Source: an uncultured Clostridia bacterium
GTDB taxonomy: Bacteria; Bacillota; Clostridia; Oscillospirales; JAAYOS01
Assembly: GCA_947593925.1 (NCBI GenBank)
Contig: CANQDU010000006.1
Span: 41,938 to 105,937 of the forward strand
Length of the DNA: 64,000 bases
Direction: 5' to 3'
The notes under the pieces were generated by a model. It was not told the origin of the DNA. It made no database searches and saw only the letters and a list, made by a program, of their open reading frames with translations. The translations under genes were made by a program, and so were the position numbers. Numbering within the stretch: position 1 is the stretch's first letter; the number at the start of each line of letters is the position of its first letter. Below, piece after piece: positions 1 to 64,000 of this stretch.

Positions 1-556
1 CGGTGTTTTCTGCGCTCAGCCGTGCGATGTCCGTCTGTCCCTCCGTGGCGGCCGCTATATCGCTAAACGGAGAATCCACAATATCCACCGGCGTACCGAG
101 CGACGCCTGCGTGTACCGCCTCCATTTTCCTTCACCGGCATATTTCTCGACGTAGCCCTCATAGTCTCCGGCTCGGATGCCGCCCAGGTCTTCCGCCACG
201 ACTTCACCGTTCGAGTAGCGCTCCGCCGTAAAAATCACGGGGAACTCCGCCTCGAACACAAACTCAAACTCGTAGTCAATAAGGCTGTAATAGGTCGCCC
301 GGATATCCGTCGGCTTCAGCACGTCGATGTCTCCGGAGCACTCGCCGAGCGTCGCCGCGACCGAGTTTGCGGAGAGATCGCATATCGCCGCCGACATCCC
401 AAGCTCCTCACTGTCGGAGGAGGGAAGGACTACGACGGTTGGGTCGGACTCCGGCGTCGGGGAGGCAGACGGTTCCACGCTCAGGGTGGACGAGCACCCG
501 GAAAGAAGCAGCGCCGCCGCGAGAAACACCGATACAAGACACAGCAAATTCTTCAT
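1..556 (-). CDS. Lipoprotein, partial (C-terminus lies beyond the window edge); paralog of 2730..3794
   Basis: Manual reverse translation from the ATG at 556 gives MKNLLCLVSVFLAAALLLSGCSS (signal peptide plus lipobox), with GGAGG about 10 nt upstream. It shares ATLGECSGDxDVL and EFEFVF..AE.PV.F motifs with the 2730..3794 product. It is absent from the ORF track because it runs off the window. Confidence 0.75.
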   Translation of the reverse strand, partial: MKNLLCLVSVFLAAALLLSGCSSTLSVEPSASPTPESDPTVVVLPSSDSEELGMSAAICDLSANSVAATLGECSGDIDVLKPTDIRATYYSLIDYEFEFVFEAEFPVIFTAERYSNGEVVAEDLGGIRAGDYEGYVEKYAGEGKWRRYTQASLGTPVDIVDSPFSDIAAATEGQTDIARLSAENT

Positions 557-574
557 AATAAATCGCCTCCTTCG

Positions 575-2491
575 TTATTTGCCGCCCTGAAGCAGCGCCA
601 GCGGCGGTCTGCGCCCGATCTGCCGGAGCCCGGCTTCCGCAAACACAAGCAGCAGCGCGAGCACTCCCGCACCGTACGGCAGCGCCGAGAGCGGAGAAAC
701 GGAGACGCTTATCGCGCCGCCCGTCGCCTCGGCGAGCTTCAAGGCTATGTCCGTCACGATGCTCCGCATCGTGAGCATCGCGGCGGCACATCCGACCGCC
801 GTCGCGGAGACGCCGAGTACGAACAGACCTATGAGCAGGGAGCGGTTCGCGCCGCGCGACGGAACGCCGAGCGCCCGCATTATCCCGTACTCGTTTTTCC
901 TCCGCAGGATGAACAGATACGCCGTGAGCGCAAGCGACAGGAGGAGCGCCGCCGCCATGGCGATAAAGCCGATGAGCGCGCCGGTGCGCATCGTCCGAAG
1001 CGTTCCGTCTATCCCGGCGTAACCCATGTCATCTATCAGGAGCTTATAGCCAAGCGCTTCAAGCCCGTCTCCGAGCTCGCTTTCGATTGCGGTCACGTCG
1101 CCCGGAGATCGCAGTTCAAAGCCGAAGGTCGAGGGAAAGCAGAGAGGCTCGGTCTCGCTCGGCCACGGGTAGGTTTCCTCCGGTACAAAGACGGTGTTCC
1201 GCATATACCTGAGTGCGTCGGTATCTGCGCCGGACGCGGCGGCGCCATCCTCACGGGGCGGCTCCGACCAGATACCCACGACCTCGTAGGTGACGCTTTT
1301 CGGCTCAAATCCGTACTCCGTGCGCGGAGCGCCGAGGGAGAAGTACGCATCCGGGTAGTACGCTTCCCGCGCCAGAACCTCTCCGCCGTAGCCCATGGTG
1401 TCCGGCTCTACGTCAAATGTTATCGTATCACCGACGCCGAGGCCGTTTCTCTCGGCATATTCGGCGTTTATCACGCAGACGCGGCCGGCGTCCTCGGGGG
1501 AAATCATTCTCCCGTCCGATATGTAGAGCGAGCCGTCGTGAAAGCGCGGAAGGAGAGACATATCCGAGGTATACACCAGCTCCTGCGTATGCTGGTTCCT
1601 GTCCATCATCCGCACAAAGTCGTTGTCGAGGTAAGCGGAATAGTCGTCCGACCCGGTCTGTTCCTCCTGCTCCGTCAGGTCTACGAGGCGGAACGGAAGC
1701 GTCCACGGCCACGGCGGAACGCAGGTCGAGTCCTGCATCAGACATGAGCCGTTTTCTATGGAGGTGCCGGGGTACGGCTCAAGCACCATCAGGTATCGGC
1801 GCCCGGTCTCAATGGAGTCGTACTCACCGTCGCCCGAAAACCCGGTGAGCGCAAAGGTATATTCGGGCTCCGCCATGGCGGGGACGTTGCCCCACTCGCG
1901 GACTTCAAACTTGGGGGTCACACCCTCGGGGTACAGCTCCGCGTCGCCCGCTATGAGCCGTTCCACCTCATAAAAGGTGAGACCGTATGTCACCTGCTCG
2001 ACGCCGTCCACCTCCCTTACCACCTTCGGACCGGCGAGGCACTTTACCTCGACCACCGCGCAGTCAAGCCACAGATCCTCCTCCGCGCTTCTCGCCGCCG
2101 GTTCGGTCGCGTTCTGCTGCCCCTCCGGGATAATTCCTCCGGCGACGTGCCGTACACCGCCGCCCTTCACATACTCGGAGGACAGCACGAGATCCCGCGC
2201 CTCATTATCAATCGGGCAGTAGTATTGCAGCGCGTCCATGTAGGCGTCTCCGTACAGGGCTTTGAGTATGGACGGGTCAGCGGAAAAGAAATCCAGATAC
2301 TTCCGCTCGGTGCAGACGAGCGTGCCCACGGCGGTGTAGTGCTCCTCCACGTTTGAGATCATGCGGTTCGTGGCGGCGTACTCCATGCCTCTGCTCACAA
2401 ACGCGAAGGACGTCGCGGCGAGCAGAACAAACGTCACAAGCGTTTTCAGCGGCGAGCGGAAAAGCGTGACTACAGAGAGTTTAGGACGCAT
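575..2491 (-). CDS. FtsX/MacB-family ABC transporter permease (single N-terminal TM, large ectodomain, C-terminal 3-TM FtsX block)
   Basis: 638-aa ORF. It has an N-terminal TM (LKTLVTFVLLAATSFAFV) and a C-terminal FtsX-like block (LFILRRKNEYGIMRALGV plus two further TMs). It ends 18 nt upstream of the lipoprotein gene. Confidence 0.8.
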   Translation of the reverse strand: MRPKLSVVTLFRSPLKTLVTFVLLAATSFAFVSRGMEYAATNRMISNVEEHYTAVGTLVCTERKYLDFFSADPSILKALYGDAYMDALQYYCPIDNEARDLVLSSEYVKGGGVRHVAGGIIPEGQQNATEPAARSAEEDLWLDCAVVEVKCLAGPKVVREVDGVEQVTYGLTFYEVERLIAGDAELYPEGVTPKFEVREWGNVPAMAEPEYTFALTGFSGDGEYDSIETGRRYLMVLEPYPGTSIENGSCLMQDSTCVPPWPWTLPFRLVDLTEQEEQTGSDDYSAYLDNDFVRMMDRNQHTQELVYTSDMSLLPRFHDGSLYISDGRMISPEDAGRVCVINAEYAERNGLGVGDTITFDVEPDTMGYGGEVLAREAYYPDAYFSLGAPRTEYGFEPKSVTYEVVGIWSEPPREDGAAASGADTDALRYMRNTVFVPEETYPWPSETEPLCFPSTFGFELRSPGDVTAIESELGDGLEALGYKLLIDDMGYAGIDGTLRTMRTGALIGFIAMAAALLLSLALTAYLFILRRKNEYGIMRALGVPSRGANRSLLIGLFVLGVSATAVGCAAAMLTMRSIVTDIALKLAEATGGAISVSVSPLSALPYGAGVLALLLVFAEAGLRQIGRRPPLALLQGGK

Positions 2492-2729
2492 AACGCAGCC
2501 TCCTCCCGCATATCCGCTTTTCCTGCCGCGCGGCTCCGCCGCGAGCCCTTCCGTCCAATCTACTACACGGCATTTTTCGCACCTTCCTTCTTTTTCCCCC
2601 GGAGCGGACGCCTCGGGGGCTTCTGCTCTGTATATCCCACGAGACCCCGTGAAAATCTCGCACGAGACAGAAAAAATTTGATGCCGTTTTAAAAGGTGCG
2701 ATAATATTGCTTCCGTTTGCCGGCGGCGC

Positions 2730-3794
2730 TCAGTCCGTCAGCGTGAGATACAGCGGCAGTTCATAGTCCGTTTTGTAGTCGTCCGTGAATATCGCCGTGA
2801 AGCGGTACTCGCCGCCCGGTTCGGGCGCGGAGAACCCTTGGGAGGAGGTGAGCAGTCCGTCTATGACGTTGCCGCTCATGGTATCTCCGGCGGGACCGCC
2901 CTCCGCCGTCAGGACGCTGCCCTCGATTTCCGTCCACCCGTCCCCGTCGGGCATTTCGAGCGTGCCGCCCTTTGTCAGATTGTAACAGAGCAGCTCGCCG
3001 CTGTTGGAGCGGATGAGCGTATTCAGTGCGCAGAATGTACCGCCGTTCTCCCTGTCGGAGCAGCGTCCGCCGAGCGCCAGAAGGTCGAATGCCCTGTCGC
3101 TTCTCGGTATCGTCACGTCGAAGGTTATTGAAAATAGCCTGTCGCCCGTGGTACAGTTTGCCGCGGTGTGGTCGATGTTCTCACGGAAATAGAGGGTGTA
3201 GCGGTAGATGCCGGGATCCGCAAGCGGCAGCTTCACCTGCACGGTGTTTTCGTCGCTCAGCGCGGGGACGTCCGACTCCTCGGGTGCGTTCGCCTCCAAA
3301 AGCTCGCCGAACGGGTCGTAGGGAACGGGCGTCCTCAGTCCCGCGCCGGAATATCGTGTATAACTTCCGTCCTCCCCGAGCCGTTCCACATAGCCCTCGG
3401 CGTCGGTGCGCTTGATGCTTTCGTCGGGGAGCGCTTCTCCGTCCTGATAGCGGTACGCGCTGAATGTCACCGGCATCTCGGCGTCGAATACAAACTCCAG
3501 CTCATACTCGGGTATGCTGTCATATGTGCCGCGTATCGCCGCGGGCATGAGTACGTCCGTATCCCCGGAGCACTCGCCGAGCGTCGCTCCGACGGGACCG
3601 TTTGAAAGCGTATAATGCTCCCCGACAAGACCGAAGTCGGCGCCCTCGGGCGCGGGAACGACCGTGATAGTCGAGACTGCGGACGGCGTGGGGGACGGCG
3701 GGAGCTCGACGCTCACCGTCGAATCGCCGCAGCCGGACAGCGTCAGCAAAAGTACGGCGGCAAATGCTGCCAATGTGCGGGCTCTAAACCTCAT
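2730..3794 (-). CDS. Lipoprotein of unknown function (paralog of 1..556)
   Basis: I chose the internal ATG at 3794 (MRFRARTLAAFAAVLLLTLSGCGDS, signal plus lipobox), preceded by GGAGGTA. The longer track ORF, extending to 3929, overlaps the upstream permease. Confidence 0.75.
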   Translation of the reverse strand: MRFRARTLAAFAAVLLLTLSGCGDSTVSVELPPSPTPSAVSTITVVPAPEGADFGLVGEHYTLSNGPVGATLGECSGDTDVLMPAAIRGTYDSIPEYELEFVFDAEMPVTFSAYRYQDGEALPDESIKRTDAEGYVERLGEDGSYTRYSGAGLRTPVPYDPFGELLEANAPEESDVPALSDENTVQVKLPLADPGIYRYTLYFRENIDHTAANCTTGDRLFSITFDVTIPRSDRAFDLLALGGRCSDRENGGTFCALNTLIRSNSGELLCYNLTKGGTLEMPDGDGWTEIEGSVLTAEGGPAGDTMSGNVIDGLLTSSQGFSAPEPGGEYRFTAIFTDDYKTDYELPLYLTLTD

Positions 3795-3811
3795 AAAAAA
3801 TACCTCCGTTT

Positions 3812-5677
3812 CTATTTGCCGCCCTGAAGGAGCGAGAGCGGCGACTGCTTTCCGATAATGTGCAGACCTAACGATGCGAATGCCGTCAGCAGGAAAAGAG
3901 CGCCTACCCCGAAAGCTGCCGCATGCCACGGCGAAAAACTCACACTCGCGGCTCCGCCCGAGACCTCCGCCATCGATGCGGCCAGCTTCACGGCAAAGCC
4001 GCGAAGCATCAGCGCGCCTCCGGCACAGCCCGCCGCGTCTGCTGCGGCGGCAATCGGAAGAAGACCCGCGAGCAGCGAACGTCCCGCCCGTCCGGCGGGC
4101 ACTCCCAAGGCTCTCATTATCGCGTACTCGCCCTTCCTGCGAATGATAAACAGATAGTTTATCAGGACGAGCGAGAGCAGCAGCGCCGCACTCATGGCGG
4201 CAAAGCTGACGGCGGCGCCGGTCCTCATGGAGCGGAAGGTCATCTCCACGCCGGAGTATCCCATGTCGTCTATTGCAAGCCTGTACCCGAGTTCTTCAAG
4301 CCGGCCGCTCAGCTCAAGCTCAAGGCCGCGCACGTCGCCCGGAGACTTCAGCGCGAAGCTGAAGGTCGAGGGAAAGCAGTACGGCGTGACCTCGTCTGTC
4401 CACGGATAGGCGGCCTCCGGCAGAAAGACCGTGTTCGGTGAAAACATGAGGGCGTCCGTGTCCGCCATGCCCTCGATGCCGCCGTCCCTCGGCGGCTCGG
4501 CCCAGATGCCTACCACCTCGCAGGACGTTTGCACCGGCTCGAAATTGCAAGCCGTATACTCTCCGCCGAGCAGATAAAACTCGTTCGGGTCGTATATCTC
4601 GCGGGAAATGACCCTGCCTCCGTATGCCATGGTGTTCGGTGTGGAGGTGAAGTCAACGGTATCGCCAATTTTTATCCCGTTCCGCGCAGCATACTCCGCA
4701 TTTATGACGCAGACGCTGCCGGTGTCTTTCGGGGTTATCATGCGTCCCTCCGATATGTAAAGCGTACCGTCGTGGAACCTCGGCAGCTTCGACATATCCG
4801 AGGTAAAAACCATGTCCTGCTTGTGCGCGTTTACCTCCGTTATCCTGCCGTATCTGTCCTGCATCATATAGGCGTAATCCTCGGGGCTCACCGAACCCTT
4901 TTCCTGCTCTAAAAGCGTAAGGTCGAGCAGACGGTAGGGTATATCCGGCATGAAGTTCAGGTGATGCGGTCCCGTTATCCAGACCACGTCGGCGCCTCGG
5001 AAGCCGGTGGGCGTCAGCGCCAGAACGTAGCGATGGCCTTCGATAAGCTCCTCGTATACGCCTATGTCCGACGCGCGGGGGACTATGTAGAAGGTGTGTC
5101 CGTTTGCCGGATGCTGTCGCCCGTCCTCGCCTATGTAGAATTCCGGCTCCCGGCCGGGCGGGTAGAGCTCCGGGTCTCCGGCAAGCACCTCCTCGACCTC
5201 GTAGAATATCTCGGACTGGTTCGAGCCCTTATAGGTTGTAAGACTTTTCGCTATAACTATCGCGCTGTCGGAGTGCAGGTCGATAATCGACGAGTCCTGC
5301 ACGTTCGGGTACTCCGTTATGCCGCCGGCGACATGGCAGACTTCGCACGACTCCACCCGGTCGGAAGCCGAAACAAGCCGGGCCGCCTCCGCGTCGATGG
5401 GGCAGTAGTATTGCAGCGCCTCCATAGGGCTGTCCCCAAAGGGCAGACCCGCGCCGCTCGGCTCGCGCCCGAAAAAGTCCCTATATCTTTGCTCCGTTGC
5501 GACGAGGGTGCCGACGGCGGAGTACCGTTGCTCGGCCGACGCGAGCACGCTCTCCGTAAGCTCATATTCTGCACCTCTGCTCACAAACGCGAAGGACGTC
5601 GCGGCGAGCAGTACAAAGGTCACGAGCGTTTTCAGCGGCGAACGCAAAACCGTCCACACGGAAAGCCGCGGGTTCAT
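3812..5677 (-). CDS. FtsX/MacB-family ABC transporter permease (paralog of 575..2491)
   Basis: I chose the start at ATG 5677 (MNPRLSVWTVLRSPLKTLVTFVLLAATSFAFVSRG), which follows GGAAGGAG. The N-terminal ~35 aa are nearly identical to the 575..2491 product, and it has the same C-terminal block (RRKGEYAIMRALGV). Confidence 0.8.
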   Translation of the reverse strand: MNPRLSVWTVLRSPLKTLVTFVLLAATSFAFVSRGAEYELTESVLASAEQRYSAVGTLVATEQRYRDFFGREPSGAGLPFGDSPMEALQYYCPIDAEAARLVSASDRVESCEVCHVAGGITEYPNVQDSSIIDLHSDSAIVIAKSLTTYKGSNQSEIFYEVEEVLAGDPELYPPGREPEFYIGEDGRQHPANGHTFYIVPRASDIGVYEELIEGHRYVLALTPTGFRGADVVWITGPHHLNFMPDIPYRLLDLTLLEQEKGSVSPEDYAYMMQDRYGRITEVNAHKQDMVFTSDMSKLPRFHDGTLYISEGRMITPKDTGSVCVINAEYAARNGIKIGDTVDFTSTPNTMAYGGRVISREIYDPNEFYLLGGEYTACNFEPVQTSCEVVGIWAEPPRDGGIEGMADTDALMFSPNTVFLPEAAYPWTDEVTPYCFPSTFSFALKSPGDVRGLELELSGRLEELGYRLAIDDMGYSGVEMTFRSMRTGAAVSFAAMSAALLLSLVLINYLFIIRRKGEYAIMRALGVPAGRAGRSLLAGLLPIAAAADAAGCAGGALMLRGFAVKLAASMAEVSGGAASVSFSPWHAAAFGVGALFLLTAFASLGLHIIGKQSPLSLLQGGK

Positions 5678-5911
5678 ACTTCCACTCTCCTTCCCGGAAG
5701 CGCCGCATACGGACAGCACGAAGAGCGGCGGCTTCCGAATTTGTTCTGCGGTTTTTCGCGTCTCACGGCAGAGCCGCGCTTCCCGCAAAATAGCTCTTTA
5801 CATATAAAGACAACAAAAAGCCCCGCGCGTTGCGCGGAAATTTGCCCGAACGGGGCGCGCCTTGCGCTTTGCCGAGAAGTGCGCTATAATAACCGCAAAG
5901 CCTTTCGGCGC

Positions 5912-6029
5912 GAAATGTGCTCGGGCAATGAATTGCCCTGCGCACCCTTTCGCAATTCCCAAACGGTCGATAGACCGTTTGGGAGCCCTTCCGATTGAAA
6001 TGCTCGGCGGAAATGAATTCCGCCTGCGC
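5912..6029. repeat. Two paralogous hairpin modules flanking a perfect 11-bp-stem palindrome
   Basis: Module 1 (5912-5943) is GAAATGTGCTCG-GGGCAA-TGAA-TTGCCC-TGCGC. Module 2 (5997-6029) is GAAATGCTCG-GCGGAA-ATGAA-TTCCGC-CTGCGC. Flanks and loop are conserved, and the stems differ while keeping base pairing. The central palindrome is CCCAAACGGTC-GATA-GACCGTTTGGG (5958-5983). Confidence 0.5.
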
Positions 6030-6218
6030 GATGTTGCCTGTGGAAACATCAACCGCGCGAACAGGCGCGGACGCCGCTGTCGGCGGCGTAGATGGCCGGA
6101 TGCGGTATGGGTTCGCGGGCGCATTGCCGCCGGGAAAAATAATTTGAATTTATTTCGCCGCTTACACGGCGAAACTCTGCGAGGCATTTGACAATCTGTG
6201 GCATATCGCTTCGCGACA

Positions 6219-6227
6219 TGATATAAT
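6219..6227 (+). promoter_or_regulatory. Extended -10 promoter element (TGaTATAAT) upstream of the sigma-factor gene
   Basis: TGATATAAT lies 63 nt upstream of ATG 6290. The TTGACA at 6188 is 28 nt away, too far to act as a -35. Confidence 0.45.
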
Positions 6228-6289
6228 AGCCGCATATAAAAACGGCGAAAACGGCGGCCTGCTTAAAGCCGCCGCTCGGAGAGGACACA

Positions 6290-6805
6290 ATGGGCAAAGA
6301 GGCACGAAACCGGCAAATTGAAAAGCTGTTTTATGAGCTGCATGACAGGCTCCGCGCCATAGCTCTCGCCTCCCTCGGCGAGACGCTTGCGGAGGACGCC
6401 GTGCAGGAGACCTTCGTCATAGCCTGCCGGAGCTATGACGCGCTGTCCTCAAGTCCGAACCCGCAGGGGTGGATCGTGAACACCCTGAAGCACGTCATAA
6501 TGAAGACCATGCGCGCGCAGTCGCGCGAGGCGCGGAATACCGCGCCTCCGCCCGCCGATGAGGACGGGCATTCGGAGGAGCGGTTCCCGTCCGTTTCGGA
6601 CGAGTACACCTTCGAGCTTGAGGACGCGTTCGTGCGCGCCGTAGGCAGGGACGCTTACATACTTTACCGGGAGCTGTACTTGCTCGGACTGCCGATAGAG
6701 GAGGTCGCCCGCCGGCACGGGCTGACGGAGGACGCCTGCCGGAACCGCGCCTATCGGACAAGGAAGAAGCTGAAAAAGTTTTTTGAAGACGGACAAGATT
6801 TTTAG
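6290..6805 (+). CDS. Sigma-70 family (ECF-like) RNA polymerase sigma factor
   Basis: 171 aa. It has a region-2-like segment (DAVQETFVIACRSYD) and a C-terminal region-4 HTH (LPIEEVARRHGLTEDACRNRAYRTRKKL). The RBS is GGAGAGG. Confidence 0.75.
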   Translation: MGKEARNRQIEKLFYELHDRLRAIALASLGETLAEDAVQETFVIACRSYDALSSSPNPQGWIVNTLKHVIMKTMRAQSREARNTAPPPADEDGHSEERFPSVSDEYTFELEDAFVRAVGRDAYILYRELYLLGLPIEEVARRHGLTEDACRNRAYRTRKKLKKFFEDGQDF

Positions 6806-6844
6806 GCGCCGCGCGGGGATATATACAGCGAAGGAGAGGCATTC

Positions 6845-7987
6845 ATGAGCGAAGAAAAACGAGACTTCTCAAAATACGATAAAATGAGCACCGAAGAGCT
6901 GAAGGAAGCCCTCCGGCACTGTGTTACGCAGTCCGACGGCGACGCCGATGCGGAGCTGTATATTGCAGGGCTTGTCGCGGAGCGTGAAAAGCGGGAGCAC
7001 CCGGAGAGGTACCCGGACGTCGGGGACGAGTGGGAGCGCTTCAAGACACTCTATATACCACTTGCGGACGAAACGGACGGGGAACGGGAGACCCCCGAGG
7101 TCAGCGCAAAGCCGCGGAAGTACCGCCGCAGGATGAGCATCGGGCGGAGGATAGCCGTCAGCCTCGCCGCGGCGCTACTGCTGTGCGCGGCGCTTGTGGG
7201 TACGGCGCTTGCGGTGAACGAGGATCTCCGCATAGCGGTATACAGGAGCCTCGGCAAGCACGCGTGGTTCGAGAGCGCCCGCGCGGATATGCTCGAGCGC
7301 GCCCGGATAAACGAGTTTCCGAACAAGGTCGCGCTCTGGCTGTATGACGAGCTGGAGAGAGAAGGGCTTTACGGCCGCGACTCGGAGACCGGCGAGCAGA
7401 GCGTGCTTTCCGTCTACCCTCTCGAATGGTCGGACACCGAGGGCGTATATGCGGGTCTCGTGTCGGTCATCGGCTTATCGGACGACCCCGAGGCGGGCGG
7501 CGTCACCGAGGAGGTATATATCGTAAAGCACACATGGACCGGCTACAAAATAACCGGCAGGTTCGGCTTTGAGCCGCCCGAGGAGGGCGAAAATATCACG
7601 CTCGGTAGGATAGACGATACGGACTATACGCTCATATACGGCTGCTTTGGCGGCGACGAACGCCTCTATCGGACGCTTGAGGACGGGACGAAGTCCTCCA
7701 CGCCCGTATTCAACGCAATTCAGTTCTCGGACGGCTCGCTTGTCGAGATGAGGACGTTCGGCAAGGATGTCGTGCGGGACTGCGGCGTGACGTTTGTGGC
7801 GATAGCGTGGGGGGATCACCGCGACGCCGACGTGACTGATCTTGTCGAAGCGGATAACTGGATATCGGGTATCGACGGACATGCCCCGACCGAGGATGAG
7901 CTGCAAATGCCGGAGTTCAGGCCGACAATCGTCCGAACCTACACCGAGACGTTCGGAGAGGCGCTCCCCGAGCCGACGGTGCCGTAA
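6845..7987 (+). CDS. Single-pass membrane protein, putative anti-sigma factor (position and topology only)
   Basis: 380 aa, beginning 40 nt after the sigma gene. It has a ~95-aa cytoplasmic N-terminus, one TM (IAVSLAAALLLCAALVGTALA) and a ~260-aa ectodomain. I recognised no motif. Confidence 0.5.
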   Translation: MSEEKRDFSKYDKMSTEELKEALRHCVTQSDGDADAELYIAGLVAEREKREHPERYPDVGDEWERFKTLYIPLADETDGERETPEVSAKPRKYRRRMSIGRRIAVSLAAALLLCAALVGTALAVNEDLRIAVYRSLGKHAWFESARADMLERARINEFPNKVALWLYDELEREGLYGRDSETGEQSVLSVYPLEWSDTEGVYAGLVSVIGLSDDPEAGGVTEEVYIVKHTWTGYKITGRFGFEPPEEGENITLGRIDDTDYTLIYGCFGGDERLYRTLEDGTKSSTPVFNAIQFSDGSLVEMRTFGKDVVRDCGVTFVAIAWGDHRDADVTDLVEADNWISGIDGHAPTEDELQMPEFRPTIVRTYTETFGEALPEPTVP

Positions 7988-8008
7988 AAGCGGAGGGTTT
8001 TCGCTGCT

Positions 8009-8037
8009 TTGAACAGGGTGAAGCAACGTGATATAAT
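8009..8037 (+). promoter_or_regulatory. Sigma-70-type promoter TTGAAC-17-TATAAT with TG extension
   Basis: TTGAAC (8009-8014), a 17-nt spacer, and TGaTATAAT (8029-8037). The predicted TSS (~8044) falls inside the GGAGG preceding ATG 8050, so this is either a near-leaderless mRNA or a false positive. Confidence 0.4.
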
Positions 8038-8049
8038 TCGGAGGAAAAC

Positions 8050-8832
8050 ATGAGCTATCTTGAAGATTACTACAACTCCTACGACGAGGAGGGGCGGCTG
8101 CTCTCCCGCCACGGTCAGGTCGAGTATCTGACGACGATGAAGTACATACGCGAGTGCCTGTCGGGTCTCTCCGAGCCGAACATACTCGAGGTCGGAGCCG
8201 GGACGGGGCGGTACAGCGTGACGCTTGCAAAGCAGGGACTTCGCGTGACGGCGGTGGAGCTCGTCCCGCACAATCTCGAGCTGCTCCGCGCCAAGCTCGA
8301 CGGCTCGGAGCCCATCCGCGCCGTGCAGGGCAACGCCCTCGACCTGTCCTTCCTGCCGGACGACACGTTCGACCTCACGCTGCTGCTCGGGCCGATGTAC
8401 CACCTCTACACTCGCGAGGACAAGCTGCAGGCGCTCCGCGAGGCCGTTCGCGTGACGCGCAGCGGCGGGCACATCCTCGTCGCGTACTGCATGAATGAGC
8501 CGACGGTCATTCAGTATGTCTTCGGTATGAATCACCTCCGCGAGGTGATGGACCTCAACATGATTACCGACGACTGGCACTGCGTAAGCGAGCCGAAGGA
8601 TCTCTTTGAGCTGGTGAGGACGGAGGACATCGCCTCGCTCGACGCGGAGCTTCCGGCGGAGCGGATAAAGCTCGTGGCGACGGACGGCGCGACGAACTAC
8701 AAGCGCGAGTACATAGACGCCATGGACGACGAAACCTTCGCAAAGTGGATGGACTACCACTTCGCCACCTGCGAGCGCGGCGACCTCATCGGCGCGTCGC
8801 ACCACACGCTGGATATTCTGAGGAAGCTGTGA
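8050..8832 (+). CDS. Class I SAM-dependent methyltransferase
   Basis: 260 aa. It has motif I (ILEVGAGTGRYS) and an acidic residue after beta-2 (VTAVELV). Confidence 0.75.
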   Translation: MSYLEDYYNSYDEEGRLLSRHGQVEYLTTMKYIRECLSGLSEPNILEVGAGTGRYSVTLAKQGLRVTAVELVPHNLELLRAKLDGSEPIRAVQGNALDLSFLPDDTFDLTLLLGPMYHLYTREDKLQALREAVRVTRSGGHILVAYCMNEPTVIQYVFGMNHLREVMDLNMITDDWHCVSEPKDLFELVRTEDIASLDAELPAERIKLVATDGATNYKREYIDAMDDETFAKWMDYHFATCERGDLIGASHHTLDILRKL

Positions 8833-8888
8833 CTGTAGCGGCGCAGAAAACGTGAATTGTTGAGTATTGATCGGAGGCGAAACACACA

Positions 8889-9566
8889 ATGGGCACAAAA
8901 GTTGCGGGTATTCACTTTTTGACGCGGGAGCCGGCGAAGCTCCTGCCGGAGTTGGAGCGAAAATTCGGCAAAGCGCCCGAGCCGGGTGACAGGGACAGAG
9001 CCATGATGGCGCTCCTCCGCTCTATGGCGGAGAAGGAGATCCGGGAGACAAGCTCCGACGAGAAGGAGCGGGCAGAAAAAACCGCGCTTCTGGACGCGGC
9101 CATGGAAAAAGCCTTCCGTGAGGCCGAAGAGGATCGCGCGGTGATGGTTCTCCGTCCCGGCGCGGTGAGCCTCTACTGGTACGGCCACATCCGCACGGAG
9201 AACATGGAGCGGGAAGCCAAGGAGTACGCCAAAGCGCTGGGCGTCCCGGTTCTCGGTCTGGGTGTGTACGACGACACTAACGCGGTGTTGTGCGCAGCCG
9301 ACGGCCAGAGCGTCTGCCGAGGACTCTACTGGTTTGACGAGGACGACGTCGAGCCCGCCGACCCGGCGGCTTTCTGCACTCTGCTCGGGTGTGAGGACAG
9401 GACCGAGGCCGTGGTCGAAGCTCTGCAACACAGGGAGGCGGAGCCGATGGTTCGGGCATTGGAGAAGATATTCGGCATCGACCTGTATCTTGACGCGGAC
9501 ATGTGCCGGGAGCGGCGCTGCGAGGAGATTGCTTCATGGCCGGGCGCGGACGTGTTCCGCGTTTGA
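8889..9566 (+). CDS. Hypothetical protein
   Basis: 225-aa ORF on the gene strand with host-like composition. I recognised no motif. Confidence 0.5.
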   Translation: MGTKVAGIHFLTREPAKLLPELERKFGKAPEPGDRDRAMMALLRSMAEKEIRETSSDEKERAEKTALLDAAMEKAFREAEEDRAVMVLRPGAVSLYWYGHIRTENMEREAKEYAKALGVPVLGLGVYDDTNAVLCAADGQSVCRGLYWFDEDDVEPADPAAFCTLLGCEDRTEAVVEALQHREAEPMVRALEKIFGIDLYLDADMCRERRCEEIASWPGADVFRV

Positions 9567-9618
9567 TCGGGCAGGCGAAAACTGGAAAAGTGTCGGGCGT
9601 GCGGGGAGCGGGCACAGA

Positions 9619-9647
9619 TTGATTTTTGCACCCGATTATGGTACACT
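9619..9647 (+). promoter_or_regulatory. Sigma-70-type promoter TTGATT-17-TACACT with TG extension, upstream of the methyltransferase/nuclease pair
   Basis: TTGATT (9619-9624), a 17-nt spacer, and TGgTACACT (9639-9647). It lies ~50 nt upstream of ATG 9698. Confidence 0.5.
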
Positions 9648-9697
9648 ATTATAAAAGAACACGACAATACATATCGAGAGCCGAAAGGACAGGAACG

Positions 9698-10822
9698 ATG
9701 GCTAATAAGAACGCAAATCTTAATGCTGCGGCAAAAGCCAAAAAGGATGAGTTTTATACCCAGCTTACGGACATCGAAAAAGAACTGCGGCATTACAGAC
9801 AGCATTTCAAAGGGAAAACGGTGCTTTGCAACTGCGACGACCCATTTGAGAGCAATTTCTTCAAGTATTTTGTCCTGAACTTCAACCGTTTGGGTCTGAA
9901 AAAACTGATCGCCACTTGCTATGCCGGTTCTCCCATAGCGAACAAACAGCTTTCGATTTCTGCCGTTTTGGGTGAAGTAGAAGAAATATCAAACAAGCCA
10001 TATAAAGCGGTAGTTACGACTGTATATGACAAATCGGGTGACGGCGGCGTGGATATGTTCGATGTTGCCGAGCTGTTCAAGTCCGGGGAAAATGAGCTGT
10101 CGGAGTTGGAGGGTGACGGCGATTTTCGCTCGCCCGAATGTCTGGCTTTATTGGATGAAGCGGATATTGTTGTTACAAATCCGCCGTTTTCGCTGTTCAG
10201 AGAATATGTTACAACGTTATTAGAACATGAAAAGTTATTTGTAATCATTGGAAGTTTTAATGCAATTACATATAAGGAAATATTCCCTTTGTTGCGTGAC
10301 AACAAAATATGGCTTGGTATGGGTTTTCAAAACGGTAATGCATATTTCCGAATTCCAGAAGAAAATGCCCGTGAATTTGCTCAAGGCGTTTACGATCCAG
10401 AATCGGGATTTGTTCACTTCAGAAATTGCACTTGGTTTACAAATCTCGACATTAAAAAGCGTCACGAGGAAATGATTTTAGTCAAACGCTATCAGCCTGC
10501 TCTTTACCCCAAATATGATAATTACGATGCGATTGAAGTCAGTAAAACAGCCGATATTCCGTGTGATTATTCCGGTGTTATGGGGGTGCCGATTACTTTT
10601 CTTGATAAATATTGCCCGGATCAGTTCGAGATAGTAGGTATGGCAAAACGTGGTGCCGGAGATCCGGCGCTAAAGTCTCACGTTTACACAAAGGATGAAT
10701 ATCCGAATTATAGTGATTTAAATGCCACTCCTACATTGTGGATTGACGGCAAACTGAAAAATACATATCCGCGTATTTTAATCCGCAACAAGCACCCCGA
10801 AGCGCCGAGGGAGGTAAAATGA
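9698..10822 (+). CDS. N6-adenine DNA methyltransferase (EcoRI-methylase-like family, NPPF catalytic motif)
   Basis: I chose the internal ATG 9698 ([22 protein letters not shown]), preceded by AAAGGACAGGA. Motifs are [13 protein letters not shown] (SAM pocket) and [10 protein letters not shown] (motif IV). The gene is visibly AT-richer than its surroundings. Confidence 0.8.
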
Positions 10823-10823
10823 G

Positions 10824-11930
10824 ATGCAGATAGAAGAACTGAAAGTCACGGTCGGCGAGGTGTACGAGGGCTATTTCAATGACGCGGAGGAGGGTGTTGT
10901 CGGCTATAACGGACTGCTCGACATCCGCCCAAGGTATCAGCGGGAATTTGTATACAGGGACGCACAACGGGACGAAGTCATCCGCACGGTGATGAAGGGT
11001 CTGCCCCTCAATGTAATCTATTGGTGCAAGGTAAAGAAGGAGAACGGTTCCGAAGGGTTTGAGGTGCTGGACGGCCAACAGCGCACGATCTCCCTGTGCG
11101 AATATGTGGACGGGTCCTTCTCTGTAGACGATAAGTATTTCTACAACCTGCCGTCCGACCGGAAAGAGAAGATTTTGAACTACCCCCTGTTTGTATATGT
11201 CTGCGACGGCTCGGACAGCGAAAAGCTTGATTGGTTCCGCATCATCAATATTGCCGGGGAACAGCTCACCGATCAGGAGCTGCGGAACGCCGTCTATGCC
11301 GGCAGCTGGACTTCCGACGCAAAGCGGTATTTCTCCAAAACCGGGTGCGCCGCGGACACGCTGGCGGGCGATTATCTCAAGGGCGTTTCCATCCGGCAGG
11401 AATATCTCGAAACGGCGATATTTTGGGCGGCAAGCGCCGAGGGAAAGAGCATCGAAGGCTATATGGCGGAGCGTCAGGACCTCCCAAGCGCCGTGCAGCT
11501 CTGGAACTATTTCCGCTCGGTCATTGACTGGGTACAGGCCATTTTCCCGAAGAAGCGCAGGGAGATGAAAGGGCTGCCGTGGGGACTGTTCTATAACCGG
11601 CACGGCAAGCGGACAGACCTTGACCCGCGAAAGCTGGAGATTGAAATTCAGCGGCTGATGGGTGATGAGGACGTAACAAGGAAATCCGGCATCTATGAAT
11701 ATCTGCTGACCGGCGACGAAAGGAAACTGTCGATACGCGCTTTTGACCGGCGGGATGCTCTCGCGGCCTACGAAAAGCAAGGTCACAAATGCGCGATTTG
11801 CGGCGAAGCCTTCGAGTTTGAGGAGATGCACGCCGACCATATCACGCCATGGAGCAGGGGAGGCAAAACGACGCCGGATAACTGCCAGATGCTGTGCCGT
11901 GACTGTAATTTAAAGAAAGGCGCGCAGTAA
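10824..11930 (+). CDS. DUF262 (ParB/GmrSD-like N-terminal domain) plus C-terminal HNH nuclease
   Basis: 368 aa. It has the DUF262 hallmarks [10 protein letters not shown] and LDGQQR. The C-terminal HNH is [44 protein letters not shown]. The ATG lies 1 nt after the methyltransferase stop, with GAGGGAGG embedded in the upstream gene. Confidence 0.8.
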
Positions 11931-11950
11931 AGAAATAGATAAAGTGACGT

Positions 11951-11981
11951 TATAGCATATCGCTCCGCGATATGCTATAAT
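11951..11981 (+). promoter_or_regulatory. Perfect 13-bp-arm palindrome overlapping an extended -10 (TGcTATAAT)
   Basis: The palindrome TATAGCATATCGC-TCC-GCGATATGCTATA spans 11951-11979 and TGCTATAAT spans 11973-11981. It lies 20 nt after the HNH gene stop and 41 nt before ATG 12022. It could be a terminator for the upstream pair, an operator or promoter for the GTPase gene, or both. Confidence 0.5.
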
Positions 11982-12021
11982 ATTTTCAGCATCAATCTTG
12001 TGTGCCGGGAGGTGATACAGC

Positions 12022-14646
12022 ATGGATAATTCAGCGCCGCGCGCCGCGAGGCGCGTCTGCGTCGGACTGCTCGCGCATGTGGACGCGGGCAAGACCACGC
12101 TCAGCGAGGCGCTGCTCTACACGAGCGGCAGCCTGCGGAAGCTGGGGCGCGTCGATCACGGAGATGCGTTCCTCGACAACGACGTGCAGGAGCGCGAGCG
12201 CGGCATCACCATATTCTCAAAGCAGGCCATGCTGTACCTCGAAAACACGGAGATGACGCTTCTCGATACCCCCGGCCACGTCGATTTCTCGGCGGAGATG
12301 GAGCGCACGCTCGGCGTCCTCGACTGCGCGATACTCGTCATCAGCGGCTCGGACGGCGTGCAGGGTCACACGAGGACGCTCTGGCGCCTGCTCGAGCGGT
12401 ACGGCGTGCCGACCTTCATATTCGTAAACAAGATGGACCTCCCCGGCACCGACCGCGGCCGCGTCCTCGAAGGACTGAAGCGCGCGCTCGGCGACGGCTG
12501 TATAGACTTTTCTGCGGACGTCCGCGCGCGGGACGAGGCCGTCGCCATGACGGACGAGGCGGCGCTCGAAGAATTTCTTGCGTCGGGCGTGGTGCCGGAC
12601 GCACGGACGGCGGCGCTCATAGCCGCGCGGAAGGTGTTCCCGTGCTGGTTCGGTTCGGCGCTGAAACTCGAGGGCGTGGAGGAGTTTCTGCGCGGCGTCG
12701 AGACCTACGCGCCCTCGCCGGAGTACCCGGAGGAGTTCGGCGCGAAGGTCTTCAAGGTGTCGCGGGACGCAAAGAACGTCCGCCTCACATGGATGAAGAT
12801 AACCGGCGGAACGCTCCGCGCGAAGGCGCAGCTCTCGCACGGCGAGGGCGAGGACGCATGGGAGGAGAAGGCGGATCAGCTCCGCCTGTACTCCGGTGTG
12901 AAATTTACGACGTTCGAGGAGGCGGAGGCCGGCTCGATAGTCGCCGTGACCGGGCTCACGCGGACGTATCCCGGCGAGGGGCTCGGCGCTGAGCGGGACA
13001 ATCCCGAAGCGGTGCTCGAGCCGGTGCTGAACTACCGGCTGATCCTGCCGGAGGGGACAGACCCGGCGACAGTCCTCCCAAAGCTCAGACAGCTCGAGGA
13101 GGAGGACCCGATGCTCCGGGTGCTCTGGAACGATCAGTGGAAGGAGATAAACGTCCGCCTGATGGGCGAGGTGCAGCTTGAGGTGCTTCAGCGCCTCATC
13201 GCGGACAGGTTCGATATAGAGGCGGACTTCGACACCGGCAGCATCCTCTACAAGGAGACGATAGCGAACCGCGTGGAGGGCGTCGGCCACTTCGAACCGC
13301 TCCGACACTATGCGGAGGTGCATCTTCTGATGGAGCCCGGTCCGCGCGGGAGCGGCGTCCGGGTGGACACCGACTGTCCGCAGAGCCGGCTCGACTTCAG
13401 CTGGCAGAGGCTCATACTCACGCATCTGCTCGAGCGCGAGCACCCCGGCGTGCTCACCGGCTCACCGATAACCGACGTGAAGATAACGCTCGTCGCGGGC
13501 GCGGCGAGCGTCAAGCACACCGAGGGAGGCGACTTCCGTCAGGCGACCTACCGCGCGGTGCGTCAGGGACTCATGCAGGCGGAGAGCGTCCTGCTCGAAC
13601 CGTTCTACGACTTCCGCCTAGAGCTTCCTCCGCAGAATGTCGGCCGCGCCATGACCGACATACAGGGAATGGGCGGCAGTGTGGACGACCCGTCCTCGGA
13701 GGGCGAGATGACCGTCCTCACCGGCTTCGCGCCGGTCGCGGGGCTCCAGGACTACTGGCGCGAGGTGACGGCGTACACGCGCGGCCTCGGGCGGCTCTCC
13801 TGCTCCTTTAGGGGCTACGAGCCGTGCGGGAACGCGGAGGAGGTCGTCGCCGCGATAGGCTACGACCCGGAGCGCGATACCGAAAACCCCGCCGACTCGG
13901 TGTTCTGCGCGCACGGCGCGGGCTTTAACGTCAAGTGGGACAAGGTCCCGGAGTATATGCACATTGAGGGACTGCGCCTTGAGCAGGAGCAGCAGCCCGA
14001 GGAGCAGGCGGCGCCGTCCGCTCCGGCGCACCGGGTGTACGCGACGTCGTTTGAGCAGGACAAGGAGCTGAAGTCCATCTTCGAGAAGACCTACGGCAAG
14101 GTGGAGTACAAGGCGTGGGAACCGGCAAGGAGCCCCGCCCGCACGAGCATCAGCGACTCGTACTCGAAGCGCGGCGTCGGCGCGAGGAAGGCGGAGGGGC
14201 CGGAGTACCTGCTTGTGGACGGCTACAACATCATCTTTGCGTGGGACGAGCTCCGCGAGGTCGCAAAGACGGACATCGCCGCCGCACGGTCGATGCTCGA
14301 GGACATCCTCGCAAACTATCGGGGGTTCCGGAAGTGCGTCGTGATACTCGTCTTTGACGCATACAAGGTGAAGGGCAACCCCGGCTCGGTCGAGAAGCGG
14401 CACGGAATATATATCGTCTACACCAAGGAGGCCGAGACCGCCGACACATATATAGAAAAGACGACCTATCGGATAGCGAAGGACCATCCGGTGCGCGTCG
14501 CCACGTCGGACGGGCTCGAGCAGGTGATAATCCTCGGCCACGGCGCGCTCCGGATAAGCGCGGAGACCTTTCGCGCGGAGGTGGCGGCGACGCAGGTGCG
14601 CATAGACGAGATAATCGCCGAGTACAACCGCAGGGGAAAGAAGTAA
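12022..14646 (+). CDS. TetM/EF-G-family translational GTPase fused to a C-terminal YacP/Rae1-like NYN ribonuclease domain
   Basis: 874 aa. GTPase motifs are G1 AHVDAGKTT, G2 RGITI, G3 DTPGH and G4 NKMD, followed by EF-G-like domains II-V. After a low-complexity linker, the last ~170 aa (EYLLVDGYNIIFAW...VVILVFDAYKVKG...ETADTYIE...VRVATSDGLEQVI..GA.RISA) match the YacP/Rae1 NYN pattern. Confidence 0.8.
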   Translation: MDNSAPRAARRVCVGLLAHVDAGKTTLSEALLYTSGSLRKLGRVDHGDAFLDNDVQERERGITIFSKQAMLYLENTEMTLLDTPGHVDFSAEMERTLGVLDCAILVISGSDGVQGHTRTLWRLLERYGVPTFIFVNKMDLPGTDRGRVLEGLKRALGDGCIDFSADVRARDEAVAMTDEAALEEFLASGVVPDARTAALIAARKVFPCWFGSALKLEGVEEFLRGVETYAPSPEYPEEFGAKVFKVSRDAKNVRLTWMKITGGTLRAKAQLSHGEGEDAWEEKADQLRLYSGVKFTTFEEAEAGSIVAVTGLTRTYPGEGLGAERDNPEAVLEPVLNYRLILPEGTDPATVLPKLRQLEEEDPMLRVLWNDQWKEINVRLMGEVQLEVLQRLIADRFDIEADFDTGSILYKETIANRVEGVGHFEPLRHYAEVHLLMEPGPRGSGVRVDTDCPQSRLDFSWQRLILTHLLEREHPGVLTGSPITDVKITLVAGAASVKHTEGGDFRQATYRAVRQGLMQAESVLLEPFYDFRLELPPQNVGRAMTDIQGMGGSVDDPSSEGEMTVLTGFAPVAGLQDYWREVTAYTRGLGRLSCSFRGYEPCGNAEEVVAAIGYDPERDTENPADSVFCAHGAGFNVKWDKVPEYMHIEGLRLEQEQQPEEQAAPSAPAHRVYATSFEQDKELKSIFEKTYGKVEYKAWEPARSPARTSISDSYSKRGVGARKAEGPEYLLVDGYNIIFAWDELREVAKTDIAAARSMLEDILANYRGFRKCVVILVFDAYKVKGNPGSVEKRHGIYIVYTKEAETADTYIEKTTYRIAKDHPVRVATSDGLEQVIILGHGALRISAETFRAEVAATQVRIDEIIAEYNRRGKK

Positions 14647-14696
14647 ATAACCGCGGGTCATGCCGCGGAAAAAACAAAATATTCAGGAGGGATACC

Positions 14697-16019
14697 ATGG
14701 TAAAGATCACATTCATGGGCGCGGGGAGCACGGTGTTTGCAAAGAACGTCCTCGGCGACTCGATGCTCTCGCCCGCGCTGCACGACGCGGAGATCGCGCT
14801 TTACGACATCGACGCGGAGCGTCTCGAGGAGAGCTTCCTTCTCATCACCCGCATGAACGAGAATATCAACGGCGGGCGCGCGAAGGTGGAGAAGTACCTC
14901 GGCGTGGAGAACCGCCGCGCGGCGCTCAAAGGCGCGAAGTTCGTCATAAACGCGATACAGGTCGGAGGATACGAGCCCTGTACCGTCATAGACTTCGAGG
15001 TGCCGAAGAAGTACGGCCTACGCCAGACGATAGGCGACACGCTCGGCATCGGCGGCATCTTCCGCGCGCTCCGCACGATAGCCGTCATGCGCGGCTTTGC
15101 GGAGGACATCGAGGCGGTCTGCCCGGACGCGTGGCTTCTGAACTACACGAACCCCATGGCGATGCTCACCGGCTACATGCTCCGCTATACCGGCGTGAAG
15201 ACCGTCGGCCTCTGCCACAGCGTTCAAGTCTGCTCGGAGGGACTTCTGCGCGGTCTCGGCATGGAGGATAAGCTGGAGGGACGCATCGAGACGATAGCGG
15301 GCATAAACCACATGGGGTGGCTCCTTGACATACGCGACAGGGACGGCAACGATCTCTATCCCGAGATACGCCGCCGCTCTAAGGAGCGGAACGCCCGCGA
15401 GAAGCACGGCGACATGGTGCGCTACGACTACATCGACAAGCTCGGCTACTACTGCACCGAGTCGAGCGAGCACAACGCCGAGTACAACTACCTCTACATA
15501 AAGGAGAACCGCCCGGAGCTCATCGAGAAGTTCAACATCCCGCTCGACGAGTATCCGCGCCGCTGTATAAATCAGATAGCGGGCTGGAAGAAGCAGAAGG
15601 AGGAGCTGATGGCGGGCGGAGACGTCACGCACACCCGCTCCACCGAGTACGCCTCGCACATCATGGAGGCGATGGTGACCGGCGTGCCCTACAAGATAGG
15701 CGGCAACGTCCTCAACCGCGGGCTCATCACGAACCTGCCGGACGAGGCGTGCGTCGAGGTCGCGTGCATGGTCGATAACGGCGGCGTCCATCCGACGTTT
15801 GCGGGCGCACTGCCGACGCAGCTCGCCGCGATGAATATGACAAACATCAACGTCCAGCTCCTCACCGTCGAGGCGGCGCACGAGCGGAGCATGGAGCACG
15901 TCTACCACGCGGCGATGCTCGACCCGCACACCGGCAGCCAGCTCTCCACCGACGAGATAGTGTCGCTCTGCGACGAACTCCGCGCGGCGCACGAGGCCGC
16001 GGGGTATCCGATATTCTAA
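14697..16019 (+). CDS. melA: Glycoside hydrolase family 4 alpha-galactosidase/alpha-glucosidase (NAD-dependent)
   Basis: 440 aa. The N-terminal Rossmann motif (KITFMGAGSTVFAKNVLGD) and overall length are typical of MelA/AglA GH4 enzymes. Confidence 0.75.
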   Translation: MVKITFMGAGSTVFAKNVLGDSMLSPALHDAEIALYDIDAERLEESFLLITRMNENINGGRAKVEKYLGVENRRAALKGAKFVINAIQVGGYEPCTVIDFEVPKKYGLRQTIGDTLGIGGIFRALRTIAVMRGFAEDIEAVCPDAWLLNYTNPMAMLTGYMLRYTGVKTVGLCHSVQVCSEGLLRGLGMEDKLEGRIETIAGINHMGWLLDIRDRDGNDLYPEIRRRSKERNAREKHGDMVRYDYIDKLGYYCTESSEHNAEYNYLYIKENRPELIEKFNIPLDEYPRRCINQIAGWKKQKEELMAGGDVTHTRSTEYASHIMEAMVTGVPYKIGGNVLNRGLITNLPDEACVEVACMVDNGGVHPTFAGALPTQLAAMNMTNINVQLLTVEAAHERSMEHVYHAAMLDPHTGSQLSTDEIVSLCDELRAAHEAAGYPIF

Positions 16020-16047
16020 TAATGCGGGCGAAGCCCGCCGCCTCTTT

Positions 16048-16896
16048 GCGGGGATTGCATCCCCACCCCTCTAGCGGGGAAGCCCCGCGAGCATTCGCGG
16101 GGTGACCCCCGCGTCCCTAAGTGAGGCAGAGCCTCACCGGTACCATGCGGGGGCTGCGCCCCCGCGCCCCGCGTTACTTTTTGCTTGTGCAAAAAGTAAC
16201 CAAAAAGCACACAAAGGGGAGAAAACCAACGGTTTTCTCCCCTTTGTACCCCTCTTTCCTTAATCGGAAAGGCTCTGCCACGCGGGACACCCGTGCGTAG
16301 CTTAGTACAAGCGTCCACGCTCATACTTTCCACTAGAACCGAAAGTCCCGTTTTCTCGGGATAGCCTCTGCATTACGCTTATAGTGTGAGCGTAGGACCG
16401 GACTTTTGTTTCTACTACGCAGGAACTGTTCGATGTCGTCGAATACAGTGGGAAAGTCGGATATTGTCACCCCGGAAACTCACCCGGTCGGACGATAGAT
16501 TTGTTCGATACGGAGTTATGCCCTGTTATGTGGGTCGTGGTGTTGTGTCTGTATTCAGGAGAGGGATTTTTAAGGGAGAGGGCGGAGCCCTCTCCCTTAA
16601 GCGCGCTTTTTGGATACTTTTTGCGCGAGCAAAAAGTAGCGCAGGGGTGCGGGGCGGCACAGCCCCGCGAAGGTAGTGGTGAGGCTCTGCCTCACTTAGG
16701 GACGCGGGGGTCACCCCCGCGAATGCTCGCGGGGCTTCCCCGCTGGATGGGTGTGGGCTTTGCCCACAGATGGGGTGCGGGGCGGCACAGCCCCGCGAAG
16801 GTAGTGGTGAGGCTCTGCCTCACTTAGGGACGCGGGGGTCACCCCCGCGAATGCTCGCGGGGCTTCCCCGCCGGAGGGGTGGGGCACAAGCCCCAC
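16048..16896 (-). repeat. Composite repeat element, copy A (inverted relative to copies B and C)
   Basis: The left arm (16048-16250) and right arm (16552-16896) are mirror-image arrays of short GC hairpins. The conserved ~300-bp core (16251-16551) aligns by hand with the reverse complement of 23161-23458 and 34400-34697. Confidence 0.85.
16644..16871. repeat. Tandem duplication (two identical 100-bp units, 128-bp period) inside the right arm of copy A
   Basis: The unit GGGGTGCGGGGCGGCACAGCCCCGCGAAGGTAGTGGTGAGGCTCTGCCTCACTTAGGGACGCGGGGGTCACCCCCGCGAATGCTCGCGGGGCTTCCCCGC occurs at 16644-16743 and again at 16772-16871. Confidence 0.9.
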
Positions 16897-18045
16897 TCAC
16901 GCGGGCAGCAGCCCGCGCGGGACGCGCTCCGGCGAGCGGACGAGCCGCTCCGCAAGGTCGCATATCCGCGCGGCGGCGGCGGAAGGTATCTCCCGGCGCT
17001 GCGAAGCGAGCATCGCGTCGCGCGCCGCCGCGTCGTCAAGCAGAGAGAGGGCGGAGGCAAGCGACGCCTCGGTCATGTCGCACGCGACGCTCATGCCGCG
17101 CTCCGAGAAGTATTCCGCGTTGCAGGTCTCGCACCCCGGTATCGGGGAGATGTGGACGAGCGGGATGCCGCACACCGCCGCCTCGGTGGAGGAGAGCCCG
17201 CCGGGCTTCGTGAAGTACAGACTGCTCGCCCGCAGATAGTCCGCCATCCTGTCGGTGTGACCGACGACGGTGACCTCCCCGCCGAACCGTTCGCTCAGGC
17301 GGCGGAAGAGCTCCTCGTTGTTTCCGCAGACGACTATGACGCCGACGTCCCCGCGTCCGCGCGTGAGCGCGGAGATGGTCTCGACCGCGGTCTCCGGCTC
17401 GCCCGCGCCGATGCTTCCGCCCGAGACGAGGATGTACCGCTTCCGGGGGTCGAGCCCGAGGCTCCGCTTCGCCTCGTCGGAAGACTCGGGTTCCGAGAAG
17501 GCGGCGGAGGTCGGTATGCCTAGGGGATAGAGCCTGTCGAGCGGTATGCCGCGCGAGGCAAATTCGTTTATAAGTGAGGGGGTGGGCACGACGTATGCGT
17601 CGCACTCGGTCTCCTCGGTGAAGGGTATGCAGACGTAGTCGGTGGCGATGAATATCGTCTTCGGCGTGTCGAAGCCGTGCCGCCGCATGCCGGTAAGTAT
17701 CTCGGCGGGGAAGACGTGCGGCATGAACACCACGTCAAAGCTGTGCTCCGCGAGGTAGTCGCGGAGCGCGGACATCATCGCAAGGTTTGCAAAGTACACC
17801 GGCGAGTGGACGGGCAGGCGGCGGTAGAGATCGCCTATTTTGTAGACTGCGCCGAACCCGTGCGGCGCGTGCTGCGCCATGCGGATGTAGACGTTGTCTA
17901 TCGTCTCCGCGAGGCGGGGACTGTGCAGGGTGTAGGGGTTGAGCATGACGGCGCGGTCTCCGCGCCGCCGAAGCTCCTCCGCTATCGCGCGGCCGGCGGA
18001 GTTGTGTCCGCCGCCGGTGCCGCAGGAAAGTATCAGCGCATCCAT
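16897..18045 (-). CDS. MGDG-synthase-family (GT28, UgtP-like) diacylglycerol glycosyltransferase
   Basis: I chose the internal ATG 18045 (MDALILSCGTGGGHNSAGRAIAEEL), preceded by GGAGGTGAA. It has the ILS..TGGGH N-terminal motif of MGDG synthase-like enzymes. It overlaps the plsY stop by 13 nt. Confidence 0.7.
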   Translation of the reverse strand: MDALILSCGTGGGHNSAGRAIAEELRRRGDRAVMLNPYTLHSPRLAETIDNVYIRMAQHAPHGFGAVYKIGDLYRRLPVHSPVYFANLAMMSALRDYLAEHSFDVVFMPHVFPAEILTGMRRHGFDTPKTIFIATDYVCIPFTEETECDAYVVPTPSLINEFASRGIPLDRLYPLGIPTSAAFSEPESSDEAKRSLGLDPRKRYILVSGGSIGAGEPETAVETISALTRGRGDVGVIVVCGNNEELFRRLSERFGGEVTVVGHTDRMADYLRASSLYFTKPGGLSSTEAAVCGIPLVHISPIPGCETCNAEYFSERGMSVACDMTEASLASALSLLDDAAARDAMLASQRREIPSAAAARICDLAERLVRSPERVPRGLLPA

Positions 18046-18659
18046 AACAGGTTCACCTCCGGCTTTTTTCGCTCCTCTCTGCTCATGTGGAGCCGCGCGC
18101 AGACGGCGGCGGAGATGAGCAGAAATCCGACGCACACGCCCGCTCCGCAGCCCATGCAGAGCATTCCGACGAGCGCGGAGACGTAGCTTACGAGCGTCCT
18201 GTAAAAGTGCGGGGATACCCGGAGTATTACCGAGAAGAAGATGAAGAAGAACGCGAGCGCCGCGAGCGGCTGCCACGCGGGCAGGAGCCCGAGGAGGCAC
18301 CCGAACGTGACCGCGATGCCCTTTCCGCCCTCAAAGCCATGAAACAGAGGGAATATGTGACCCATGACCGGGGCGGCGATGACGAGCGCCGTCAGAAGCG
18401 GAGAGACGCGAGGAAAGGCGGCGCTGTGCATGTAGAAAAAGACCGGCAGAGCGCCCTTCGCAAGGTCGCAGACGAGCGTCAGCACGCCGCACAGGAAGCC
18501 GCCGTACATGAAGGCGTTCGCCGTGCCGGGGTTCCCGTCGCGGCTGTCCTCAAGCATATTCTCTTTGCCGAAAACGCGGGAAAAGACCCGGGCGTAGAGC
18601 ACACTGCCGGAGAGATACCCGAGCGCCGTGAACATCAGAGCCGTAAGCATCATAGTCAC
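18033..18659 (-). CDS. plsY: Glycerol-3-phosphate acyltransferase PlsY
   Basis: 208-aa multi-TM protein with the GSVLYARVF...DSRDGNPGTANAF signature. Confidence 0.85.
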   Translation of the reverse strand: MTMMLTALMFTALGYLSGSVLYARVFSRVFGKENMLEDSRDGNPGTANAFMYGGFLCGVLTLVCDLAKGALPVFFYMHSAAFPRVSPLLTALVIAAPVMGHIFPLFHGFEGGKGIAVTFGCLLGLLPAWQPLAALAFFFIFFSVILRVSPHFYRTLVSYVSALVGMLCMGCGAGVCVGFLLISAAVCARLHMSREERKKPEVNLLWMR

Positions 18660-18691
18660 CCCTGAAAAGAAAGCATGAACCGTTTCATCCT

Positions 18692-18719
18692 ATTGTAAAG
18701 TATAGAACACATTTTGCAA
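18692..18719 (-). promoter_or_regulatory. Sigma-70-type promoter TTGCAA-16-TACAAT for plsY
   Basis: On the minus strand, TTGCAA is at 18714-18719 and TACAAT at 18692-18697. The promoter lies ~35 nt upstream of the plsY ATG. Confidence 0.5.
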
Positions 18720-18768
18720 CTCTGCTTCAACTCAAAATCAATTTTTGTTGAAAAAAGGCGCGCGCAAA

Positions 18769-18801
18769 TATCCGTCCGAAAGCACGGCTTTCGGACGGAT
18801 A
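18769..18801 (-). terminator. Hairpin terminator candidate after the histidine kinase gene
   Basis: A perfect 15-bp stem (TATCCGTCCGAAAGC / GCTTTCGGACGGATA) with a 3-nt loop. On the minus strand the T-run (CCTTTTTT) begins 12 nt after the stem. Confidence 0.5.
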
Positions 18802-18821
18802 CGTTTAAAAAGCCTCGTCTG

Positions 18822-19898
18822 TCAACGGACGTCGGGTAACTCAACAGTAAACCGGCACCCGCGCTCGGGGAGGTTTTCCACCGAAACCGTGCCGCCCGCG
18901 AGCAGGACTATCTGCTTGACGAGTGCGAGGCCGAGCCCGTTGCCCTCCTCGCGGTGAGAGCTGTCGGTCTGATAGAAGCGGTCAAAGACGTGCTTCTGCG
19001 CCTCCGGAGGGATGCCCGGACCCTCGTCCTCTACGGTAAAGACTATCCTGCCCTCCCGCCGCCCGAGGGATATGCGGACAGTTCCGCCCCTCGGCCCGAA
19101 CTTTATCGCGTTTTCTATCAGGTTCAGCCAGACGTGCTGCATCAGCGCCTCGCTGCCGGTGTACTCGACGGAGTCGAGTTCCACGTCAAACTCGGTCCCG
19201 CGCTCGGTCCAGCGCGGCTCGAGGGCGAGGATCGTCTGGCGTATCTGCTCGTCGAGGCTGTATGTGGAGGAGGACGGACGTATCTTCTGATTGTCCACCT
19301 TCGAGAGCAGGAGGATATTCCCGACAAGGCTCGAGAGGCGGCGGGTGTTGAAAAGTATCTTTTCAACGTACTCGGACTGCTCCTCGCTCATCGGCGCGCC
19401 GCCCTGGAGAAGAGTGGCGTAGCCCTCGATGGCGGTTATCGGCGTCTTGAACTCGTGGGAGACGTTTGAGACGAAGTCGGTCTGGAGTATCTCGGTGGCG
19501 CCGAGCTCCTGAGTCATGGTGTTGAAGTCGCCGTATATGCGGCGTACCTCGCGGAAGCCCTTGTCGGTGTCGAGACGTATGCTGAAGTCGCCCCCGGAGA
19601 CTCTGCTCATCGCGTCGCTGAGCTTCATTATCGGCCCGAGGAACCAGTGGCTTAGAAGCATGGAGATGACGCTGCCGAGGAAGATGCTGACGAGGATGAG
19701 CCAGACGACGTCCGGGATCTTCCGTGTTATCTCGAACAGTCTGTGCAGCAGCTCGACCACGCCGGAGCCGGCGGTGACGACCGCGAGCATAACGGCGAGT
19801 ATGAGCAGCGAGAACACGAAGCTCATACCGAAGCGGCTGCTCCTGCCCCTGCTCTGCCGTGTTTTCCGGGCGGCGCGCTTTTCGCTCTTTTCCTTCAT
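18822..19898 (-). CDS. Sensor histidine kinase (TM-HAMP-HisKA-HATPase)
   Basis: 358 aa. It has the H-box FVSNVSHEFKTPITAI and C-terminal N/G-boxes (NLIENAIKF, GNGLGLALV). The ATG overlaps the response-regulator stop (ATGA). Confidence 0.85.
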   Translation of the reverse strand: MKEKSEKRAARKTRQSRGRSSRFGMSFVFSLLILAVMLAVVTAGSGVVELLHRLFEITRKIPDVVWLILVSIFLGSVISMLLSHWFLGPIMKLSDAMSRVSGGDFSIRLDTDKGFREVRRIYGDFNTMTQELGATEILQTDFVSNVSHEFKTPITAIEGYATLLQGGAPMSEEQSEYVEKILFNTRRLSSLVGNILLLSKVDNQKIRPSSSTYSLDEQIRQTILALEPRWTERGTEFDVELDSVEYTGSEALMQHVWLNLIENAIKFGPRGGTVRISLGRREGRIVFTVEDEGPGIPPEAQKHVFDRFYQTDSSHREEGNGLGLALVKQIVLLAGGTVSVENLPERGCRFTVELPDVR

Positions 19899-20566
19899 AG
19901 CCGCACCACCTTGTAGCCTATCCCGCGCATGGTGACTATCTTGAAGTCGGGATTGTCGCGGAAGCGCTCGCGGAGACGCCCGATGTGGACGTCTATCGTG
20001 TGGGTGTCGCTCTCGTTGTCATAGCCCCATATCTCGTCCATAAGCTGGTGGCGGGTGAAGATGCGCCCGGGGAAGGACGCCATCTTGTAGAGCAGCATGA
20101 ACTCCTTCTGCGGAAGTATCAGCGTCTCCTGCGGAGTGACGACGGTGAGCGAATCGCACTCCATGACGGTGGAGCCTATCACGAGGCGGCGGTCGTTTAT
20201 CATCTGCGCGCGGCGGAGCAGCGCCCCGACGCGCAGCACCATCTCGTTGACGTTTACAGGCTTTACCATGTAGTCGTCGCTGCCCGAGAGAAAGCCGAGA
20301 CGCATGTCGTCAAACGCATCCTTTGCGGTTATCATCAGGACGGGGACGGTGCTGCCCGAGTCGCGCAGCTCGCGCACGAGCTCGTAGCCGTCCATGCGCG
20401 GCATCATGATGTCGGTTATGACGGCGTCGTAGTAGTCGGCCTCGAGCGCCTCAAGCGCTTCGCGTCCGTCGGACACGCCCTTCACGGCGTAGCCGTTCTT
20501 TATGAGGACGTGGATGAAGAGCTGACGTAGCTCACGGTCGTCCTCGGCGATAAGTATTTTCAGCAT
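19895..20566 (-). CDS. OmpR-family response regulator
   Basis: 223 aa. It has a receiver domain (ILIAEDD...DAVITDIMMPRMDG) and a winged-helix C-terminus (IDVHIGRLRERF...TMRGIGYKV). Confidence 0.9.
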   Translation of the reverse strand: MLKILIAEDDRELRQLFIHVLIKNGYAVKGVSDGREALEALEADYYDAVITDIMMPRMDGYELVRELRDSGSTVPVLMITAKDAFDDMRLGFLSGSDDYMVKPVNVNEMVLRVGALLRRAQMINDRRLVIGSTVMECDSLTVVTPQETLILPQKEFMLLYKMASFPGRIFTRHQLMDEIWGYDNESDTHTIDVHIGRLRERFRDNPDFKIVTMRGIGYKVVRL

Positions 20567-20586
20567 AGCTGTTCGTCACCCCGGTT

Positions 20587-21675
20587 TTATTCGGGCGTGT
20601 AGCCCGTGGTGCTGTCGATGACGACGGTGCGGGTCTCCGCGTCGTATGTGACGCCGAAGTCGAGCGCCGCCGCCAGATCCCGCAGCTTAAAGTAGTTGCT
20701 TCCGTTGATGAGACAGGAGAAAAGCGTCGCCTCCGCGCCGTCTATATATACCTTCGGGGAGGTAAGCGTGCCGGCGGAGGCGGGGGTGCGGTCCACGGCG
20801 TCCGGAGAGCCGTCATAGTCCTCGCCGGAGACGATGATAACCGCGCGGGCGACCGCGTCGTAATCCACGGAAAAGGCGGCGGGCGTGCCGCTGAGGAGAC
20901 CGGCGATGTCGCGTAGCAGGAAATAGTTGCTCCCGTCGATGAGATAGGCGGCAGGGAAGACCCGCGCGCCGTCGAGCAGGACCGCCTGCGGCGAGACCGT
21001 CACCGCGACCTCGACCGGCACCGTCGCCGGGGCGGGCGCGGCGGTCTCCTCCGGCACGGCGGGGACGAACGGAGTGTCCGGCTCGGCGGGGGTAAGCGGT
21101 ATCTCCGGCGAGGCCGGCGCCTCCGGCTCGGACGCCGCCACGGACGGCGTATTCGAAAAGTCCGGCAGACGGTAGACGTCGTAGTAGCTCGAGGGGAAGC
21201 GCACCTTGCGCTCGAAGGCGGTCTTTCCGCCGCTGTTGAAGTTCTGCTCGATGAGGGTTATCACGCCGTTCTCATAGCTCTTGACGAGCGCGGAATGCGG
21301 GTAGCTCTTGCCGCGCTTTTCGGCGGGCCAGTGGACGATGTCGCCGCGCCGCGGGGCGTCCGTGACACGGAAGAAGCCGCCGAGAGCCGTGAGCTCGTCG
21401 TAATATGTCCCGCGGGGATCGAGGTAGGGCGGCTTTGTGCCGACCCACATATCTACTCCGTACACCTCGGAGTAGTAGCGGGTGACAAGCTCGCTGCACG
21501 GGCGGTAGGGGTATGCCTTTACGCCGTCTATTTCGTCGTGCGAGAAGTTGGCGCCGCCGCCGGTCACCACCCATGTGCAGGACACCTGGTCCTCGAGCTC
21601 GCTCGCGAGCGCCGCGCAGGGAAGCGCGAGCGTGAGCGCGAGGAGCAGAGCCGCCAGGCGGAAGGTCTTCTTCAT
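20587..21675 (-). CDS. Secreted CHAP/NlpC-like amidase domain protein with two copper-amine-oxidase-N-like (stalk) repeats
   Basis: I chose the start at ATG 21675 (MKKTFRLAALLLALTLALPCAALA signal peptide). It has a Cys...His pattern (YRPCSELV; GDIVHW...YPHSALV). There are two C-terminal repeats (YLIDGSNYFLLRDIAGLL and CLINGSNYFKLRDLAAAL). Confidence 0.6.
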   Translation of the reverse strand: MKKTFRLAALLLALTLALPCAALASELEDQVSCTWVVTGGGANFSHDEIDGVKAYPYRPCSELVTRYYSEVYGVDMWVGTKPPYLDPRGTYYDELTALGGFFRVTDAPRRGDIVHWPAEKRGKSYPHSALVKSYENGVITLIEQNFNSGGKTAFERKVRFPSSYYDVYRLPDFSNTPSVAASEPEAPASPEIPLTPAEPDTPFVPAVPEETAAPAPATVPVEVAVTVSPQAVLLDGARVFPAAYLIDGSNYFLLRDIAGLLSGTPAAFSVDYDAVARAVIIVSGEDYDGSPDAVDRTPASAGTLTSPKVYIDGAEATLFSCLINGSNYFKLRDLAAALDFGVTYDAETRTVVIDSTTGYTPE

Positions 21676-21784
21676 ATCTTTTCCTCCGTGTCGGAAAATA
21701 TCGGCGCGCAAAACCGCGCACGATGCGGATTATAATCAGATTTTATACCTTTCGGGGGAAAAGGTCAAGTGCGGGACAGGGAAA

Positions 21785-21813
21785 GGGCGGCGGAGAAATT
21801 ACCTCCGCCGCCC
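21785..21813 (-). terminator. Hairpin terminator candidate after the choloylglycine hydrolase gene
   Basis: An 11-bp GC stem (GGGCGGCGGAG / CTCCGCCGCCC) with a 7-nt loop. On the minus strand it is followed by CTTTCCCTGT. Confidence 0.45.
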
Positions 21814-21841
21814 CGGTGGCCGTCTGACGGCGAACCGCGCT

Positions 21842-22819
21842 TCAGCGGTTCTCAAAGCGGATGTCCTGCCCGGTGCGGAGCTCGTACGAGACGAGCGCGT
21901 CCGAGTCGAGGTCTTCCGCGTGCATATCCACCGCGTTTATGCGGCTGTTTTCGTAGGTGGTGTAGTAGTAGATGCCCTTGTCGGTGTTGCAGCAGGAGGA
22001 ATATATCGTTATCTCGTACTTGTCTCCGCCGAGGTGGACAAGCCCGCGCTGCTGCTCGACCGACGCGAGGATGTGGAAGAACTGGCTGACGCTCTCACTC
22101 TCGCCCTCGCCCGAAATCGAGTTTGCGCGGGTGAACGCCGCCTTGACAAAGCGCGAGGCGCTCGAGAGGTCGCCGGGAAGCCCCATCGCGGCAAGACCCT
22201 TGCTGTACCTGTCCATCGGCACGGACGGCGCGAAGGAGTTCTCGGCGGGCTCTGCGGAGAGGGTCATGTAGTTGGAGAGGTTTATGCGGTGGTAGTCAAA
22301 CGGCGGGTTGTTTGTGAGGACGCCCACCGGGTTCTCGTATATCTTCAGCCCCTCGCGCGTGCTCTCGATGACGAGCGACTCCTCGCGGTCGGAGAGCATC
22401 CAGTGCAGGTCGGAGGGCGGCATGCCCTCCGCAAACGCGATGTTTGCGATGTTAAGGCGGTCGAGAAGCGGGCGCGCCTCCTGCACGCTCGCGCACTGTC
22501 CGAGTATCCACGGGATGAGCTCGAAGGAGGCGACGTTGTCCTTCCCGTCCTCCACGGGGAAGTAATAGGCGTTGTTCCAGAACGCGAGCCCCGCCACGCT
22601 GAGACCCTTTTCGTTCGTCGCGTCGTAGTAGAGCGGGTAGCCGTCCTGAACGAACGCCATGCCTATCATGGCGTAGTGGGTCTTCATCTCGCCCGCGCTG
22701 CGGAAGCGGAAGGGGTAGTTCCTCGGCGTGACGGTGACGGTCTCGGTGTAGGAATACTCGAGGTCGAGGTTGCGTCCGAAGTAGAAATCGCGTGTCTTGT
22801 AAACGGCGGCGGTGCACAT
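21842..22819 (-). CDS. bsh: Choloylglycine hydrolase family (bile salt hydrolase / linear amide C-N hydrolase)
   Basis: 325 aa. It has the N-terminal nucleophile MCT plus FGRNLD, GLPGD.SSASRF and KGIYYYTTYENSRINAVDM, motifs recalled from Clostridium perfringens CBAH. Confidence 0.85.
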   Translation of the reverse strand: MCTAAVYKTRDFYFGRNLDLEYSYTETVTVTPRNYPFRFRSAGEMKTHYAMIGMAFVQDGYPLYYDATNEKGLSVAGLAFWNNAYYFPVEDGKDNVASFELIPWILGQCASVQEARPLLDRLNIANIAFAEGMPPSDLHWMLSDREESLVIESTREGLKIYENPVGVLTNNPPFDYHRINLSNYMTLSAEPAENSFAPSVPMDRYSKGLAAMGLPGDLSSASRFVKAAFTRANSISGEGESESVSQFFHILASVEQQRGLVHLGGDKYEITIYSSCCNTDKGIYYYTTYENSRINAVDMHAEDLDSDALVSYELRTGQDIRFENR

Positions 22820-22855
22820 AACGGTTCCTCCTTTTGTTGTTTGGATGTCTCTTCC

Positions 22856-22884
22856 ATTTTAGCACACGGCGGTGGCGGATGCAA
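22856..22884 (-). promoter_or_regulatory. Sigma-70-type promoter TTGCAT-17-TAAAAT with TG extension for the hydrolase gene
   Basis: On the minus strand, TTGCAT is at 22879-22884, followed by a 17-nt spacer and TGcTAAAAT (22856-22864). The leader to ATG 22819 is ~30 nt and contains AAAGGAGG. Confidence 0.6.
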
Positions 22885-22923
22885 TATTGTCTTTATTATG
22901 CGCACAAAAGCAGCGTATATCGC

Positions 22924-23747
22924 GGGCAGAGCCCATACCCGAATAGCGGGGAAGCCCCGCGGGTATTCGCGGGGGTGACCCCGCGTCCCTAGGTAGAGCG
23001 GAGCTCTACCGACACATTGCGGGGGCGCTGCCCCCGCACCCCCGGCGGGGCTGTGCCGCCCCGCACCCCTGCATTACTTTTTGCTCGCGCAAAAAGTAAT
23101 CAAAAAGCGCGCTTAAGGGAGAGGGCTTTGCCCTCTCCCTTAAAAATCCCTCTCCCAATACAGACACAACACCATTACCCACATAACAGGGCACACTCTG
23201 TATCCAACAAATCCATCATCCGACTGGGTGAGTTTCTGGGGAGAATATCAAACTTTCCTACTATATCGACGACATCGAACAGTTCCTGCGTAGTAGATAC
23301 AAAAAATTCGGTCCTACGCTCACACTATAAGCGTAATGCAGAGGCTATCCCAAGAAAACGGAACTTTCGGTTCTAGTGGAGAGTATGAGCGTGGACACTG
23401 ATACTAAGCTACGTACGGACGCCCTGCGTGGCAGAGACCTTCCGATTAAGGAAAGAGGGGTACAAAGGGGAGAAAACCTAAGGTTTTCTCCCCTTTGTGT
23501 GCTTTTTGGTTACTTTTTGCACAAGCAAAAAGTAACGCGGGGCGCGGGGATGCAATCCCCGCATGGTGCCGGTAGAGCTCCGCTCTACCAAGGACGCGGG
23601 GCTCGCCCCGCAGATTCCTGCGGGGCTTGCCCCGCAGATTCCTGCGGGGTCTTCCCCGCTATACGGGTGTGGGCTCTGCCCACTTGCCCGCGGGGCTTCC
23701 CGCTGGAGGGGGCACAGCCCCGCAAAAGGGGGCGGGCTTTGCCCGCT
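22924..23747 (+). repeat. Composite repeat element, copy B (same orientation as copy C)
   Basis: Hairpin-array arms are at 22924-23160 and 23459-23747, and the conserved core at 23161-23458. It fills the whole intergenic space between the hydrolase promoter and the stop codon of the large kinase. Confidence 0.85.
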
Positions 23748-23751
23748 GATT

Positions 23752-26700
23752 TTACTGCTCCTTGATGGCGTTTCCTCCCCATATGCCCTCGTTTATGAGC
23801 ACGAAATTGTTGATGCCGCCGGTGAAGATATTTCCGTTGTTGACAACTCTGCCGTAATTTCTCAGCTCGCCGTAAGAGAACTCCGTGCGAGCCTCGTTGG
23901 TAAACGTCGAGCCCGGGTCCAGAACCAGATTTCCGCCCACCCGAAGATGGCTGTGGTTGACAAACGAGCTGCTGATGCTGTAGTCATGACAGATCTCGCC
24001 GTCCAATGCCATATACCCGAAGTTTTCGACCGGAGCCGCCAGATGCGTTTTGGCGTTGAGGCTTACGGAACCGTAGTTTGTAAGCCTGCCCGGCCCCTGC
24101 GTGTCAAGGCCCGCGGCGATCAGCCGTCCCGCTTCCCCGATGACGATGTTGGCATTCGTACTCATGCTCGCGCTCAGGAGTATGCCGCCGCTGTCAACGG
24201 AGATCACGCTTCCGGCCTGCATTTCTACGGGAATAAGGGTATACGCCATAGAATTGTTCGTTACCGTCAACTCGCCGCAAAGGGTGATAAAGTTGCTGTC
24301 GTACAGCCGGGAGTCATCGGTGACGGTTATGGCGCCGCCGTTGAGGCGTATCGGCCCGTTAACTTCGCATGCGGAACCGCCGGAAATGACAAGGTCTCCG
24401 CCGCCCGTCAGATCCAGCCTCGGAACATTCTCATTAGGGTCATCGCCGCAGCCTACGGCCAGGAACGCCCCGTCCGTAATGCGGACTCCGCCGGCTCGGA
24501 CAATTCCTCCGCTGATATCTGCTATGCCTCCCGTGACCGTCAGCGTGCCGGTCACGTTCAGCGTGCCGGCGTAAACAGCGAGATCCGTCTCCACTGTCAG
24601 GTCGCCGTCTATCGTAATATCTCCTGCCACTTGGATGCCGTCGCTGCCGGACGCCATGGCAAGCAGCGTCTCCGCGTCGGTTACGGGAACAACCTCATTC
24701 TCTATCCATCTGCGCACGAACTGCCGGCAGTCCCCGTCCTTGTTGAGCGTGTCCCACGCGGCTGCGGCGTTTCCATCTTCATAGAAGACTATTCCGCCGT
24801 GTATCTGCCCGTCGCCGGAGGTGGCAACGCACCCGGCCGGGTCAGTAATCGTTCCGCTGACGTTTTTGAGATCGCCCGTTACCGTCGTGGGTCCGCAGCT
24901 TTTGATATTTCCGGAGTTCCAGCCGTTGCCAAAGACAGCCGTACCGAAGTTACAAACCGTCGAAGCGCCCTGCAGAGAGAAGCCGCCATTGTCAAAGTCG
25001 CCGCCCAGCTCAAGCTCGCCGATATTAAATACTGTGACGAATGCATCCAGCACGAACGCTAACCCTGCGTCTGCCCGGTGCTCCGGGTTTGCGGACAGCT
25101 TCCCGCAGTTTATCAGAAATCCCGAGTGGATGTTCAGGTTCTGCGGATACATGCCGCCCTGATTGAGTAAAAGGGGCATGTCCCAGAAGTCGATGTTGCC
25201 CATTTCTACTGCGGTTCCGTCGTTGACGGTCCCGCTGTTGACAAACAGGTCGCCTTCAAGCACATGTATTTTTATCGACTCGGATATGACGCCGCGGTTC
25301 ACCAGAGCACGGTTGATGAACAGATTCGCGTCGCCGGTGACGGTCGCGTTCTCGCTGATAAGGAGCGGGCCGCTGAAATAGTAATCACCGCTGAGGCTGA
25401 TGTCGCCGTCGATAGCGACCAGCCTGCCGCTTATCGCGGCGTTCCTGAGCACGCCCTCGTCCGTGACGTAGTCGGCGTTCTCAAAGGCTTTGTCCTCGTC
25501 TAAGACAAAGAAGTTCATATCGTCGGGCATCGGCGAGCCGTCCTCTATGGCAAAGTCGGAGCTGTCCGCGACCCACAGAACGATGCCCTCCGCAATGTAT
25601 CCGTCGCTCGTGCGTGTCAGCTTGCCGCCGTTGCGGGTGCGGATAAACCCACCCTCGCCTTCGACACGGTCGACAAGAAGACCCGACCCCTCGCCGTTCA
25701 CGGTGATAACTCCGCCGTTCAGCCTTAAAACGCCGTAAAATTCCGACTCGGCGGATATCTGCACGTCGCCGGAGGTCACCTCGCATCCGCCGTGTACGAC
25801 GACCGGCTTTGTGATGTTGAGCGACTCGTCCAGACGGAGAGCCTGGTCTCCGCTGTATACCACGGAGGAATACGCATTGTCGTCTGTCAGATACGCGATA
25901 AACTGATCCGCGTCGTAGGCGATAACTTCTCCGCCGTCGTTGCCGTTTGTGCCGCTGTCCGCCTGTTCTTCGCTGACCGGCTTGTGCGTAGGCACCGACG
26001 AATACGTTGACGTGGGCTCGGTAACCGGTGGCGCGCTCGGGCTTGCTTCACCTCTGCTGCCGAGAGTGATGCCGAGCGTCACGCCGAGCACCGCCAGAAC
26101 TGCCGCCGCCGCGGCGCCGATTTTGAAAATGAGATTTTTTCGGGGTTCAGGCGGCGGCACCTGCTTTTGCCATCCGGAGTAAAGCTTGACGTCCGATGTG
26201 ACCGTGAGCTCCTTCAGCGGCTTGGTGCAGGCCGAATCGGTGTACCATCCGAGGAAAGTGTACCCCTTCTTTATCGGAACGGGGAGCTCCGACGCCTTCA
26301 GCACGTCGCCCTTGGCGACAGAAAGCTCCGTATTCTCGTCCCCGCCGGTGAGGTAGACGGACACCACGCCCTCATAGAGCGCCGTGTGGAATTCCTTTGC
26401 GGACTGGAACCGTTCCCTCGGCTGTACCCTCAGAGCGCGCAGTATAGCCTGCTCCTGCCCCTGGGACAGCTCCGCGCCGAGCTTTCTCGGAGGGATAAGC
26501 TCGTCCTGGAAGAGGCGGTCCATGGCCTGAGGAGGCTTCTTGCCGGTGATACAGTAGTAAATGGTCGCCGCGAGCGCGTAGACGTCCGTCCACGCGCCCT
26601 GCGCGCCGCTCGAGGACTGGTACTGCTCCAGCGGCGCATATCCGTGCCGGAGCATGATGGTCATGGTGGCGTCGCCGTCTACCGCCTCGCGGGCGCACCC

Positions 26701-27360
26701 GAAGTCGAGCAGCTTGATTATGCCGTGCTCGAGCATGAGGTTATCCGGGCTGATGTCCCGATGGATAAGCCCCAGATCGTGCATGGCGGAAAGAGAATCA
26801 AAGAGCGGCTCGATTATGTGCAGCAGTTCCCACGCCGGCAATACGCCGCCCCGCTGCTTTGTCAGCTCGCTCAACGTCGTTCCGTCGATGAACTCCATGA
26901 CTATGTAGGCGGTGGAGTTCTCTTCAAAGAAGTCCCTGACGCCGACTATGTTCGGCAGCCGGTCCAGCCTCGCCATGGTTCGGGCCTCCTGCAGGAAGCG
27001 CTGTTTTCCGCGCTCGAAGAAGCTGTTATTCGAGCCCAGAAAGTTATCCACGTTGGTAGATACCGCGCTGTTTCTGGTGGCCTTGTCGGTGGGGAAGTAT
27101 TCCTTTACGGCCACCTTCAGGCCGAGGACCATGTCCCGGCCTATGTAGGTGATGCCGAAGCCGCCCTCTCCGAGGACCCTGCCAAGCATATATCGGTCCC
27201 GGAGCACCGTGCCGGCCGGCAGATGCTTCGGCTGCGCTACGTAGCTTCCCGCCGTGAGCCCGCAGCAGGGACACGGCTTATCGCCCTCCACCTGCGACAT
27301 GCAGTACGGGCAGTATTCCGCCTGCGCAGTGTTTCCGTGCTCTTCTATATCCGGAGTCAT
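23752..27360 (-). CDS. Membrane Ser/Thr protein kinase: N-terminal zinc ribbon, Hanks kinase, Listeria-Bacteroides-repeat-like module, TM, ~770-aa repeat-rich ectodomain
   Basis: 1202 aa. Motifs are CPYC..CPCC, the Gly loop GEGGFGITY, VAVKEY, HRDISPDN, DFG and GYAPLEQY. GYTFLGWYTDS occurs before the TM (IFKIGAAAAAVLAVLGVTLGITLG). The C-terminal part is rich in short G/N/V/T repeats suggesting a beta-helix. Confidence 0.85.
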   Translation of the reverse strand: MTPDIEEHGNTAQAEYCPYCMSQVEGDKPCPCCGLTAGSYVAQPKHLPAGTVLRDRYMLGRVLGEGGFGITYIGRDMVLGLKVAVKEYFPTDKATRNSAVSTNVDNFLGSNNSFFERGKQRFLQEARTMARLDRLPNIVGVRDFFEENSTAYIVMEFIDGTTLSELTKQRGGVLPAWELLHIIEPLFDSLSAMHDLGLIHRDISPDNLMLEHGIIKLLDFGCAREAVDGDATMTIMLRHGYAPLEQYQSSSGAQGAWTDVYALAATIYYCITGKKPPQAMDRLFQDELIPPRKLGAELSQGQEQAILRALRVQPRERFQSAKEFHTALYEGVVSVYLTGGDENTELSVAKGDVLKASELPVPIKKGYTFLGWYTDSACTKPLKELTVTSDVKLYSGWQKQVPPPEPRKNLIFKIGAAAAAVLAVLGVTLGITLGSRGEASPSAPPVTEPTSTYSSVPTHKPVSEEQADSGTNGNDGGEVIAYDADQFIAYLTDDNAYSSVVYSGDQALRLDESLNITKPVVVHGGCEVTSGDVQISAESEFYGVLRLNGGVITVNGEGSGLLVDRVEGEGGFIRTRNGGKLTRTSDGYIAEGIVLWVADSSDFAIEDGSPMPDDMNFFVLDEDKAFENADYVTDEGVLRNAAISGRLVAIDGDISLSGDYYFSGPLLISENATVTGDANLFINRALVNRGVISESIKIHVLEGDLFVNSGTVNDGTAVEMGNIDFWDMPLLLNQGGMYPQNLNIHSGFLINCGKLSANPEHRADAGLAFVLDAFVTVFNIGELELGGDFDNGGFSLQGASTVCNFGTAVFGNGWNSGNIKSCGPTTVTGDLKNVSGTITDPAGCVATSGDGQIHGGIVFYEDGNAAAAWDTLNKDGDCRQFVRRWIENEVVPVTDAETLLAMASGSDGIQVAGDITIDGDLTVETDLAVYAGTLNVTGTLTVTGGIADISGGIVRAGGVRITDGAFLAVGCGDDPNENVPRLDLTGGGDLVISGGSACEVNGPIRLNGGAITVTDDSRLYDSNFITLCGELTVTNNSMAYTLIPVEMQAGSVISVDSGGILLSASMSTNANIVIGEAGRLIAAGLDTQGPGRLTNYGSVSLNAKTHLAAPVENFGYMALDGEICHDYSISSSFVNHSHLRVGGNLVLDPGSTFTNEARTEFSYGELRNYGRVVNNGNIFTGGINNFVLINEGIWGGNAIKEQ

Positions 27361-27520
27361 AAAGTGCTTCGTCCTCCCTTTCTGGTGAATTCAGACGCCG
27401 TGCGGCGGCGTCCGGCCCGGAGAAGGCCCCGCCGGACATGCGGATGCGTGCCGGCAGATCGTCTGTCCGGGCGCGGAGCGCCCGCCGGTCTTCCGTTTAC
27501 GGCATGCCGGATACCGCGCC

Positions 27521-28606
27521 TCAGGACGTCGCTATAAGTCCGATGGCGGCAGCAAGGACCGCCACGGCCGCTATCACGCCTGCGATCAACTGTCCACGGT
27601 ACTTTACGTACCACGGCACCGGAGGCGGAGGCGGGGGCGGAGCTATTGCGCTGAGAAGGGCATTTTTGAACTCGGCCATGGTCTGATACCGGTCCGTGGG
27701 ACGTATGGCCAGCGCCTTGCGGAACACGGCCTTCTGTGCCTCCGTAAGGCAGTCGGGAAGGAACAGAGGATCCGGTTGACCTTGGGTAGTTGCGGAAAGG
27801 CGCTCTGAGCAGTCAGTAGGAGCGCTGCCGGTCAGGCAGAACAGCATAGACGCCGCCAGAGTGTAGACGTCGGAGTAGAAGCCCGCGGGTCCCAAGACGG
27901 TTGTGGCCTGCTCGATGGGCGCGTATCCGGGCTTGAAGAAGCCCGTCATAGCTTTGTCTACCGGCCTTGCGGAGCCGAAATCCGTCAGGCACAGCTCGCC
28001 GTTCGGCATGAGCATGATGTTGTCAGGGCATATATCCCTGTGTACCATGCCTTTGCTGTGTATCCACGTTATGCCGTCCATAAGAGGAAGCATCTTCGGG
28101 AAGAGCTCCTGCGGCGCCATTTTTCCGTCCGGGCGGGCGCGGACTGCCTTGTAGAGCGGCTGCCCGGAGATAAACCCCAGGATCAGATACGCCGTTCCGT
28201 TGGCCTCCAGATAGTCCACGCCCTTGACGATGCTTGCCGGGCCGTTGTCAAGCTTTGCGACCATCTTGGCCTCCTTGAGGAAGCTCATGCGCCCTTGGTT
28301 ATAGGCGTCTTCCGTACGGTTTGCGGCGTACACGGTAACGCCGTCCTTGTCACGCTCCGCCCAGCGGTGATTGCCCCTTGAGGGAAAGTATTCCTTGATG
28401 GCAACTTCCTGCTTGGTCCTTTTATCGGTTCCCCGGTAGGTTATACCGAAGCCGCCCTGACCGAGGACGCCGCCGACCCAGTATGTCGCGTCTCCGCTGC
28501 CGATGACCGTTCCGACAGGGAGAGCGGGCGGCAGATTTGCTCCGCAGTGGGGACAGACCGGCTGAGCAGGAGTGTCAAACTCGCGGCCGCATTTCGGACA
28601 TTTCAT
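27521..28606 (-). CDS. Tail-anchored Ser/Thr protein kinase with N-terminal zinc ribbon
   Basis: 361 aa. Motifs are CPKCG...CPHCG, GQGGFGITY, VAIKEY, HRDICPDN, DFG and GYAPIEQ, followed by a PPPPPPVPW linker and a C-terminal TM (LIAGVIAAVAVLAAAIGLIA). Confidence 0.85.
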   Translation of the reverse strand: MKCPKCGREFDTPAQPVCPHCGANLPPALPVGTVIGSGDATYWVGGVLGQGGFGITYRGTDKRTKQEVAIKEYFPSRGNHRWAERDKDGVTVYAANRTEDAYNQGRMSFLKEAKMVAKLDNGPASIVKGVDYLEANGTAYLILGFISGQPLYKAVRARPDGKMAPQELFPKMLPLMDGITWIHSKGMVHRDICPDNIMLMPNGELCLTDFGSARPVDKAMTGFFKPGYAPIEQATTVLGPAGFYSDVYTLAASMLFCLTGSAPTDCSERLSATTQGQPDPLFLPDCLTEAQKAVFRKALAIRPTDRYQTMAEFKNALLSAIAPPPPPPPVPWYVKYRGQLIAGVIAAVAVLAAAIGLIATS

Positions 28607-28609
28607 TTT

Positions 28610-29986
28610 TTATACGCCCCCCTTTGTGCTCACGGTGAATGACTGATTGTTCGAGCCCAGAGCTATCACGTCGCCTACATGCAGTACGGTCGGAACGTTC
28701 GGCGGGATGCGCTGTCCGTTCACGTAGGTGCCGTAGGTCGAGCCGAGATCCGTAACGGTCAGAGACCCGGAGTTCAGCGAGACCGCCGCGTGAACGTGGC
28801 TGACGCCGGGCGTCCTGTCTGGGAATTGGAGACCGTTCGGGCCGGGATCCACGCCTATTCGGACGTACTGCCCCTCATTCACGGCGAAGCGCCTTCCCGC
28901 GAAAACGCCGGCGGTGCCCTGCAGGCGGACGGCTCCGATGATGACCGTTGGGTCGCCGGCCGGCTTATCCTTTCCGCCCTTATCTTTCTTGGTAAGGACG
29001 ACGATAAGCACCACGGCTCCGGCGAGAACCGCGGCGCCTGCGGCGATTATCACTACCCAAAGCCACGTAGAGTCATGGTAGATGTCGTACTTTATGTGCA
29101 GATCATCAAGGATGTCCGGCAGGAAATCTGCCTCGATGGAGAAGAAGTAGTTCTGGCCGTCGCTCTGAGTTCCCCAGGTGTTGATACCCACTACGGCGCC
29201 GTGCTTGTCAATAAGCGGGCCGCCGGAGTTTCCGTAGTTCATGGACGCGGTATGCTGGATAACTCTTACACGCGCGCCGTTGTTATCCGTCGTGGTGGAG
29301 TGAAGGCTGACGGTTCCGTTGGTGACGGTGACACGTTCCACGCTTCCGTAATAGTTTTGAAATCCGTAGCTGTCGCTGACGAAATCCTCCGTGGCTGAGG
29401 GGTATCCCAGCGCCCAGACCTCTTCTCCGGACTCTATCGAATCGTTCGGATCATGCAGCGGCAGCGCCTTGCGTCCCGCGACCGGCTCCGCGGCCTTTAT
29501 CACGGCAAGGTCCGGCTCGTCAAGTTCGGACTTGTACAGGAGATCGCAGGGTACGGCGCGGCTTGTATCTATCTCATTGGTGGCGCTCATTGCAAAGTCG
29601 TCCAACAACAGGTAAATGCGGGATACCGAGGCGGTATAGTAGCATGCGTTACCGTAAATATCATAGTCAAGATCCGCTATATCAGTCATCAGATGACGGT
29701 TGGTCACGAAATACTGCGTCTCCTTGCCGGTCTTTCCGATGCCGGTTCCGCTGCCTAAAGCCATTAATCTCTCATTTACTTGCGTCGGATCCTCTTCGAC
29801 ACCCACAATATTGTCATAGTCGTCAAAGATAAGCGGGTAATAACTCTCTATGTACACGACGGCAACGCGCACAACGCCGTTTCGGTTGGCGCTGCCCGTA
29901 TTGCCGGAGGAACAGCCGGCGAGAGCGACAGTTATCATGCACAGCGCAAGGATTGTGCAAATGACCCTCTTTATATCGGTTTTCAT
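28610..29986 (-). CDS. Lipoprotein-anchored trypsin-like (S1) serine protease - TM - cytoplasmic FHA domain fusion
   Basis: 458 aa. It has a lipobox (VALAGCSS) and a protease region with the Ser motif GNSGGPLIDKHGAVVGINTWG. A TM (WLWVVIIAAGAAVLAGAVVLIVVL) is followed by a C-terminal FHA (GR..., VSHVHAAV, TDLGSTYGTYVNG). The stop lies 3 nt before the next gene's ATG. Confidence 0.8.
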   Translation of the reverse strand: MKTDIKRVICTILALCMITVALAGCSSGNTGSANRNGVVRVAVVYIESYYPLIFDDYDNIVGVEEDPTQVNERLMALGSGTGIGKTGKETQYFVTNRHLMTDIADLDYDIYGNACYYTASVSRIYLLLDDFAMSATNEIDTSRAVPCDLLYKSELDEPDLAVIKAAEPVAGRKALPLHDPNDSIESGEEVWALGYPSATEDFVSDSYGFQNYYGSVERVTVTNGTVSLHSTTTDNNGARVRVIQHTASMNYGNSGGPLIDKHGAVVGINTWGTQSDGQNYFFSIEADFLPDILDDLHIKYDIYHDSTWLWVVIIAAGAAVLAGAVVLIVVLTKKDKGGKDKPAGDPTVIIGAVRLQGTAGVFAGRRFAVNEGQYVRIGVDPGPNGLQFPDRTPGVSHVHAAVSLNSGSLTVTDLGSTYGTYVNGQRIPPNVPTVLHVGDVIALGSNNQSFTVSTKGGV

Positions 29987-30001
29987 ATCCTTTCCCCTTT
30001 C

Positions 30002-30715
30002 TTATATGTCTATCCAGACTGCGGCGGCGGAGTTGTTGTCGTTGCCCTCGCTTACCTTTGAGGCAAGACGTTTCCTCATCCTTGCTATCCAGTCCTCCGG
30101 GTCCTTTGCCGCGCGGAGATCCTTTGCCATCTCTTCCTCCAGCACGTACTCCCAGAACCCGTCGGTGCACAGCAGAAACGCCGTTCTCCCCGGCAGAAGG
30201 TCGCAGGAGCCGGTCTCCACCTTCAGATCCGTGTCCTGCCCCAGGGCGCGGAGCACCCTGTTGCGGTCGGGGTGAAAGCGCAGTTGATCAGGGGTTATCT
30301 GGCCGAGCATCACGCCGATCTGAGCGGAGGAGTGGTCCGTCGTCTGGAACTCCAGCTTGCCGTCGCGGAACCGATAGAGCCGCGAGTCGCCGTCGTGAGC
30401 CCAGACGGCGCGCCCAGGCATGGCCGTCAAAGCCACCACGGTGGTCTTCATGCTGCACTGGGGCGTCTGAATGGCAAGAACGGCTTCGTTGGCGGCGAGG
30501 ACAAGGTTTGTAAGAACGTCCTTGTCCACCTGACCCGCCCAGCGGCCGCAGATAAGCTCGGCCGCCCGGGCGGAGGCCAGTTCGCCGCCGCCGTGGCCGC
30601 CGAGTCCGTCCGCCACCACCGCGCAGATCCTTTCCTCGCCGTGTCTGACCGCCATTACGGTATCTTCGTTGTTGGCACGACCTCCGACATTTGAATATGT
30701 GGCGATTTTGAACAT
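30002..30715 (-). CDS. PP2C-family Ser/Thr phosphatase (soluble)
   Basis: 237 aa. Motifs are NEDT, VADGLGGHGGGELAS and LCTDGFWEYV. The ATG overlaps the upstream stop (TAATG). Confidence 0.85.
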   Translation of the reverse strand: MFKIATYSNVGGRANNEDTVMAVRHGEERICAVVADGLGGHGGGELASARAAELICGRWAGQVDKDVLTNLVLAANEAVLAIQTPQCSMKTTVVALTAMPGRAVWAHDGDSRLYRFRDGKLEFQTTDHSSAQIGVMLGQITPDQLRFHPDRNRVLRALGQDTDLKVETGSCDLLPGRTAFLLCTDGFWEYVLEEEMAKDLRAAKDPEDWIARMRKRLASKVSEGNDNNSAAAVWIDI

Positions 30716-31980
30716 TATTTTCTCCTTTCGGACTTTCGTGAGCTGTCTTCCACCGAAAGTATGACGGCGGTATAGTTGTCCTGATTTGTATAGCCCTTGG
30801 CGGCCACCGCTTTCTTGACGGCATCCGCCGGCGCGCTGTCCGAGAGTGCCGCTGCGAGCTCACTGTCAGTCAAAGCGTTATACACTCCGTCCGTCATGAG
30901 CACCAGCTTATCCCCGGGGTGAAGGTCTATGGGCGACGTGGGCATATCGACATACTTTATATCTCCCATGCCCAGATAGCTGGTAAGTCCGCCCTTCTTC
31001 GGGTGCTTGTAGACGTCGCTTATCTGCGCGGAGCCGCTGACGGCCTGAGCCGCGAGCTCGTATTTGTAGGTGTGTTCGCGGTTGAGCTTATACAGGTCTC
31101 CGTTTCTGTACAGGCATATACGGCTGTCTCCCACGCTGACAAAGGAGAACTTCATGTCGCGCAGAAGACCCATCACAATTGTCGAACCGCTCCGCTTGAG
31201 GCCGCCCGGCCCGAGCAGACCGTCTACGGCCGATACGGCTTTCTTCAGAAGCTCCAGAAGTACGTTCTCGGCGGAGCCGGAGACCGTGAAGAAGCCGTTG
31301 AGCGCCGCGGAAGCGGCGGCCTGACTGACCTGATCCCCGTGCTCGAGACCGCCCATGCCGTCGGCCACCACCGCCAAAACGCCCTGCTTGTCGACAAATT
31401 CGGTGGGTGACACACCGAAGCAGTCCTGCTGATCTTTTCTTGCGCCCTGTCCGTGGAGCTTGTAGGCTTTGACCGTTATTTTTCCGGTCGGTGTCTTGGC
31501 CTTGCGGCTCTTTCTGAGGGCTCGCCGTATCAGCGAGACGATGAGCGCCGCGAGAAGTGCCGCCGTCACGCCGGCCCCGGCGCATATTCCTCCGAAGGCC
31601 GCCGGATGCTGTGCGGCAAAGTCAATGATCTGCCCGGCAAACGTCTGCGTGCCGGTCGTATTTTCGGACTCATTGCCGTCTGCATCTCCGGTTTCTTCGA
31701 CGGCGCCGTCGGTGTCGCCGGTAGCATTTTCGAGCGCCCCGGCGTCTGCGGAGCTCTCCGCACCGGGCGGAGCTGCCGGCGCGGTCGGAGGAGCATCCGA
31801 CGCGGCTGGCGGAGTCACCGGCGCGGTCGGAACGGCATCCGGCACGTCGGGCAGAGCTGCCGGCACGGTCGGAACGGCGTCCGGCACGTCGGGCAGAGCT
31901 GCCGGTGCGGTCGGAATGACATCCGGCAGGTCGGGAGAGGGCGATACGTCCGGGAACCGGGAACTATCCATATTGCTCAT
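30715..31980 (-). CDS. PP2C-family Ser/Thr phosphatase with Pro-rich repeat N-terminus and one TM
   Basis: I chose the start at ATG 31980 (MSNMDSS), which overlaps the upstream stop (ATGA). It has a TM (ICAGAGVTAALLAALIVSLI) and the PP2C motifs VADGMGGLEHGDQVS and LMTDGVYNAL. Confidence 0.8.
   Translation of the reverse strand: MSNMDSSRFPDVSPSPDLPDVIPTAPAALPDVPDAVPTVPAALPDVPDAVPTAPVTPPAASDAPPTAPAAPPGAESSADAGALENATGDTDGAVEETGDADGNESENTTGTQTFAGQIIDFAAQHPAAFGGICAGAGVTAALLAALIVSLIRRALRKSRKAKTPTGKITVKAYKLHGQGARKDQQDCFGVSPTEFVDKQGVLAVVADGMGGLEHGDQVSQAAASAALNGFFTVSGSAENVLLELLKKAVSAVDGLLGPGGLKRSGSTIVMGLLRDMKFSFVSVGDSRICLYRNGDLYKLNREHTYKYELAAQAVSGSAQISDVYKHPKKGGLTSYLGMGDIKYVDMPTSPIDLHPGDKLVLMTDGVYNALTDSELAAALSDSAPADAVKKAVAAKGYTNQDNYTAVILSVEDSSRKSERRK
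31825..31935. repeat. 42-bp tandem repeat (about 2.6 units) encoding the DAVPTxPAALPDVP repeat of the membrane PP2C
   Basis: Units are at 31825-31866 and 31867-31908, with a partial unit at 31909-31935. The two full units differ at only a few positions. Confidence 0.85.
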
Positions 31981-32612
31981 TTGCCCTGTTCTCCCGTCTC
32001 CCAATTGAACTTCTCACAGCAAAGCGGGACAAATATAAGCGTGGTGGCGGAGCCGATGGAGATGGTGTCGTAGGCGTGGATCTCAACGGTGTTGAGAACG
32101 GTCTTGTTGTTGACCTTCACAAGGTTCCGTCCGCCGGCAGGCCCGAAGTAGTAGGCAAGCTCGCTGCTGTCAAAAGCTATCATGGCGTGACTCTCCCGGG
32201 AAATCTGGTCGTCGCCGTGGATGCATATATCGCCGGTGGTGCGGCCTATGTAGTTGTATCCGGCATGGATGCGGTAGTCCTCGCCGTAGTTGGGACCCTT
32301 GATGCATACCAGCCATCCGACCACGGGGTCGCTGCCGCCGACGGGACCGGCGATCTCCGTTTCCACAAATCCCTCGCCGGTTCTGCCGCCGGGGGCGAAG
32401 GTGATGGACTCGGTGGCGCCGGGGACGCCGCCGATGGGCTCGGTGCCGGTCATACCGCCGATGGGTTCGGTGACGCCGGGAACGCCGCCGTTGGACTCGA
32501 CAGACGGGGCCGAACCGGCCGATTTTGCTCCGCATCTGGGGCAAACCTTGTATTTCGCTGTATCGAAGGGATGGCCGTTGGTGCAGTAGGTCATTGTGGT
32601 TTTGGCTTCCAT
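31977..32612 (-). CDS. Zinc-ribbon plus FHA domain protein
   Basis: I chose the start at ATG 32612 (MEAKTTMTYCTNGHPF..CPRCG), preceded by GGGAGGAAAA. It has a Gly/Thr/Pro repeat linker (GVPGVTEPIGGMTGTEPIGGVPGATE) and a C-terminal FHA (IGR..., ISRESHAMIAF, LVKVNN). Confidence 0.8.
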   Translation of the reverse strand: MEAKTTMTYCTNGHPFDTAKYKVCPRCGAKSAGSAPSVESNGGVPGVTEPIGGMTGTEPIGGVPGATESITFAPGGRTGEGFVETEIAGPVGGSDPVVGWLVCIKGPNYGEDYRIHAGYNYIGRTTGDICIHGDDQISRESHAMIAFDSSELAYYFGPAGGRNLVKVNNKTVLNTVEIHAYDTISIGSATTLIFVPLCCEKFNWETGEQGK

Positions 32613-32860
32613 GTTATTTTCCTCCCAATAATTCGTTTTGCCCATTTCGGGCAATTATACAAATTAAATTCTACCACACCTATAACATTTGCAGTCCAAT
32701 CCATTTCCGTCGAAAAAACAGACGCGGAGACAGCCACGGCGCGTCGGCCGGGCTGTCCCCGCAAAAATGTCAAAATCAAAAAACGCCGCGTTGTTCGGGA
32801 GCGGTCCCGCAGTCATTTTCATCCTCGCCGGAAGAGCGGAGCCGCTCTCCCGGTGTATAT

Positions 32861-33943
32861 TTATTCGGAGAAAAGCTGCTCTATCACCTGGGACATACGC
32901 TCGCTCATGGGCTCGGAGTCCGAGGCCAGTGCGTAGAGGGTGAGCCAGTCGGTCGGATCCCGAGGATCCAGCGGCGGCATACCGCAGTCGTTGAGTATGG
33001 CGTTCAGCGTCCACCAATGCTGTTCAAATCTTTCCGAGGCGGTGATATACAGCTCGTCATACTCGCTGTACCCCGAGTCCACCACATTCTCCGTCACCAG
33101 ATACAGAAGCAGCAGAAGCTTTCTGGGCACGTCCTCCTTGCGGGCGCAGATGTTCTTGAGATATGTGGCATTCGGCCAGTTATGCTTTATGAGCTTCTGG
33201 GTGACTGTCAGCCCCGAACGCGAACGGGCTCTCGGCATGCCCATCGTAAGATACAGCTCGGTGACCTCCTCCACGGAGTAGCTCGGCTCCGCCGCACCGC
33301 CGACCTGCGTTGGAGGATTCCTCAGCTGATCCATGTATCTGTCAAGATACCAATAGGCCCGCAGATGGAGCGTTCCGAAGAGCGGGAGCTTGGAAGTGTA
33401 GAGAGTTCGCAATTCCTCGAGGTTATGGACCAGCATGAAGGACTCCTGAAGCTCGTGCGTAACATTTGACGATGTCGTCGCCGGTACGGCGAGAGGAATC
33501 TCTACCCGCGGTAGAGATTTGTAAAACTCCGAAGCCTGCCTGTATTTCCCGGCGTTGCGCAGGAACCAGGCGTATATCACATCCCGCCCGTCCCGGTAAT
33601 GTATTCCGCACCCGGTGCACTGTCCCAACAGACGGTTGGCGTCGTTCTCGGAAAGACCCAGCGCGAACGCCATTCTGAAGAGGTCCTCGCGGTCTGAGGG
33701 TGTGTGCCTGTCGGAAAGCCAGTTGTGTACCTTCCGCAGCGCCGATGCCTCCTCCGGGTCGCCGGGGAGCGACGAGAATTCACGTATAAGCTTGGACTGA
33801 AGGTCGTCAAGTGGATAGAGCGCCCGAAGGGTCTCGGAAAAAGTGCGTATGCTTATTTTCTCTTCACGAAGAAATTCCGCCGCTTTTTTCGGCGTCCATC
33901 CTCCCCAGACTACGCCGTCCGCTCCGGAAAGCATAATTTCCAT
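32861..33943 (-). CDS. Hypothetical 360-aa protein, first gene of the kinase/phosphatase/FHA island
   Basis: A long ORF on the island strand with its own consensus promoter. I recognised no catalytic motif. The N-terminal segment TPKKAAEFLREEKISIRTFSETL could be an HTH, but this is weak. Confidence 0.6.
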   Translation of the reverse strand: MEIMLSGADGVVWGGWTPKKAAEFLREEKISIRTFSETLRALYPLDDLQSKLIREFSSLPGDPEEASALRKVHNWLSDRHTPSDREDLFRMAFALGLSENDANRLLGQCTGCGIHYRDGRDVIYAWFLRNAGKYRQASEFYKSLPRVEIPLAVPATTSSNVTHELQESFMLVHNLEELRTLYTSKLPLFGTLHLRAYWYLDRYMDQLRNPPTQVGGAAEPSYSVEEVTELYLTMGMPRARSRSGLTVTQKLIKHNWPNATYLKNICARKEDVPRKLLLLLYLVTENVVDSGYSEYDELYITASERFEQHWWTLNAILNDCGMPPLDPRDPTDWLTLYALASDSEPMSERMSQVIEQLFSE

Positions 33944-34022
33944 GCATCCACCCCCGCCGAGAAACTTATTCGCCGCGAAAAAACGTTTCTCATTTCTCGT
34001 TTGAAACCATTAAGCTTTTTGC

Positions 34023-34051
34023 AGTATATCACAAAAGATGCGGCTTTTCAA
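34023..34051 (-). promoter_or_regulatory. Sigma-70-type promoter TTGAAA-17-TATACT with TG extension for the island's first gene
   Basis: On the minus strand, TTGAAA is at 34046-34051, followed by a 17-nt spacer and TGaTATACT (34023-34031). It lies ~75 nt upstream of ATG 33943 and directly abuts repeat copy C. Confidence 0.6.
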
Positions 34052-34100
34052 TACGTTTGGCGCATTACAAAGGTATAGGTTTCAGCTTTATAAAACGACA

Positions 34101-34995
34101 GCGGGGCCGTGAGCGCCGCGTCCCTAGGTGAGGCAGAGCCTCACCGACACCTTCGCGGGGCTTTGCCGCCCCGCACCCATCTAGCGGGGAAGCCCCGCAG
34201 GAATCTGCGGGGCGAGCCCCGCGTCCCTGTTACGGGGTAAAACCCCGTATGAATATGCGGAACCTGGCGGTTCCGAGACCTTCGCGGGGCTGTGCCGCCC
34301 CGCACCCCTGCGTTACTTTTTGCTCGCGCAAAAAGTAACCAAAAAGCGCGCTTAAGGGAGAGGGCTCCGCCCTCTCCCTTAAAAATCCCTCTCCCAATAC
34401 AGACACACAACCGCAACCCTCATAGCAGGACCCACTCTGTATCCAACAAATCTATCGTCCCACCGGGTGAGTTTCTGGGGAGAACATCAAACTTTCCAAC
34501 CGTATTCGACGACATCGAACAGTTCCTGCGTAGTAGAAATAAAAATCCGGTCCTACGCTCACACTATAAGCATAATGCAGAGGCTATCCCGAGAAAACGG
34601 AGCTTTCGGTTCTAGAAGAAAGTATGAGCGGGAAAGCCTGTGCTAAGCTACGGACGGACATCCCACGTAGCAGAGACTTTCCGATTAAGGAAAGAGGGTA
34701 CAAAGGGGAGAAAACCGTGGTTTTCTCCCCTTTGTGTGCTTTTTGGTTACTTTTTGCACAAGCAAAAAGTAACGCGGGGCGTGGGGATGCAATCCCCGCA
34801 TGGCGCCGGTAGAGCTCCGCTCTACCAAGGACGCGGGGCTCGCCCCGCGGATGCCCGCGGGGTCTGCCCCGCTAGGGGGTGGGGGGCACATGCCCCACAT
34901 CTGCCCGTGAGGCTCTGCCTCACTTCAGGACGCGGGGTCTCGCCCCGCGAATACTCGCGGGGCTTCCCCGTTATACGGGTGCGGGGCAATGCCAT
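34101..34995 (+). repeat. Composite repeat element, copy C (same orientation as copy B)
   Basis: Hairpin-array arms are at 34101-34399 and 34698-34995, and the conserved core at 34400-34697. It lies between the island promoter and the rhaB promoter region. Confidence 0.85.
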
Positions 34996-35027
34996 ACAAG
35001 GCGGCAGGCTCCGTCCGCAAATCTTTG

Positions 35028-35056
35028 TGGACAAATCGCTTCGGATGCGGTAAAAT
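35028..35056 (+). promoter_or_regulatory. Candidate promoter TGGACA-17-TAAAAT upstream of rhaB
   Basis: TGGACA (35028-35033), a 17-nt spacer and TAAAAT (35051-35056). It lies ~45 nt upstream of the GTG start at 35103. Confidence 0.35.
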
Positions 35057-35102
35057 ATATCCATAGAAAAATGTGCAATTCGTAAAAAGGAGATGAAGGA
35101 GC

Positions 35103-36548
35103 GTGGCAGGCATACATCTTGCGGTGGACATCGGCGCCTCGAGCGGACGGCACATAGCCGGTTGGCTGGAAAACGGACGGCTCGCCGTGCGCGAGGTCTA
35201 CCGCTTCGATACGCGGCAGGTGCGGCGCGGCGGCCACGACTGCTGGGACCTTGAAATGCTCGCGCGCGAGGTCGAGGCGGGCATGAAGGCGGCGGCGGAC
35301 GCCGGCCTCGCGCCGGACACTCTCGCCATAGACACATGGGGCGTGGACTTCGTCACGTTGGACGCGGAGGGATGCCCCACGAGGGACGCCGTCGCGTACC
35401 GCGACGCACGCACCGACGGCGCGGAGCGGTTCGTCCTGCCGCACTTCTCGCGGGAGGAGTTGTATCACCGCACCGGCATACAGTTCCAGAAGTTCAACAC
35501 CATATACCAGCTCGCCGTGACGGCGCACGAGACGCCGGAGGCGCTTTGCCGCGCGGAGACGCTTCTGATGATACCCGAATATCTCGCCTTCCGGCTCACC
35601 GGCAAGCGCGTGAACGAGTACACGAACGCCTCGACGACCGGCCTCCTCGACGCGAAAAAGCGCGACTGGGACTTTGAGATAATACGCGCGCTAGGACTTC
35701 CCGAGCGCATCTTCGGCAAGCTTCACGAGCCGGGGACGGTCGTGGGCGGACTTACGCCGGAGGTGTCCGCAAGGACGGGGTGCCGCTGCACGGTGCTCAC
35801 CGCGCCGTCGCACGACACGGCGTCCGCCTACCTCGCGGCGCCGATAGGCGCGGAGCCATGCGCCGTCATATCGAGCGGGACGTGGAGCCTCATCGGAACC
35901 GAGCTCACCGAGCCGTCTCTCGGCGAGGAGAGCCGCCGCGCGAACTTCACAAACGAGGGCGGCGCCGGCGGGACATACCGCTTCCTCAAGAACATAATGG
36001 GTCTCTGGATAATCCAGAGCATCCGCCGCGAGCTGAACGGCGAGGAATACGTCTCCTCGGGCGAGCGCTCCGCCGCGCCCGCGAAGAAGGTGAGCTTTGC
36101 GGAGCTGGAGGCGGCGGCGCGGAAGTCCCGGTACGACTGCATCTTCGACGTGGACGACGACAGCCTGCTCGCCCCCGCAAGCATGACGGCGGCGGTGACG
36201 GCGCTGCTCCGCGCGTCCGGCGCGCCCGCGCCGGAGAACACCGGCGACCTCGTGCGCTCGGTCTACCTCAGCCTCGCGGACAGATACGCCCGCTCGCTCG
36301 AGGAGCTCGGACGGATAACCGGGCGGAAGCCGGAGCGGCTGTATATCGTCGGCGGAGGCTCGCGGGACGGGTTCCTCAACGAGCTCACCGCGCGCGCCGC
36401 GGGCATCCCGGTGTACGCGGGGCCGTCCGAGGCGACGTCGATAGGGAACCTTCTGATGCAGCTCATAGCGGCGGGAGAGGTGAGCGACATCCCCTCCGCG
36501 CGCGAGATAGTGAAAAAATCATTTGAGATAAAGGAGTATGCGGTATGA
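35103..36548 (+). CDS. rhaB: Rhamnulokinase (FGGY family)
   Basis: 481 aa with a GTG start after AAAGGAG. It has the N-terminal motif LAVDIGASSGRH. It overlaps rhaA by 4 nt and sits in a rha gene context. Confidence 0.85.
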   Translation: MAGIHLAVDIGASSGRHIAGWLENGRLAVREVYRFDTRQVRRGGHDCWDLEMLAREVEAGMKAAADAGLAPDTLAIDTWGVDFVTLDAEGCPTRDAVAYRDARTDGAERFVLPHFSREELYHRTGIQFQKFNTIYQLAVTAHETPEALCRAETLLMIPEYLAFRLTGKRVNEYTNASTTGLLDAKKRDWDFEIIRALGLPERIFGKLHEPGTVVGGLTPEVSARTGCRCTVLTAPSHDTASAYLAAPIGAEPCAVISSGTWSLIGTELTEPSLGEESRRANFTNEGGAGGTYRFLKNIMGLWIIQSIRRELNGEEYVSSGERSAAPAKKVSFAELEAAARKSRYDCIFDVDDDSLLAPASMTAAVTALLRASGAPAPENTGDLVRSVYLSLADRYARSLEELGRITGRKPERLYIVGGGSRDGFLNELTARAAGIPVYAGPSEATSIGNLLMQLIAAGEVSDIPSAREIVKKSFEIKEYAV

Positions 36549-37786
36549 GCTTTGAAAACGCAAAGAAAGCCTACGCCGGTATCGGCGCGGACGTCGAGCG
36601 AGCCATGGAGACGGCGGCGGCGACCGCGATATCCATGCACTGCTGGCAGGGAGACGACGTCGCGGGCTTCGACACCGTGGACGGCGGCGCGGCGGACGGC
36701 ATCCAGACGACCGGCAACTACCCCGGCCGCGCCCGGAACTTCGAGGAGCTGAAGGCGGACTTTGAGAAGGCCGCGTCGCTCATCCCCGGAAAGAAGCGGA
36801 TAAACCTCCACGCGAGCTACGCGGTGTTTGACGAGGGCGAGTGGGTGGACCGCGACAAGCTGGGGTATAAGCACTTCGCCCCGTGGGTGGAGTGGGCAAA
36901 GGAACAGGGCCTCGCGATAGACTTCAACCCGACGCTCTTCGGTCATCCCATGGTGCGCGACGGCCTCACGCTCTCGAGCCCGGACGAGAAGGTCCGCCGC
37001 TTCTGGATAGACCACTGCATCGCCGTCCGCCGCATAGCGGACAGGATGGGGCGCGAGCTCGGGAGTCCCGCGCTCAACAACGTCTGGATCCCGGACGGCA
37101 TGAAGGACATCCCCTCGGACCGCTTCGGCCCGAGGATGCGTCTCAAGGCGGCGCTCGACGAGATATTTGCCGAGAAGCTCGACTTTGTTGTTGACTCGGT
37201 CGAGAGCAAGGTGTTCGGCATCGGCCTTGAGAGCTACACCACCGGCTCGAACGAGTTCTACGTCGCGTATGCCGCCTCGCACGAGAAGGTCTATCCTCTG
37301 CTCGACAGCGGACACTACCATCCGACCGAGCTCATAAGCGACAAGATACCCTCGCTGCTCTGCTTCTTTGACAGGCTGCCGCTGCACATCTCCCGTCCGG
37401 TGCGCTGGGACTCCGACCACGTTGTCATCTTCGACGACGAGCTGCGCGAGATAATGAAGGAGCTCGTCCGCTGCGGCGCGCTCGAGCGCGCGATGATCGG
37501 CCTCGACTTCTTCGACGCTTCGATAAACCGCGTCGCGGCGTGGGTGATAGGCACCCGCGCGGCGGAGAAGGCGCTGCTCTGGGCGCTTCTTCAGCCGCAC
37601 GAGGCGCTGAAGGAGATGCAGGACCGCGCGGACTACACGCAGCGCCTCATGCTGATGGAGGACACGAAGACCCTTCCCTTCGGCGACGTGTGGGACGAGT
37701 ACTGCCGCCGCGCGGGCGTTCCGCTCGACCGCGAGTGGTACGGGGAGGTCATGCGCTACGAGCGCGAGGTCACGTCGAAGCGGTAA
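36545..37786 (+). CDS. rhaA: L-rhamnose isomerase
   Basis: 413 aa. SMHCWQGDDV.GF, NLHA, IWIPDGMKD, GSNEFY, HISRPVRWDSDHVV and GLDFFDASINR.AAWVIGTR match E. coli RhaA as I recall it. Confidence 0.92.
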   Translation: MSFENAKKAYAGIGADVERAMETAAATAISMHCWQGDDVAGFDTVDGGAADGIQTTGNYPGRARNFEELKADFEKAASLIPGKKRINLHASYAVFDEGEWVDRDKLGYKHFAPWVEWAKEQGLAIDFNPTLFGHPMVRDGLTLSSPDEKVRRFWIDHCIAVRRIADRMGRELGSPALNNVWIPDGMKDIPSDRFGPRMRLKAALDEIFAEKLDFVVDSVESKVFGIGLESYTTGSNEFYVAYAASHEKVYPLLDSGHYHPTELISDKIPSLLCFFDRLPLHISRPVRWDSDHVVIFDDELREIMKELVRCGALERAMIGLDFFDASINRVAAWVIGTRAAEKALLWALLQPHEALKEMQDRADYTQRLMLMEDTKTLPFGDVWDEYCRRAGVPLDREWYGEVMRYEREVTSKR

Positions 37787-37860
37787 AACTCCGCAGCGGC
37801 GGAAATAATAGGTACGACCGGGCACTGCCCGAGTAAAAAAATAAACGGAGGTATATCACT

Positions 37861-39009
37861 ATGGCAGATCGCATCGTTCTGAACACTATTTCATACCACG
37901 GCAAGGGCGCTCTTGAGAACATCCTGCCCGAGCTCACCGGCAGAGGCTTTACGAAGGCCTTTGTCTGCTCCGACCCGGACCTCATCAAGTTCGGCGTGAC
38001 GGGAAAGGTCACGGACCTGCTTGACAAGGCCGGCTTCCCCTACGAGGTATACAGCGACATCAAGGCAAATCCGACGATAGAGAACGTGCAGCACGGCGTC
38101 GAGGCGTTCGGCAAGAGCGGCGCGGACTGCATCGTCGCCGTCGGCGGCGGCAGCGCCATGGACACGGCGAAGGCTATCGGCATCATCGCGACGAACCCGG
38201 AGTTTGCGGACGTCCGCTCACTCGAGGGCGTCGCGCCGACGAAGAACCACGCCGTCTTCACCATCGCCGTCCCGACGACCGCCGGCACCGCCGCCGAGGT
38301 CACGATAAACTACGTCATCACCGACGTGGAGAAGAAGCGCAAGTTCGTCTGCGTGGACACGCACGACATCCCGGAGGTCGCGGTCGTAGACCCGGACATG
38401 ATGAGCACCATGCCGAAGTCGCTCACCGCCGCCACCGGCATGGACGCGCTCACCCACGCGATAGAGGGCTACATCACCAAGGGCCACTGCGCGATATCCG
38501 ACATGTTCCACCTCGAGGCGATACGCCTCATCTCGACGCACCTGCGCGGCGCGGTCGAGAACACCCCGGAGGGACGCGAGGGCATGGCGCTCGGCCAGTA
38601 TATCGCGGGCATGGGCTTCTCGAACGTCGGCCTCGGCATCGTTCACTCGATGGCGCACGGCCTCTCCGCGCTGTATGACACGCCGCACGGCGTCGCCTGC
38701 GCGATAATCCTTCCGACCGGCCTCGAGTACAACGCTCCGGTCGCGGGCGGGCGCTACCGCGCCGTCGGCCGCGCGATGGGCGTCGAGGGTATAGACGGCA
38801 TGTCCGACGAGGACGCCGCGAAGGCGACGATAGCCGCCGTCAAGCAGCTCTCCAAGGACGTCGGCATCCCGACCGACCTCAAGGGCATCCTCAAGGAGGA
38901 GGACGTGCAGTTCCTCTCCGAGAGCGCCTATGCCGATGCGTGCTGCCCCGGCAACCCGCGCGACACCTCCGTCGAGGAGATAGCGGCGCTCTACCGCTCG
39001 ATGATGTAA
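37861..39009 (+). CDS. fucO: Lactaldehyde reductase (iron-containing alcohol dehydrogenase)
   Basis: 382 aa. NPEFADVRSLEG, PTTAGTAAEVTINYVITD..K.RKFVCVD and DALTHAIEGYIT match E. coli FucO as I recall it. Confidence 0.9.
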   Translation: MADRIVLNTISYHGKGALENILPELTGRGFTKAFVCSDPDLIKFGVTGKVTDLLDKAGFPYEVYSDIKANPTIENVQHGVEAFGKSGADCIVAVGGGSAMDTAKAIGIIATNPEFADVRSLEGVAPTKNHAVFTIAVPTTAGTAAEVTINYVITDVEKKRKFVCVDTHDIPEVAVVDPDMMSTMPKSLTAATGMDALTHAIEGYITKGHCAISDMFHLEAIRLISTHLRGAVENTPEGREGMALGQYIAGMGFSNVGLGIVHSMAHGLSALYDTPHGVACAIILPTGLEYNAPVAGGRYRAVGRAMGVEGIDGMSDEDAAKATIAAVKQLSKDVGIPTDLKGILKEEDVQFLSESAYADACCPGNPRDTSVEEIAALYRSMM

Positions 39010-39010
39010 T

Positions 39011-39035
39011 TACGAAGTAAACTTCGTAGTTTTTT
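39011..39035 (+). terminator. Intrinsic terminator after fucO
   Basis: Stem TACGAAGT / ACTTCGTA followed by GTTTTTT, starting 2 nt after the stop codon. Confidence 0.7.
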
Positions 39036-39113
39036 GCGGGGCGACCCCGCGTCCCTGAGTGAGTCAGAGCCTCACTTATGGACGCGGGGTCGCCCCGCGA
39101 AGCTTTGCTTCGC
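39036..39113. repeat. Solo palindromic unit of the GC-hairpin repeat family
   Basis: GCGGGGCGACCCCGC-GTCCCTGAGTGAG-TCAGAG-CCTCACTTATGGAC-GCGGGGTCGCCCCGC, followed by the GCGAAGC-TTT-GCTTCGC hairpin. The modules are the same as in the arms of copies A-C. Confidence 0.8.
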
Positions 39114-39147
39114 AAATAAAAAACGGCGGGTTTTGCCCGCAAAAACA

Positions 39148-39337
39148 GCGGCGAAAACCTGCCAAATCCTCTACTTTTTTGTAAAACGATTCATTCATCG
39201 CTTTGCCCATATTATAGCACGCTCAAATTGAAAATGCTAGTCTTTTTTCATAAAAATTTTAGCAAATTTTCGACTCGGAAAACCCTCTCCAATATTTGCG
39301 AAAAAGTAGAGATTTTGGCAGGAGGACTTTTCGCCGC
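39148..39337. promoter_or_regulatory. Inverted-repeat-flanked 120-bp AT-rich segment carrying an extended -10 promoter (candidate invertible promoter)
   Basis: IR-L (39148-39180) is GCGGCGAAAACCTGCCAAATCCTCTACTTTTTT. The reverse complement of IR-R (39301-39337) is GCGGCGAAAAGTCCTCCTGCCAAAATCTCTACTTTTT. That gives 10/10 plus 20/22 matches with one 5-nt indel. TGCTATAAT lies on the minus strand at 39211-39219, pointing away from the SLH gene at 39560. Confidence 0.5.
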
Positions 39338-39559
39338 CGGACGGCGTTTGCTCCCGTCCCTTCAGAGAGCCGGAGGGACGGGAGGAGGCGCTTTCCTCAT
39401 TAGCGGCTCCGTCTCCTTTCAGAGTCTGCCCGGACAGCGCGTGGCTGCGGCTTGCCGTTGCCGCCGCCCCCACTGTTCGGGCGGAAAGAAAAAAGGAACG
39501 AATGCCGCAGGAAAGTCCCCACAATACTTCAAACAGAATGTGAAAGGAGTACAATTACT

Positions 39560-41659
39560 ATGCGTAAGAAAGTACTGGCATTAGTGTTGGCGTTGGTCAT
39601 GGTTATCGCCATGCTTCCGACGGTGGCGTTCGCCGCGGACTTCGCCGACACGAAGGGCCACTGGGCTGAGACCCAGATCGACCGTTGGAGCGACTTCGGC
39701 GTCGTCGGAGGCGACGGCACCGGCTTCAACCCGAACGGCAGCATGACCCGCGCACAGGCGGCCCAGGTTTTCGTCAATCTTCTGAAGCTGACGAAGGCCG
39801 GCGACATCACCGCCTATACCGACGTTCCCGCCACCGCGTGGTATGCCGACGCGATAAGCAAGGTCGTCGAGAAGGGCATCATGAACGGCGTGAGCGCCAC
39901 GACGATGAACCCGGAAGGCACTCTCACCCGCGAGCAGATGTTCGTCATGATCGGCCGCGCGCTCGGCGTCAAGCCGGTCGAGACCGCCACGAAGACCTTC
40001 GTTGACGGCAAGGAGACCTCCGATTGGGCCACCGGCTACATAAACGCGCTTGCCGACATGGGCGTCATCCACGGCACCGGCAACAACGAGCTCAATCCGA
40101 CCGACGTCATCAACCGCGCGAGCGTTATGACCGCGCTCGACAACCTCATCGGCGGCTACGCGAACGAGGACGGCCAGACCGTCGAGATTCAGGAGGGCAA
40201 GATAACCCTTATCGTCGCTGACGACGTCAAGGTCACAGGCGAGGCTGACCCGGATATGCCGATAGTCGTCGCGGGCGCGGCGAAGACCGTCGACCTCGAG
40301 GGCGTCACCGTCACCGGCGAAGAGGCTCCCGTGGTTCAGGTTCAGGTCGAGGAAGTTGCCATAGAGAACGCGCCGGAGGGCACGAACGTTGCCGCTCCTG
40401 CCGAGGCTACCGACGTCACCGTCAACGGTGAGACCGTCGAGGCCGGCAGCACCGCCGAGGCTCCCGCTCCCGAGGCCGAGCAGACCGCTCCGTCCCAGCA
40501 GGGTACGACTCCGGTTCCGCAGCCGGCTCCGGCTGAACCGACGCCGTCTGAGCACAAAAATGAGGCCGAGGCAGCTATGAACGCTGCGTGGGAAGCTCTT
40601 GATACTGCTCTTGACGACATGGGTGAACTCGTTGTGGCTTCTCAGAGCAATGGCACTTATACTCTCACCATCAATTTTGATAAGCTTACGTCCACCGATA
40701 AGGTTCTTGACGGTGACGGTCACGGACTTGCCACCGCAATCGGCGAGGCGCTGAAAACGCACCTCAATGGTATCTCCCTGACTGTCGGCGGTGAGGATGT
40801 CTACACTGCCGAGGGCAAGTTCAATAACACCGCGCTTAAGCATGCTCTGTTCACCGTTGCCGGTGGCTTCTTCTATGATCTCGGTAATCTCCCCGAGAGC
40901 GGAGAGTTCAGATCCGTTGAGGGTACTGCCACTGCCAACAATTGCACACAGAGTGACAAGTGCACGTATGATGTTACCCTTAAGGTCGTGCTCACAGGCG
41001 AAAAACTCACTCGCGTCAAGGATTTTGCGAAGAAACTTTCCGATTATGTGTCCATGACTAAGATCAACGCGAGCGATGTTGCTAGTAAGTATGGCACGAT
41101 TCAAGGTCTCACCGGCGAATCCGAGTACATTGTCGTTTGCCTTGATAAGCTTCCCCAGACCCTTCTCACTAAGGTAGGTCAGGCTTATCGTGGTGACAGT
41201 GCGCAGACAGCTTTTGAGGGTGCTTCTGTTGAAGCGCTTTTGACCCTCCTGGCACAGCAGACAATGGACGGCAGCCTCGCCGAGATTGAGACGCTTGCTA
41301 GGATGATCAACACCAATGAAGGCCTTATCGATACCGTACTTGGCCACGTTTCCGCGAAGGTGCTTGTTGGCGGCGAGACTAAGGATCTTATTACCATGGG
41401 CTCCAATTATACTCCTTACGCCGGTTCAGTTACTGATTTTGCTAAGTTGGTCAAGGGCGTTAATGCGCTCCTCACCAGCGATGCCAAGTCCCTGAAGCCC
41501 AGCCAGTTCAAGGTCACACAGGGATCGACGACAGGCAAGTATATTGTTCCTGTTACCGTCCACATTGACCTCGAGTCTTCTCTCGGTTTCACGGCTGATG
41601 AGACGATACTGGTAGAGCTCAATATTGACCTCTCCTCCGTGAATACTTCCGGAAAATAA
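39560..41659 (+). CDS. Surface protein with N-terminal SLH (S-layer homology) domains
   Basis: I chose the start at ATG 39560 (MRKKVLALVLALVMVIAMLPTVAFA signal peptide) after AAAGGAG. There are three SLH-like repeats (FADTKGHWAETQIDRW..., YTDVPATAWYADAISKVVEKGIMNG..., FVDGKETSDWATGYINALADMGVIHG...). A Pro/Ala/Glu linker and an unassigned C-terminal half follow. Confidence 0.85.
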   Translation: MRKKVLALVLALVMVIAMLPTVAFAADFADTKGHWAETQIDRWSDFGVVGGDGTGFNPNGSMTRAQAAQVFVNLLKLTKAGDITAYTDVPATAWYADAISKVVEKGIMNGVSATTMNPEGTLTREQMFVMIGRALGVKPVETATKTFVDGKETSDWATGYINALADMGVIHGTGNNELNPTDVINRASVMTALDNLIGGYANEDGQTVEIQEGKITLIVADDVKVTGEADPDMPIVVAGAAKTVDLEGVTVTGEEAPVVQVQVEEVAIENAPEGTNVAAPAEATDVTVNGETVEAGSTAEAPAPEAEQTAPSQQGTTPVPQPAPAEPTPSEHKNEAEAAMNAAWEALDTALDDMGELVVASQSNGTYTLTINFDKLTSTDKVLDGDGHGLATAIGEALKTHLNGISLTVGGEDVYTAEGKFNNTALKHALFTVAGGFFYDLGNLPESGEFRSVEGTATANNCTQSDKCTYDVTLKVVLTGEKLTRVKDFAKKLSDYVSMTKINASDVASKYGTIQGLTGESEYIVVCLDKLPQTLLTKVGQAYRGDSAQTAFEGASVEALLTLLAQQTMDGSLAEIETLARMINTNEGLIDTVLGHVSAKVLVGGETKDLITMGSNYTPYAGSVTDFAKLVKGVNALLTSDAKSLKPSQFKVTQGSTTGKYIVPVTVHIDLESSLGFTADETILVELNIDLSSVNTSGK

Positions 41660-41679
41660 TTACCCATACCCCCGGCGCC

Positions 41680-41716
41680 CGGTGGCAGGCAGGCTTCTGC
41701 CTGCCACCGATTTTAA
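41680..41716 (+). terminator. Intrinsic terminator after the 699-aa SLH protein gene
   Basis: A 12-bp stem (CGGTGGCAGGCA / TGCCTGCCACCG) with a 6-nt loop, followed by ATTTTAATT. Confidence 0.75.
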
Positions 41717-41758
41717 TTAACTCTTTTCACCGATTCGGTGAGTTGAAAGGAGTTCCAA

Positions 41759-41836
41759 ATGGACAAAAAAGTTAAATTGTCGGAACACCTGACGACGATT
41801 TGCTTGTATGTATACGAAATGAGGTGTTATCTATGA
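41759..41836 (+). CDS. Candidate 25-codon upstream ORF translationally coupled to the 1762-aa SLH protein gene
   Basis: AAAGGAG lies 7 nt upstream of ATG 41759. The product is MDKKVKLSEHLTTICLYVYEMRCYL. Its TGA (41834-41836) overlaps the ATG (41833-41835) of the large gene as ATGA. There is no homology evidence. Confidence 0.3.
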   Translation: MDKKVKLSEHLTTICLYVYEMRCYL

Positions 41837-44800
41837 AAATCGGAAGACGCGCCCTTAGCTTTTCCCTCGCGCTGCTGCTTGTAGTGACGATGCTGCCCCT
41901 TAGCGCGCTGGCGGCGCCGGGTATGAGTCAGAATGAGGCCGTCAATACGGTTTATGACGCGATGAAAGAAGCAATCGCCGCGCCGGATGACGGAGTCAAC
42001 GCAGCGCTTACAGGGATTGCCAAGCTGAATTTTATTGAAGGTTCAAGCGGCGGTGTCGCTTGTAATTTTATTAATAAAAATTACCAAGCTATGGACCTAA
42101 TAAGCATTCCGTTTCTTAGCAAATTATTCGCTTATGAAAAAATAACCTCGATGACTCTGAGCGACATCGAGTGGGGCGAAGATTATTTGACAAAATACCT
42201 CGATCAGAACGCGGGGCAAACCAGCACCATGCTAACCATATTATCCTTACTTCCAGATATGCTTAAGCAGAACGACAACACCCTGCCGATAGCTCACGGA
42301 GAAGAGGATCAGCAAGATCTACAAATGCTACTGATGCTTGGAGTCCTTGCTTCGGTACTGGCTCGATACGATGGCAAGGCCGCCGAACTTTCAGGGGCAG
42401 ATGTTACAATAAGCTTTCTGGCGGGCACCCAAGTTCCCGTCACGCTCAACGGGGAGATTGACGGTATAACATTCAGCGCCCCTGTTACGATTTATTTCTG
42501 CAACAGTGATGACAATCATAAAGTGACCTTTACAGGCGTGGGCGTTACAGATAACAGCCCCACCGAATATCAATATGATGCTACGATTACATTCCCGGAG
42601 CCGAAAAATAGCGGTCAATTCCTCTACGGTTGGAAAAAGACCTGTACCGACTATGGAGATAGTAAAAATGAGAAAAAGAATGTAGAGTGCGGCGTGATTT
42701 CTGCCGCTGACGCCTCGTCTGAGAAGATGGGGGCGCTTGACGTTACATACGAAGCCCAGTGGACGTCCGAAACCAAGAACGTGATATTCCACTATGAGGA
42801 CGATACATCTACTACAACAACGATTGCTCAGGGTGTCGGCGAGGGTTGGCTGCTCCCGGAAACCCCGAAGCGGGAGGGCTACACCTTCCTCGGTTGGTTT
42901 ACCGATTCGGAAGACAGCGACAGCAAGATCGGAGAGAACTATGCCACTGAAAACGGCACAGATATCTACGTCCATTGGTGGAAGCACCCGGTCGTCACCT
43001 TCCATAACGAATATGCACGCAATACAGATACAAAAGTAACCACAGATTCCAGGGGCATGGTACCTACGACTCAAGCCGAGAATCTAGGAAATGCCAAACG
43101 AGGATATACTTTCCACGAATGGCTGGACTCTGAGGAAAATGGCAAAAAGATAGATTTTGACACCAAAGTGTTTACGGGAGACACCACCGTCTACGCAAAG
43201 GTTACTGCCAACACCTACACCGTGGAATTCAAGCCCGGAGATAGTGACGTTACAGGTTCGATGGAAAGCCAGCAGTTCACTTACGACGTGCCCCAAGAGC
43301 TCAAGGCGAACGAGTTCACCCGCAAGGGCTACGACTTCGATGTCTGGTCTCAAAGTCGTAATAAGACATATACAGATTGCCAGGAGGTGTCGAATCTCAC
43401 CTACGCTCAGGGCGGGAAAGTCACCCTGACCGCCAAGTGGAAGGCAAAAACGTATGATGTGACCCTTGACGCCGACGGCGGCGAAGTTAACGGCAAGGAC
43501 ACAGATACCATCACCGTCACCTACGACCAGACCTACGGCGATCAACTGACCGACCCCACAAGGGAGGGTTACGAGTTTGCCGGCTGGCAGACCGCCGGCG
43601 GTGAAACGGTAAGCCAGCAGACCAAAGTTGGCGAGGGGCTCGATGTCACTGCGGAGGGCGAGCTTAAACTTATCGCTCAGTGGAACCCCAAGGGCGATAC
43701 CAAGTATACAGTGAAGCATTGGCTGCAAAAGGTCGATGGCAATGAGTATGAGCTTGCCGATAACGGCGAGGAAAGCAAGAATGGTCAGACTGCCGCCGAA
43801 GTTACCCTGACGCCCAGAGAGATTACGGGCTTCCATGTCAATAGGGCAAGCAGTAATGACCTTAAGGGCACGATCGGCGCGGACGGCCAGACCGTCATGA
43901 ACATCTACTACGACCGCAACACCTATCAGATCACATGGAAGTACCGGGATGCGGCGGGCAGCGAGACGTCGGCGCAGGAGACCTATCGCTACGGCGCCAA
44001 GCCCTCGCGCGAGGAAGCGGAAGTGAATGTGGATACAAACAGCACCCACTACGAATTTACCGGTTGGGATACCACTCCCGCCGAGGTCACCGGCGTGGCG
44101 ACCTACACCGCCCTGTACACCGAAAGCCACGAGGCGAGGATAGGGGAGACCAACTGGCGCACGCTGGAGCTCGCCCTTGAGCACGCCGAGGCGAACGATA
44201 CCGTTGTCCTTGAAAGCGACGTCACCCTTACCGGCGATGTGGAGGTTCCCAAGGACGTCATGCTCCTCCTGCCCGTCTCCGCGGATGACACCGGCTACAC
44301 CGAGACAGGCTACAACCCCGACGGGACGAGCACTGCCGGCAGCACCGGCAAGGCCGCAAACGCGCAGGTGTTCCACACGCTGACGATCCCCGCCGAGAGT
44401 ACCCTGACGGTCAACGGCACGGTGCTTGTCAACGCGGTCACCGGGCGCCCCGGCGCGGGACACTACGACATGGACGTGACCGGCGGCTACGGAGAGATCG
44501 CGCTTGAGGGCGAAATCATTGTCAAAGATGGCGGCATACTTGACGTGTGCGGATACGTCACCGGCAGCGGAACCGTCACTGCCGAGCCCGGCGGCGAGGT
44601 GCGCGACCTGTACATCGTCCGCAACTGGCGCGGCGGCTCGCGGGCGCTTAGCGTCTATCCGTCCGTCTACCCCATGAACCAGGCGGACATGCACAACATC
44701 GAGGTCAAGACTGTCATCAACGCGGGCGCCAGCCTTGTCGGCACCGTCAAGATGTACGCAAACGAGCAATACTACTACACCCGCTTCCCGCAGATAGATC

Positions 44801-47121
44801 GGGACAACGGACTTATCCGCCAGTCCGAGGGCTCCGTTGTCAAGACCTACGACAAGAACAATGACCGGGAAAAGCTCGTCATGGACGGCAAGGGCAGCAT
44901 CGAGGCAAGCGAACTTTTCATTGTCGCTATGACATTGACGACAGGAGATTTCGTCTATCCCATAGACGGCGATATGGACCTTGAGCTCTCCGGCGATTGG
45001 ACTGTCAACGAGCGGCTAAAGCTGATGCCCGGCGTCAAAGTCCAATTCAAGGAAGGCACGTTTACATTTGCCGAAACGACCGCCAAGAGCAAAGCGGATA
45101 TGCTGACGGCGATTTATGACAGCTTCCAGGACAAGGATCTCTTTAACGACGGCACCGCTTATCCGAGGGACCGCGGCGAAGCCACGCTGACTCTGGGTGG
45201 CGGGACCACAACGGTCGTGAAAAGCGACTTCGGCGGAAAGATCCTCGTGGCGGAAACCGCCACGGAGGAGAACCCCGCGAAGCTGTCCTTCGCCCCGGGG
45301 ATCGAGACCACCGTCACCACTAATGAGGCCGACGGGACGGAGGCAACATCAAAGCTCCGTACTCTGACCTTCTCCACCACCGTCGGAGGCACGGAGGCGA
45401 AAGCCGGAACGAATTACGTCTGCTATGTCCAGAACGGCGAAACCGTCGTCAAGCCTTCCAACGACCTGCCGGAGATAGCGATAGATTATGCGGCCGAGGC
45501 TCTGACCGGCTTTGTCGAGGGTCGCAGCTATACCGTAAACGGCGCTCCCGCGCAGGTGAGCGGCGGAAAGCTCGGAATCAAGACCGAATGGCTCGGCAGC
45601 GAGCTGGCAATCGCCGACGTGACGGGCGATGACGCATTCCTGCACAGCGCGGCGCAGACCGTGGCCGTTCCCAAGCGTCCCGACGCTCCGAGCGGACTCT
45701 ACGCCGTAACGCCGAGCTCCCCCGAGGCGGACAACGGCTCGATCTCCGGCCTCGACGCGGAAACAGCGTATGAGTATAAGACGACCGACGGAGACTGGAC
45801 GGCGGTACCCGAGGACGGCACGTCCATACGCGGCCTCGCGGTCGGGACCTATCAGGTGAGGACTGCGGCGACGGCAAACGCGTTTGCGAGTGAGCCCGCC
45901 GAAGTTGAGGTGGTTTATATCCCGCCCACGACTCCGGGAGACATAACGACGGGTCACACTAACCTTGACGGTTCATCGACATCGACGACTACAAAGCCGG
46001 ACGGGACGCGGGTGGTGACAGACACCGCGGCTGACGGCACTGTCACGGAAAAGACGACGAAGCCTGACGGAACTGTGACCGAGAAAGTCACCACGCCGGA
46101 CAACACCGTCACCGAGAAGACTACCGATAAGGACGGCGTCATCACCGAGACGACGACTAAGCCGGACAACACCGTGACCGAGAAGGTGACGCAGACCGAC
46201 GGCAGCGCGACCGAGCGCACGACGACTCCGGACGGCGTCGTGGGTCAGAAGAGCACCGACTCGGAGGGCAAGGTAACATCCGCCGAGGTCGTAATTCCGA
46301 AGGAAGCGGAGAAGCAGGACGTCGTGACCGCGCCGGTCGAGGTTCCGGCGGCGAAGACCGCCGAGGAAGCGCCGGAGATAAGCGTCCGCACCGAGTCCAC
46401 CGAGAGCAAGAAGGTCGAAATTCCCGTGACCGAGTTCGGACCGGGAACGGTCGCGGTCATCGTCCACGAGGACGGCACCGAGGAGGTCGTCCGCGACTGC
46501 ACCATCGGCGAGAACGGAGTAGTCCTGAACGTCGAGGGCGATGTGACGCTCAAGATCGTGGACAAGGCCGAGACGTTTGCGGATGTCGAGGACGCGAACC
46601 ACTGGGCGTCCAACGCCGTCGAGTTCGTTGCGGCGCGCGAGCTGTTCAAGGGAACCGCCGAAAACACGTTCACACCGAACGGCAGTATGACGCGCGGCAT
46701 GATGGTGACGGTCCTGTACCGCCTCGCATACGAGCCGGACGCGGTAGAGGAAGGCTTTGCGGACGTGAAGTCTGACGCCTACTACTCGGACGCGGTAGCG
46801 TGGGCGGCAGAGAACGGCGTCGTCAACGGCTACGCCGACAACACCTTCGCGCCGGATGACAACGTGAGCCGTGAGCAGCTCGTGACGATCCTTCACCGCT
46901 ACGCTCAGAAGAAGGGTTATGCGACGAAAGCGAGCGGAACGCTCGCAAACTTCGCGGACGCGCAGTCTGTAAGCAGCTGGGCTTCGGACGCGATGAGCTG
47001 GGCGGTAGAACTCGGGCTCGTGAACGGCACGGACTCGACGCACATCTCGCCCGCGAAGAGCGCCACGCGCGCGGAGGTCGCGACCATCCTCATGCGTTTC
47101 TGCGAGAAGGTCGTGAAGTAA
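41833..47121 (+). CDS. Large surface protein: signal peptide, multiple Listeria-Bacteroides-type repeats, beta-helix-like region, 11-aa TEK repeats, three C-terminal SLH domains
   Basis: I chose the start at ATG 41833 (MKIGRRALSFSLALLLVVTMLPLSALAAPG). It has GYTFLGWFTD, GYTFHEW, GYDFDVW, GYEFAGW and YEFTGW repeats. The C-terminal SLH triplet is FADVEDANHWASNAVEFV..., FADVKSDAYYSDAVAWAAENGVVNG... and FADAQSVSSWASDAMSWAVELGLVNG... Confidence 0.9.
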   Translation: MKIGRRALSFSLALLLVVTMLPLSALAAPGMSQNEAVNTVYDAMKEAIAAPDDGVNAALTGIAKLNFIEGSSGGVACNFINKNYQAMDLISIPFLSKLFAYEKITSMTLSDIEWGEDYLTKYLDQNAGQTSTMLTILSLLPDMLKQNDNTLPIAHGEEDQQDLQMLLMLGVLASVLARYDGKAAELSGADVTISFLAGTQVPVTLNGEIDGITFSAPVTIYFCNSDDNHKVTFTGVGVTDNSPTEYQYDATITFPEPKNSGQFLYGWKKTCTDYGDSKNEKKNVECGVISAADASSEKMGALDVTYEAQWTSETKNVIFHYEDDTSTTTTIAQGVGEGWLLPETPKREGYTFLGWFTDSEDSDSKIGENYATENGTDIYVHWWKHPVVTFHNEYARNTDTKVTTDSRGMVPTTQAENLGNAKRGYTFHEWLDSEENGKKIDFDTKVFTGDTTVYAKVTANTYTVEFKPGDSDVTGSMESQQFTYDVPQELKANEFTRKGYDFDVWSQSRNKTYTDCQEVSNLTYAQGGKVTLTAKWKAKTYDVTLDADGGEVNGKDTDTITVTYDQTYGDQLTDPTREGYEFAGWQTAGGETVSQQTKVGEGLDVTAEGELKLIAQWNPKGDTKYTVKHWLQKVDGNEYELADNGEESKNGQTAAEVTLTPREITGFHVNRASSNDLKGTIGADGQTVMNIYYDRNTYQITWKYRDAAGSETSAQETYRYGAKPSREEAEVNVDTNSTHYEFTGWDTTPAEVTGVATYTALYTESHEARIGETNWRTLELALEHAEANDTVVLESDVTLTGDVEVPKDVMLLLPVSADDTGYTETGYNPDGTSTAGSTGKAANAQVFHTLTIPAESTLTVNGTVLVNAVTGRPGAGHYDMDVTGGYGEIALEGEIIVKDGGILDVCGYVTGSGTVTAEPGGEVRDLYIVRNWRGGSRALSVYPSVYPMNQADMHNIEVKTVINAGASLVGTVKMYANEQYYYTRFPQIDRDNGLIRQSEGSVVKTYDKNNDREKLVMDGKGSIEASELFIVAMTLTTGDFVYPIDGDMDLELSGDWTVNERLKLMPGVKVQFKEGTFTFAETTAKSKADMLTAIYDSFQDKDLFNDGTAYPRDRGEATLTLGGGTTTVVKSDFGGKILVAETATEENPAKLSFAPGIETTVTTNEADGTEATSKLRTLTFSTTVGGTEAKAGTNYVCYVQNGETVVKPSNDLPEIAIDYAAEALTGFVEGRSYTVNGAPAQVSGGKLGIKTEWLGSELAIADVTGDDAFLHSAAQTVAVPKRPDAPSGLYAVTPSSPEADNGSISGLDAETAYEYKTTDGDWTAVPEDGTSIRGLAVGTYQVRTAATANAFASEPAEVEVVYIPPTTPGDITTGHTNLDGSSTSTTTKPDGTRVVTDTAADGTVTEKTTKPDGTVTEKVTTPDNTVTEKTTDKDGVITETTTKPDNTVTEKVTQTDGSATERTTTPDGVVGQKSTDSEGKVTSAEVVIPKEAEKQDVVTAPVEVPAAKTAEEAPEISVRTESTESKKVEIPVTEFGPGTVAVIVHEDGTEEVVRDCTIGENGVVLNVEGDVTLKIVDKAETFADVEDANHWASNAVEFVAARELFKGTAENTFTPNGSMTRGMMVTVLYRLAYEPDAVEEGFADVKSDAYYSDAVAWAAENGVVNGYADNTFAPDDNVSREQLVTILHRYAQKKGYATKASGTLANFADAQSVSSWASDAMSWAVELGLVNGTDSTHISPAKSATRAEVATILMRFCEKVVK
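45988..46275. repeat. 33-bp (11-aa) tandem repeat array inside the 1762-aa SLH protein gene
   Basis: There are at least seven in-phase 33-bp units from 46045 (ACSGAGAAGNNNACNNNNCCGGACRRCACCGTS-like). They encode T-E-K-x-T-x-P-D-G/N-T-V. More degenerate units lie upstream, from about 45988. Confidence 0.85.
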
Positions 47122-47412
47122 GCGAACGGGAGCGCGAAGCTGCACCACAGCAGCGGAGCAACCGGCGCAAAACAATCAAAAGAGAGTGGCGGCGCGTGCG
47201 CGCCGCCACTCTTGCGTAACCGGGATAATTCGTGCGGCATGATTTCGGTCATGCCGCGATTTCGTTTGCGGGGCCGCTCAAAAGCGAGACATCCGGATGC
47301 GTCGGCGGTCGATGTCGCCGCCGGCGTAGAGGCGCCCGTTCTGCTCAACGGGCGCAGGGCAGGCGAGAGGCCGCAACATGCCCGCGTCAGCGCCGCATCG
47401 AACGCCCCCGCT

Positions 47413-48210
47413 TCACTCCTCCACCGGCACGACCAGCCGGGAGACGTAGTTCTTCGGGTCGATCTCCCGCCCGGTGTAGGGGGCGACAAGACTCATGGCG
47501 CGGACGTAGTCCGCAGGCTTCAAGCCGCGTTCCCGGATCTCCCGGCCCAACTCGTTGAAGGCGTAGGCTCTGCGGGAGTAGTCCCCGTAGCCCAGGCAGG
47601 AGAAGCCCCGGCAGGCGGGGAAGGTCACCGCCTCCTCCGGCGGCTCGTCCGAATCCAGCGGGATACAGCAGATAAAGTCCACCTCTTTGTCCTCAAAAGC
47701 GCCGTCCAGATAGTCGGTGCGCTTGTTGATGATAAAAAGCGGCTCGGACGCAAGCAGACGATACCCCTTCTCCACCGCCTCGTGGTAGAGGCTGTACATG
47801 GCCCAATAACGATCCTCCGGCGTTGTTCCGCGGAACTCCCGGCAGAAGCAGACGTACTCCGGCAGATCCACAAACTCAAAGCTCAGATAATCCTTCTTTT
47901 CCACCCGGAGCTTTATTTCCTCATAGGCACGCTTGAACAGCAGGAACCGCTCCTCGGTATGCTCCAGAAGCTCCTGCGACTCCCCGCCCTCGCGGTAGTA
48001 GAGGGCGGCGTCGTCATACGTGAGACCCATCTGCAAAAAGGACTGTATCTGCATGACCCGGCTGACGTTGTAGTTGTCATACCAGCGGTAGCCGGTCTCG
48101 CTGTCCACCTTGGCGGGGACGAGCAGGCCTCGGTTCTCAAGACGCATGAGAGTGGAGCGGGACACTCCGCAGCTCCTGCCCACCTGATTTATTGTAAATA
48201 GTTTCTCCAA
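47413..48210 (-). CDS. MerR-family transcriptional regulator with GyrI-like (effector-binding) C-terminal domain
   Basis: This is the C-terminal 265 codons of the 1165-aa track ORF. I propose a TTG start at 48210, with GGAAGG 8 nt upstream. The N-terminal MerR HTH is FTINQVGRSCGVSRSTLMRLENRGLLVP...GYRWY, followed by a coiled coil and a ~150-aa GyrI-like domain. The start codon is uncertain. Confidence 0.75.
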   Translation of the reverse strand: MEKLFTINQVGRSCGVSRSTLMRLENRGLLVPAKVDSETGYRWYDNYNVSRVMQIQSFLQMGLTYDDAALYYREGGESQELLEHTEERFLLFKRAYEEIKLRVEKKDYLSFEFVDLPEYVCFCREFRGTTPEDRYWAMYSLYHEAVEKGYRLLASEPLFIINKRTDYLDGAFEDKEVDFICCIPLDSDEPPEEAVTFPACRGFSCLGYGDYSRRAYAFNELGREIRERGLKPADYVRAMSLVAPYTGREIDPKNYVSRLVVPVEE

Positions 48211-48227
48211 ATTTTTCACCTTCCCTA

Positions 48228-48258
48228 TTGACTTGTTCACGGGTGAACATGATACAAT
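48228..48258 (+). promoter_or_regulatory. MerR-type promoter: TTGACT - 19-bp spacer containing a perfect dyad - TACAAT, driving the 3322-aa gene
   Basis: TTGACT is at 48228-48233. The 19-nt spacer holds TGTTCAC-GG-GTGAACA (48234-48249). TGaTACAAT is at 48250-48258. The over-long spacer plus dyad is the classic MerR activation architecture. Confidence 0.75.
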
Positions 48259-48285
48259 AATAAGTGTAAAAGTGGGACTTGTCAA
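48257..48285 (-). promoter_or_regulatory. Divergent promoter TTGACA-17-TATTAT for the MerR-family gene, overlapping the -10 of the opposing promoter
   Basis: On the minus strand, TTGACA is at 48280-48285, followed by a 17-nt spacer and TATTAT (48257-48262). The dyad operator lies in its leader. Confidence 0.65.
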
Positions 48286-48390
48286 GAGAAAACGGAAAAT
48301 ATACGGGAGTCGGGCAGCCCGACTCTGTCCGTGGGCTTTACCCACGGACAGAATGAGCCCTCGCTGCCGATACAAAGAAGAGGATAAATT

Positions 48391-51300
48391 ATGAAAAAAC
48401 GGGTCATAAGCTTGTTGCTTGTAATATGTCTGTTGGCGGGTCTGCTGCCGACGGCGGCTTTGGCGGCCGACTCCGGCGAGAAGATCACGGTCGTCGGCTT
48501 CGAGGAGCCGGACGGCTCCGTGGCGGAGCAGACCGTCCCGGCGGGCCGCAATCAGGACGCGCTTATCCGCGACGGACTGCTGTATCTGCCCGCCTCGCTG
48601 ACGGCGCAGATACTCGTCCCCGAGGAACCGCAGGTGGAGCCCGGCTTCGGCTTCGACGGTCCGGAGATCTTTGACGAGAGCGCCGGGAGCGGCGACGGCG
48701 GAAGCACGTCCGCCACGCCCGATGCCGCCCCCGAGATGGTGATAAAGACCGTGGAGATACCCGTCGCATGGCCGAAGGTCATCGACGGCGTGACTGCGGG
48801 CGTGTTTATTCTGGAGCCCATCCTCCCCGAGGAATATGTTCCGGGGGAGGGCGTGGACGTGCCCGCCGTCACCGTTACCGTGGAGGACATGGAGCTCGAT
48901 ACGGACACGGAGACCGGTAAGCTCCTCCGGGAATTCCTTGACACATGGTTTTCCGGCGTCACGCTCGACGGCATCCCCGCCGCCGTCCTCGCCATGGATG
49001 AGGACGCCCTTCTCGGCATGATCGCGGACTACGAGCAGATCCTTGCCGCCGCGGAGGAGGCCGGGGCCGGCGCCGCCGTCATGGACGCCCTTCGGGCGGG
49101 TATCGACGGCGCACTGGCGGCACTTCCCATCGAAGGGCCGGTGTGGCTGCATGAGCTGCCCATGATGGACACGATCATGGCGGGAGCGGTGGATCTGAAG
49201 TATCTTGACGGCGACGGCACAGCCTTCATTTATCACAGCTTTGAGGAGACAAAGAGCTTTTCGCCCGGTCAGGCCTACGCCTTCCTGAACAACCAATTCG
49301 ACGGAGACGACGCCGTCAGCGCCCTGGGCTCCGGCGCTATACTCAAGGCGACAGACGAAATAAACAACTCCGTACTTTTTATGCACTCGAAATACCCCAA
49401 CGCCAAGGTAGAGGTCTATGTGGACGTGATTCAGAAGGGCCGGGATTTTGACAACTGCCAGCACGGCGGCCTTTACAAGGTGCCGGGCACCTCCCCGGCC
49501 GAGTACCGCTATTTCTGCTGGGCGGGCGGCGCGCAGGACTGCGGAGCCTACTACGCCTATACCTACCAGACCTCGGAAATCGAAGCGAGGGACGTGCGCG
49601 CACAGTTGAAGGACGTGACAAAGCAGGGCTCCAACAGCTCCGCCGACTACACCGTTATCCTGACCTATGACACCGGCAAGACCGTCACTCTGGACCCCGG
49701 CGGCTACACGGTCTCCGCCGACGCATCCACGGGCGTAGTCACGTTCAAGATAACAGACAACGACGGAAAGACCATCAACGCCCGCTTCCAGGGACCCGCG
49801 GCTATCCGCTATTCGGACGGCGGTAAGTCCGGCGTGACGGGTCTGCCCGGGACGCAGTATGCATTGCCGGGCAGCGTCACCCTCGCCGCCGCGCCCACGT
49901 GCGCCGGGTATGCGTTTACGGAGTGGCGGGATCAGAACGGCAAAGCATACGCGAACGGGGCAACGATAAGTGATTTCAAAACGTCCATGACCCTGACCGC
50001 TCAGTGGAGAGACACTAAGGCCCCGGATTTCACCTATGAACAGGTGGAGGTGAAGCTGGGCGCGACGAAGGAGGAAGTGGCCGACAAGGTGAGGTCGGCG
50101 CTGACCGTCACCGACAACGAGCCGGCGGAGGAATGCACCGTCGTCGTGACGGTAGCTGACGGCGCTACCAACATCGCCGGAGAGCGTCAGGTCACCGTCA
50201 CGGTGAAGGACAAGGCGGGGAACAAGACGGAGCGGCAGGTCAACGTGACCGTCACCGCCTCGGCGCTGGCGCTGACGACGCCCGTGTTCGATAAGGCGGC
50301 AAAGACCCTGACCGCGCAGCTCGCCTCCCCCGGTGAGGACAAAATCACCGAGACGGGTCTTGTCTGGGGCATCATGACCGCCCCAACCACCGCCCTCAAC
50401 AACGGCAAATATAATACCACCCCGGCTGTGACGACGGCGGGCGGCGAGATAAAGACGCCCCCGGACATCACCGAGGGCGTGACTTACTATGCCCGCGCTT
50501 ACGCGATCGCCGGGGGCGTGACCTATTACAGCGAGCAGGTGTCTTTCGGCATCGGCGCGGCCAATTACGGGACGTTTAACATCTCCTCCAGCGGCAATAC
50601 CTTCACCGTCACAAGGACGGACGGCTCCGACGGCACACAGACCGTCTATTTCCGCACGGTAAACGGCTCCGCCGTGGGCGGCACTCACTTCACCCACCAG
50701 GCCGGGACGCTGACGTTCGGGCAGGGAGAGACAAAGCAGACCATCACCGTCAATGAGAACGGCGTGGCCGCGCAGTATGGCGATAAGCCCGCCACGGCCT
50801 ACTCCAACACCGACCGCACCTACTCGGTGGAGATCTACCGGGTCACCGGCGGCGGCACGCTGGGGAATACCACCCGCGCGTCGCGAATCATGAGCAAGGA
50901 CAGTAATCATACCGTCAGCCGTACGGTCTACACGACAGAGCAGTCAAAGGTAGACGTCGTGCAAACAAGCGGAACGAACGGAAAATATATTGGAGATAGT
51001 ACGAGAAGCCAAGGTGCAACTGATAAAAACGTCAGGTTCCTGACCAACCGAAATAATACGCAAAACTACCACACAAACAGTTCACTTTCGACCTATTACA
51101 GCGGAAACACTGGGACCTATTTGCAGGCAACCGGCAGCGGCTGGTATTACCGCTATGATTTGTATGCCTACGAGATTGAAGACGGCTATGAGCACGCATA
51201 TATTGGAAACCAGCCTTTGGATGATTCTTTCCATGATACCCCCTCAAAGGGTGATGCGGTCAGCGGTCTCGCCGGACAGCTTTGGGCATGTACATTTGAG

Positions 51301-54300
51301 CAGAGCACGAAGGGTTCAGAGAGGTATTATTCTTTCCCGGATTCTCGAACGGGAGGCGCGGAAAACTCCGGTTATCCTTTAAAAGCCAACGGGCAATGTT
51401 ACGCTTATGCCGGCAGCGGCACGAGCCATAACTATGTAAAACTGGGTATTAAGGATACCTGCTATCTCTATTTTAGTGCCGACGGTCAAAAGGAAGACGA
51501 ATGGTATGTGGACGGTCTGACCAGCTACGCCATTGTATATGATGAAAGAGAGCCTCAGCTTATCGCCATCGCCCCCATGCCGGCTTCCACCTACAAGGCG
51601 GGGGATCAGTTTGTAGTGTCCCTGATCTTTGACGAGATCGTGGACACCACGAACACCGGGAACACAAATCTCAACAGCATCAAGGTACATACCAACTGGG
51701 GCGACGCCGAATATACCGGCGGCGCGGACACCAACGTGCTCTACTTCACCGGCACGGTGAAGGCCGGAGCCAGCGGAAATCTGTCTATTACCGGCGTAGA
51801 CAATATCAACCTCGTCAAGGACATGTGCAACACGAACGGCACCGCCAGCAGCGCATCCTCCGGCATGAACACAAGCTCCAAGGTGGACGGCAACCAGCCG
51901 AACATCAGCGTCGCGTCCAACGGCGTCAAGGACGGCGTCGGCAAGGCGACGGTGAAGGTGAATGATAATAAGGCATATACCACCTCCATGCGGTACGTGT
52001 GGTCTAATTCCGCAACGATGCCCGCCACCGGCTGGGTGGACGCCACCGCGACGGAGCTTACCGCCGCGAAAAACGGCGGGCTGACCTTATCGACCCGGCA
52101 GGAGCCGGGCAGCGGCAATAACGGCAAGTGGTATCTCCATGTGCTGGCGTCCTACGAGACCACGGGCGCTTCCGCGTATCAATACGCCGAGGTGAATTTC
52201 GGAACCCCGGAGCATCCCACAAATCCCACGCCTCCCGCGCTTTCGCTCGCCGCCTCCGCCGACAATACAAACTGGGTCACGAGCCGGGACATCACCGTGA
52301 CGGCGGCCAACGGCGATACCCTTGATTATCACAGAGAGGGAGATTCCGGCTGGAAGACGATGACCAGCGCCAACGGGGGCATTGTGACCGTCGCCGAAAA
52401 CGGCGCCTATACCTTCCGCCTCCGCCGCGGCGACGACATGGAGACGAAGACAGTAGAGGTGGAGCACATCGACACCAAGGCTCCCGCCGCCTCCGTGGGG
52501 GCGCTCTCCGGGGAGGGCTCCGTCGCCACCCCCAGGGAGGGCGTCTATACGCAGATCGCCCTGCCCGTGACCTTTTCCGACGCTGAATCCGGCGTTGCCA
52601 TGGTGGAATATGCCTGGACGAATTCGACCGATAGTCCGGGAAGCTGGCAGACGCTGGAGGAAATTGCCGACGGCAGCGCCACGCTCACCTACACCGCCAC
52701 CGAGAACACAGAGACCGCAAAATATCTGCACATCCGGGTGACGGACAACGTGGGCCGCATCTATGCCGCCGTCTCGCCCGTGAGCTATACGGTGATCGCC
52801 CAGAGCGCGCTGGACGGCAACGCGCCGAAGATCGCGCTGAGCGACGTCCCCGCGAAGTGGATCAATGACAGCGTGACCCTGACCTGGACGGTCACAAACG
52901 AGACCGGCCGGCGTTTCAAGGTCACCCTGCCAGACGACAGCGTGCTTGAGGACGTGACGTCCGGCACGGTTCAGGTCACGGAGAACTGCTCCGTCACCGT
53001 GAAGGTGGAGGATCTCGACTATGGCGGGATCAGCACCGCCACCGCTGTCGTGGACTGCATCGACGTCACCCCGCCCACGGTGAACGTTCCGGCGATTTCC
53101 GATGCCTGGACGAACGGCGCGCCCACCGTCACCTTCACCGCCGATGACACCCAGAGCGACGTGGGCAAGGCGTATTATAAGATCGTGAGTGATAATACGG
53201 CCACCCCAACCGACCTTACGGAGTTTGGCGGCGCCGATTACACGGTGACGCTGGACGAGACCTCCACGCCCACGTCCGGCGAATACTACGTCTATTACAA
53301 GTTCTGCGACAAGTCCCCAAGCGACTGGGAGGAGAGCGGGCGGGAAACCAATCACACGGACGGCTTCGCGGGACCCTTTAAGATCGACCGTGACGCGCCC
53401 ACGGTGACGGTGGGGACTATTGAGGAGGGCTGGTACAGCGCGGCTCCGACCATCAGTCTCACTCCGTCGGACGTTCCCGCGGGCGTAACAAGCTTTGAGT
53501 ACGCCGTCACGACCACCAATTCCGCCCCCGCGCCGACGGCACTTACCCCGCTTGATACCACCGGCGGGAGCGTGACCGTGGGCGAAACGGAGAACGGCAC
53601 CTTCTACATCTATTATAAGGCCGTGGACAACGCCGGGAACGAGACCACCGGCTGGTCTGACGCCATCAAGGTGGACAAGCGGGATCCGACGCTGACAGTC
53701 AGCGGCGGCATGACCGGCGACCCGACTAAAACCGAGCAGACGCTGACAGTCACGAGCAGCTTCGGCGTCTCACTTGGCACGGTGACGGTGAAGAAGCCGG
53801 ACGGCTCCACCGAGACCGTCTCCGGCAATACCTACACCGTGACGGAGGCGGGAACGTATGAGTTCACCGCCACGTCCAGCTCCGGCCTCACCGCGACGGC
53901 GACGGTGGTGATATACGCCGTGAGCTTCGACGGCAACGGCGCCGGAAGTCCCGCGACACAGCTTGTGGCGAGCGGCGGCACGGCTTCCACGCCCACAGCG
54001 CCCACCCTCGCCGGTCACACCTTTGTCGAGTGGGACGCTGTGGGAGGGGCAAAGTATGGCTTTACCGAGTCCGTCACCGCCGATGTGAAATTGACTGCCA
54101 AGTGGACGCTGGACGTGCCCACGGTTACCCTGACCGCCGACTATGCGACCGCCGTATACAACAACGGCGATCCGGTCATTACCCTGACCGCCGCGCCCTC
54201 CCATGCGGCGACGGATACCGTCACCTACACCTACGAGTGGTTCAAGGACGGCACGGCGATCGCGGGAGCGAGCGACAGCACCTACGCCCTCCGCTCAACC

Positions 54301-57300
54301 GCCGACAACGGGACTTATACGGTAAAGGTCACGACACACTGCGGACACACTCTCACCTCGGAGACAGTGACTTCCGACGCAGTCGAGGCCTCCGTTACCG
54401 CCGCACAGCCTGTGATCTCCGCGCCCACGGTTACCCCGCTCACCTACGGCGACGAGCTGACCGATGACCGCCTTGCGGGCGGCTCGGCCTCCCTCAACGG
54501 GGTGACTGTCGCGGGAACCTTCACTTGGGTGGAGCGGAGCTACTATCCCGCCGCCACCCCGGGGACGAATTACGGCGTGATCTTCACGCCGGACGACGAG
54601 GATAACTACTTGCCGGTGATGTTTGATGTGACCGTCACGGTGAACAAAAAGACGCTGACGCCCTCGGTGGAGGCAAGCCTCGTGCCCGGCGGAGTGTACA
54701 ACGGGACAAAGTACAGCCACCCGAGCGCGGACGGGGAGATCGTCCTCGCCGGCGCGGTACGCGGCGAAGCTCCCACCGCCCACGGTCAGGTGGAGTTTGC
54801 GACAAAGGACGCGGGGGAGAACAAGCCCGTCAACGTCACCGGCATAGCGCTGGACGATCACTGGGGCGACAACTATGAGCTCACCGCCACCGAGCTGACG
54901 GAGGCCCCCTCCAACGCCGACGTTACGCCGCAGGAGCTGACCTTCGTCTGGCACTTCTCCAACGCCGGAGACGGAGCCACAGACGCGACCGCCGGATGGA
55001 ACGACATCTATTACACCGGCAAGAGCGTCACCGTCACCGCCGAGGCCACGAATCTGGTGGCGGGCGACGAGTGCGCCCTCACCGTGGGCGAGAACGGCAC
55101 GCGGACGAACGCCGGGACGTACACGGCGAAGGTCACGGAAATCAGCAACCCCAACTACCAGCTTCCGACAGACGTCACAAAGGACTACACCATTCAGAAA
55201 GCGCCGGTGAGCTTTGAGGTCACGGATACCGAGTACACCTACGACGGCGCGGCGTACACCGCCACGGTCACGCAGAACACGACGTTGACCCATACGCTGA
55301 CCGCGACGGCCTCCGGCGGCGCGGTCTTCACCGTCACCTATGACGGCGCGGCAAATCAGACCAACGCCGGGACTTATGACATCGTCGTGACCCTCAACGA
55401 CTCTGCAAACTTTGTGTTCACGGACGGCGGGAGCAGCAAAAATGCGGGCACTCTCACCATCAACCGGGCGCCCGTGACCTTCGCTGTCGGCCCGGAGGTC
55501 AAGCCCGTCCATGACTGGGAAACAGAGCCCAATGATGATCCCAACCCCGACGGCTATGTCATTTCCGAAGACGCCGACCCTGCCGTTTGGAACGATTTTG
55601 CCCTGACCATGACCTATGACAGTCTGGAACACCGGGCAAGTGTCCGGCAGGACAACGGCGTTGCGATGGGTGACATGTTTTCCGTGAGCTATAAGCGGGT
55701 GAAGGACGCCGCCGGGAACGAGGTCACCGAGGACGCCGGCGAGACCTTCCGAGCCGCCGGAACCTATGAGATTTGGGTGACCCTGACGGATGACCCCGAA
55801 AACTTCATGTTTGTGGGGGAGCAGCCGGACACGCGGACGCTGTGCATCGGCGCCGTCACCGTAGAGCCTTGCGAAGTGCGTGTCACATGGCAGAACCTGA
55901 CCTTCGTCTACCACGGCCACAAGATGCACCCCACCGTGCGGGTGGAGAACGCCTTCCTTGCCGACGAGCAGCCCGACGAGAAGGAGAAGCAGGGATTCCT
56001 GAAGAATCCCGAGACATTCCATGAGGACCTGATGGCCTTTGCGGTCACCGACTCCGCCGACGCGGGCGATTACACCGTGACGGTGACACTCTACGGCAGC
56101 GAGGCCGGGAACTACACCGTCTCCGACCCCACCGCGGACGTGGTCATTCAGCCCGCGCCGGTGGTCTTCAAGGTTACAAACAACGAGTGGCTCTACCATG
56201 AGGAAGGACCTGCTCGGGACGTGACCCTCACCGCCGCGTGGGGCGAGGTAACAAACTCCCCGGACACCGTGCTGGGCGACCGCTATCCCGGCGCGGGGAC
56301 AAGCATCACCCTGAATGACTTGGGTGTGACCGCCGATGACATCGAATACCGCTTGGAGGACGGGACCGTGGTTGACGACCCGACCGAGACCGGAACCTAT
56401 CAAGTGTGGGTGCAGATTCCCAACGCCAACTTCCGTCACGCCGGCTCCTTCGGCGGCGGCTTCCATAACGTCGGCGTTCTGCGCATCGCCGAAAACGACC
56501 ACCCGGCGACCTATACCGTCACCTTTGACCCCGGCCGGGACGAGCAGGGAAACCGGTTCGCGGGCGTCACGGCGCCCGAGCCCATGGAGGGTCTCATCCC
56601 CACGCAGGAGATCACTCTGCCCGCGGCTCCGGAAAATGCACCGAACGAATACGTCTTTGCCGGTTGGAGCCGGGGCGGGGCATTGTATCAGCCGGGCGAG
56701 GAGTTCTACATGCCCTATTCCGACGTGACCTTTGAGGCCAAGTGGACAAAAGCGGTCTTCAGCATCTCCGGCGTGGTGATAGACAAGGCCGAAGATGCTC
56801 TGCCCTACGTCAGCGTGGCGCTTATGATGGGCGAGCATCAGATAGACCTGACCACCACGGACGAGGACGGATTTTTCAGCTTCAGCGGGCTCCTCCCCAA
56901 CACCTATAATCTGGTGTTTACATGGAACGGAGTAGTCAAGACCTACATGGTGGAGATCACCGACGAGAGCGTGGAGAACGGGAAGTATACCCTCCCGGGC
57001 TACCGGCTGAATACGGTGGTCGAAGTGGCGCCGGGTTCCGGCTCGGTGGTGGTCGATCTTGACCCCATCATCACGGACAACGATGCTGCCGAGCTCTACG
57101 ACAACGATGAGAGGAAACTGGTAGAGCAGGACGGCGGCACGGTAGAGTTCAAGATGAAGATAGAGAACTCCGGCGCGGACGCGGGCATGGCGGAAAAGCT
57201 CGAAGAAGTTCCGGTATCCGCAAATAACATCGGCATGGTGCTGGACATGACCCTCACCAAAACGGTGACGGGTGTGACGCCGGAACCGGAAGTCACGCCC

Positions 57301-58359
57301 ATCAATGACTCCATGGTGCTCATCGCAAACCTCATCTATCTGCCCGCGGAGCTTCAGGGCAAGGACGGCTACACCGTCTACCGCTTCCACGACACGGACG
57401 GAGACGGGACAGATGAAGTGCAGACTATCACCACCGCCGCAAACGAGTATGGCGAGCACATCGAGGTGGTGAAGGACGGCACGGCCATCATGGTCTACGC
57501 CAGATACTACTCCACCTATGTGCTGACCTGGTACCAGAATCCCCAAATGCGCGGTGCGATCGTCGTCCCCGCAACGCCTCACGGCACCGTCACACCCGAC
57601 GTTCAGAGCGCCGTTCCCGGCTACGAAGTCTCCCTGACCGTCAAGCCGAACGAGGGCTGCATGCTCGACAGTCTCACCGTCACCGACAGCAAGGGGCAGG
57701 AGGTGCCGCTCACCGACAACGGAGACGGGACCTACAGCTTCGTTATGCCGAACAGCAATGTGGTGACGGTACACGCCGCGTTCCACGAATGTCCGTCCCT
57801 CCGCTTCCCGGATCTGGACGTGACGAGGTGGTACCACAGGTTTACGGACTATGTCATTGCCCGCGCCGTTATGAACGGATATGACACCGGGCTCTTCGTC
57901 CCCGAGGGGAACGTGACGCGCGCCGAGATGGTGACGGTGCTTTGGAACATGGCGGACAACGCCGAGTCCGACGCGGAGATCCGGTACACCGACGTAATGG
58001 GAGGCGCGTGGTACGGAGAGGCGATCCGGTGGGCCGCGGAAGCGGGCGTTGCGAACGGGTACGGGGACGGCACGTTCCGTCCCGACCGGGCGATCACCCG
58101 TGAGGAGATGGCGGCCATGCTGTACCGCTATGAGAAGAACGTCACGAAGATCGCCGTTGAGGACGACCCGAGCGGCGAGCTCGACTTCCCGGACAAAGAG
58201 ACGACACATAACTGGGCTCTGGATGCAATGAGCTGGTGCGCCGAAAACGGGCTCTTCGAGGGCGACGACGCGGGGCTTCTCAGACCCGGAGACGTGGCCG
58301 AGCGCGCGGAGCTTGCAAAGATCCTCACCGCCTATATGGGGCTCGGAGAGAAAAGCTGA
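48391..58359 (+). CDS. Giant (3322-aa) SLH-anchored surface protein / putative adhesin
   Basis: It has a signal peptide (MKKRVISLLLVICLLAGLLPTAALA). Listeria-Bacteroides-type repeats are present (GYAFTEW, GHTFVEW, YVFAGW). There is a Calx-beta-like segment (TVYFRTVNGSAVGGTHFTHQAGTLTFGQGETKQTITV) and many Ig-like/MBG-like repeats (YTYDGAAYTATV, VYNGTKY). A CarboxypepD_reg-like segment is present (GVVIDKAEDALPYVSVAL...TTDEDGFFSFSGL). Three C-terminal SLH repeats follow. Confidence 0.9.
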   Translation: MKKRVISLLLVICLLAGLLPTAALAADSGEKITVVGFEEPDGSVAEQTVPAGRNQDALIRDGLLYLPASLTAQILVPEEPQVEPGFGFDGPEIFDESAGSGDGGSTSATPDAAPEMVIKTVEIPVAWPKVIDGVTAGVFILEPILPEEYVPGEGVDVPAVTVTVEDMELDTDTETGKLLREFLDTWFSGVTLDGIPAAVLAMDEDALLGMIADYEQILAAAEEAGAGAAVMDALRAGIDGALAALPIEGPVWLHELPMMDTIMAGAVDLKYLDGDGTAFIYHSFEETKSFSPGQAYAFLNNQFDGDDAVSALGSGAILKATDEINNSVLFMHSKYPNAKVEVYVDVIQKGRDFDNCQHGGLYKVPGTSPAEYRYFCWAGGAQDCGAYYAYTYQTSEIEARDVRAQLKDVTKQGSNSSADYTVILTYDTGKTVTLDPGGYTVSADASTGVVTFKITDNDGKTINARFQGPAAIRYSDGGKSGVTGLPGTQYALPGSVTLAAAPTCAGYAFTEWRDQNGKAYANGATISDFKTSMTLTAQWRDTKAPDFTYEQVEVKLGATKEEVADKVRSALTVTDNEPAEECTVVVTVADGATNIAGERQVTVTVKDKAGNKTERQVNVTVTASALALTTPVFDKAAKTLTAQLASPGEDKITETGLVWGIMTAPTTALNNGKYNTTPAVTTAGGEIKTPPDITEGVTYYARAYAIAGGVTYYSEQVSFGIGAANYGTFNISSSGNTFTVTRTDGSDGTQTVYFRTVNGSAVGGTHFTHQAGTLTFGQGETKQTITVNENGVAAQYGDKPATAYSNTDRTYSVEIYRVTGGGTLGNTTRASRIMSKDSNHTVSRTVYTTEQSKVDVVQTSGTNGKYIGDSTRSQGATDKNVRFLTNRNNTQNYHTNSSLSTYYSGNTGTYLQATGSGWYYRYDLYAYEIEDGYEHAYIGNQPLDDSFHDTPSKGDAVSGLAGQLWACTFEQSTKGSERYYSFPDSRTGGAENSGYPLKANGQCYAYAGSGTSHNYVKLGIKDTCYLYFSADGQKEDEWYVDGLTSYAIVYDEREPQLIAIAPMPASTYKAGDQFVVSLIFDEIVDTTNTGNTNLNSIKVHTNWGDAEYTGGADTNVLYFTGTVKAGASGNLSITGVDNINLVKDMCNTNGTASSASSGMNTSSKVDGNQPNISVASNGVKDGVGKATVKVNDNKAYTTSMRYVWSNSATMPATGWVDATATELTAAKNGGLTLSTRQEPGSGNNGKWYLHVLASYETTGASAYQYAEVNFGTPEHPTNPTPPALSLAASADNTNWVTSRDITVTAANGDTLDYHREGDSGWKTMTSANGGIVTVAENGAYTFRLRRGDDMETKTVEVEHIDTKAPAASVGALSGEGSVATPREGVYTQIALPVTFSDAESGVAMVEYAWTNSTDSPGSWQTLEEIADGSATLTYTATENTETAKYLHIRVTDNVGRIYAAVSPVSYTVIAQSALDGNAPKIALSDVPAKWINDSVTLTWTVTNETGRRFKVTLPDDSVLEDVTSGTVQVTENCSVTVKVEDLDYGGISTATAVVDCIDVTPPTVNVPAISDAWTNGAPTVTFTADDTQSDVGKAYYKIVSDNTATPTDLTEFGGADYTVTLDETSTPTSGEYYVYYKFCDKSPSDWEESGRETNHTDGFAGPFKIDRDAPTVTVGTIEEGWYSAAPTISLTPSDVPAGVTSFEYAVTTTNSAPAPTALTPLDTTGGSVTVGETENGTFYIYYKAVDNAGNETTGWSDAIKVDKRDPTLTVSGGMTGDPTKTEQTLTVTSSFGVSLGTVTVKKPDGSTETVSGNTYTVTEAGTYEFTATSSSGLTATATVVIYAVSFDGNGAGSPATQLVASGGTASTPTAPTLAGHTFVEWDAVGGAKYGFTESVTADVKLTAKWTLDVPTVTLTADYATAVYNNGDPVITLTAAPSHAATDTVTYTYEWFKDGTAIAGASDSTYALRSTADNGTYTVKVTTHCGHTLTSETVTSDAVEASVTAAQPVISAPTVTPLTYGDELTDDRLAGGSASLNGVTVAGTFTWVERSYYPAATPGTNYGVIFTPDDEDNYLPVMFDVTVTVNKKTLTPSVEASLVPGGVYNGTKYSHPSADGEIVLAGAVRGEAPTAHGQVEFATKDAGENKPVNVTGIALDDHWGDNYELTATELTEAPSNADVTPQELTFVWHFSNAGDGATDATAGWNDIYYTGKSVTVTAEATNLVAGDECALTVGENGTRTNAGTYTAKVTEISNPNYQLPTDVTKDYTIQKAPVSFEVTDTEYTYDGAAYTATVTQNTTLTHTLTATASGGAVFTVTYDGAANQTNAGTYDIVVTLNDSANFVFTDGGSSKNAGTLTINRAPVTFAVGPEVKPVHDWETEPNDDPNPDGYVISEDADPAVWNDFALTMTYDSLEHRASVRQDNGVAMGDMFSVSYKRVKDAAGNEVTEDAGETFRAAGTYEIWVTLTDDPENFMFVGEQPDTRTLCIGAVTVEPCEVRVTWQNLTFVYHGHKMHPTVRVENAFLADEQPDEKEKQGFLKNPETFHEDLMAFAVTDSADAGDYTVTVTLYGSEAGNYTVSDPTADVVIQPAPVVFKVTNNEWLYHEEGPARDVTLTAAWGEVTNSPDTVLGDRYPGAGTSITLNDLGVTADDIEYRLEDGTVVDDPTETGTYQVWVQIPNANFRHAGSFGGGFHNVGVLRIAENDHPATYTVTFDPGRDEQGNRFAGVTAPEPMEGLIPTQEITLPAAPENAPNEYVFAGWSRGGALYQPGEEFYMPYSDVTFEAKWTKAVFSISGVVIDKAEDALPYVSVALMMGEHQIDLTTTDEDGFFSFSGLLPNTYNLVFTWNGVVKTYMVEITDESVENGKYTLPGYRLNTVVEVAPGSGSVVVDLDPIITDNDAAELYDNDERKLVEQDGGTVEFKMKIENSGADAGMAEKLEEVPVSANNIGMVLDMTLTKTVTGVTPEPEVTPINDSMVLIANLIYLPAELQGKDGYTVYRFHDTDGDGTDEVQTITTAANEYGEHIEVVKDGTAIMVYARYYSTYVLTWYQNPQMRGAIVVPATPHGTVTPDVQSAVPGYEVSLTVKPNEGCMLDSLTVTDSKGQEVPLTDNGDGTYSFVMPNSNVVTVHAAFHECPSLRFPDLDVTRWYHRFTDYVIARAVMNGYDTGLFVPEGNVTRAEMVTVLWNMADNAESDAEIRYTDVMGGAWYGEAIRWAAEAGVANGYGDGTFRPDRAITREEMAAMLYRYEKNVTKIAVEDDPSGELDFPDKETTHNWALDAMSWCAENGLFEGDDAGLLRPGDVAERAELAKILTAYMGLGEKS

Positions 58360-58380
58360 ACAAAGCAAAACCAAAGCAGA

Positions 58381-58422
58381 AAAAACCGTGGCGGCAAGTC
58401 GCAGACTTGCCGCCACGGTTTT
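58381..58422. terminator. Strong bidirectional intrinsic terminator
   Basis: A 16-bp stem (ACCGTGGCGGCAAGTC / GACTTGCCGCCACGGT) with a 3-nt loop. It is flanked by AAAAA on the 5' side and TTTT on the 3' side. It sits between convergent genes. Confidence 0.85.
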
Positions 58423-58440
58423 GCAGTCCTGTCGCGAGCC

Positions 58441-58920
58441 CTACCGCTGATTTTCTTCCGCGAGGGCTCGCTTTATCCGCTCTATCTTTTCGCTGTCGTT
58501 CTTGTGCTTGGTGTTTTTCCTGTAACCGTCCTTAGAGGAGGCCGTGTAGACTTTCAGGTAGTCCTCCAGACCGAGCAGAAGGTAGCGCGCTCCCGCTTCC
58601 TCCACGGCGGGTATCCCTGCGAGGTCTACTCCCGCGAAGGGCGCGAGACTCTCGAGCGCGGCAAACGCCGCGCTGAAGCCGTCCCGCTCGAACTCGTGCT
58701 CGTCCGCGTCGCAGAGGGCGTAACCGTCCTCCTCCATGACGGCGGCGAGGTCAGACCAGCGTTCCGAAAGAAAGACTTCGGGGACGAGTATGTCGATGTC
58801 GTCCGCAGACAGGTCGGCGTGAAGCCGCTGCTCCAGCCCGAGCGAGCCGAAGAGCAGCGGCACGACCCCGAGACGGTCGTTCAGCCGTGCGGCTATCCTC
58901 AGAAATTCCGCCTTTTTCAT
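58441..58920 (-). CDS. Small nucleotidyltransferase-fold protein (GS...DxD motif)
   Basis: I chose the start at ATG 58920 (MKKAEFLRIAARL) after GGAGAAAA. The NTase signature is FGSLGLE...DDIDILV. Length is 159 aa. Confidence 0.6.
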   Translation of the reverse strand: MKKAEFLRIAARLNDRLGVVPLLFGSLGLEQRLHADLSADDIDILVPEVFLSERWSDLAAVMEEDGYALCDADEHEFERDGFSAAFAALESLAPFAGVDLAGIPAVEEAGARYLLLGLEDYLKVYTASSKDGYRKNTKHKNDSEKIERIKRALAEENQR

Positions 58921-58963
58921 GTTTTCTCCATTTTTATTTGTGTCTCTTTGAGAATTGTTTTTG

Positions 58964-60010
58964 TCAACGTGCGCCCGCCGAAAACTCCGCGAGCGACTTT
59001 TCGAGCGCCGCGACCTGCTCCTCGGTCGTCGCCCAGCTCGTAGCGAAGCGGACGGCTTCGAGTCCGTCCCGCTCGCCCCAGTGCTCGAACGCAAACTCGC
59101 GCTCGAGATGCGCGCGGAGCGCCGGCGTTATCAGCGGGAACTGCTGATTCGTCGGCGACTCGGCGTAGAACGGGCAGCCAACCTTCAGGAATGCGTCCCG
59201 CACGCGCATCGCGAGCGCGACCGCGTGCTTTGAAATCTCGAAGTACAGCCCGTCCTCGAAAAGCGTCTCGAACTGTATGCCGAGCAGACGTCCCTTCGCG
59301 AGCATCGCGCCGCGCTGCTTCATTATGTAGCGGAAGTCGCGCCCGAGGCTCTCGTTCGAGATGACGAGCGCCTCTCCGAAGAGCGCGCCGACCTTCGTGC
59401 CGCCGATGTAGAACGCATCGCACGCCTCCGCGAGGTCGCGGAGCGTGAAGTCGCACGCGGCGGACGCCATGGCGTAGCCGAGGCGCGCGCCGTCAACGTA
59501 GAGCGGCGCGCCGTAGCGGTGCGCCGTGTCGCGGAGCGCGCGGAGCTCGCCGATGGAGTACACCGTGCCGGTCTCGGTGGGCTCGGAGATGTATATCATC
59601 GCGGGCTTGACGATATGCTCGTGCGTAGCGTCGCTGAAATGCGCCTCAAAGGCCGCCTCCGCCTGTGCCGCCGTTATCTTGCCGTTCGTCGGGGGAAGGG
59701 TGATGACCTTGTGCCCCGTCGCCTCCACCGCGCCGGATTCGTGGACGTTGATGTGTCCCGTCTCGGGACTGAGAACGCCCTCGTGCGGGCGGAGCGCCGC
59801 CGCGATGAGGGTGAAGTTCGTCTGCGTGCCGCCGACGAGGAAGTGTATCCTGTCGGCGGGGACACCGGTGAGCTCCGAGATGTATCCCCGCGCGGCGGCG
59901 GAGTGCGCGTCCGTGCCGTAGCCTGGGTTCTGCTCGAGATTTGTCGCGGCGAGCCGCTCGATTATGCGCGGATGCGTGCCTTCGTTGTAGTCACAGGTAA
60001 AGAGTATCAT
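58964..60010 (-). CDS. PLP-dependent threonine aldolase / beta-eliminating lyase family enzyme
   Basis: I chose the start at ATG 60010 (MILFTCDYNEGTHPRI) after GGGAGG. Supporting motifs are GGTQTN, HINVHESGAVEATGHKVITLP and the PLP-lysine region YIGGTKVGALFGEAL. Confidence 0.7.
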   Translation of the reverse strand: MILFTCDYNEGTHPRIIERLAATNLEQNPGYGTDAHSAAARGYISELTGVPADRIHFLVGGTQTNFTLIAAALRPHEGVLSPETGHINVHESGAVEATGHKVITLPPTNGKITAAQAEAAFEAHFSDATHEHIVKPAMIYISEPTETGTVYSIGELRALRDTAHRYGAPLYVDGARLGYAMASAACDFTLRDLAEACDAFYIGGTKVGALFGEALVISNESLGRDFRYIMKQRGAMLAKGRLLGIQFETLFEDGLYFEISKHAVALAMRVRDAFLKVGCPFYAESPTNQQFPLITPALRAHLEREFAFEHWGERDGLEAVRFATSWATTEEQVAALEKSLAEFSAGAR

Positions 60011-60039
60011 GCTTCGGCCTCCCGTAAGGATATATGTCA

Positions 60040-60068
60040 ATTATACAGCATACGTCCCGCGAGCGCAA
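60040..60068 (-). promoter_or_regulatory. Candidate promoter TTGCGC-17-TATAAT for the aldolase-like gene
   Basis: On the minus strand, TTGCGC is at 60063-60068, followed by a 17-nt spacer and TATAAT (60040-60045). The leader to ATG 60010 is ~23 nt. Confidence 0.45.
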
Positions 60069-60078
60069 GGAAGGGCAC

Positions 60079-60106
60079 TTTACTTTTTTCCGTACGGTGA
60101 TATAAT
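60079..60106 (+). promoter_or_regulatory. Candidate promoter TTTACT-16-TATAAT with TG extension for rhaD
   Basis: TTTACT (60079-60084) and TGaTATAAT (60098-60106). It lies 76 nt upstream of ATG 60182. Confidence 0.45.
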
Positions 60107-60181
60107 ATTGACATAAGGAAAATTTCCCCGCCGGGTGCGGGACATATCTGCGGCGGAGCCGCGGGAGAATGAGGAGGAGCT

Positions 60182-61000
60182 ATGAAGGTACTGGATTCCG
60201 AATTTGCAAAGGGCTTTCTCGGCATGGCCGAGAACTGCTGGAAGATGGGCTGGCACGAGCGCAACGGCGGCAACATGAGCTACCGTCTGCGCCCGGAGGA
60301 GGCCGAGTCGGTGCGGGAGGACTTCTACGCCGAGCCGAAGCCGTGGACGCCGATAGATGCGTCCATTCCGTCGCTTGCGGGCGACTTCTTTATGGTGACC
60401 GGCTCGGGCAAGTTTTTCCAGAACACCCTCCGCGAGCCGGAGGACGCCACGGCGATAGTCGAGCTTGACGACAAGGGCGAGAACTACCGCATAGTCTGGG
60501 GACTCGTGAACGGAGGACGTCCCACGAGCGAGCTGCCGAGCCATCTTCTCAACCACGCCGTCAAGATCGAGGCGACCGGCGGGAAGAACCGTGTTATCTA
60601 TCACTGCCATCCCGCAAACGTGATAGCGCTCAGCTACGTCCTGCCGCTCGAGGATGCGGTGTGGAGCCGCGAGCTGTGGGACACGATGACCGAGTGCCCG
60701 ATAATCTTCCCGGCGGGCGTCGGCGTGCTCGAGTGGGAGGTTCCCGGCGGACGCGCCATCGGCCTCAAGAGCTGCGAGAAGATGAAGACCTACGACGTCA
60801 TTATATGGGCGCACCACGGGATGTTCTGCGCGGGCGAGAGCTTCGACATGGCGTTCGGCCTCGCGCACACCGTCGATAAGGCGGCGGATATCCTAGTGAA
60901 GATAATCTCCATGGGCGGACGCAAGCGCTCGATAAGCTCGGACGACTTCCGCAGGCTTGCAAAGGATTTCAACGTAGATCTGAACGAGAAGTTCCTTTGA
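60182..61000 (+). CDS. rhaD: Rhamnulose-1-phosphate aldolase
   Basis: 272 aa. GWHERNGGNMSYRL, VTGSGKFF, PTSELPSHLL, VIYHCHPANVIAL and WAHHGMF match E. coli RhaD as I recall it. Confidence 0.9.
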   Translation: MKVLDSEFAKGFLGMAENCWKMGWHERNGGNMSYRLRPEEAESVREDFYAEPKPWTPIDASIPSLAGDFFMVTGSGKFFQNTLREPEDATAIVELDDKGENYRIVWGLVNGGRPTSELPSHLLNHAVKIEATGGKNRVIYHCHPANVIALSYVLPLEDAVWSRELWDTMTECPIIFPAGVGVLEWEVPGGRAIGLKSCEKMKTYDVIIWAHHGMFCAGESFDMAFGLAHTVDKAADILVKIISMGGRKRSISSDDFRRLAKDFNVDLNEKFL

Positions 61001-61027
61001 TACGGGGAGCGTAACAAGATAAAACGA

Positions 61028-61053
61028 AGGGGCGGCGCAGATGCGCCGCCCCT
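61028..61053 (+). terminator. GC-rich hairpin after rhaD (terminator candidate, no clear T-run)
   Basis: An 11-bp stem (AGGGGCGGCGC / GCGCCGCCCCT) with a 4-nt loop, 28 nt after the stop codon. Confidence 0.45.
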
Positions 61054-61162
61054 GTCAATATCTGCGGTACGGGAAAGCGTTTCGGATGTATTTGAAAAAA
61101 CTTAGTATCCGATGTAGTATTAGCTTCGGAAAGCGTAGTATATAGTCGAAGTCGGAAAGGAG

Positions 61163-61732
61163 GTGCCGCGAGTGGTCGAGGATGAAGCTATCATCGAATT
61201 GTTTTTCTCACGCTCGGAACAGGCGATACGGGAGGTGGACGTCAAATACGGAAAGACGTTCCACAGCCTCTCATATAACATCGTGGGCAGCAGGCAGGAC
61301 GCGGAGGAGTGCGTGAACGACGCCTATCTCGCCGCGTGGAACACGATCCCGCCGGAGCGCCCGAACCCTCTGCTCGCGTACCTGTGTAAAATTGTCCGCA
61401 ATATTTCGCTGAAGCTCTACTACAAGAATACGGCGGCGAAGCGGAACAGCCGCTATACGGTCGCCATGGAGGAGATAGAGGCCTGCATGGCGGACCCGAA
61501 CACGGTGGAGAGCGAGGTGGAAGCGAAGGAGCTCGCGCGCATGATAGAAAGCTTTCTTGACACGCTCTCTGCCGAGAACCGCGTCATCTTCATGCGCCGC
61601 TACTGGTTTGCCGACAGTCACGGGGATATAGCCGAGCTTGTGGGTCTTTCGGAGAAGAACGTCTCCGTCCGGCTGACGCGCATCCGCGAGAAGCTGAAAC
61701 GGTATTTAAGGGAAAGAGAGGTGCTCGTATGA
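61163..61732 (+). CDS. Sigma-70 family (ECF-like) RNA polymerase sigma factor
   Basis: 189 aa. It has a region 2 (DAEECVNDAYLAAWN) and a region-4 HTH (IAELVGLSEKNVSVRLTRIREKL). The start is GTG at 61163, or more likely GTG at 61172 given the AAAGGAGG spacing. Confidence 0.75.
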   Translation: MPRVVEDEAIIELFFSRSEQAIREVDVKYGKTFHSLSYNIVGSRQDAEECVNDAYLAAWNTIPPERPNPLLAYLCKIVRNISLKLYYKNTAAKRNSRYTVAMEEIEACMADPNTVESEVEAKELARMIESFLDTLSAENRVIFMRRYWFADSHGDIAELVGLSEKNVSVRLTRIREKLKRYLREREVLV

Positions 61733-62283
61733 ACGGAAGGATGTTTTCCGACGCCATGAGCGAGCTTGATATGAAATATGTCGCCGAGGCCGTTTCTTAC
61801 GACAGATCCCGTATGTCGAGAATGAGACATCTGAAGCCGGTCGTCCTTATCGCCGCCGTCCTCGCCGTTTTGGCGCTTTGCGGCTTTGCGGCGTATGAGA
61901 TGGGACTGTTTGACCCGTGGTTCCGGGCGCCGTCCGCCGACCCGATCCGAACCGTTCAAAGCGCTATCGAAGGACAGGCCGGGAAGGAGTACACGCTTAC
62001 CGTGCGCGTGGACGAGGTAAAAGTTGACGAAAGCGAGACGGAGCGCGTGGTTAAGATGTACACGGGAAGCGACCTCGCACGGTCAAGAGGGTGGACGGAC
62101 GAGTACCTTGCGGAGCACTTTGTCGTGGTTTGGGCGAAATACTATGTGGAGTACGACCACACAGAAACCTTCAGGAAGGACGGCCATGTGGAGCAGTATT
62201 TCTACCTGACGGAAGACACGGAAACCGGAAAATGGGAGATCGCCGACAGCACTTCGCCGAGGACGAGCGCCCCGGAGGGGTAA
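61729..62283 (+). CDS. Single-pass membrane protein, putative anti-sigma factor (context only)
   Basis: 184 aa. The ATG overlaps the sigma gene stop (ATGA). It has one TM (VVLIAAVLAVLALCGFAAY) and a small ectodomain. Confidence 0.5.
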   Translation: MNGRMFSDAMSELDMKYVAEAVSYDRSRMSRMRHLKPVVLIAAVLAVLALCGFAAYEMGLFDPWFRAPSADPIRTVQSAIEGQAGKEYTLTVRVDEVKVDESETERVVKMYTGSDLARSRGWTDEYLAEHFVVVWAKYYVEYDHTETFRKDGHVEQYFYLTEDTETGKWEIADSTSPRTSAPEG

Positions 62284-62308
62284 TAACAGATTTTCACGGT
62301 GGACTAAT

Positions 62309-62337
62309 AAGGCGGGCAGACAAAGTCTGCCCGCCTT
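62309..62337. terminator. Bidirectional hairpin terminator between convergent genes
   Basis: A 13-bp stem (AAGGCGGGCAGAC / GTCTGCCCGCCTT) with a 3-nt loop. Confidence 0.6.
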
Positions 62338-62354
62338 GATTTGCCGCGAAACGC

Positions 62355-63701
62355 TCAAACGTTAAGTTCTTCCAGCGCCCGCACGACGTGCTCGCAGGCG
62401 CGCTCGACCGTATCCTCGTCGAAGCCCTCGGTCATCACGCGGACGAGCGGCTCGGTGCCGCTCGGACGGACGAGTATCCGCCCTCCGTCGAGCATGGCTT
62501 CCGCCTCGTCTATCGCGCGCTTTATCTGCGGAAGTTCGGCGAGGGTGTGCTTTATCTCGTTCGGGACGCGGACGTTTTTCAGCAGCTGCGGGAAGTGAGC
62601 TATCTCCGCGTCGAGCTCGCTCGCCTTTCCGCCGCTCGCGGAGAGGAGGCCGAGGTACTTTATCGCGGTGAGCTGTCCGTCGCCCGTGGTCGCGTCGTCG
62701 AGGAATATCAGGTGGCCGGACTGCTCGCCGCCGAGGTTGTAGCCGCCCTTCTTCATCTCCTCGAGGACGTAGCGGTCGCCGACCGGCGCCGTTATGACGG
62801 TGAGGCCGTTCGTCTTGGCGTAGCGGTGGAAGCCGAGGTTGCTCATCACCGTCGCGACGATGGTGTCCTTCTTCAGTGTGCCGCGCCGCTTCATCTCGCG
62901 GCCGACTATCGCCATTATGTGATCGCCGTCCACCGTGTCGCCCTTCTCGGTGACGACGAGGCAGCGGTCGGCGTCGCCGTCAAACGCGACGCCGACGTCG
63001 TACCCGCCCGCGACTACGAGCCTTTGCAGCCGTTCGAGGTGGGTGGAGCCGCAGTCCTGGTTGATGTTGACGCCGTTCGGCTTGTCGGCGATGATGTCTA
63101 CTTCTGCGCGGAAGCCGTCGAACAGCTCGTGCGAGGTCACGGACGCCGCGCCGTTCGCGCAGTCAACGAGCACGCGGAGCCCCGCGAGGTCGTTCTGCGC
63201 GCACCGGCGGAGGTGCCGAACGTACAGGTGCAAAGCGTTTGCGTCGGAGCGCACGCAGCCGATGGTGTTGCCGGTGCGCGGCGCGAAGCCGCTTTTCATG
63301 TGCGCCTCTATCATATCCTCGACCTCGTCGGGAAGCTTGCAGCCGTCCGAGCCGAATATCTTTATCCCGTTGTCGCCGAACGGATTGTGCGAGGCGGAGA
63401 TCATCACGCCCGCGTCCGCGCCGAGCTCTCCGATAAGATACGCGACAGCCGGGGTGGGTATCGTGCCGAGCAGGAGGACGTCCGCGCCGGCGGAGCATAT
63501 CCCCGCCGCGAGCGCGTTTTCGAGCATGTCGCTCGAGATGCGCGTGTCCTTGCCGATGATGACGAGCGGCTTCTTCGCGCCGCCCGACGTCGTCTCGGTT
63601 AGGACTTCCGCCGCCGCCGCTCCGAGGTCGAGCGCGAGCCGAGCCGTCAGCTCCTTACCGGCGGAGCCGCGAACGCCGTCCGTGCCGAAAAGTCGTGCCA
63701 T
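62355..63701 (-). CDS. glmM: Phosphoglucosamine mutase
   Basis: 448 aa. It has the N-terminal MARLFGTDGVRG, the phosphoserine loop SASHNPFGDNGIK, DGDADR and GGEQSGH. Confidence 0.92.
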   Translation of the reverse strand: MARLFGTDGVRGSAGKELTARLALDLGAAAAEVLTETTSGGAKKPLVIIGKDTRISSDMLENALAAGICSAGADVLLLGTIPTPAVAYLIGELGADAGVMISASHNPFGDNGIKIFGSDGCKLPDEVEDMIEAHMKSGFAPRTGNTIGCVRSDANALHLYVRHLRRCAQNDLAGLRVLVDCANGAASVTSHELFDGFRAEVDIIADKPNGVNINQDCGSTHLERLQRLVVAGGYDVGVAFDGDADRCLVVTEKGDTVDGDHIMAIVGREMKRRGTLKKDTIVATVMSNLGFHRYAKTNGLTVITAPVGDRYVLEEMKKGGYNLGGEQSGHLIFLDDATTGDGQLTAIKYLGLLSASGGKASELDAEIAHFPQLLKNVRVPNEIKHTLAELPQIKRAIDEAEAMLDGGRILVRPSGTEPLVRVMTEGFDEDTVERACEHVVRALEELNV

Positions 63702-63749
63702 AAGTAAAACTCCCTTTCAAACTCGGAAAATTCTTCGCTTTTTCCGAGG

Positions 63750-64000
63750 TCATATGTTGTCTAAAGATTGCTGGGCGTAACCGTTGTCGCCGGGGTAGGG
63801 CAGGCCGAGGTGGTCGTAGGCGGACTTTGTCGCCATACGGCCGCGCGGCGTGCGGTTGATGAAGCCGAGCTGGAGCAGATACGGCTCGTAGACGTCCTCG
63901 AGGGTGACCGCCTCCTCGCCAATCGTCGCCGCGAGGGTGTCAAGGCCGACCGGTCCTCCGCCGAAGTGGAAGATGATGCTCTCGAGCATCCGCCTGTCGG
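63750..64000 (-). CDS. ruvB: Holliday junction helicase RuvB, C-terminal part (N-terminus beyond window)
   Basis: The reading frame stays open to the window edge. [49 protein letters not shown] is the RuvB winged-helix C-terminus. Confidence 0.85.

Follow-up and report, generated by a model that had tools for sequence, protein, structure and literature searches.

A probable BanLI-type restriction-modification cassette in which an EcoRI-family methylase may give a DUF262-HNH nuclease its specificity

The window, i.e. the whole stretch of 64,000 nucleotides from an uncultured Clostridia bacterium that was analysed, carries a cassette of two genes. These genes encode an EcoRI-family methylase and a nuclease that combines a DUF262 domain with a C-terminal HNH domain. 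Their neighbours encode a sigma factor, a small-molecule-type SAM methyltransferase, an unknown protein and an EF-G-like GTPase. The cassette has the following features, given with their positions in the window.

9619..9652, + strand: candidate promoter, within the intergenic region (131 nt) 5' of the methylase gene
9684..9689, + strand: methylase ribosome-binding site AAAGGA, 8 nt 5' of the ATG (sequence reading)
9698-10822, + strand: methyltransferase CDS, 374 aa, from ATG at 9698 to the TGA stop codon
9935..9997, + strand: variable segment V1 of the methylase, approximately residues 80-100
10178..10189, + strand: catalytic motif IV of the methylase, NPPF, residues 161-164
10304..10426, + strand: variable segment V2, approximately residues 203-243
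10649..10771, + strand: variable segment V3, approximately residues 318-358
10809..10826, + strand: coupling junction between the two genes
10824-11930, + strand: nuclease CDS, 368 aa, with DUF262 (ParB/Srx-like NTP-binding fold), a helical middle and a C-terminal zinc-ribbon HNH
11070..11084, + strand: DGQQR motif of the ParB/Srx domain of the nuclease, residues 83-87
11790..11924, + strand: HNH domain of the nuclease, residues 323-367
11949..11987, + strand: hairpin, likely terminator of the cassette

The methylase gene starts at ATG 9698, which is also the choice of gene callers on identical contigs. The TTG at 9626 only gives the longest ORF. Sequence reading and a consensus scan (9/12 matches) point to two promoter candidates, TTGATT (9619-9624) with TGgTACACT or TTTGCA-16-TATTAT. 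Position 9619, where the sequence-only reading had placed the start of the feature, thus falls in the intergenic, promoter-bearing region and outside any gene. The remainder of the layout that it had described was confirmed: the methylase gene ends 1 nt before the nuclease gene (TGA 10820-10822, one G, ATG 10824), the ribosome-binding site of the latter, GGGAGG (10809-10814), lies within the methylase gene, and the nuclease carries an N-terminal DUF262 with the DGQQR motif and a C-terminal HNH. Among relatives, approximately 58 of 66 genome loci have a junction between -14 and +3 nt with a GGAGG, and the commonest junction in viral loci is -4. Co-transcription and translational coupling of the two genes are directly supported. 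The downstream hairpin is an exact palindrome whose perfect 15-bp stem is closed by 3 nt, and AUAUUUU follows it; its predicted folding energy is -21.2 kcal/mol (z=-4.2).

The methylase matches the entire Pfam profile EcoRI_methylase (PF13651, E=7e-143) and, over its full length, the PADLOC model MTase_II (PDLC03297, E=7e-124), and the four residues of its motif IV (N161, P162, P163 and F164) are invariant across 63 homologues. The prediction that it is an EcoRI-family (gamma-class order) SAM-dependent N6-adenine DNA methyltransferase with an intact NPPF motif is therefore directly supported. The EcoRI methylase family has no solved structure, and a fold search gave no match. In the nuclease, Pfam detects GmrSD_N/DUF262 (PF03235) at residues 34-158 (E=2e-18) and an HNH domain (PF01844, E=1e-15) that also matches PDB 4h9d (E=1.4e-6), and the PADLOC model REase_II (PDLC03418) covers residues 1-366 of 368 (E=7e-151). 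No Pfam match to DUF1524 was obtained at E<=0.01, the HNH of PF01844 being present instead. Across 70 homologues, with identities as low as 37%, D83, G84 and R87 of the DGQQR motif are invariant, as are Q39 and R40, and Q85 and Q86 are at least 90% conserved; in the HNH domain, C323 and N353 are invariant and the catalytic His339 (11838-11840) and C358 are at least 90% conserved. Judged by these residues, there is direct support for a nuclease in which both the ParB/Srx-type nucleotide-binding motif (QR...DGQQR) and the HNH active site are intact. The AF2 model of the nuclease (pLDDT 93.6) has BrxU (7p9k) as its top solved fold match (E=4e-5, with a low global TM-score of 0.21), followed by the Gme HNH enzyme, ParB-CDP, Noc and Srx. 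An antisense ORF of 369 aa (10731-11840, - strand) was considered as a cause of the conservation of the nuclease and rejected as a codon-bias artefact; its counterpart is open in high-GC loci only and broken in low-GC loci.

The sequence-only reading had described the cassette as low in GC and taken the AT-richness of the methylase gene as a sign of horizontal origin. The methylase gene is indeed strongly AT-rich (GC 0.422, GC3 0.43), but the nuclease gene is not (GC 0.550, GC3 0.70, against GC 0.61-0.65 and GC3 0.77-0.87 for the four neighbouring genes). The methylase gene is AT-richer than the partner nuclease gene in all 62 of the genome loci compared and in 70 of 78 viral loci, so its AT-richness is a trait of the family and not a sign of recent arrival in the host genome. 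No tRNA was found around the cassette, and the adjacent ORFs include neither an integrase nor a transposase. A relative (locus L001), with flanks that are 93-96% identical, has the cassette at the same place in its chromosome. What stands of the proposed horizontal origin concerns a smaller piece of DNA: a central patch of approximately 500 nt of the methylase gene, including V1 and V2, is only 49-81% identical to L001, whereas identity is 93-97% in the remainder of the cassette and in its flanks. Judged from these identities, the recent exchange is that of this patch inside the methylase gene.

The one named member of the same family, published and partly characterised, is BanLI of Bifidobacterium animalis (PMC3990576), which is REBASE Ban8145ORF124P and is filed as Type II (PMC13091528). 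Its locus was recovered by an exact primer search of metagenomes. Each of the four published primers has its site in this locus, and the masses computed for the two proteins (41.68 and 43.55 kDa) equal the published values; a scan of viral contigs with the primers gave no match. R.BanLI and M.BanLI are each 60% identical to their counterparts of the window over the full length (E=1e-165 for the nuclease). The two proteins are encoded in the same order, methylase then nuclease, with an overlapping TAATG junction, and the BanLI genes also have a lower GC than their host. The two loci differ by V1, V2 and V3 of the methylase and by an integrase gene that lies upstream of BanLI and is missing from the window. 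SMRT data showed that M.BanLI produces m6A in RTCAGG (RTC-m6A-GG), an asymmetric 6-bp site marked on one strand only (PMC3990576). Since V1-V3 differ between M.BanLI and the methylase of the window, the site of the latter is probably not RTCAGG. The cloned BanLI locus restricts weakly, plaquing being reduced 10-fold, and Dam-methylated P1 is still restricted 10-fold by BanLI in Escherichia coli; methylation by M.BanLI raised plasmid uptake, a mildly protective effect of 1.8-fold on transformation, and the authors viewed BanLI as a degenerate Type IIS system (PMC3990576). This methylation motif, the drop in plaquing and the effect on transformation make up the biochemical record of the family. 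The sequence-only reading had allowed that REBASE might already list this architecture as a characterised Type II system, and this is largely the case, given the full-length match to PDLC03418 and a named, partly characterised homologous pair (PMC3990576; PMC13091528). The architecture is thus already known, from BanLI and from REBASE-derived Type II models.

The two genes lie next to each other at every testable locus (76/76 for genomes, 78/78 for viral sequences and 154/154 altogether, out of 80 loci collected in each set), which directly supports an obligate pairing throughout the family. The pair was also found on plasmids and on one phage, with identities down to 37%. The family is large, with 459 clusters (E<=1e-30) when grouped at 50% identity and over 8000 when grouped at 90%, and its hosts include gut Firmicutes, Actinobacteria, Bacteroidota, Lentisphaerae and spirochaetes. 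Its members are currently annotated only as 'DUF262 protein' and 'EcoRI-family methylase', filed as Type II. The pair is not described in the papers on GmrSD phylogenomics, Menshen, Domainator or Gardnerella R-M systems nor in the EcoSal review, and the literature search found neither a mechanistic study of it nor a survey of repeats in such Type II methylases. Fusions of the methylase and the nuclease, which would be weak evidence of a complex, were not relied on: motif IV of the sole in-frame fusion, P0285, is degenerate and reads FPSF, P0384 looks like a frameshift artefact, and L165 and L170, considered as fusions or odd junctions, each contain a stop codon.

The nuclease is uniformly conserved (mean identity 86%; pN 0.10 against pS 0.86; dN/dS of about 0.04), and the core of the methylase is conserved as strongly, whereas V1, V2 and V3 are hypervariable. 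V1 (column conservation 0.54 against 0.9 in its flanks) occurs as 18 length or sequence types, has a low pLDDT and shows 70% DNA identity to L001, against approximately 96% elsewhere. V2 (conservation 0.45-0.56) occurs as 15 discrete types, has the lowest GC3 of the methylase gene and is just 49% identical to the syntenic locus L001 at the DNA level. V3 (conservation 0.18-0.36), bordered by the conserved GVMGVPITF...QFEI and by a conserved stretch of ten residues, occurs in 66 loci as 37 discrete types, 31-72 aa long, and in relatives it is this module that is found in duplicate or frame-switched. V2 is presumed to be part of the target-recognition surface and V3 to be the target-recognition module. 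V2 and V3 are reshuffled (47 combinations), and in 42 pairs of loci, nucleases that share 95% identity or more (up to 99.5%) go with V2 and V3 that both belong to different, unrelated types.

Some relatives carry more than one version of the methylase. Six loci have two tandem methylase genes with different V2/V3 before a single nuclease gene. In five loci, a simple-sequence repeat tract, (GACA)n in four and (AG)12 in one, places alternative methylase C-termini in the three reading frames, one per frame, and the nuclease is intact in these phase-variable loci. In the cassette of the window, the methylase is single and repeat tracts are absent. In two loci, each from a single metagenomic assembly, the nuclease is intact next to a methylase that is truncated (L072) or split at a G11 tract (L154); these breaks may be homopolymer errors, or a protecting methylase may be encoded elsewhere in the genome.

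Taken together, the following model can be proposed for the cassette. The methylase would mark the host DNA at its own short site, set by V1-V3, which would be the specificity determinants. The nuclease would attack DNA lacking this mark. It would itself be blind to the site and would take its specificity from the methylase, probably within a methylase-nuclease complex; the ParB/Srx domain would be the NTP-dependent switch through which cleavage by the HNH is licensed. The logic would be that of Type III systems, built from different parts. The position of the methylase gene ahead of the nuclease gene and the coupled translation would allow protection to precede restriction. As a whole, the best explanation is that the cassette is a BanLI-type R-M system whose methylase gives the nuclease its specificity, with a probability of about 0.55. 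Concerning its parts, an R-M function of the BanLI-type family is very likely, and the chances that its specificity is set by the methylase are even.

The association of near-invariant nucleases with unrelated, reshuffled or phase-variable methylase segments speaks against a nuclease able to read the site alone, and hence against a classical Type II system (IIP or IIS) in which the DUF262-HNH protein would recognize the sequence of the methylase independently and be blocked by m6A there. It would be in keeping with such a system that endonuclease and methyltransferase have separate genes in the window, a classical Type II feature, within the usual tight operon, that the nuclease matches a Type II REase model over its full length and that BanLI is filed as Type II (PMC13091528). 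It is nevertheless unlikely, as nucleases 95-99.5% identical sit with methylases of unrelated V2 and V3, and segment replacement between close relatives is confined to the methylase. Furthermore, switching between three C-termini by repeats and a methylase split at G11, both 5' of an intact nuclease gene, would be suicidal with an independent enzyme, and methylation of one strand only, as in BanLI (PMC3990576), would leave one daughter site unmethylated after replication. The proposal of the sequence-only reading, an unconventional R-M pair, holds for the replacement of the PD-(D/E)xK endonuclease by DUF262-HNH, but its site-reading classical Type II form fits the comparative data poorly. Its alternative, a modification-dependent, GmrSD-like Type IV nuclease merely travelling with an orphan methylase, agrees with the GmrSD_N match of the N-terminal domain and with BrxU as the top solved fold match. 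The linkage to a translationally coupled EcoRI-family methylase in every testable locus, the absence of DUF1524, the size of the protein (368 aa against approximately 580 for BrxU) and the fact that M.BanLI methylation raised plasmid uptake instead of lowering it (PMC3990576) make this highly improbable.

A constant nuclease that works with any methylase allele would also be expected if the nuclease, devoid of sequence specificity and of any complex with the methylase, sensed the m6A of the host through its ParB/Srx domain and governed its HNH accordingly, as has been proposed for SspE with phosphorothioate. The invariant NTP-binding motif and the presence of DUF262 in both SspE and GmrSD/BrxU are in line with this. 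However, if any m6A were enough, little would be gained by diversifying or phase-switching recognition segments, and BanLI in E. coli restricts P1 10-fold even when the phage is Dam-methylated (PMC3990576); such a sensor is thus improbable. The weak restriction by BanLI (PMC3990576) and the repeat tracts in several methylase genes of the family could instead mean that the pair serves mainly as an epigenetic switch, or as a selfish addiction module, with vestigial restriction and with selection acting on the changing specificity of the methylase (phasevarion). This is very unlikely, since purifying selection on the nuclease is very strong, none of its catalytic residues has been lost and it is intact in phase-variable loci, and since the cassette of the window lacks a repeat tract.

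Going beyond the R-M cassette with methylase-set specificity proposed here, it can tentatively be suggested, at somewhat less than even odds, that BanLI-type pairs are not Type II but an unrecognized, Type III-like R-M class. Its EcoRI-family methylase would be the sole, exchangeable specificity subunit, marking one strand of an asymmetric site, and its constant ParB/Srx-NTPase-HNH protein a nucleotide-switched cutter; some members would switch between three specificities, a simple-sequence repeat selecting which of the three frames, each with a recognition tail of its own, is joined to the methylase. Should specificity indeed lie with the methylase, the family would be misclassified by annotation pipelines. 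A ParB-like nucleotide switch would then join helicase-like motors in coupling site recognition to cleavage, and one conserved nuclease could be retargeted by swaps of short methylase segments, which would be useful in enzyme engineering. BanLI-type systems are barriers to transformation in gut anaerobes and bifidobacteria, and plasmids can be pre-methylated once the motif of the methylase is known.

Among known systems, Type III R-M systems (Mod/Res, e.g. EcoP15I) are the mechanistic analogue of the pair, not its relatives. They also consist of two genes, the methylase gene coming first, and in them too the recognition region of the methylase varies whereas the nuclease subunit is conserved. 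They further share with the family the methylation of one strand of an asymmetric site (as in BanLI) and repeat tracts in the methylase gene of some members. The parts differ, as the methylase of the window belongs to the EcoRI family whereas Mod is of the beta class, and its nuclease combines ParB/Srx NTP binding with HNH whereas Res combines an SF2 helicase-like ATPase with PD-(D/E)xK; of the Type III domains (Res SF2 helicase, PD-(D/E)xK and beta-class Mod) Pfam detected none, giving only GmrSD_N and HNH in the nuclease and EcoRI_methylase in the methylase. The resemblance is one of logic only, cleavage by the window pair being predicted to depend on the methylase.

GmrSD and BrxU likewise have an N-terminal DUF262 with DGQQR and a C-terminal His-Me finger nuclease, but they carry DUF1524 in place of the Pfam HNH and are longer. 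GmrSD enzymes stand alone and require modified cytosines, whereas nucleases of the window type are always paired with a methylase. SspE of SspABCD-SspE resembles the nuclease by its DUF262 NTPase domain, its nicking nuclease and its self-marking, DNA-modifying partner; it differs by its DUF1524 and by a partner that makes phosphorothioate and not m6A, and the window contains no ssp genes. In the EcoRI system, M.EcoRI belongs to the same Pfam family as the methylase of the window, whereas R.EcoRI, a PD-(D/E)xK enzyme, is unrelated to its nuclease, and the BanLI site, unlike that of EcoRI, is asymmetric and methylated on one strand. Finally, MmeI-type (Type IIL) and Type ISP enzymes protect an asymmetric site by m6A on one strand and use one recognition module for both methylation and cleavage. 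The window pair would follow the same shared-module logic, but with two proteins and an HNH nuclease where these enzymes are single polypeptides with PD-(D/E)xK.

The cassette consists of two genes on the same strand, whose components are the following (window positions):

9619–9652, upstream of the methylase gene: promoter-like candidate site
9698–10822, + strand: EcoRI_methylase gene, likely start ATG 9698, stop TGA 10820–10822 (ORF and Pfam)
10809–10814, + strand: GGGAGG, within the methylase gene, ahead of the nuclease ATG
10824–11930, + strand: DUF262-HNH nuclease gene, 368 codons from its ATG (ORF and Pfam)
11949–11987, 3' of the nuclease gene: perfect 15-bp hairpin with a U-rich tail

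ORF and Pfam analysis thus confirms the sequence-only reading of a methylase and a DUF262-HNH nuclease separated by 1 nt, with the downstream ribosome-binding site inside the methylase gene. The methylase ATG is preceded by AAAGGA, 8 nt upstream, and agrees with the start chosen by gene callers on identical contigs. The methylase matches the entire EcoRI_methylase profile (E=7e-143), and the nuclease combines GmrSD_N/DUF262 (residues 34–158, E=2e-18) and HNH (residues 323–367, E=1e-15) domains. An antisense ORF of 369 codons over the nuclease gene (10731–11840, − strand) was rejected as a codon-bias artefact, as only high-GC relatives keep it open and it is interrupted in those of low GC. The hairpin (11949–11981) is one of a small set of related palindromes: the window has a diverged copy 5' of a sigma-factor gene (~6201–6234), and L001, a homologous locus from an uncultured Clostridia MAG, carries two copies 3' of its nuclease gene (6125–6164 and 6234–6272).

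Elsewhere in the window, an 874-aa protein (12022–14646, +), conserved in L001 and in another homologous locus, L090, joins a full EF-G/TetM-like GTPase (GTP_EFTU and EF-G domains II–V) to a C-terminal YacP-like NYN nuclease domain. Two giant surface proteins of 1773 aa (41800–47121, +) and 3322 aa (48391–58359, +) have SLH domains at the C-terminus together with Listeria-Bacteroides repeats, the latter protein also Calx-beta and YDG domains. A Ser/Thr kinase domain forms the N-terminal part of a 1202-aa protein (23752–27360, −), which also contains a Listeria-Bacteroides repeat.

The possibility, raised in the sequence-only reading, that this architecture was already listed as Type II turned out to be largely correct. 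The methylase and the nuclease match end to end two REBASE-derived PADLOC models, PDLC03297 (labelled Type II methyltransferase, E=7e-124) and PDLC03418 (labelled Type II restriction enzyme, E=7e-151), and the gene of the REBASE Type II enzyme Ban8145ORF124P (RTCAGG) carries the annotation 'DUF262 domain-containing protein' (2026 paper, PMC13091528). The BanLI locus itself (L088) was found by searching metagenome contigs with a published cloning primer; all four published primers map to it as expected, and the computed protein masses (41.68 and 43.55 kDa) correspond to the published ones (41.68 and 43.5 kDa). R.BanLI and the window nuclease share 60% identity along their full length (E=1e-165). 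M.BanLI and its window counterpart are likewise 60% identical (E=8e-152), and their differences fall in three segments. The cassette is a further member of a known REBASE-listed family, of which BanLI is the sole named member, and is not in itself novel. In the original BanLI paper (PMC3990576), M.BanLI was aligned with M.EcoRI and was found to mark a single strand, at RTC(m6A)GG; P1vir plaquing fell ~10-fold with the cloned locus, BanLI pre-methylation raised plasmid uptake 1.8-fold, and the authors viewed BanLI as a Type IIS system minus a lost second methylase. The published 'RM.BanLI' forward primer sits on the ATG of an upstream integrase gene, not of the methylase gene (L088, 2200–5817); therefore, the 2014 plaque-assay construct held the integrase, M and R.

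Close relatives of the nuclease occur in 501 stretches of a species-representative genome collection. In 76 of the best 80 of these, which were examined, an EcoRI-family methylase gene is directly upstream; the remaining four contigs stop less than 200 nt from the nuclease gene. Of 66 complete pairs, ~58 have an M-R junction between -14 and +3 nt, and GGAGG is kept. On viral and prophage contigs (nucleases 48–87% identical), the methylase adjoins the nuclease in all 78 testable loci, the order being R then M once. Pairs with identity down to 37% were also found on plasmids from Aeromonas, Mammaliicoccus, Variovorax, lactobacilli and enterococci and in a Flavobacterium phage. An exhaustive profile-free search (E<=1e-30) yielded 459 cluster representatives (50% identity), nearly all of 360–410 aa. 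Judging from these gene neighbourhoods, the pairing is obligate and ancient. In one locus (L021), a 473-aa gene on the opposite strand (910–2331, −) is inserted between the two genes.

Over the 66 pairs, the nuclease is conserved evenly along its length (mean identity 86%, minimum 76%). The methylase core is conserved to the same degree, and the lower mean identity of the whole methylase (64%) is due to a shortfall concentrated in three segments of low conservation, V1 (residues ~80–100 of the window methylase), V2 (~200–245) and V3 (~316–360). V2 occurs as 15 discrete types and V3 as 37, of 31–72 aa, in 47 combinations, and one V3 type can accompany different V2. In 42 pairs of loci, the nucleases are at least 95% identical, yet both V2 and V3 are of different types; L005 and L012 differ in this way with nucleases 99.5% identical. 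As synonymous sites of the nuclease are saturated (pS 0.86) while pN is only 0.10 (dN/dS ~0.04), its conservation reflects selection and not recent spread alone. Among homologues reaching down to 37% identity, its QR, DGQQR and HNH Cys/His/Asn positions are either invariant or conserved in at least 90%. Its confidently predicted structure (pLDDT 93.6) is closest, among solved folds, to BrxU, then to an HNH nicking enzyme, ParB-CDP, Noc and sulfiredoxin.

Synteny between L001 and the window extends over window positions 8037–16668. DNA identity is 93–96% in flanking genes, 96% in the nuclease gene and 97% at both ends of the methylase gene, whereas it falls to 70% in V1, 81% between V1 and V2, and 49% in V2. 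The cassette was therefore inherited at this site, and a patch of ~500 nt within its methylase gene was exchanged. This bears on base composition: the methylase gene is, as had been noticed, AT-richer (GC 0.42, GC3 0.43) than its four neighbours (GC 0.61–0.65, GC3 0.77–0.87), the nuclease gene having GC 0.55 and GC3 0.70. The methylase gene is also AT-richer than the nuclease gene in all 62 genome loci (mean gap 7.4 points) and in 70 of 78 viral loci, and nuclease GC is close to the flank average (0.484 versus 0.487). The horizontal origin drawn from low GC is thus only partly supported, given the synteny of the cassette with L001 and how common AT-rich methylase genes are across loci. Methylase segments imported repeatedly from a low-GC pool would plausibly explain this composition.

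Several relatives carry methylase genes that look switchable or broken. Six loci (L068, at 2709–5001, L074, L075, L077, L079 and L080) have tandem methylase genes before one nuclease gene; these are 99% identical in DNA over at least 300 nt of their N-terminal half, then differ in V2/V3, and one of two tandem combinations stands alone in another locus. Four loci from three taxa have a methylase gene with an internal perfect (GACA)n tract: L065 (4300–5000, repeat 4500–4554) and L064, L063 and L033, whose contigs begin within the repeat. Two extra copies of the C-terminal module lie 3' of the tract, and all three frames are open past it, each terminating in a different module. In L065, the alternative tails end in YARIVIRRKNKM, YKRILIRRKM and YKRLFVRRRA, each followed by a stop, the last being reached via a ~75-codon linker overlapping the frame of another module. 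Such an arrangement could be a three-state specificity switch with one constant nuclease. In L107 (3600–4010), (AG)12 within V3 (3756–3779) gives three nested tails, one per frame, all ending in the family motif Y-x-R-[IL]-x-I-R, the last of which terminates just 5' of the nuclease ATG. L130 carries (CGGCA)12 ~60 nt upstream of the methylase start (2865–2924). In L154, a G11 tract (3149–3159) splits the methylase into two frames beside an intact nuclease; the split represents an OFF state or else a homopolymer error in sequencing. In L072 (3044–4422), the methylase is cut down to its last ~95 codons and the intact nuclease may be an orphan; ABC-transporter-like genes lie upstream. One 688-aa homologue (P0285) joins an EcoRI-family methylase domain and the DUF262-HNH nuclease in one polypeptide, with FPSF in place of NPPF in motif IV. 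The window cassette has no repeat tract and shows none of these arrangements.

A nuclease that reads a fixed sequence alone could not survive a methylase changing or losing its specificity. Recognition-domain shuffling and repeat-driven switching are for that reason features of systems in which methylation and cleavage depend on a single recognition module (Types I, III, IIG and ISP). As segment shuffling, switching and one-strand marking follow this shared-module logic, we infer that across the family the methylase would be the specificity subunit, presuming that V1–V3 are its recognition elements, and the DUF262-HNH protein a constant effector, probably nucleotide-gated.

A classical Type II pair, as the databases assign it, conflicts with a constant nuclease beside a mosaic methylase, with the patch replacement relative to L001 and with the switchable methylases. 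An SspE-like sensor of self marks fits in part: it agrees with the constant nuclease but not with the evident pressure to diversify the methylase segments. The alternative proposed earlier, a Type IV enzyme riding with an orphan methylase, is contradicted by the obligate coupling, the lack of DUF1524 in the nuclease and the BanLI transformation result. The strong selection that keeps the nuclease intact argues against a chiefly epigenetic or selfish role.

The interest of the family lies in its mechanism and in these comparative signals, with which a Type III-like mechanism can be tested directly. When an asymmetric site is methylated on one strand, replication leaves one daughter duplex unmarked; to our knowledge, such marking is known only in systems with a shared recognition module. 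BanLI resembles these systems in that its site is asymmetric and methylated on one strand only.

Follow-up and report, generated by a model that had tools for sequence, protein, structure and literature searches.

A fusion of an EF-G/TetM-like GTPase and a Rae1-type nuclease in gut Clostridia: architecture, distribution and a possible role at the ribosome

A gene in the window (the whole stretch of 64,000 nucleotides of clostridial DNA that was analyzed) encodes a relative of the ribosomal GTPases EF-G and TetM that continues, in the same reading frame, into a domain of the YacP/Rae1 nuclease type. This raises the question of what a translational GTPase joined to an RNase does in these bacteria. 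The sequence-only reading had proposed a ribosome-targeted mRNA cleavage factor rather than a tetracycline-resistance protein. Here the gene is analyzed for its integrity, its two catalytic modules, its relation to the Tet proteins and to stand-alone yacP, and its possible function.

Architecture and integrity of the fusion gene

The following features, all on the forward strand, were assigned in the window:

12007..12014, +, Shine-Dalgarno-like GGGAGGTG, 7 nt 5' of the ATG, read off the sequence
12022..14646, +, whole fusion open reading frame, 874 aa, ATG start, coordinates including the stop codon
12055..12717, +, G domain, residues 12-232, Pfam GTP_EFTU, E 3.5e-49
12736..13230, +, EF-G domains II (residues 239-314) and III (residues 334-403), Pfam EF-G_D2 and EFG_III
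13240..13581, +, domain IV, residues 407-520, Pfam EFG_IV, E 3e-14
13588..13833, +, domain V, residues 523-604, Pfam EFG_C, E 6.5e-17
13834..13971, +, family-specific C-terminal module, residues 605-650, helix, beta-hairpin and helix
13972..14205, +, flexible tether, residues 651-728, rich in E, K, R, A and S
14047..14106, +, conserved tether motif, residues 676-695, consensus (D/E)xELxxIFExTYG
14206..14631, +, NYN_YacP/Rae1-type nuclease domain, residues 729-870, Pfam E 1.2e-45

Pfam domain matches over the whole reading frame bore out the proposed order, in which a nuclease domain of the NYN_YacP (Rae1) type comes after a five-domain GTPase resembling EF-G and TetM, the E-values for the GTPase and NYN domains being far outside the range of chance. 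Domains II and III lie close to their gathering scores (EF-G_D2 26.8 bits against 27, EFG_III 28.7 against 27). A promoter scan 5' of the gene gave no match. Such a reading frame could also be a sequencing or assembly error that joins two adjacent genes. This explanation is virtually excluded, as the identical 874-aa product occurs on five contigs from separate assemblies, uninterrupted reading frames of at least 800 aa were present in 76 of 80 related genome loci, and conserved sequence crosses the junction between the GTPase and NYN parts. Five shorter reading frames were found in the cluster from these 80 loci; four of them begin within a few hundred bases of the end of the locus and the fifth is encoded on the other strand. 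A relative sharing 95-97% identity was also found in another metagenome-assembled genome (MAG). The gene is confirmed as a real and intact fusion of an EF-G/TetM-like GTPase and a Rae1-type nuclease, and the frameshift or assembly artefact that would have undone the sequence-only reading was excluded.

The G domain harbors the motifs G1 (AHVDAGKTT), G3 (DTPGH, with His86), G4 (NKMD) and G5 (SAL). G1, G3 including His86, and G4 are conserved in approximately 100% of 150 diverse representatives of 42-64% identity, and residues A213 and L214 of the G5 motif are invariant in an alignment of 84 sequences. When an AlphaFold2 (AF2) model was compared with the PDB by Foldseek, the top 50 matches were almost all chains of the EF-G or EF-2 family, with E-values reaching down to about 1e-52 to 9e-52. 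Within the protein, conservation is highest in domain IV (0.68, versus 0.58 in each of the G and NYN domains). This domain carries two family signature loops, the first being GHFEPLRHYAEV at residues 422-433. The second has the family consensus G(R/K)AHxKHTEGGDFR at residues 493-506; the version of the window protein, AGAASVKHTEGGDFR at residues 492-506, departs from this consensus at two positions, A494 (consensus R/K) and S496 (consensus H). A conserved domain IV with family-specific tip loops points to a specific contact with the decoding center.

The nuclease domain scored 155.9 bits against the NYN_YacP profile (PF05991; cut-off 24.6; match at residues 730-870) and contains the motifs LLVDGYN (730-736), FDAY (778-781), ETAD (805-808), YIE, ATSD (827-830) and EQ (833-834). 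It aligns with the Bacillus subtilis YacP/Rae1 structures 5MQ8 and 5MQ9 (E 3e-22), the motifs matching residue for residue. The catalytic acidic residues whose absence would have undone the sequence-only reading were found: D733, D779, D808 and D830 align with D7, D53, D81 and D104 of Rae1, and 143 or more of 151 aligned sequences retain each of them, nearly all the others having a gap at the position. NYN_YacP proteins are marked by a GYN motif that immediately follows the first catalytic aspartate (Matelska et al. 2017, PMC5499597). It is present here as LLVD733-G-Y-N736 and conserved among the 151 sequences (D in 145, G in 142, Y in 144, N in 146). The domain is 46.7% identical to stand-alone YacP of Clostridioides difficile and, as counted from the alignment, approximately 40% identical to Rae1. 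The NYN_YacP family also has a pair of C-terminal helices bearing conserved basic residues; in the window protein one long helix (847-870) is predicted by AF2, and the protein ends in RRGKK without the basic tail of approximately 15 aa found in most close homologues (66-72% identical). Given this conservation of G1, G3, G4 and the four aspartates, both enzymatic centers are, as judged from these alignments, under selection.

Between the two enzymes the sequence-only reading had seen a low-complexity linker of approximately 70 aa. An intervening region does exist, but it spans approximately 125 aa (residues 605-729) and contains a folded module and a conserved motif. The module (residues 605-650) is predicted by AF2 with a pLDDT of approximately 80-90 and is conserved family-wide, with the consensus GYxxC..GYDPExDxxNPxDSVFCxHGAGxxVxWxxVxxxMH. 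Homology of the family profile to TetO, TetM and EF-G in the PDB stops at the end of domain V; some EF-G chains align for about a dozen profile positions further, inside the first helix of the module, and past this helix a search of PDB sequences with the family profile gave no match. The module and the C-terminal helix of TetM may share a DKVxxYM-like string. Homology between the two was not confirmed, as the profile alignment to TetM/TetO ends with domain V. A zinc site formed by C602, C629, H631 and H647 was also considered; since the CCHH set is complete in only 86 of 151 sequences and its residues are lost singly rather than together, an obligate zinc site in the module is unlikely.

The tether that follows the module is disordered in the AF2 model (pLDDT below 50 at residues 654-723), so that in the window protein approximately 78 disordered residues surround the conserved tether motif. 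The motif is predicted to form a weak amphipathic helix, modeled at residues 677-691 with low confidence. In fused members the tether measures 58-141 aa (median 83) and, apart from this internal motif, is poorly conserved overall.

Relation to tetracycline ribosomal protection proteins

The resemblance to TetM suggests a reading in which the fusion is a Tet-family tetracycline ribosomal protection protein with an added accessory RNase domain. Its best NCBIfam profile match is tet_protect, it aligns contiguously with TetM over residues 12-600 (241.9 bits), PGAP labels some members of the family as TetM/TetW/TetO/TetS family proteins, and the fusions were placed in a Tet subfamily by Atkinson 2015 (PMC4342817). 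However, the tet_protect score of 402.7 bits lies below the curated cut-off of 775, the scores for the M/W model (253 versus 1100) and the Tet(M) model (226 versus 1420) are lower still, and EF-G is equally distant (240 bits versus 241.9 for TetM). Another difference is located in domain IV, where the TetM loop gLYYSPVSTPADFR aligns with gAASVKHTEGGDFR of the window protein. Residues Y506, Y507, S508 and P509 of TetM thus correspond to A, S, V and K, and the family has a conserved A-H-x-K instead. We take the Y506-Y507-S508-P509 loop to be the element by which TetM displaces tetracycline, as in the TetM cryo-EM literature. Tetracycline ribosomal protection proteins (TetM/O/W/S/Q, Otr(A)) are carried on conjugative transposons or plasmids and have a patchy distribution shaped by horizontal transfer, so the broad distribution among Clostridia and the lack of a mobile-element context also speak against a resistance gene. 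A function of the fusion protein as a tetracycline-resistance factor is very unlikely on these sequence criteria, in agreement with the sequence-only reading. The TetM/W/O/S resistance labels that some members carry are probably mistaken, and resistome counts from gut metagenomes could come out too high because of them.

Distribution, gene neighborhood and stand-alone yacP

The top 150 representatives at 50% clustering are all related and nearly all are full-length fusions. The family comprises no fewer than 150 clusters (50% identity) and 549 matched genome loci, both numbers being lower bounds, and extends over Oscillospiraceae, Ruminococcaceae and Lachnospiraceae as well as Monoglobus. The best 80 of these loci cover many families of Clostridia, and identity drops roughly with taxonomic distance. 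The fusion is common in gut Clostridia, and the family looks broad and chromosomal. Only 2 of 72,556 plasmid records contain the fusion, both large and non-mobilizable, and at least the one from Monoglobus is a mislabeled piece of chromosome. An association with mobile elements was rejected, as neither a true plasmid or phage link nor conserved mobile neighbors in the 80 loci were found.

In the window the fusion gene lies outside a str operon, next to a type II restriction-modification pair and a GH4 hydrolase. Clustering of all reading frames of the 80 loci revealed no conserved neighbors: only the fusion gene and its shadow reading frames recur, and the clusters that follow are confined to 10 or fewer of the 80 loci and are unrelated (ABC transporters, MatE, kinases, PPDK, LspA). 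A role in defense was considered and rejected; PADLOC gave no match for the fusion, and the upstream restriction-modification pair is a low-GC insert missing from the orthologous locus of P. phocaeensis.

Rae1 itself is a stand-alone protein of approximately 170 aa, whose gene follows rlmB (yacO) within the operon gltX...yacO-yacP (PMC5499597). In C. difficile the stand-alone yacP is part of the order gltX-cysS-mrnC-thyX-rlmB-yacP-sigH, with sigH directly 3'. In a partial genome of Monoglobus pectinilyticus no yacP was present after rlmB or next to sigH, and the only NYN_YacP match among at least 11 sequence records was the fused copy. Likewise, no yacP occupied the position after rlmB in partial genomes of Vescimonas and Subdoligranulum. 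This comparison covers chromosome fragments from PLSDB representing these three partial genomes, the fused gene being confirmed in Monoglobus only. The fusion is probably the Rae1 orthologue in these three genera and, more generally, probably serves as the Rae1 orthologue of Oscillospirales, Lachnospirales and Monoglobales, replacing the small yacP between rlmB and sigH; this replacement is partly shown. A protein search with C. difficile YacP returned only relatives from Peptostreptococcaceae, a family that usually has a stand-alone yacP. As one MAG labeled Peptostreptococcaceae harbors a fusion, coexistence of both forms is possible.

Possible function and comparison with known systems

B. 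subtilis Rae1 is the only characterized NYN_YacP enzyme, and its mRNA cleavage depends on translation. Experiments support its role as an mRNA nuclease at stalled or collided ribosomes that feeds tmRNA (PMC12407103, PMC13622287). The fused nuclease probably shares the chemistry and the substrate class of Rae1. The sequence-only reading had relied on cleavage by Rae1 within the ribosomal A-site. This premise no longer holds: the A-site model was withdrawn by its own authors in 2025, and Rae1 is now tied to collided ribosomes and tmRNA (PMC13622287). Its cut lies 12 nt 5' of the A-site codon at which the ribosome has stalled, at the tail end of ribosomes in a stall or collision. The conclusion that the GTPase delivers the nuclease to exactly the A-site falls with it, and a flexible tether of at least 58 aa argues for reach beyond the docking site and against a position in the A-site itself.

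We consider the fusion, with a probability of roughly 55%, to be a form of the mRNA endonuclease Rae1 that docks on the ribosome and depends on GTP. By homology to EF-G and TetM, the GTPase module would dock at the ribosomal factor-binding site with domain IV directed toward the decoding center, and GTP binding and hydrolysis would set its residence time on the ribosome. The NYN domain, held by the C-terminal module on its tether of 58-141 aa, could then cut the mRNA of a stalled or collided ribosome. The cut would destroy the problematic message and produce a truncated end for tmRNA rescue, as stand-alone Rae1 does in B. subtilis.

A narrower version of this reading, which appears rather doubtful, casts the fusion as the only Rae1 orthologue that Oscillospirales, Lachnospirales and Monoglobales have and as a GTPase-gated collision nuclease acting at the trailing ribosome. 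Of the two ribosomes in a disome, the EF-G-like body would recognize the trailing one, held in the rotated state with hybrid tRNAs to which EF-G-type factors bind, and the tether would let the NYN domain reach the mRNA entry channel of this ribosome. The entry channel of the trailing ribosome would coincide with the tail of the lead ribosome, -12 from its A site, which is the cut spot of stand-alone Rae1. If this is true, the fusion provides a naturally occurring version of the stable complex between Rae1 and the ribosome, which the field could not trap.

The substrate might also be a different one. The nuclease could act on rRNA or tRNA with the GTPase as its delivery module, for example in rRNA maturation or quality control, or in ribosome decommissioning by a 16S cut near the decoding center. 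YacP was first read in this way from its rlmB and mrnC neighborhood (PMC5499597), and by analogy to EF-G and TetM complexes both domain IV and the module that gives rise to the tether would lie close to 16S rRNA. However, Rae1 cleaves mRNA, a tether of at least 58 aa would be needless for a target adjoining the docking site, and linkage to rRNA-processing genes was found in none of the 80 loci. This makes the rRNA or tRNA explanation unlikely.

Delivery itself can be questioned as well, as a long, disordered tether of low conservation does not impose a fixed geometry. The GTPase would then be an independent EF-G-like rescue, recycling or splitting factor, and the fusion would only place it under joint regulation with a nuclease for the breakdown of released mRNA. 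A few unfused relatives of approximately 650 aa, which stop just past the C-terminal module and have no NYN domain, fit this explanation. That at least 150 clusters (50% identity) and 76 of the 80 loci have kept the fusion intact argues that the physical linkage itself is selected, and the tether contains a conserved motif; simple co-regulation is quite unlikely.

The proposed GTP-dependent Rae1 would bear on a current question, as work of 2025-2026 has recast Rae1 as the Gram-positive nuclease at stalled and collided ribosomes that feeds tmRNA rescue. A natural fusion of Rae1 and a GTPase could be locked on ribosomes by non-hydrolysable GTP and thus reveal where and how the nuclease engages. 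It would also imply that dominant gut Clostridia (Faecalibacterium, Blautia, Dorea, Gemmiger, Agathobacter) meet ribosome stalling with a GTP-controlled variant of this pathway.

Fusions of TetM-like proteins and NYN_YacP domains in Clostridia have been described before, by Atkinson 2015 (PMC4342817) and Matelska et al. 2017 (PMC5499597), for about ten species and with no function given. The window gene belongs to this family, with which it shares domain architecture and taxon. The sequence-only reading was right in calling such fusions uncharacterized, as a literature search found no experimental characterization of any fused member, but the architecture itself has been published twice. Compared with these accounts, the present analysis extends the family to the cluster and locus numbers given above and adds the domain IV signature, the C-terminal module, the tether motif and the absence of the Tet residues.

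TetM and TetO (PDB 3J9Y, 4V6V) share the five-domain layout with the fusion, which differs from them in its sub-threshold family scores, its replaced YYSP loop, its C-terminal region and its chromosomal position without mobile context. EF-G (fusA) has the same overall fold, GTPase motifs and domain order, but the fusion reaches only 248.8 against a cut-off of 659.4 for TIGR00484 and 299.3 against 583 for NF009381, the alignment breaks at the G' region, the domain IV loops are different and the gene is not in the str operon. With Rae1/YacP of B. subtilis (5MQ8, 5MQ9) the fusion shares the D-GYN signature of the NYN_YacP fold and the four catalytic aspartates. Rae1 binds ribosomes only transiently, which is why no structure of ribosome-bound Rae1 exists (PMC13622287), whereas the NYN domain of the fusion is covalently tethered to a translational GTPase of 650 aa and is encoded away from rlmB-sigH. 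SmrB of Escherichia coli and the eukaryotic Cue2/NONU-1 are functional analogues, as these nucleases are recruited to stalled or collided ribosomes, cut mRNA and feed rescue, but they have unrelated SMR nuclease folds and are recruited via the disome interface or ubiquitin rather than by a GTPase module.

Architecture and integrity of the fusion gene

The fusion gene is preceded by a strong Shine-Dalgarno-like sequence (GGGAGGTG), read from the sequence 7 nt 5' of the ATG, and its product matches the complete EF-G-type series of Pfam domains, followed by NYN_YacP.

Fusion gene and Pfam domains of its product
12022..14646, + strand: fusion ORF, 874 aa (ORF call)
Residues 12-232: GTP_EFTU (E 3.5e-49)
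Residues 239-314: EF-G domain 2
Residues 334-403: domain III
Residues 407-520: domain IV
Residues 523-604: EFG_C
Residues 730-870: NYN_YacP (E 1.2e-45; 155.9 bits vs. a gathering score of 24.6)

The nuclease part also aligned to the crystal structures of B. subtilis YacP/Rae1 (5MQ8/5MQ9) with a gap-free core (E 3e-22). The GTPase-NYN architecture proposed in the sequence-only reading is thus real and far beyond chance, and the PF05991-type domain has its catalytic residues: D733, D779, D808 and D830 correspond to D7, D53, D81 and D104 of Rae1, respectively. Three of them (D733, D779, D830) each occur in 145 of 151 aligned sequences and D808 in 143, the remainder being mostly gaps. Matelska et al. 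2017 (PMC5499597) define NYN_YacP proteins by two features, a GYN motif that follows the first Asp and no fewer than four Asp residues in the active site, and both are found in the fusion. The GTPase motifs are likewise retained among 150 diverse representatives, with the P-loop AHVDAGKTT and NKMD conserved and the catalytic His86 of DTPGH identical in 147 of the 148 sequences having a residue there.

That two genes were joined by an assembly or sequencing error is practically inconceivable. The exact protein is encoded on five separately assembled contigs, among them one from an ENA metagenome assembly and others from Logan assemblies of a different run, and a 95% identical copy occurs in a rabbit-gut MAG (L004). 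The same Pfam architecture was found in more than 120 clusters at 66-97% identity, and 76 of 80 related loci from species-representative genomes have an ORF that runs for 800 aa or more without interruption; of five shorter ORFs in that cluster, four begin a few hundred bases or less from the locus end and the fifth lies on the opposite strand. The G+C content of the gene (0.66) is near the window range of 0.57-0.64. None of the PADLOC models covers the fusion.

The region between GTPase and nuclease had been taken for a simple low-complexity linker, but instead holds a folded module, a tether and a conserved motif. The module (residues 605-650; consensus GYxxC..GYDPExDxxNPxDSVFCxHGAGxxVxWxxVxxxMH) is confidently predicted as a conserved helix, beta-hairpin and helix with a pLDDT of about 80-90. 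When the family profile was searched against the PDB, the TetO/TetM alignment stopped at the end of domain V and some EF-G chains continued one helix further; thus the hairpin and last helix of the module have no detectable relative there. The few unfused relatives of about 650 aa stop right after the module, so that it belongs to the GTPase portion. Among the protein representatives, P0248, P0257, P0259 and P0264 (634-706 aa) match the GTPase part, lack the NYN domain and end just past the module; they may be truly unfused, split genes or contig-end truncations. The tether (651-728) is charged, sequence-variable and disordered (pLDDT <50 for 654-723). Its length in fused members ranges from 58 to 141 aa (median 83), and it carries a moderately conserved motif, (D/E)xELxxIFExTYG (676-695), with a weak predicted helix. 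The window protein lacks a basic C-terminal tail of about 15 aa found in most close (66-72% identical) homologues.

Family, tetracycline protection and relation to Rae1

When 1.84 billion representatives were searched exhaustively with HMMER, 29,026 matches were obtained. The 150 best, one per 50% cluster with 42-64% identity, are nearly all 830-1000 aa long and mostly aligned end to end, so that the fused family is not exhausted by that list. Scanning one genome per GTDB species yielded at least 549 confirmed relatives, the best 80 of which are all fused.

Fused relatives among the best 80 of at least 549
Oscillospiraceae: Flavonifractor, Intestinimonas, Lawsonibacter, Oscillibacter, Dysosmobacter
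Ruminococcaceae: Faecalibacterium, Gemmiger, Ruminococcus, Anaerotruncus, Ruthenibacterium
Acutalibacteraceae; Monoglobus
Lachnospiraceae: Blautia, Dorea, Anaerobutyricum, Mediterraneibacter, Herbinix
Eubacterium

Identity declines more or less in step with taxonomic distance, consistent with vertical inheritance of the fusion. The window itself comes from an uncultured, Oscillospiraceae-like gut bacterium.

A function as tetracycline protection protein is suggested by the best NCBIfam model, tet_protect, but the score of 402.7 bits is far from the curated cut-off of 775, and the M/W, Q, M and Otr(A) models are even further under threshold. Scores against solved structures were equal for TetM (241.9 bits) and EF-G (240 bits). 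Judged by sequence, the fusion is a separate paralogue family that is Tet-like in indel pattern only, because the TetM alignment is contiguous and the EF-G alignment is split at G'. The TetM loop gLYYSPVSTPADFR is replaced by gAASVKHTEGGDFR (family consensus G(R/K)AHxKHTEGGDFR), and the fusion lacks the loop residues reported for TetM to displace tetracycline. Mobile-element context was found neither at the 80 loci, which share no neighbour gene of the fusion, nor in plasmid records or phage matches: the fusion occurs in just 2 of 72,556 plasmid records, which are both large and non-mobilizable and of which the Monoglobus one, at least, is a mislabelled chromosome piece, and two "phage" matches are unannotated faecal contigs. 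The sub-threshold score, the replaced loop and the absent mobile context make tetracycline protection very unlikely, in line with the sequence-only reading. Members go by differing names in the databases, such as "translation factor GTPase family protein", "GTP-binding protein" or "NYN domain-containing protein"; the TetM/TetW/TetO/TetS family name borne by some is probably wrong.

C. difficile encodes a stand-alone NYN protein of 175 aa in the classical gltX-cysS-mrnC-thyX-rlmB-yacP-sigH-tuf cluster, which is 46.7% identical to the fused NYN domain. The position of yacP in fusion-lineage bacteria was compared using mislabelled chromosome pieces in PLSDB. In Monoglobus pectinilyticus (at least 11 records), tblastn with residues 596-874 (module, tether and NYN domain) hit the fused gene and nowhere else; the genes after rlmB are a TIGR00282 phosphoesterase and pgeF, and sigH lies between pta-ackA and hisD. 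After rlmB of Vescimonas fastidiosa and Subdoligranulum variabile, no yacP match was obtained at E<=1 (C. difficile control, 6e-36). This partial evidence, from three incomplete genomes with the fused gene confirmed in one, Monoglobus, suggests that in these orders the fused gene is the orthologue of Rae1 and not an additional paralogue. Large ORFs lie directly downstream of rlmB, the yacP position of C. difficile, in V. fastidiosa (L089 5731-7887, 718 aa) and S. variabile (L090 1214-4078, 955 aa); they have no Pfam match and weak mutual similarity (25% over 330 aa, E 2e-17). "Plasmid" records of M. pectinilyticus (NZ_OY725736.1, NZ_OY725739.1 and at least 9 others) and C. difficile (96-150 kb, e.g. 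NZ_CP149721.1) contain core chromosomal genes (rlmB, sigH, tuf, rplK, cysS and secA) and are evidently chromosome fragments, a caveat for plasmid-based statistics.

Other features of the window

Directly upstream of the fusion gene lies a two-gene type II restriction-modification islet (9626-11930) of low G+C content (0.49 vs. about 0.61). One gene encodes an adenine methylase of EcoRI type (PF13651, E 9e-143; PADLOC MTase_II), the other an endonuclease with GmrSD_N/DUF262 and HNH parts (PADLOC REase_II, E 7e-151). The islet is likely a recent insertion, as it is missing from the orthologous locus of P. phocaeensis. The stretch separating the restriction gene from the fusion gene contains a perfect inverted repeat of 13 bp (TATAGCATATCGC-TCC-GCGATATGCTATA, 11951-11979) that was not called by the automatic scan; a T-rich run comes after it, and a TATAAT hexamer (11976-11981) overlaps it. 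The repeat could be the islet terminator or an operator/promoter element of the fusion gene.

A G+C-rich repeat block (16060-16890) separates a GH4 glycosidase gene from an MGDG-synthase-like glycosyltransferase gene. It comprises two 97% identical direct copies of 113 nt (16644-16756 and 16772-16884), inverted partial copies at 16061-16170 and AT-rich palindromes (TACTTTTTGC..GCAAAAAGTA), and gives spurious repeated ORFs. Three cell-surface proteins with S-layer homology domains are encoded at 41800-47121 (+; 1773 aa), 48391-58359 (+; 3322 aa) and 39452-41659 (735 aa). The two giant ones also contain Listeria-Bacteroides repeats, and the largest additionally Calx-beta, CarboxypepD_reg and YDG domains. 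A Ser/Thr protein kinase of 1202 aa (23752-27360, -) harbors a Listeria-Bacteroides repeat domain C-terminal of its kinase domain.

Proposed role on the ribosome

Atkinson 2015 (PMC4342817) noted that Tet proteins of ten Clostridiales species gained a YacP-like NYN domain and suggested testing a role as rRNA RNase or in resistance, and Matelska et al. 2017 (PMC5499597) listed TetM-like/NYN_YacP fusions in some Clostridia, leaving their role open. Full-text literature searches revealed no experimental work on the fusion proteins. The gene is therefore a new member of a family known bioinformatically and never studied; the sequence-only reading was right about other Clostridia and the absence of characterisation, but the fusion had been observed already in 2015 and 2017 and is no surprise to specialists aware of these notes. 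It is timely given the 2025-2026 work on Rae1 and collisions, and offers a direct experimental handle. Ribosome-targeted RNA cleavage, not drug resistance, is the best reading, whereas the earlier logic of delivery to the A site builds on a model since superseded. For Rae1, cleavage in the A site was a docking-based hypothesis, which its authors withdrew in 2025; the cut lies 12 nt upstream, at the tail of stalled or collided ribosomes. A 2026 preprint (PMC13622287) describes Rae1-dependent tmRNA tagging after induced collisions and states that no structure of ribosome-bound Rae1 exists owing to transient binding.

No other domain of the protein is as conserved as domain IV (mean majority fraction 0.68 vs. 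0.58 for the G and NYN domains). The three most conserved runs outside the GTPase motifs are EPLRHYAEV (425-433) and KHTEGGDFR (498-506), both domain IV loops, and VFDAY of the NYN domain. It is domain IV that enters the decoding centre in EF-G and TetM, and its conservation suggests a specific, conserved contact there. The most likely mechanism builds on four observations: the translational GTPase looks active, the Rae1-type active site is intact, the flexible tether is long and obligatory, and inheritance is broad and chromosomal. The GTPase body would dock at the factor-binding site and point domain IV to the decoding centre, GTP would gate residence time on the ribosome, and the tethered nuclease would cut mRNA on stalled or collided ribosomes and pass these to tmRNA. 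The older view of an rRNA- or tRNA-directed nuclease is unlikely, and a rescue GTPase and an mRNA nuclease that are fused but functionally uncoupled are quite unlikely.

A more speculative version of mRNA cleavage by the tethered nuclease involves disomes. Native disomes of B. subtilis pair a non-rotated lead ribosome with a rotated collided one, and a nuclease-type SMR domain lies between uS7/uS11 of the former and uS3 of the latter. EF-G-type factors bind rotated, hybrid-state ribosomes. As the mRNA entry channel (uS3) is on the factor side of the 30S subunit, a factor on the rotated collided ribosome could put its tethered nuclease at the Rae1 cut site. SelB offers a precedent, its C-terminal domains extending from the factor site to the entry channel.

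Follow-up and report, generated by a model that had tools for sequence, protein, structure and literature searches.

Closest described systems

Bacterial MITEs, such as Correia/NEMIS of Neisseria, ERIC/IRU, RUP, bcr1 and Nezha, are small and non-coding, have terminal inverted repeats and occur in tens of intergenic copies. They can give neighbouring genes terminators and RNA hairpins. The repeat family described here, which we name F1, was found in a 64,000-nucleotide stretch of a contig from an uncultured Clostridia bacterium (the window) and is alike in these respects: the unit is ~470 bp (below the about 700 bp of MITEs), lacks a conserved ORF, has terminal inverted repeats and is dispersed. 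However, F1 is larger than the named MITEs (~470 bp, or about 780 bp with its outer hairpins), and its ends are nested hairpin arrays of 56-150 nt, whereas MITE ends are transposase sites of 20-30 bp. In further contrast to MITEs, its interior is asymmetric and site-specifically constrained, its relatives hold small regulator genes, and no target-site duplication (by eye), parent IS or insertion polymorphism was detected.

The REP, BIME and REPIN elements, with RAYT, are also similar, being GC-rich extragenic palindromes that form inverted pairs, clusters and tandem duplications and whose conservation is driven by the hairpin. REPs measure only 20-40 nt, REPINs some 100 nt, and neither has a counterpart of the 300-nt non-palindromic core of F1 or of its palindrome with A/T runs. 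A RAYT gene was not seen in the window.

Intrinsic terminators, including bidirectional ones, resemble the F1 ends in that a perfect GC-rich hairpin is followed by a T-run, but F1 has a spacer of 4-6 nt (X) before the T-run and a second hairpin after it. Unlike bidirectional terminators, which use one common hairpin, the two F1 sites point away from each other, with a 300-nt spacer between them. The strand order of the F1 end module (X, U-run, U-rich arm, X', A-rich arm) is that of H-type pseudoknots that contain U·A-U major-groove triples. Among the triple-helix RNAs (telomerase RNA pseudoknot, the SAM-II and preQ1-II riboswitches, and the ENE/MALAT1 3' ends), other likenesses are placement at the 3' side of a transcript, complementarity of loop and flank, and a U-run whose length appears to track that of the A·U run. 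The F1 module differs from these in having no Rfam match, ligand pocket or poly(A), in its loop 3 of ~3 nt, and in that its fold is predicted. We know of no bacterial ENE.

The pdif (Xer) modules of Acinetobacter plasmids and the invertons are likewise small with inverted 28-bp palindromic bounds, and pdif modules carry small regulator or toxin-antitoxin-like cargo, as do relatives of F1. The arms of the F1 palindrome covary as a hairpin, whereas XerC/XerD half-sites are conserved in pdif, and F1 is chromosomal and dispersed, with no recombinase or inversion seen. Lastly, type I toxin-antitoxin repeats (LDR, Sib/QUAD) are intergenic, 300-550 bp long, present in few copies and flanked by terminators at both ends, but F1 lacks their conserved small hydrophobic ORF. 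Literature searches with sequence strings and on the subject of MITEs in Clostridia found no relevant description.

The 300-bp core is the non-coding, lineage-specific interior of the dispersed ~470-bp F1 cassette. We lean towards reading F1 as a MITE-like, non-autonomous cassette whose ends would be outward terminators or 3'-end structures.

Copies and anatomy of the repeat unit

A preliminary description of the window had noted three ~300-bp repeats, with cores at 23161-23458 (copy A), 34400-34697 (copy B) and 16251-16551 (copy C). Alignment confirms them: the cores are 85-89% identical over their full length (A-C 89%, A-B 86%, B-C 85%; alignment A2, columns 75-400). A repeat search of the window returned direct repeats between copies A and B (23045-23266/34284-34505, 91%; 23302-23499/34541-34738, 79%) and inverted repeats involving copy C (16126-16407/23302-23583, 282 nt, 90%; 16250-16471/34477-34698, 222 nt, 88%). 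Their length is far above chance expectation.

The repeat unit exceeds the core bounds first described, reaching ~470 bp (~23071-23542 in copy A). It ends in 56-nt imperfect inverted repeats with arms 82-86% complementary (repeat search). Read outward, each end consists of a GC hairpin, 4-6 nt of X, T5GG and then a 28-bp palindrome. This palindrome occurs at the six element ends and nowhere else in the window (pattern search). The inverted symmetry of copy A continues through REP-like GC-rich hairpins to ~22924-23700 (about 780 bp). REP-like palindromes surround the unit and are also found alone, for example at 39059-39099. The parts of copy A, taken as the type, are:

22924..23070, unstranded: left outer REP-like cluster of GC-rich hairpins, inverted relative to 23543-23700
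23073..23100, unstranded: left palindrome, 28 bp (ATTAC-T5-GC-TCGC-GC-A5-GTAAT), outer stem pairs covarying among copies
23101..23112, minus strand: left A5 run and X (GCGCGC), reading GCGCGC-T5-GG on the minus strand, with X complementary to the left-palindrome loop
23113..23143, minus strand: left GC hairpin, hpL (TTAAGGGAGAGGGC-TTT-GCCCTCTCCCTTAA), terminator-like, its stem perfect in all copies
23147..23462, plus strand: core, non-coding
23266..23297, unstranded: core block TCGACGACATCGAACAGTTCCTGCGTAGTAGA, the longest invariant one, unchanged in 15 aligned and two truncated copies
23463..23497, plus strand: right GC hairpin, hpR (CAAAGGGGAGAAAACC-TAA-GGTTTTCTCCCCTTTG), terminator-like
23497..23509, plus strand: right X (GTGTGC), T5 and GG, with X complementary to GCACA in the right-palindrome loop
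23509..23536, unstranded: right palindrome, 28 bp (GTTAC-T5-GC-ACAA-GC-A5-GTAAC), identical in 13/13 copies that reach that far
23543..23700, unstranded: right outer REP-like cluster of GC-rich hairpins, with 2.7 copies of a 24-nt tandem repeat at 23596-23659

The other two units in the window are:

~34310-34779, plus strand: copy B, whole unit (palindrome to palindrome 34312-34773)
Within copy B, plus strand: palindromes 34312-34339 and 34746-34773, hpL ~34352-34382, core ~34386-34700, hpR ~34701-34734
~16167-16642, minus strand: copy C, whole unit (palindrome to palindrome 16173-16640)
Within copy C, minus strand: right-end palindrome 16173-16200, core ~16248-16566, left-end palindrome 16613-16640

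All three copies are intergenic, and their flanking genes are unrelated (the pairs are GH4/glycosyltransferase, bile-salt hydrolase/Ser-Thr kinase, and an unknown gene/FGGY kinase). At least 14 further copies, with 86-90% identity and differing flanks, were located in two rabbit-gut Clostridia MAGs using a 21-mer taken from the core; real matches were limited to those two MAGs. Comparisons among copies use 15 aligned and two truncated sequences, 17 in total.

Coding capacity and database searches

The core is non-coding, as had been proposed: it has no shared ORF, Pfam signal or protein homolog. The frame-breaking indels are real, with zero stop-free frames common to the 15-17 copies, and Pfam gives no signal in any of the six frames of the core consensus; on that basis a pseudogene of a known protein family was dropped. 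The ORF of copy B (34292-34612, covering the left end and the conserved block) was translated and searched for mis-called genes on homologous elements; no homolog was found among 5.8 billion proteins.

Rfam was run on the window, and the statement that no named RNA family is recognisable holds: there are zero matches at the gathering score in the window or in five related loci, and the E-value mode, applied to the window and relatives, returns hairpin noise only. The window contains no tRNA or tmRNA, so an origin of the core from either was dropped. The element has no match to plasmids and phages by blastn in distant mode, and viral contigs scanned with the core 21-mer, the palindrome, and the end and motif of a related family (F2, see below) gave nothing or chance matches.

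Folding and covariation of the core

The core had been suggested as a candidate structured RNA. Its fold is no better than that of shuffled sequence (core alone: z of -1.05 for the plus and +0.71 for the minus strand), the consensus folding energy is equal for both strands, and the RNAalifold covariation term is slightly unfavourable (+0.61). In the covariation test, the observed values were reached by 48/500, 130/500 and 49/500 shuffles, in an alignment whose 90% identity gives the test low power, and two pairs only are altered on both sides. The core interior shows no sign of a compactly folded RNA. It is a lineage-restricted sequence with no evidence of a new ribozyme- or riboswitch-like fold, and the strong covarying structure is in the flanking end modules, outside the coordinates first given for the cores.

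The individual stems proposed earlier fared variously. GCGTAG...CTACGC is invariant in 15/15 aligned copies and encloses a variable stretch. For TTCGA-CGACA-TCGAA, the inner TCGA-CGACA-TCGA is invariant, but copy A lacks the first T and hence one pair of the stem. The CCGG/CTGG exchange is right in substance, with the copies mislabelled (C has CCGG/CCGG, A has CTGG/CTGG and B has CCGG/CTGG), and the 3' half of this putative stem is deleted in copies L007 and L020. The differences said to concentrate in loops mostly reflect a few long invariant blocks, a pattern that is uninformative on pairing. One small core hairpin has compensatory changes (columns 353-355/361-363). TCCCTCTCC (23147-23155) can pair with GGAAAGAGGGG (23451-23461) across the core. 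On the plus strand, the ~80 nt at the 5' end of the core are rich in C and poor in G (C16/G1 in 23141-23180). An attenuator model, with the C-rich tract imitating the hairpin's 3' arm, was rejected, as own and cross scores (5.8 and 5.2) reflect common C-richness.

These data bear on the possibility that the core is a stand-alone, ~300-nt structured sRNA gene family on the plus strand that ends at hpR, with the C-rich 5' tract serving, in the manner of RsaE/RoxS-type Firmicute sRNAs, as a seed that targets Shine-Dalgarno sequences, and the ends merely insulating. We consider this unlikely. It would account for the strong plus-strand terminator-like site directly 3' of the core, but an equally good site faces the opposite direction at the left end. 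The C-rich, G-poor 5' part of the core would suit a seed, and the small hairpin with compensatory changes and the high-frequency variants at predicted pairs, which allow G-U pairing on the plus strand (A·C being mostly singletons), would suit a structured transcript; against this are the folding z-score, the identical consensus energy of the two strands, core covariation at or below shuffled controls and the partial deletion of a predicted helix in two copies. Site-by-site purifying constraint in orthologous copies (see below) agrees with an sRNA gene, but there is neither a conserved promoter nor an Rfam match. The only promoter candidate in copy A is a single weak site (minus strand, 9/12 matches), and its -35 element is not conserved elsewhere.

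End modules

Under our preferred reading of F1 as a non-autonomous cassette, the ends would be its working parts. A consensus scan places outward-facing terminator-like sites at both ends of copy A, on the plus strand at 23460-23500 (followed by GCTTTTTGGT) and on the minus strand at 23144-23112 (followed by CGCGCTTTTT). Both match the intrinsic-terminator pattern of a GC-rich stem-loop and then a U-tract and are putative terminators. X leaves a gap of 2-6 nt between hairpin and U-run, which would make for a weaker classical intrinsic terminator.

Hairpin stems differ in sequence between families, with pairing perfect at 13-16 bp. In hpR, one compensatory change from A-U to U-A was seen in L020 (pair 403-433). 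Mismatches in the end hairpins (six G·T and eight A·C) carry no strand or RNA signal, and a strand assignment from them was dropped because 6 against 8 is uninformative.

The palindrome stem (stem 2) has many compensatory variants among relatives, and the outer pairs of the left palindrome covary among F1 copies (RNAalifold alignment A2: columns 3-31, GC:11/AU:2; columns 4-30, UA/UG/CG). X is complementary to the palindrome loop (stem 1): the mean for own pairs is 3.53, compared with 2.46 +/- 0.13 for permuted pairs, and the maximum of 5000 permutations is 2.91 (p<2e-4). Both crossing helices of a candidate H-type pseudoknot are therefore supported by covariation. The length of the T-run after X correlates with that of the A/T run of the stem (Spearman 0.47, from few independent lineages and with the S2 run of 5 imposed by the pattern), and U4/U4, U6/U6 and U7/U7 cases exist among the end modules. 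Together, the X-loop pairing and the matched run lengths suggest a U·A-U triple-helix pseudoknot. Both GC-rich Clostridia and AT-rich bacteria of gut and environmental origin show this architecture.

Speculatively, and with low confidence, the end module could be an undescribed bacterial RNA motif, an H-type pseudoknot stabilised by U·A-U major-groove triples that would cap transcripts at the 3' end as they leave a mobile mini-cassette, as a functional counterpart of the ENE/MALAT1-type elements. In that case, two outward non-coding transcripts stabilised by these caps would have the 300-bp cores as their bodies. If the end module does form a triple-helix pseudoknot, it would represent a new, widespread bacterial RNA 3'-end structure with a clear sequence signature.

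The palindromes might instead be core sites of a site-specific recombinase, with the cassette moved or inverted in trans (pdif/Xer or inverton). The palindromes, at 11-6-11 or 12-4-12 bp (28 bp in either case), have the geometry of Xer/dif sites and of resolvase site I; they lie in inverted orientation at opposite ends of the unit, various outer modules abut the palindrome in a junction-like manner, and the small regulator or toxin-antitoxin-like cargo of relatives is pdif-like. However, the stem covaries for complementarity and does not keep a fixed half-site sequence, which implies a hairpin in single-stranded nucleic acid and not a dimer-binding site on duplex DNA. The centres of the left and right sites also differ (CTCGCG and CTTGTG), no recombinase was identified in the window (about 28 ORFs scanned), and no orientation difference was seen in three genomes at two loci. 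We consider recombination at the palindromes quite improbable.

Mobility and constraint

The core had also been put forward as part of a non-autonomous mobile element. The multi-copy state, the inverted ends and the lack of a transposase agree with this, with mobility itself read from the anatomy; we infer that the cassette was probably mobile in the past. No transposase or autonomous partner was identified in the window (about 28 ORFs scanned) or adjoining any related element. Inspection by eye of the palindrome and outer-hairpin boundaries, covering the outer boundary of copy A and the borders of the aligned copies, revealed no target-site duplication; as repeats also make up the flanks, the exact terminus is uncertain. 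Nor did any site turn up empty: related genomes have copies A and C at orthologous positions (three genomes, two loci). GH4 homologs (83-86% identity) sit in non-syntenic contexts, and contigs with the exact FGGY and BSH proteins of the window end inside the repeat. An integron attC cassette (R'' RYYYAAC ... R' GTTRRRY) was considered and rejected, as GTTACTT does not fit GTTRRRY and the copies are dispersed and not arrayed.

Copy C is orthologous in three genomes, the others being L002 (Lapin-004 bin9) and L006 (Lapin-022 bin13). In these orthologs, the 189/326 columns that are invariant in the other 12 copies diverge by 3.7-4.2%, and the remaining, variable columns by 24-28%. Four-fold sites of neighbouring genes diverge by 8-17%, so that the invariant core columns are ~3-fold slower. 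The core interior is under site-specific purifying selection in orthologous copies. Orthologs are not closer to each other (86-88% identical) than are paralogs (81-97%). Given that insertions are fixed in three genomes and that orthologs are as diverged as paralogs, an old family, domesticated or prone to conversion, fits better than an active one.

Gene conversion could produce this equal divergence of orthologs and paralogs, and assemblies break within the element as they would at any repeat. Both observations would be expected if the core were neutral junk, a recently amplified selfish DNA with conserved blocks that reflect youth or gene conversion. We find this about as improbable as recombination at the palindromes: two of the insertions are older than the split of the three genomes, independent comparisons agree on which columns are slow and place these ~3-fold below four-fold sites, and the 32-nt block is invariant in 17 copies.

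Relatives and the proposed working of the cassette

In other gut metagenomes, the same end design bounds elements of ~400-460 nt (family F2), and a profile built from F2 finds the leftmost ~100 nt of F1 at an E-value of about 1e-15. Relatives may lack the 3' half of F1: a profile search of doubtful effectiveness detected no homology between it and the F2 3' domain. Across 120 metagenome loci, every pair of related ends spans an interval of about 1 kb or less. The cargo of some relatives includes RHH_1, RHH_5 or TraY-like, and HTH_3 genes; these are small and divergent, and read outward into the ends.

We infer a terminator or 3'-end function for the F1 ends and a role at the RNA level for the interior. 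In the cassette as we envisage it, each end, read outward on either strand, would present a tract rich in G, a GC hairpin with 14-16 bp of perfect pairing, the spacer X, a U-run and a 28-nt hairpin whose 5' arm is rich in U and whose 3' arm is rich in A. Transcripts crossing or leaving the cassette in both directions would thereby acquire a terminator-like, exonuclease-resistant 3' structure. In relatives with cargo, the back-to-back regulator genes in the middle of the cassette would be transcribed outward into the ends, and the copies in the window would be members without cargo. Selection would keep the interior for a cis-acting or RNA-sequence role and not for a compact fold.

If F1 is such a cassette, some uncultured gut Clostridia hold intergenic elements that deliver transcription stops to many loci and, in the relatives, small regulator genes as well. 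The cassettes would shape operon boundaries and the antisense overlap of neighbouring genes, and would explain the assembly breaks at their sites.

It is very improbable that the core is decayed coding cargo or a type I toxin-antitoxin locus (a toxin ORF and antisense RNA between terminators, as in LDR and Sib/QUAD of E. coli): outward terminators at both ends would suit overlapping convergent or antisense transcription, relatives contain small genes, and the invariant block has AGGA-N8-ATG on the minus strand that opens an MSS-initial peptide of 20 aa in six copies and 21 aa in one, but across copies this peptide ranges from 4 to 127 aa, is unconserved past 10 residues and is not hydrophobic, and the lack of a common frame, of a Pfam signal in six frames and of a homolog for the copy B ORF speaks against coding in general.

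Two other assignments were set aside. An ωRNA-like transposase tail was rejected as a 5'-truncated copy (L008/L011) follows a gene for a 325-aa lipoprotein-like product and not a transposase. A structured-RNA reading of the F2 3' domain was also dropped, its RNAalifold energy being only -6 kcal/mol. Short motifs common to the F1 3' half and the F2 3' domain were noted by eye (AAGC[AT][TA]CG, GTGGCAGAGA and CCGATT), possibly by chance. The F2 3' domain comprises a small covarying hairpin (pair 23-31 changes from GC to CG in 4 sequences) and a terminator.

The three repeat copies and their ends

A repeat search of the whole window recovered long, high-identity matches among three sites, as claimed in the preliminary description. 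These comprise direct repeats at 23045-23266/34284-34505 (91%) and 23302-23499/34541-34738 (79%), and inverted repeats at 16126-16407/23302-23583 (282 nt, 90%) and 16250-16471/34477-34698 (222 nt, 88%). All three copies (A, 23161-23458; B, 34400-34697; C, 16251-16551, minus strand) are intergenic, between unrelated genes, in a window of ~60% G+C. The core is 85-89% identical among them in three-way and 15-copy (A2) alignments, and indels of 1, 2 and 11 nt distinguish the copies. The indels are real and the copies have no reading frame in common, which bears out the earlier view that the core is non-coding. The stems named in that description are all present, but in copy A the initial T of TTCGA is missing, and the copies had been mislabelled for the CCGG/CTGG pattern (C has CCGG/CCGG, A has CTGG/CTGG and B has CCGG/CTGG).

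Based on the alignments and the repeat search, the repeat unit exceeds the reported core and has 56-nt inverted, hairpin-rich ends. Each end module consists, reading outward, of a GC hairpin (hpL or hpR), a short spacer (X), a T5 run and a 28-bp palindrome; within the window, this palindrome is restricted to the six element ends. A consensus scan identified a terminator-like site at each end, plus-strand on the right and minus-strand on the left, and both face outward.

Parts of copy A
23073-23100, left 28-bp palindrome, ATTAC-T5-GC-TCGC-GC-A5-GTAAT
23101-23106, A5 run
23107-23112, left X, GCGCGC
23113-23143, perfect hairpin hpL
23147-23462, core
23463-23497, perfect hairpin hpR
23497-23502, right X, GTGTGC
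23503-23509, T5GG
23509-23536, right palindrome

Outside the unit are variable REP-like GC-rich hairpins, again inverted around it. They form a separate class (GCGGGG-N-CCCCGC, GTGAGGCAGAGCCTCAC, GGTAGAGCGGAGCTCTACC) and occur at 16644-16885, 23596-23659, 34102-34232, 34823-34987 and 39059-39099. Those around the cassettes are tandem duplications (a 128-nt unit in 1.9 copies and a 24-nt unit in 2.7 copies), and the hairpin at 39059 is solitary. A different repeated module, …GGGCATTGTCCGCGAAGCGGACAATGC…, is found on the left side of four MAG copies.

Copies in other genomes and constraint on the core

In a scan of one genome collection, an invariant 21-mer of the core had real matches only in two rabbit-gut 'uncultured Clostridia bacterium' MAGs, Lapin-022__bin13 and Lapin-004__bin9; the remaining seven were single chance matches in unrelated phyla. 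Homologs of the GH4 gene place the wider group among Clostridia/Ruminococcaceae MAGs. BLAST of the unit against the MAG loci added 14 copies with differing flanks, at 86-90% identity to copy A. Two of these are one 5'-truncated copy at an orthologous site in both MAGs (L008:3844-4197 and L011:938-1241), which begins at …CAAACTTTCCC, 40-50 nt beyond the stop of a lipoprotein-like gene (325 aa).

The core is constrained, site by site. Copy C is present at the orthologous position in the window and in both MAGs (locus L002 of Lapin-004 and locus L006 of Lapin-022), and contig L006 also has the left end of copy A, at its terminus. Identity of the flanking genes is 91-97% among these genomes, with 8-17% divergence at the four-fold degenerate sites of six of them. 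We classed the core columns as invariant (189) or variable (137) using the 12 copies outside the orthologous trio; divergence among the three orthologs is 3.7-4.2% in the invariant class and 24-28% in the variable class. One 32-nt block is identical in 15 of 15 aligned copies and in two truncated ones. Overall, the orthologs are no closer than paralogs. Gene conversion or saturation of free sites must contribute too.

Folding and coding tests of the core

The suggestion in the preliminary description that the core is a structured RNA is not supported by Rfam, shuffle folding or covariation. No named RNA family was recognised in that description, and in agreement the Rfam search was empty; Rfam family membership is rejected for the element. 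Folding of the whole 411-nt unit gave z-scores against shuffles of -9.25 (plus strand) and -6.04 (minus strand), strong values due to the end hairpins; those for the core alone are -1.05 and +0.71. RNAalifold energies are equal on the two strands (-58.5 vs -58.7), with a slightly unfavourable covariation term. For 71 core pairs, 97.5% of cells are paired compared with 97.2% in shuffles, and every measure falls inside the shuffle range. Only two core pairs vary on both sides, and the power to detect covariation is low because the alignment is 90% identical. A single hint of structure remains: the frequent variants at predicted pairs are compatible with G-U pairing on the plus strand and A·C types are singletons, a pattern that could be explained by transitions alone.

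The core is not coding. Translating the consensus and each copy in all six frames revealed no common ORF, and no frame had a Pfam match. An AGGA-N8-ATG sequence occurs on the minus strand inside the invariant block, and the peptides starting at this ATG vary in length (4-127 aa), with agreement limited to the first ~10 residues. A translated copy B ORF, which covers both the left end and the conserved block, had no match among 5.8 billion proteins.

Relatives that share the ends

The full end design recurs at many metagenome loci. A palindrome scan of metagenomes gave at least 120 loci, and no core homolog occurs among those listed; in the same set, 102 of 131 palindromes have an A5/T5 run within 3 nt on exactly one side. 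A related family (F2) consists of ~400-460-nt elements (L078, L095, L096, L121, L141, L117 and L065) with a part order identical to that of the window element. The F2 profile matches all window copies over their leftmost ~100 nt (E about 1e-15), from the palindrome through A5, X, the hairpin and the C-rich tract to ACGACACA. No homology was detected between the 3' halves by profile search, which may have been ineffective, and the short 3'-half motifs common to both, spotted by eye, may be due to chance.

Other members carry cargo between the end modules (L121:2870-3930, L044:617-1621, L095:4056-4920, L072:2912-3776, L134:271-1088 and L099:1-566), encoding CopG/RHH_1, RHH_5 or TraY-like and HTH_3 proteins, along with small helical proteins (83-108 aa) that match no known family. 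Wherever orientation could be assigned, the cargo genes are divergent, reading out into the end modules. Cargo G+C is below that of the ends (38-50% in five of the six relatives and 61% in L134; the ends are GC-rich as judged by eye). The left module occurs at both ends of L089 and of a second L121 element, giving ~150-nt inverted repeats, and solo left modules adjoin genes in a termite-gut family (F3).

A palindrome, A5 and X module (…GCAAAAG-TTTTTGC-TACTTTTTGC-TTTT-GCAAAAAGTAG…) is also present in an AT-rich organism (L026, L040, L043, L066, L076 and other loci of the SAMEA104315433/26 co-assemblies), where individual contigs have numerous copies, in some cases spaced by 130 nt. Given that this organism has the same module, the end module spans large phylogenetic or compositional distances. 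A U7/A7 palindrome variant, CTTCTTTTTTT-CTCCTCAAG-AAAAAAAGAAG (L069/L119:385-430 and L106), is two-sided, having on either flank a T/A run and an X segment complementary to the loop.

Hairpin compensation and a candidate pseudoknot

The GC hairpins have entirely different sequences between families, with 13-16 perfect pairs kept. Many compensatory variants occur in the palindrome stem (such as TTTTTGC/GCAAAAA, TTTTGG/CCAAAA, TTTTCC/GGAAAA, TTTTCTC/GAGAAAA and TTTTTCG/CGAAAAA), the hallmark of a hairpin formed in single-stranded nucleic acid as opposed to a protein site in duplex DNA.

The 4-6 nt of X, between the GC hairpin and the T-run, are complementary to the palindrome loop. The mean Watson-Crick run is 3.53 for 47 distinct loops, compared with 2.46 +/- 0.13 when X is permuted (the highest of 5000 permutations is 2.91). 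Within a single window element, the left end pairs GCGCG/CGCGC and the right end TGTGC/GCACA. The order X, arm, X', arm is that of an H-type pseudoknot. In such a fold the T-run following X would form loop 1, alongside the A·U run of stem 2. The lengths of the T-run and of the stem run go together (Spearman 0.47, from few independent lineages and with a stem run of 5 imposed by the search pattern); matched pairs of U4/U4, U5/U5, U6/U6 and U7/U7 occur. Such a match between T-run and stem would be required for a U·A-U triple helix like those of telomerase, SAM-II or ENE RNAs. The predicted loop 3 is only ~3 nt, and hairpin mismatches (6 G·T vs 8 A·C) are uninformative as to strand. We consider an end-module pseudoknot rather improbable, and the lead most worth following up.

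Probable identity and proposed role

The unit is most likely a cargo-less member of a MITE-like intergenic cassette family. We infer past mobility from the dispersal of the copies to unrelated sites. No transposase or recombinase was found among the ~28 window ORFs or beside any relative, and no empty site was found. That the orthologous copies are fixed and constrained points to domestication or to selection in situ. Bacterial MITEs and REP/BIME clusters are the closest known kinds, sharing size, inverted ends, copy number and hairpins. Unlike these, the window unit has nested 56-150-nt structured ends, a constrained and asymmetric interior and cargo-bearing relatives, and no TSD (none recognised by eye), parent IS or polymorphism was found for it. 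A recombinase module is not supported, and identity as an attC cassette or a type I toxin-antitoxin repeat is rejected.

We propose that the ends may be outward-facing terminator or 3'-structure modules. A transcript crossing the cassette in either direction would form a GC hairpin with a U-run, followed at the far end by another stable structure. Copy C would thus end both convergent neighbours (GH4 and glycosyltransferase), and copy A would end the kinase operon ahead of the BSH gene. The plus-strand 5' part of the core is strikingly C-rich and G-poor (C16/G1), a composition that might favour Rho loading or serve as a C-rich sRNA seed.

Other features of the window and related loci

Adjoining copy A is a signalling cluster (23752-32654, minus strand). 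It encodes two kinases, one a 1202-aa Ser/Thr kinase carrying a Flg_new repeat and the other carrying a zinc ribbon, together with an FHA-domain trypsin-like protease and two PP2C phosphatases. One of the phosphatase genes has a 42-nt repeat in 4.2 copies (31764-31939). The region 9626-11930 is likely a horizontally acquired restriction-modification or defence islet of low GC (0.49 for 10001-12000), in which a GmrSD_N and HNH endonuclease comes immediately after an EcoRI-type adenine methyltransferase (Pfam E 9e-143, GC3 0.43). An 874-aa protein (12022-14646, plus strand) pairs a complete EF-G/Tet(M)-like GTPase (GTP_EFTU, EFG_III, IV and C) with a C-terminal YacP-like NYN nuclease, an uncommon domain pairing.

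Neighbouring FtsX/MacB-type permease genes (202-2467 and 3434-5653; 638 and 658 aa) are diverged tandem paralogs with 71-74% DNA identity. Two giant ORFs of 1773 and 3322 aa (41800-58359, plus strand), the first with Listeria-Bacteroides (Flg_new) repeats, probably encode cell-surface proteins, as they follow an SLH-domain protein (39452-41659). Downstream of 85%-identical GH4 relatives, the spacers L143:6323-6732 and L144:1862-2413 contain a promoter-like TTGACA-N17-TATAAT followed by a tRNA-like sequence, along with a duplicated segment in L143; these features are unrelated to the cassette.
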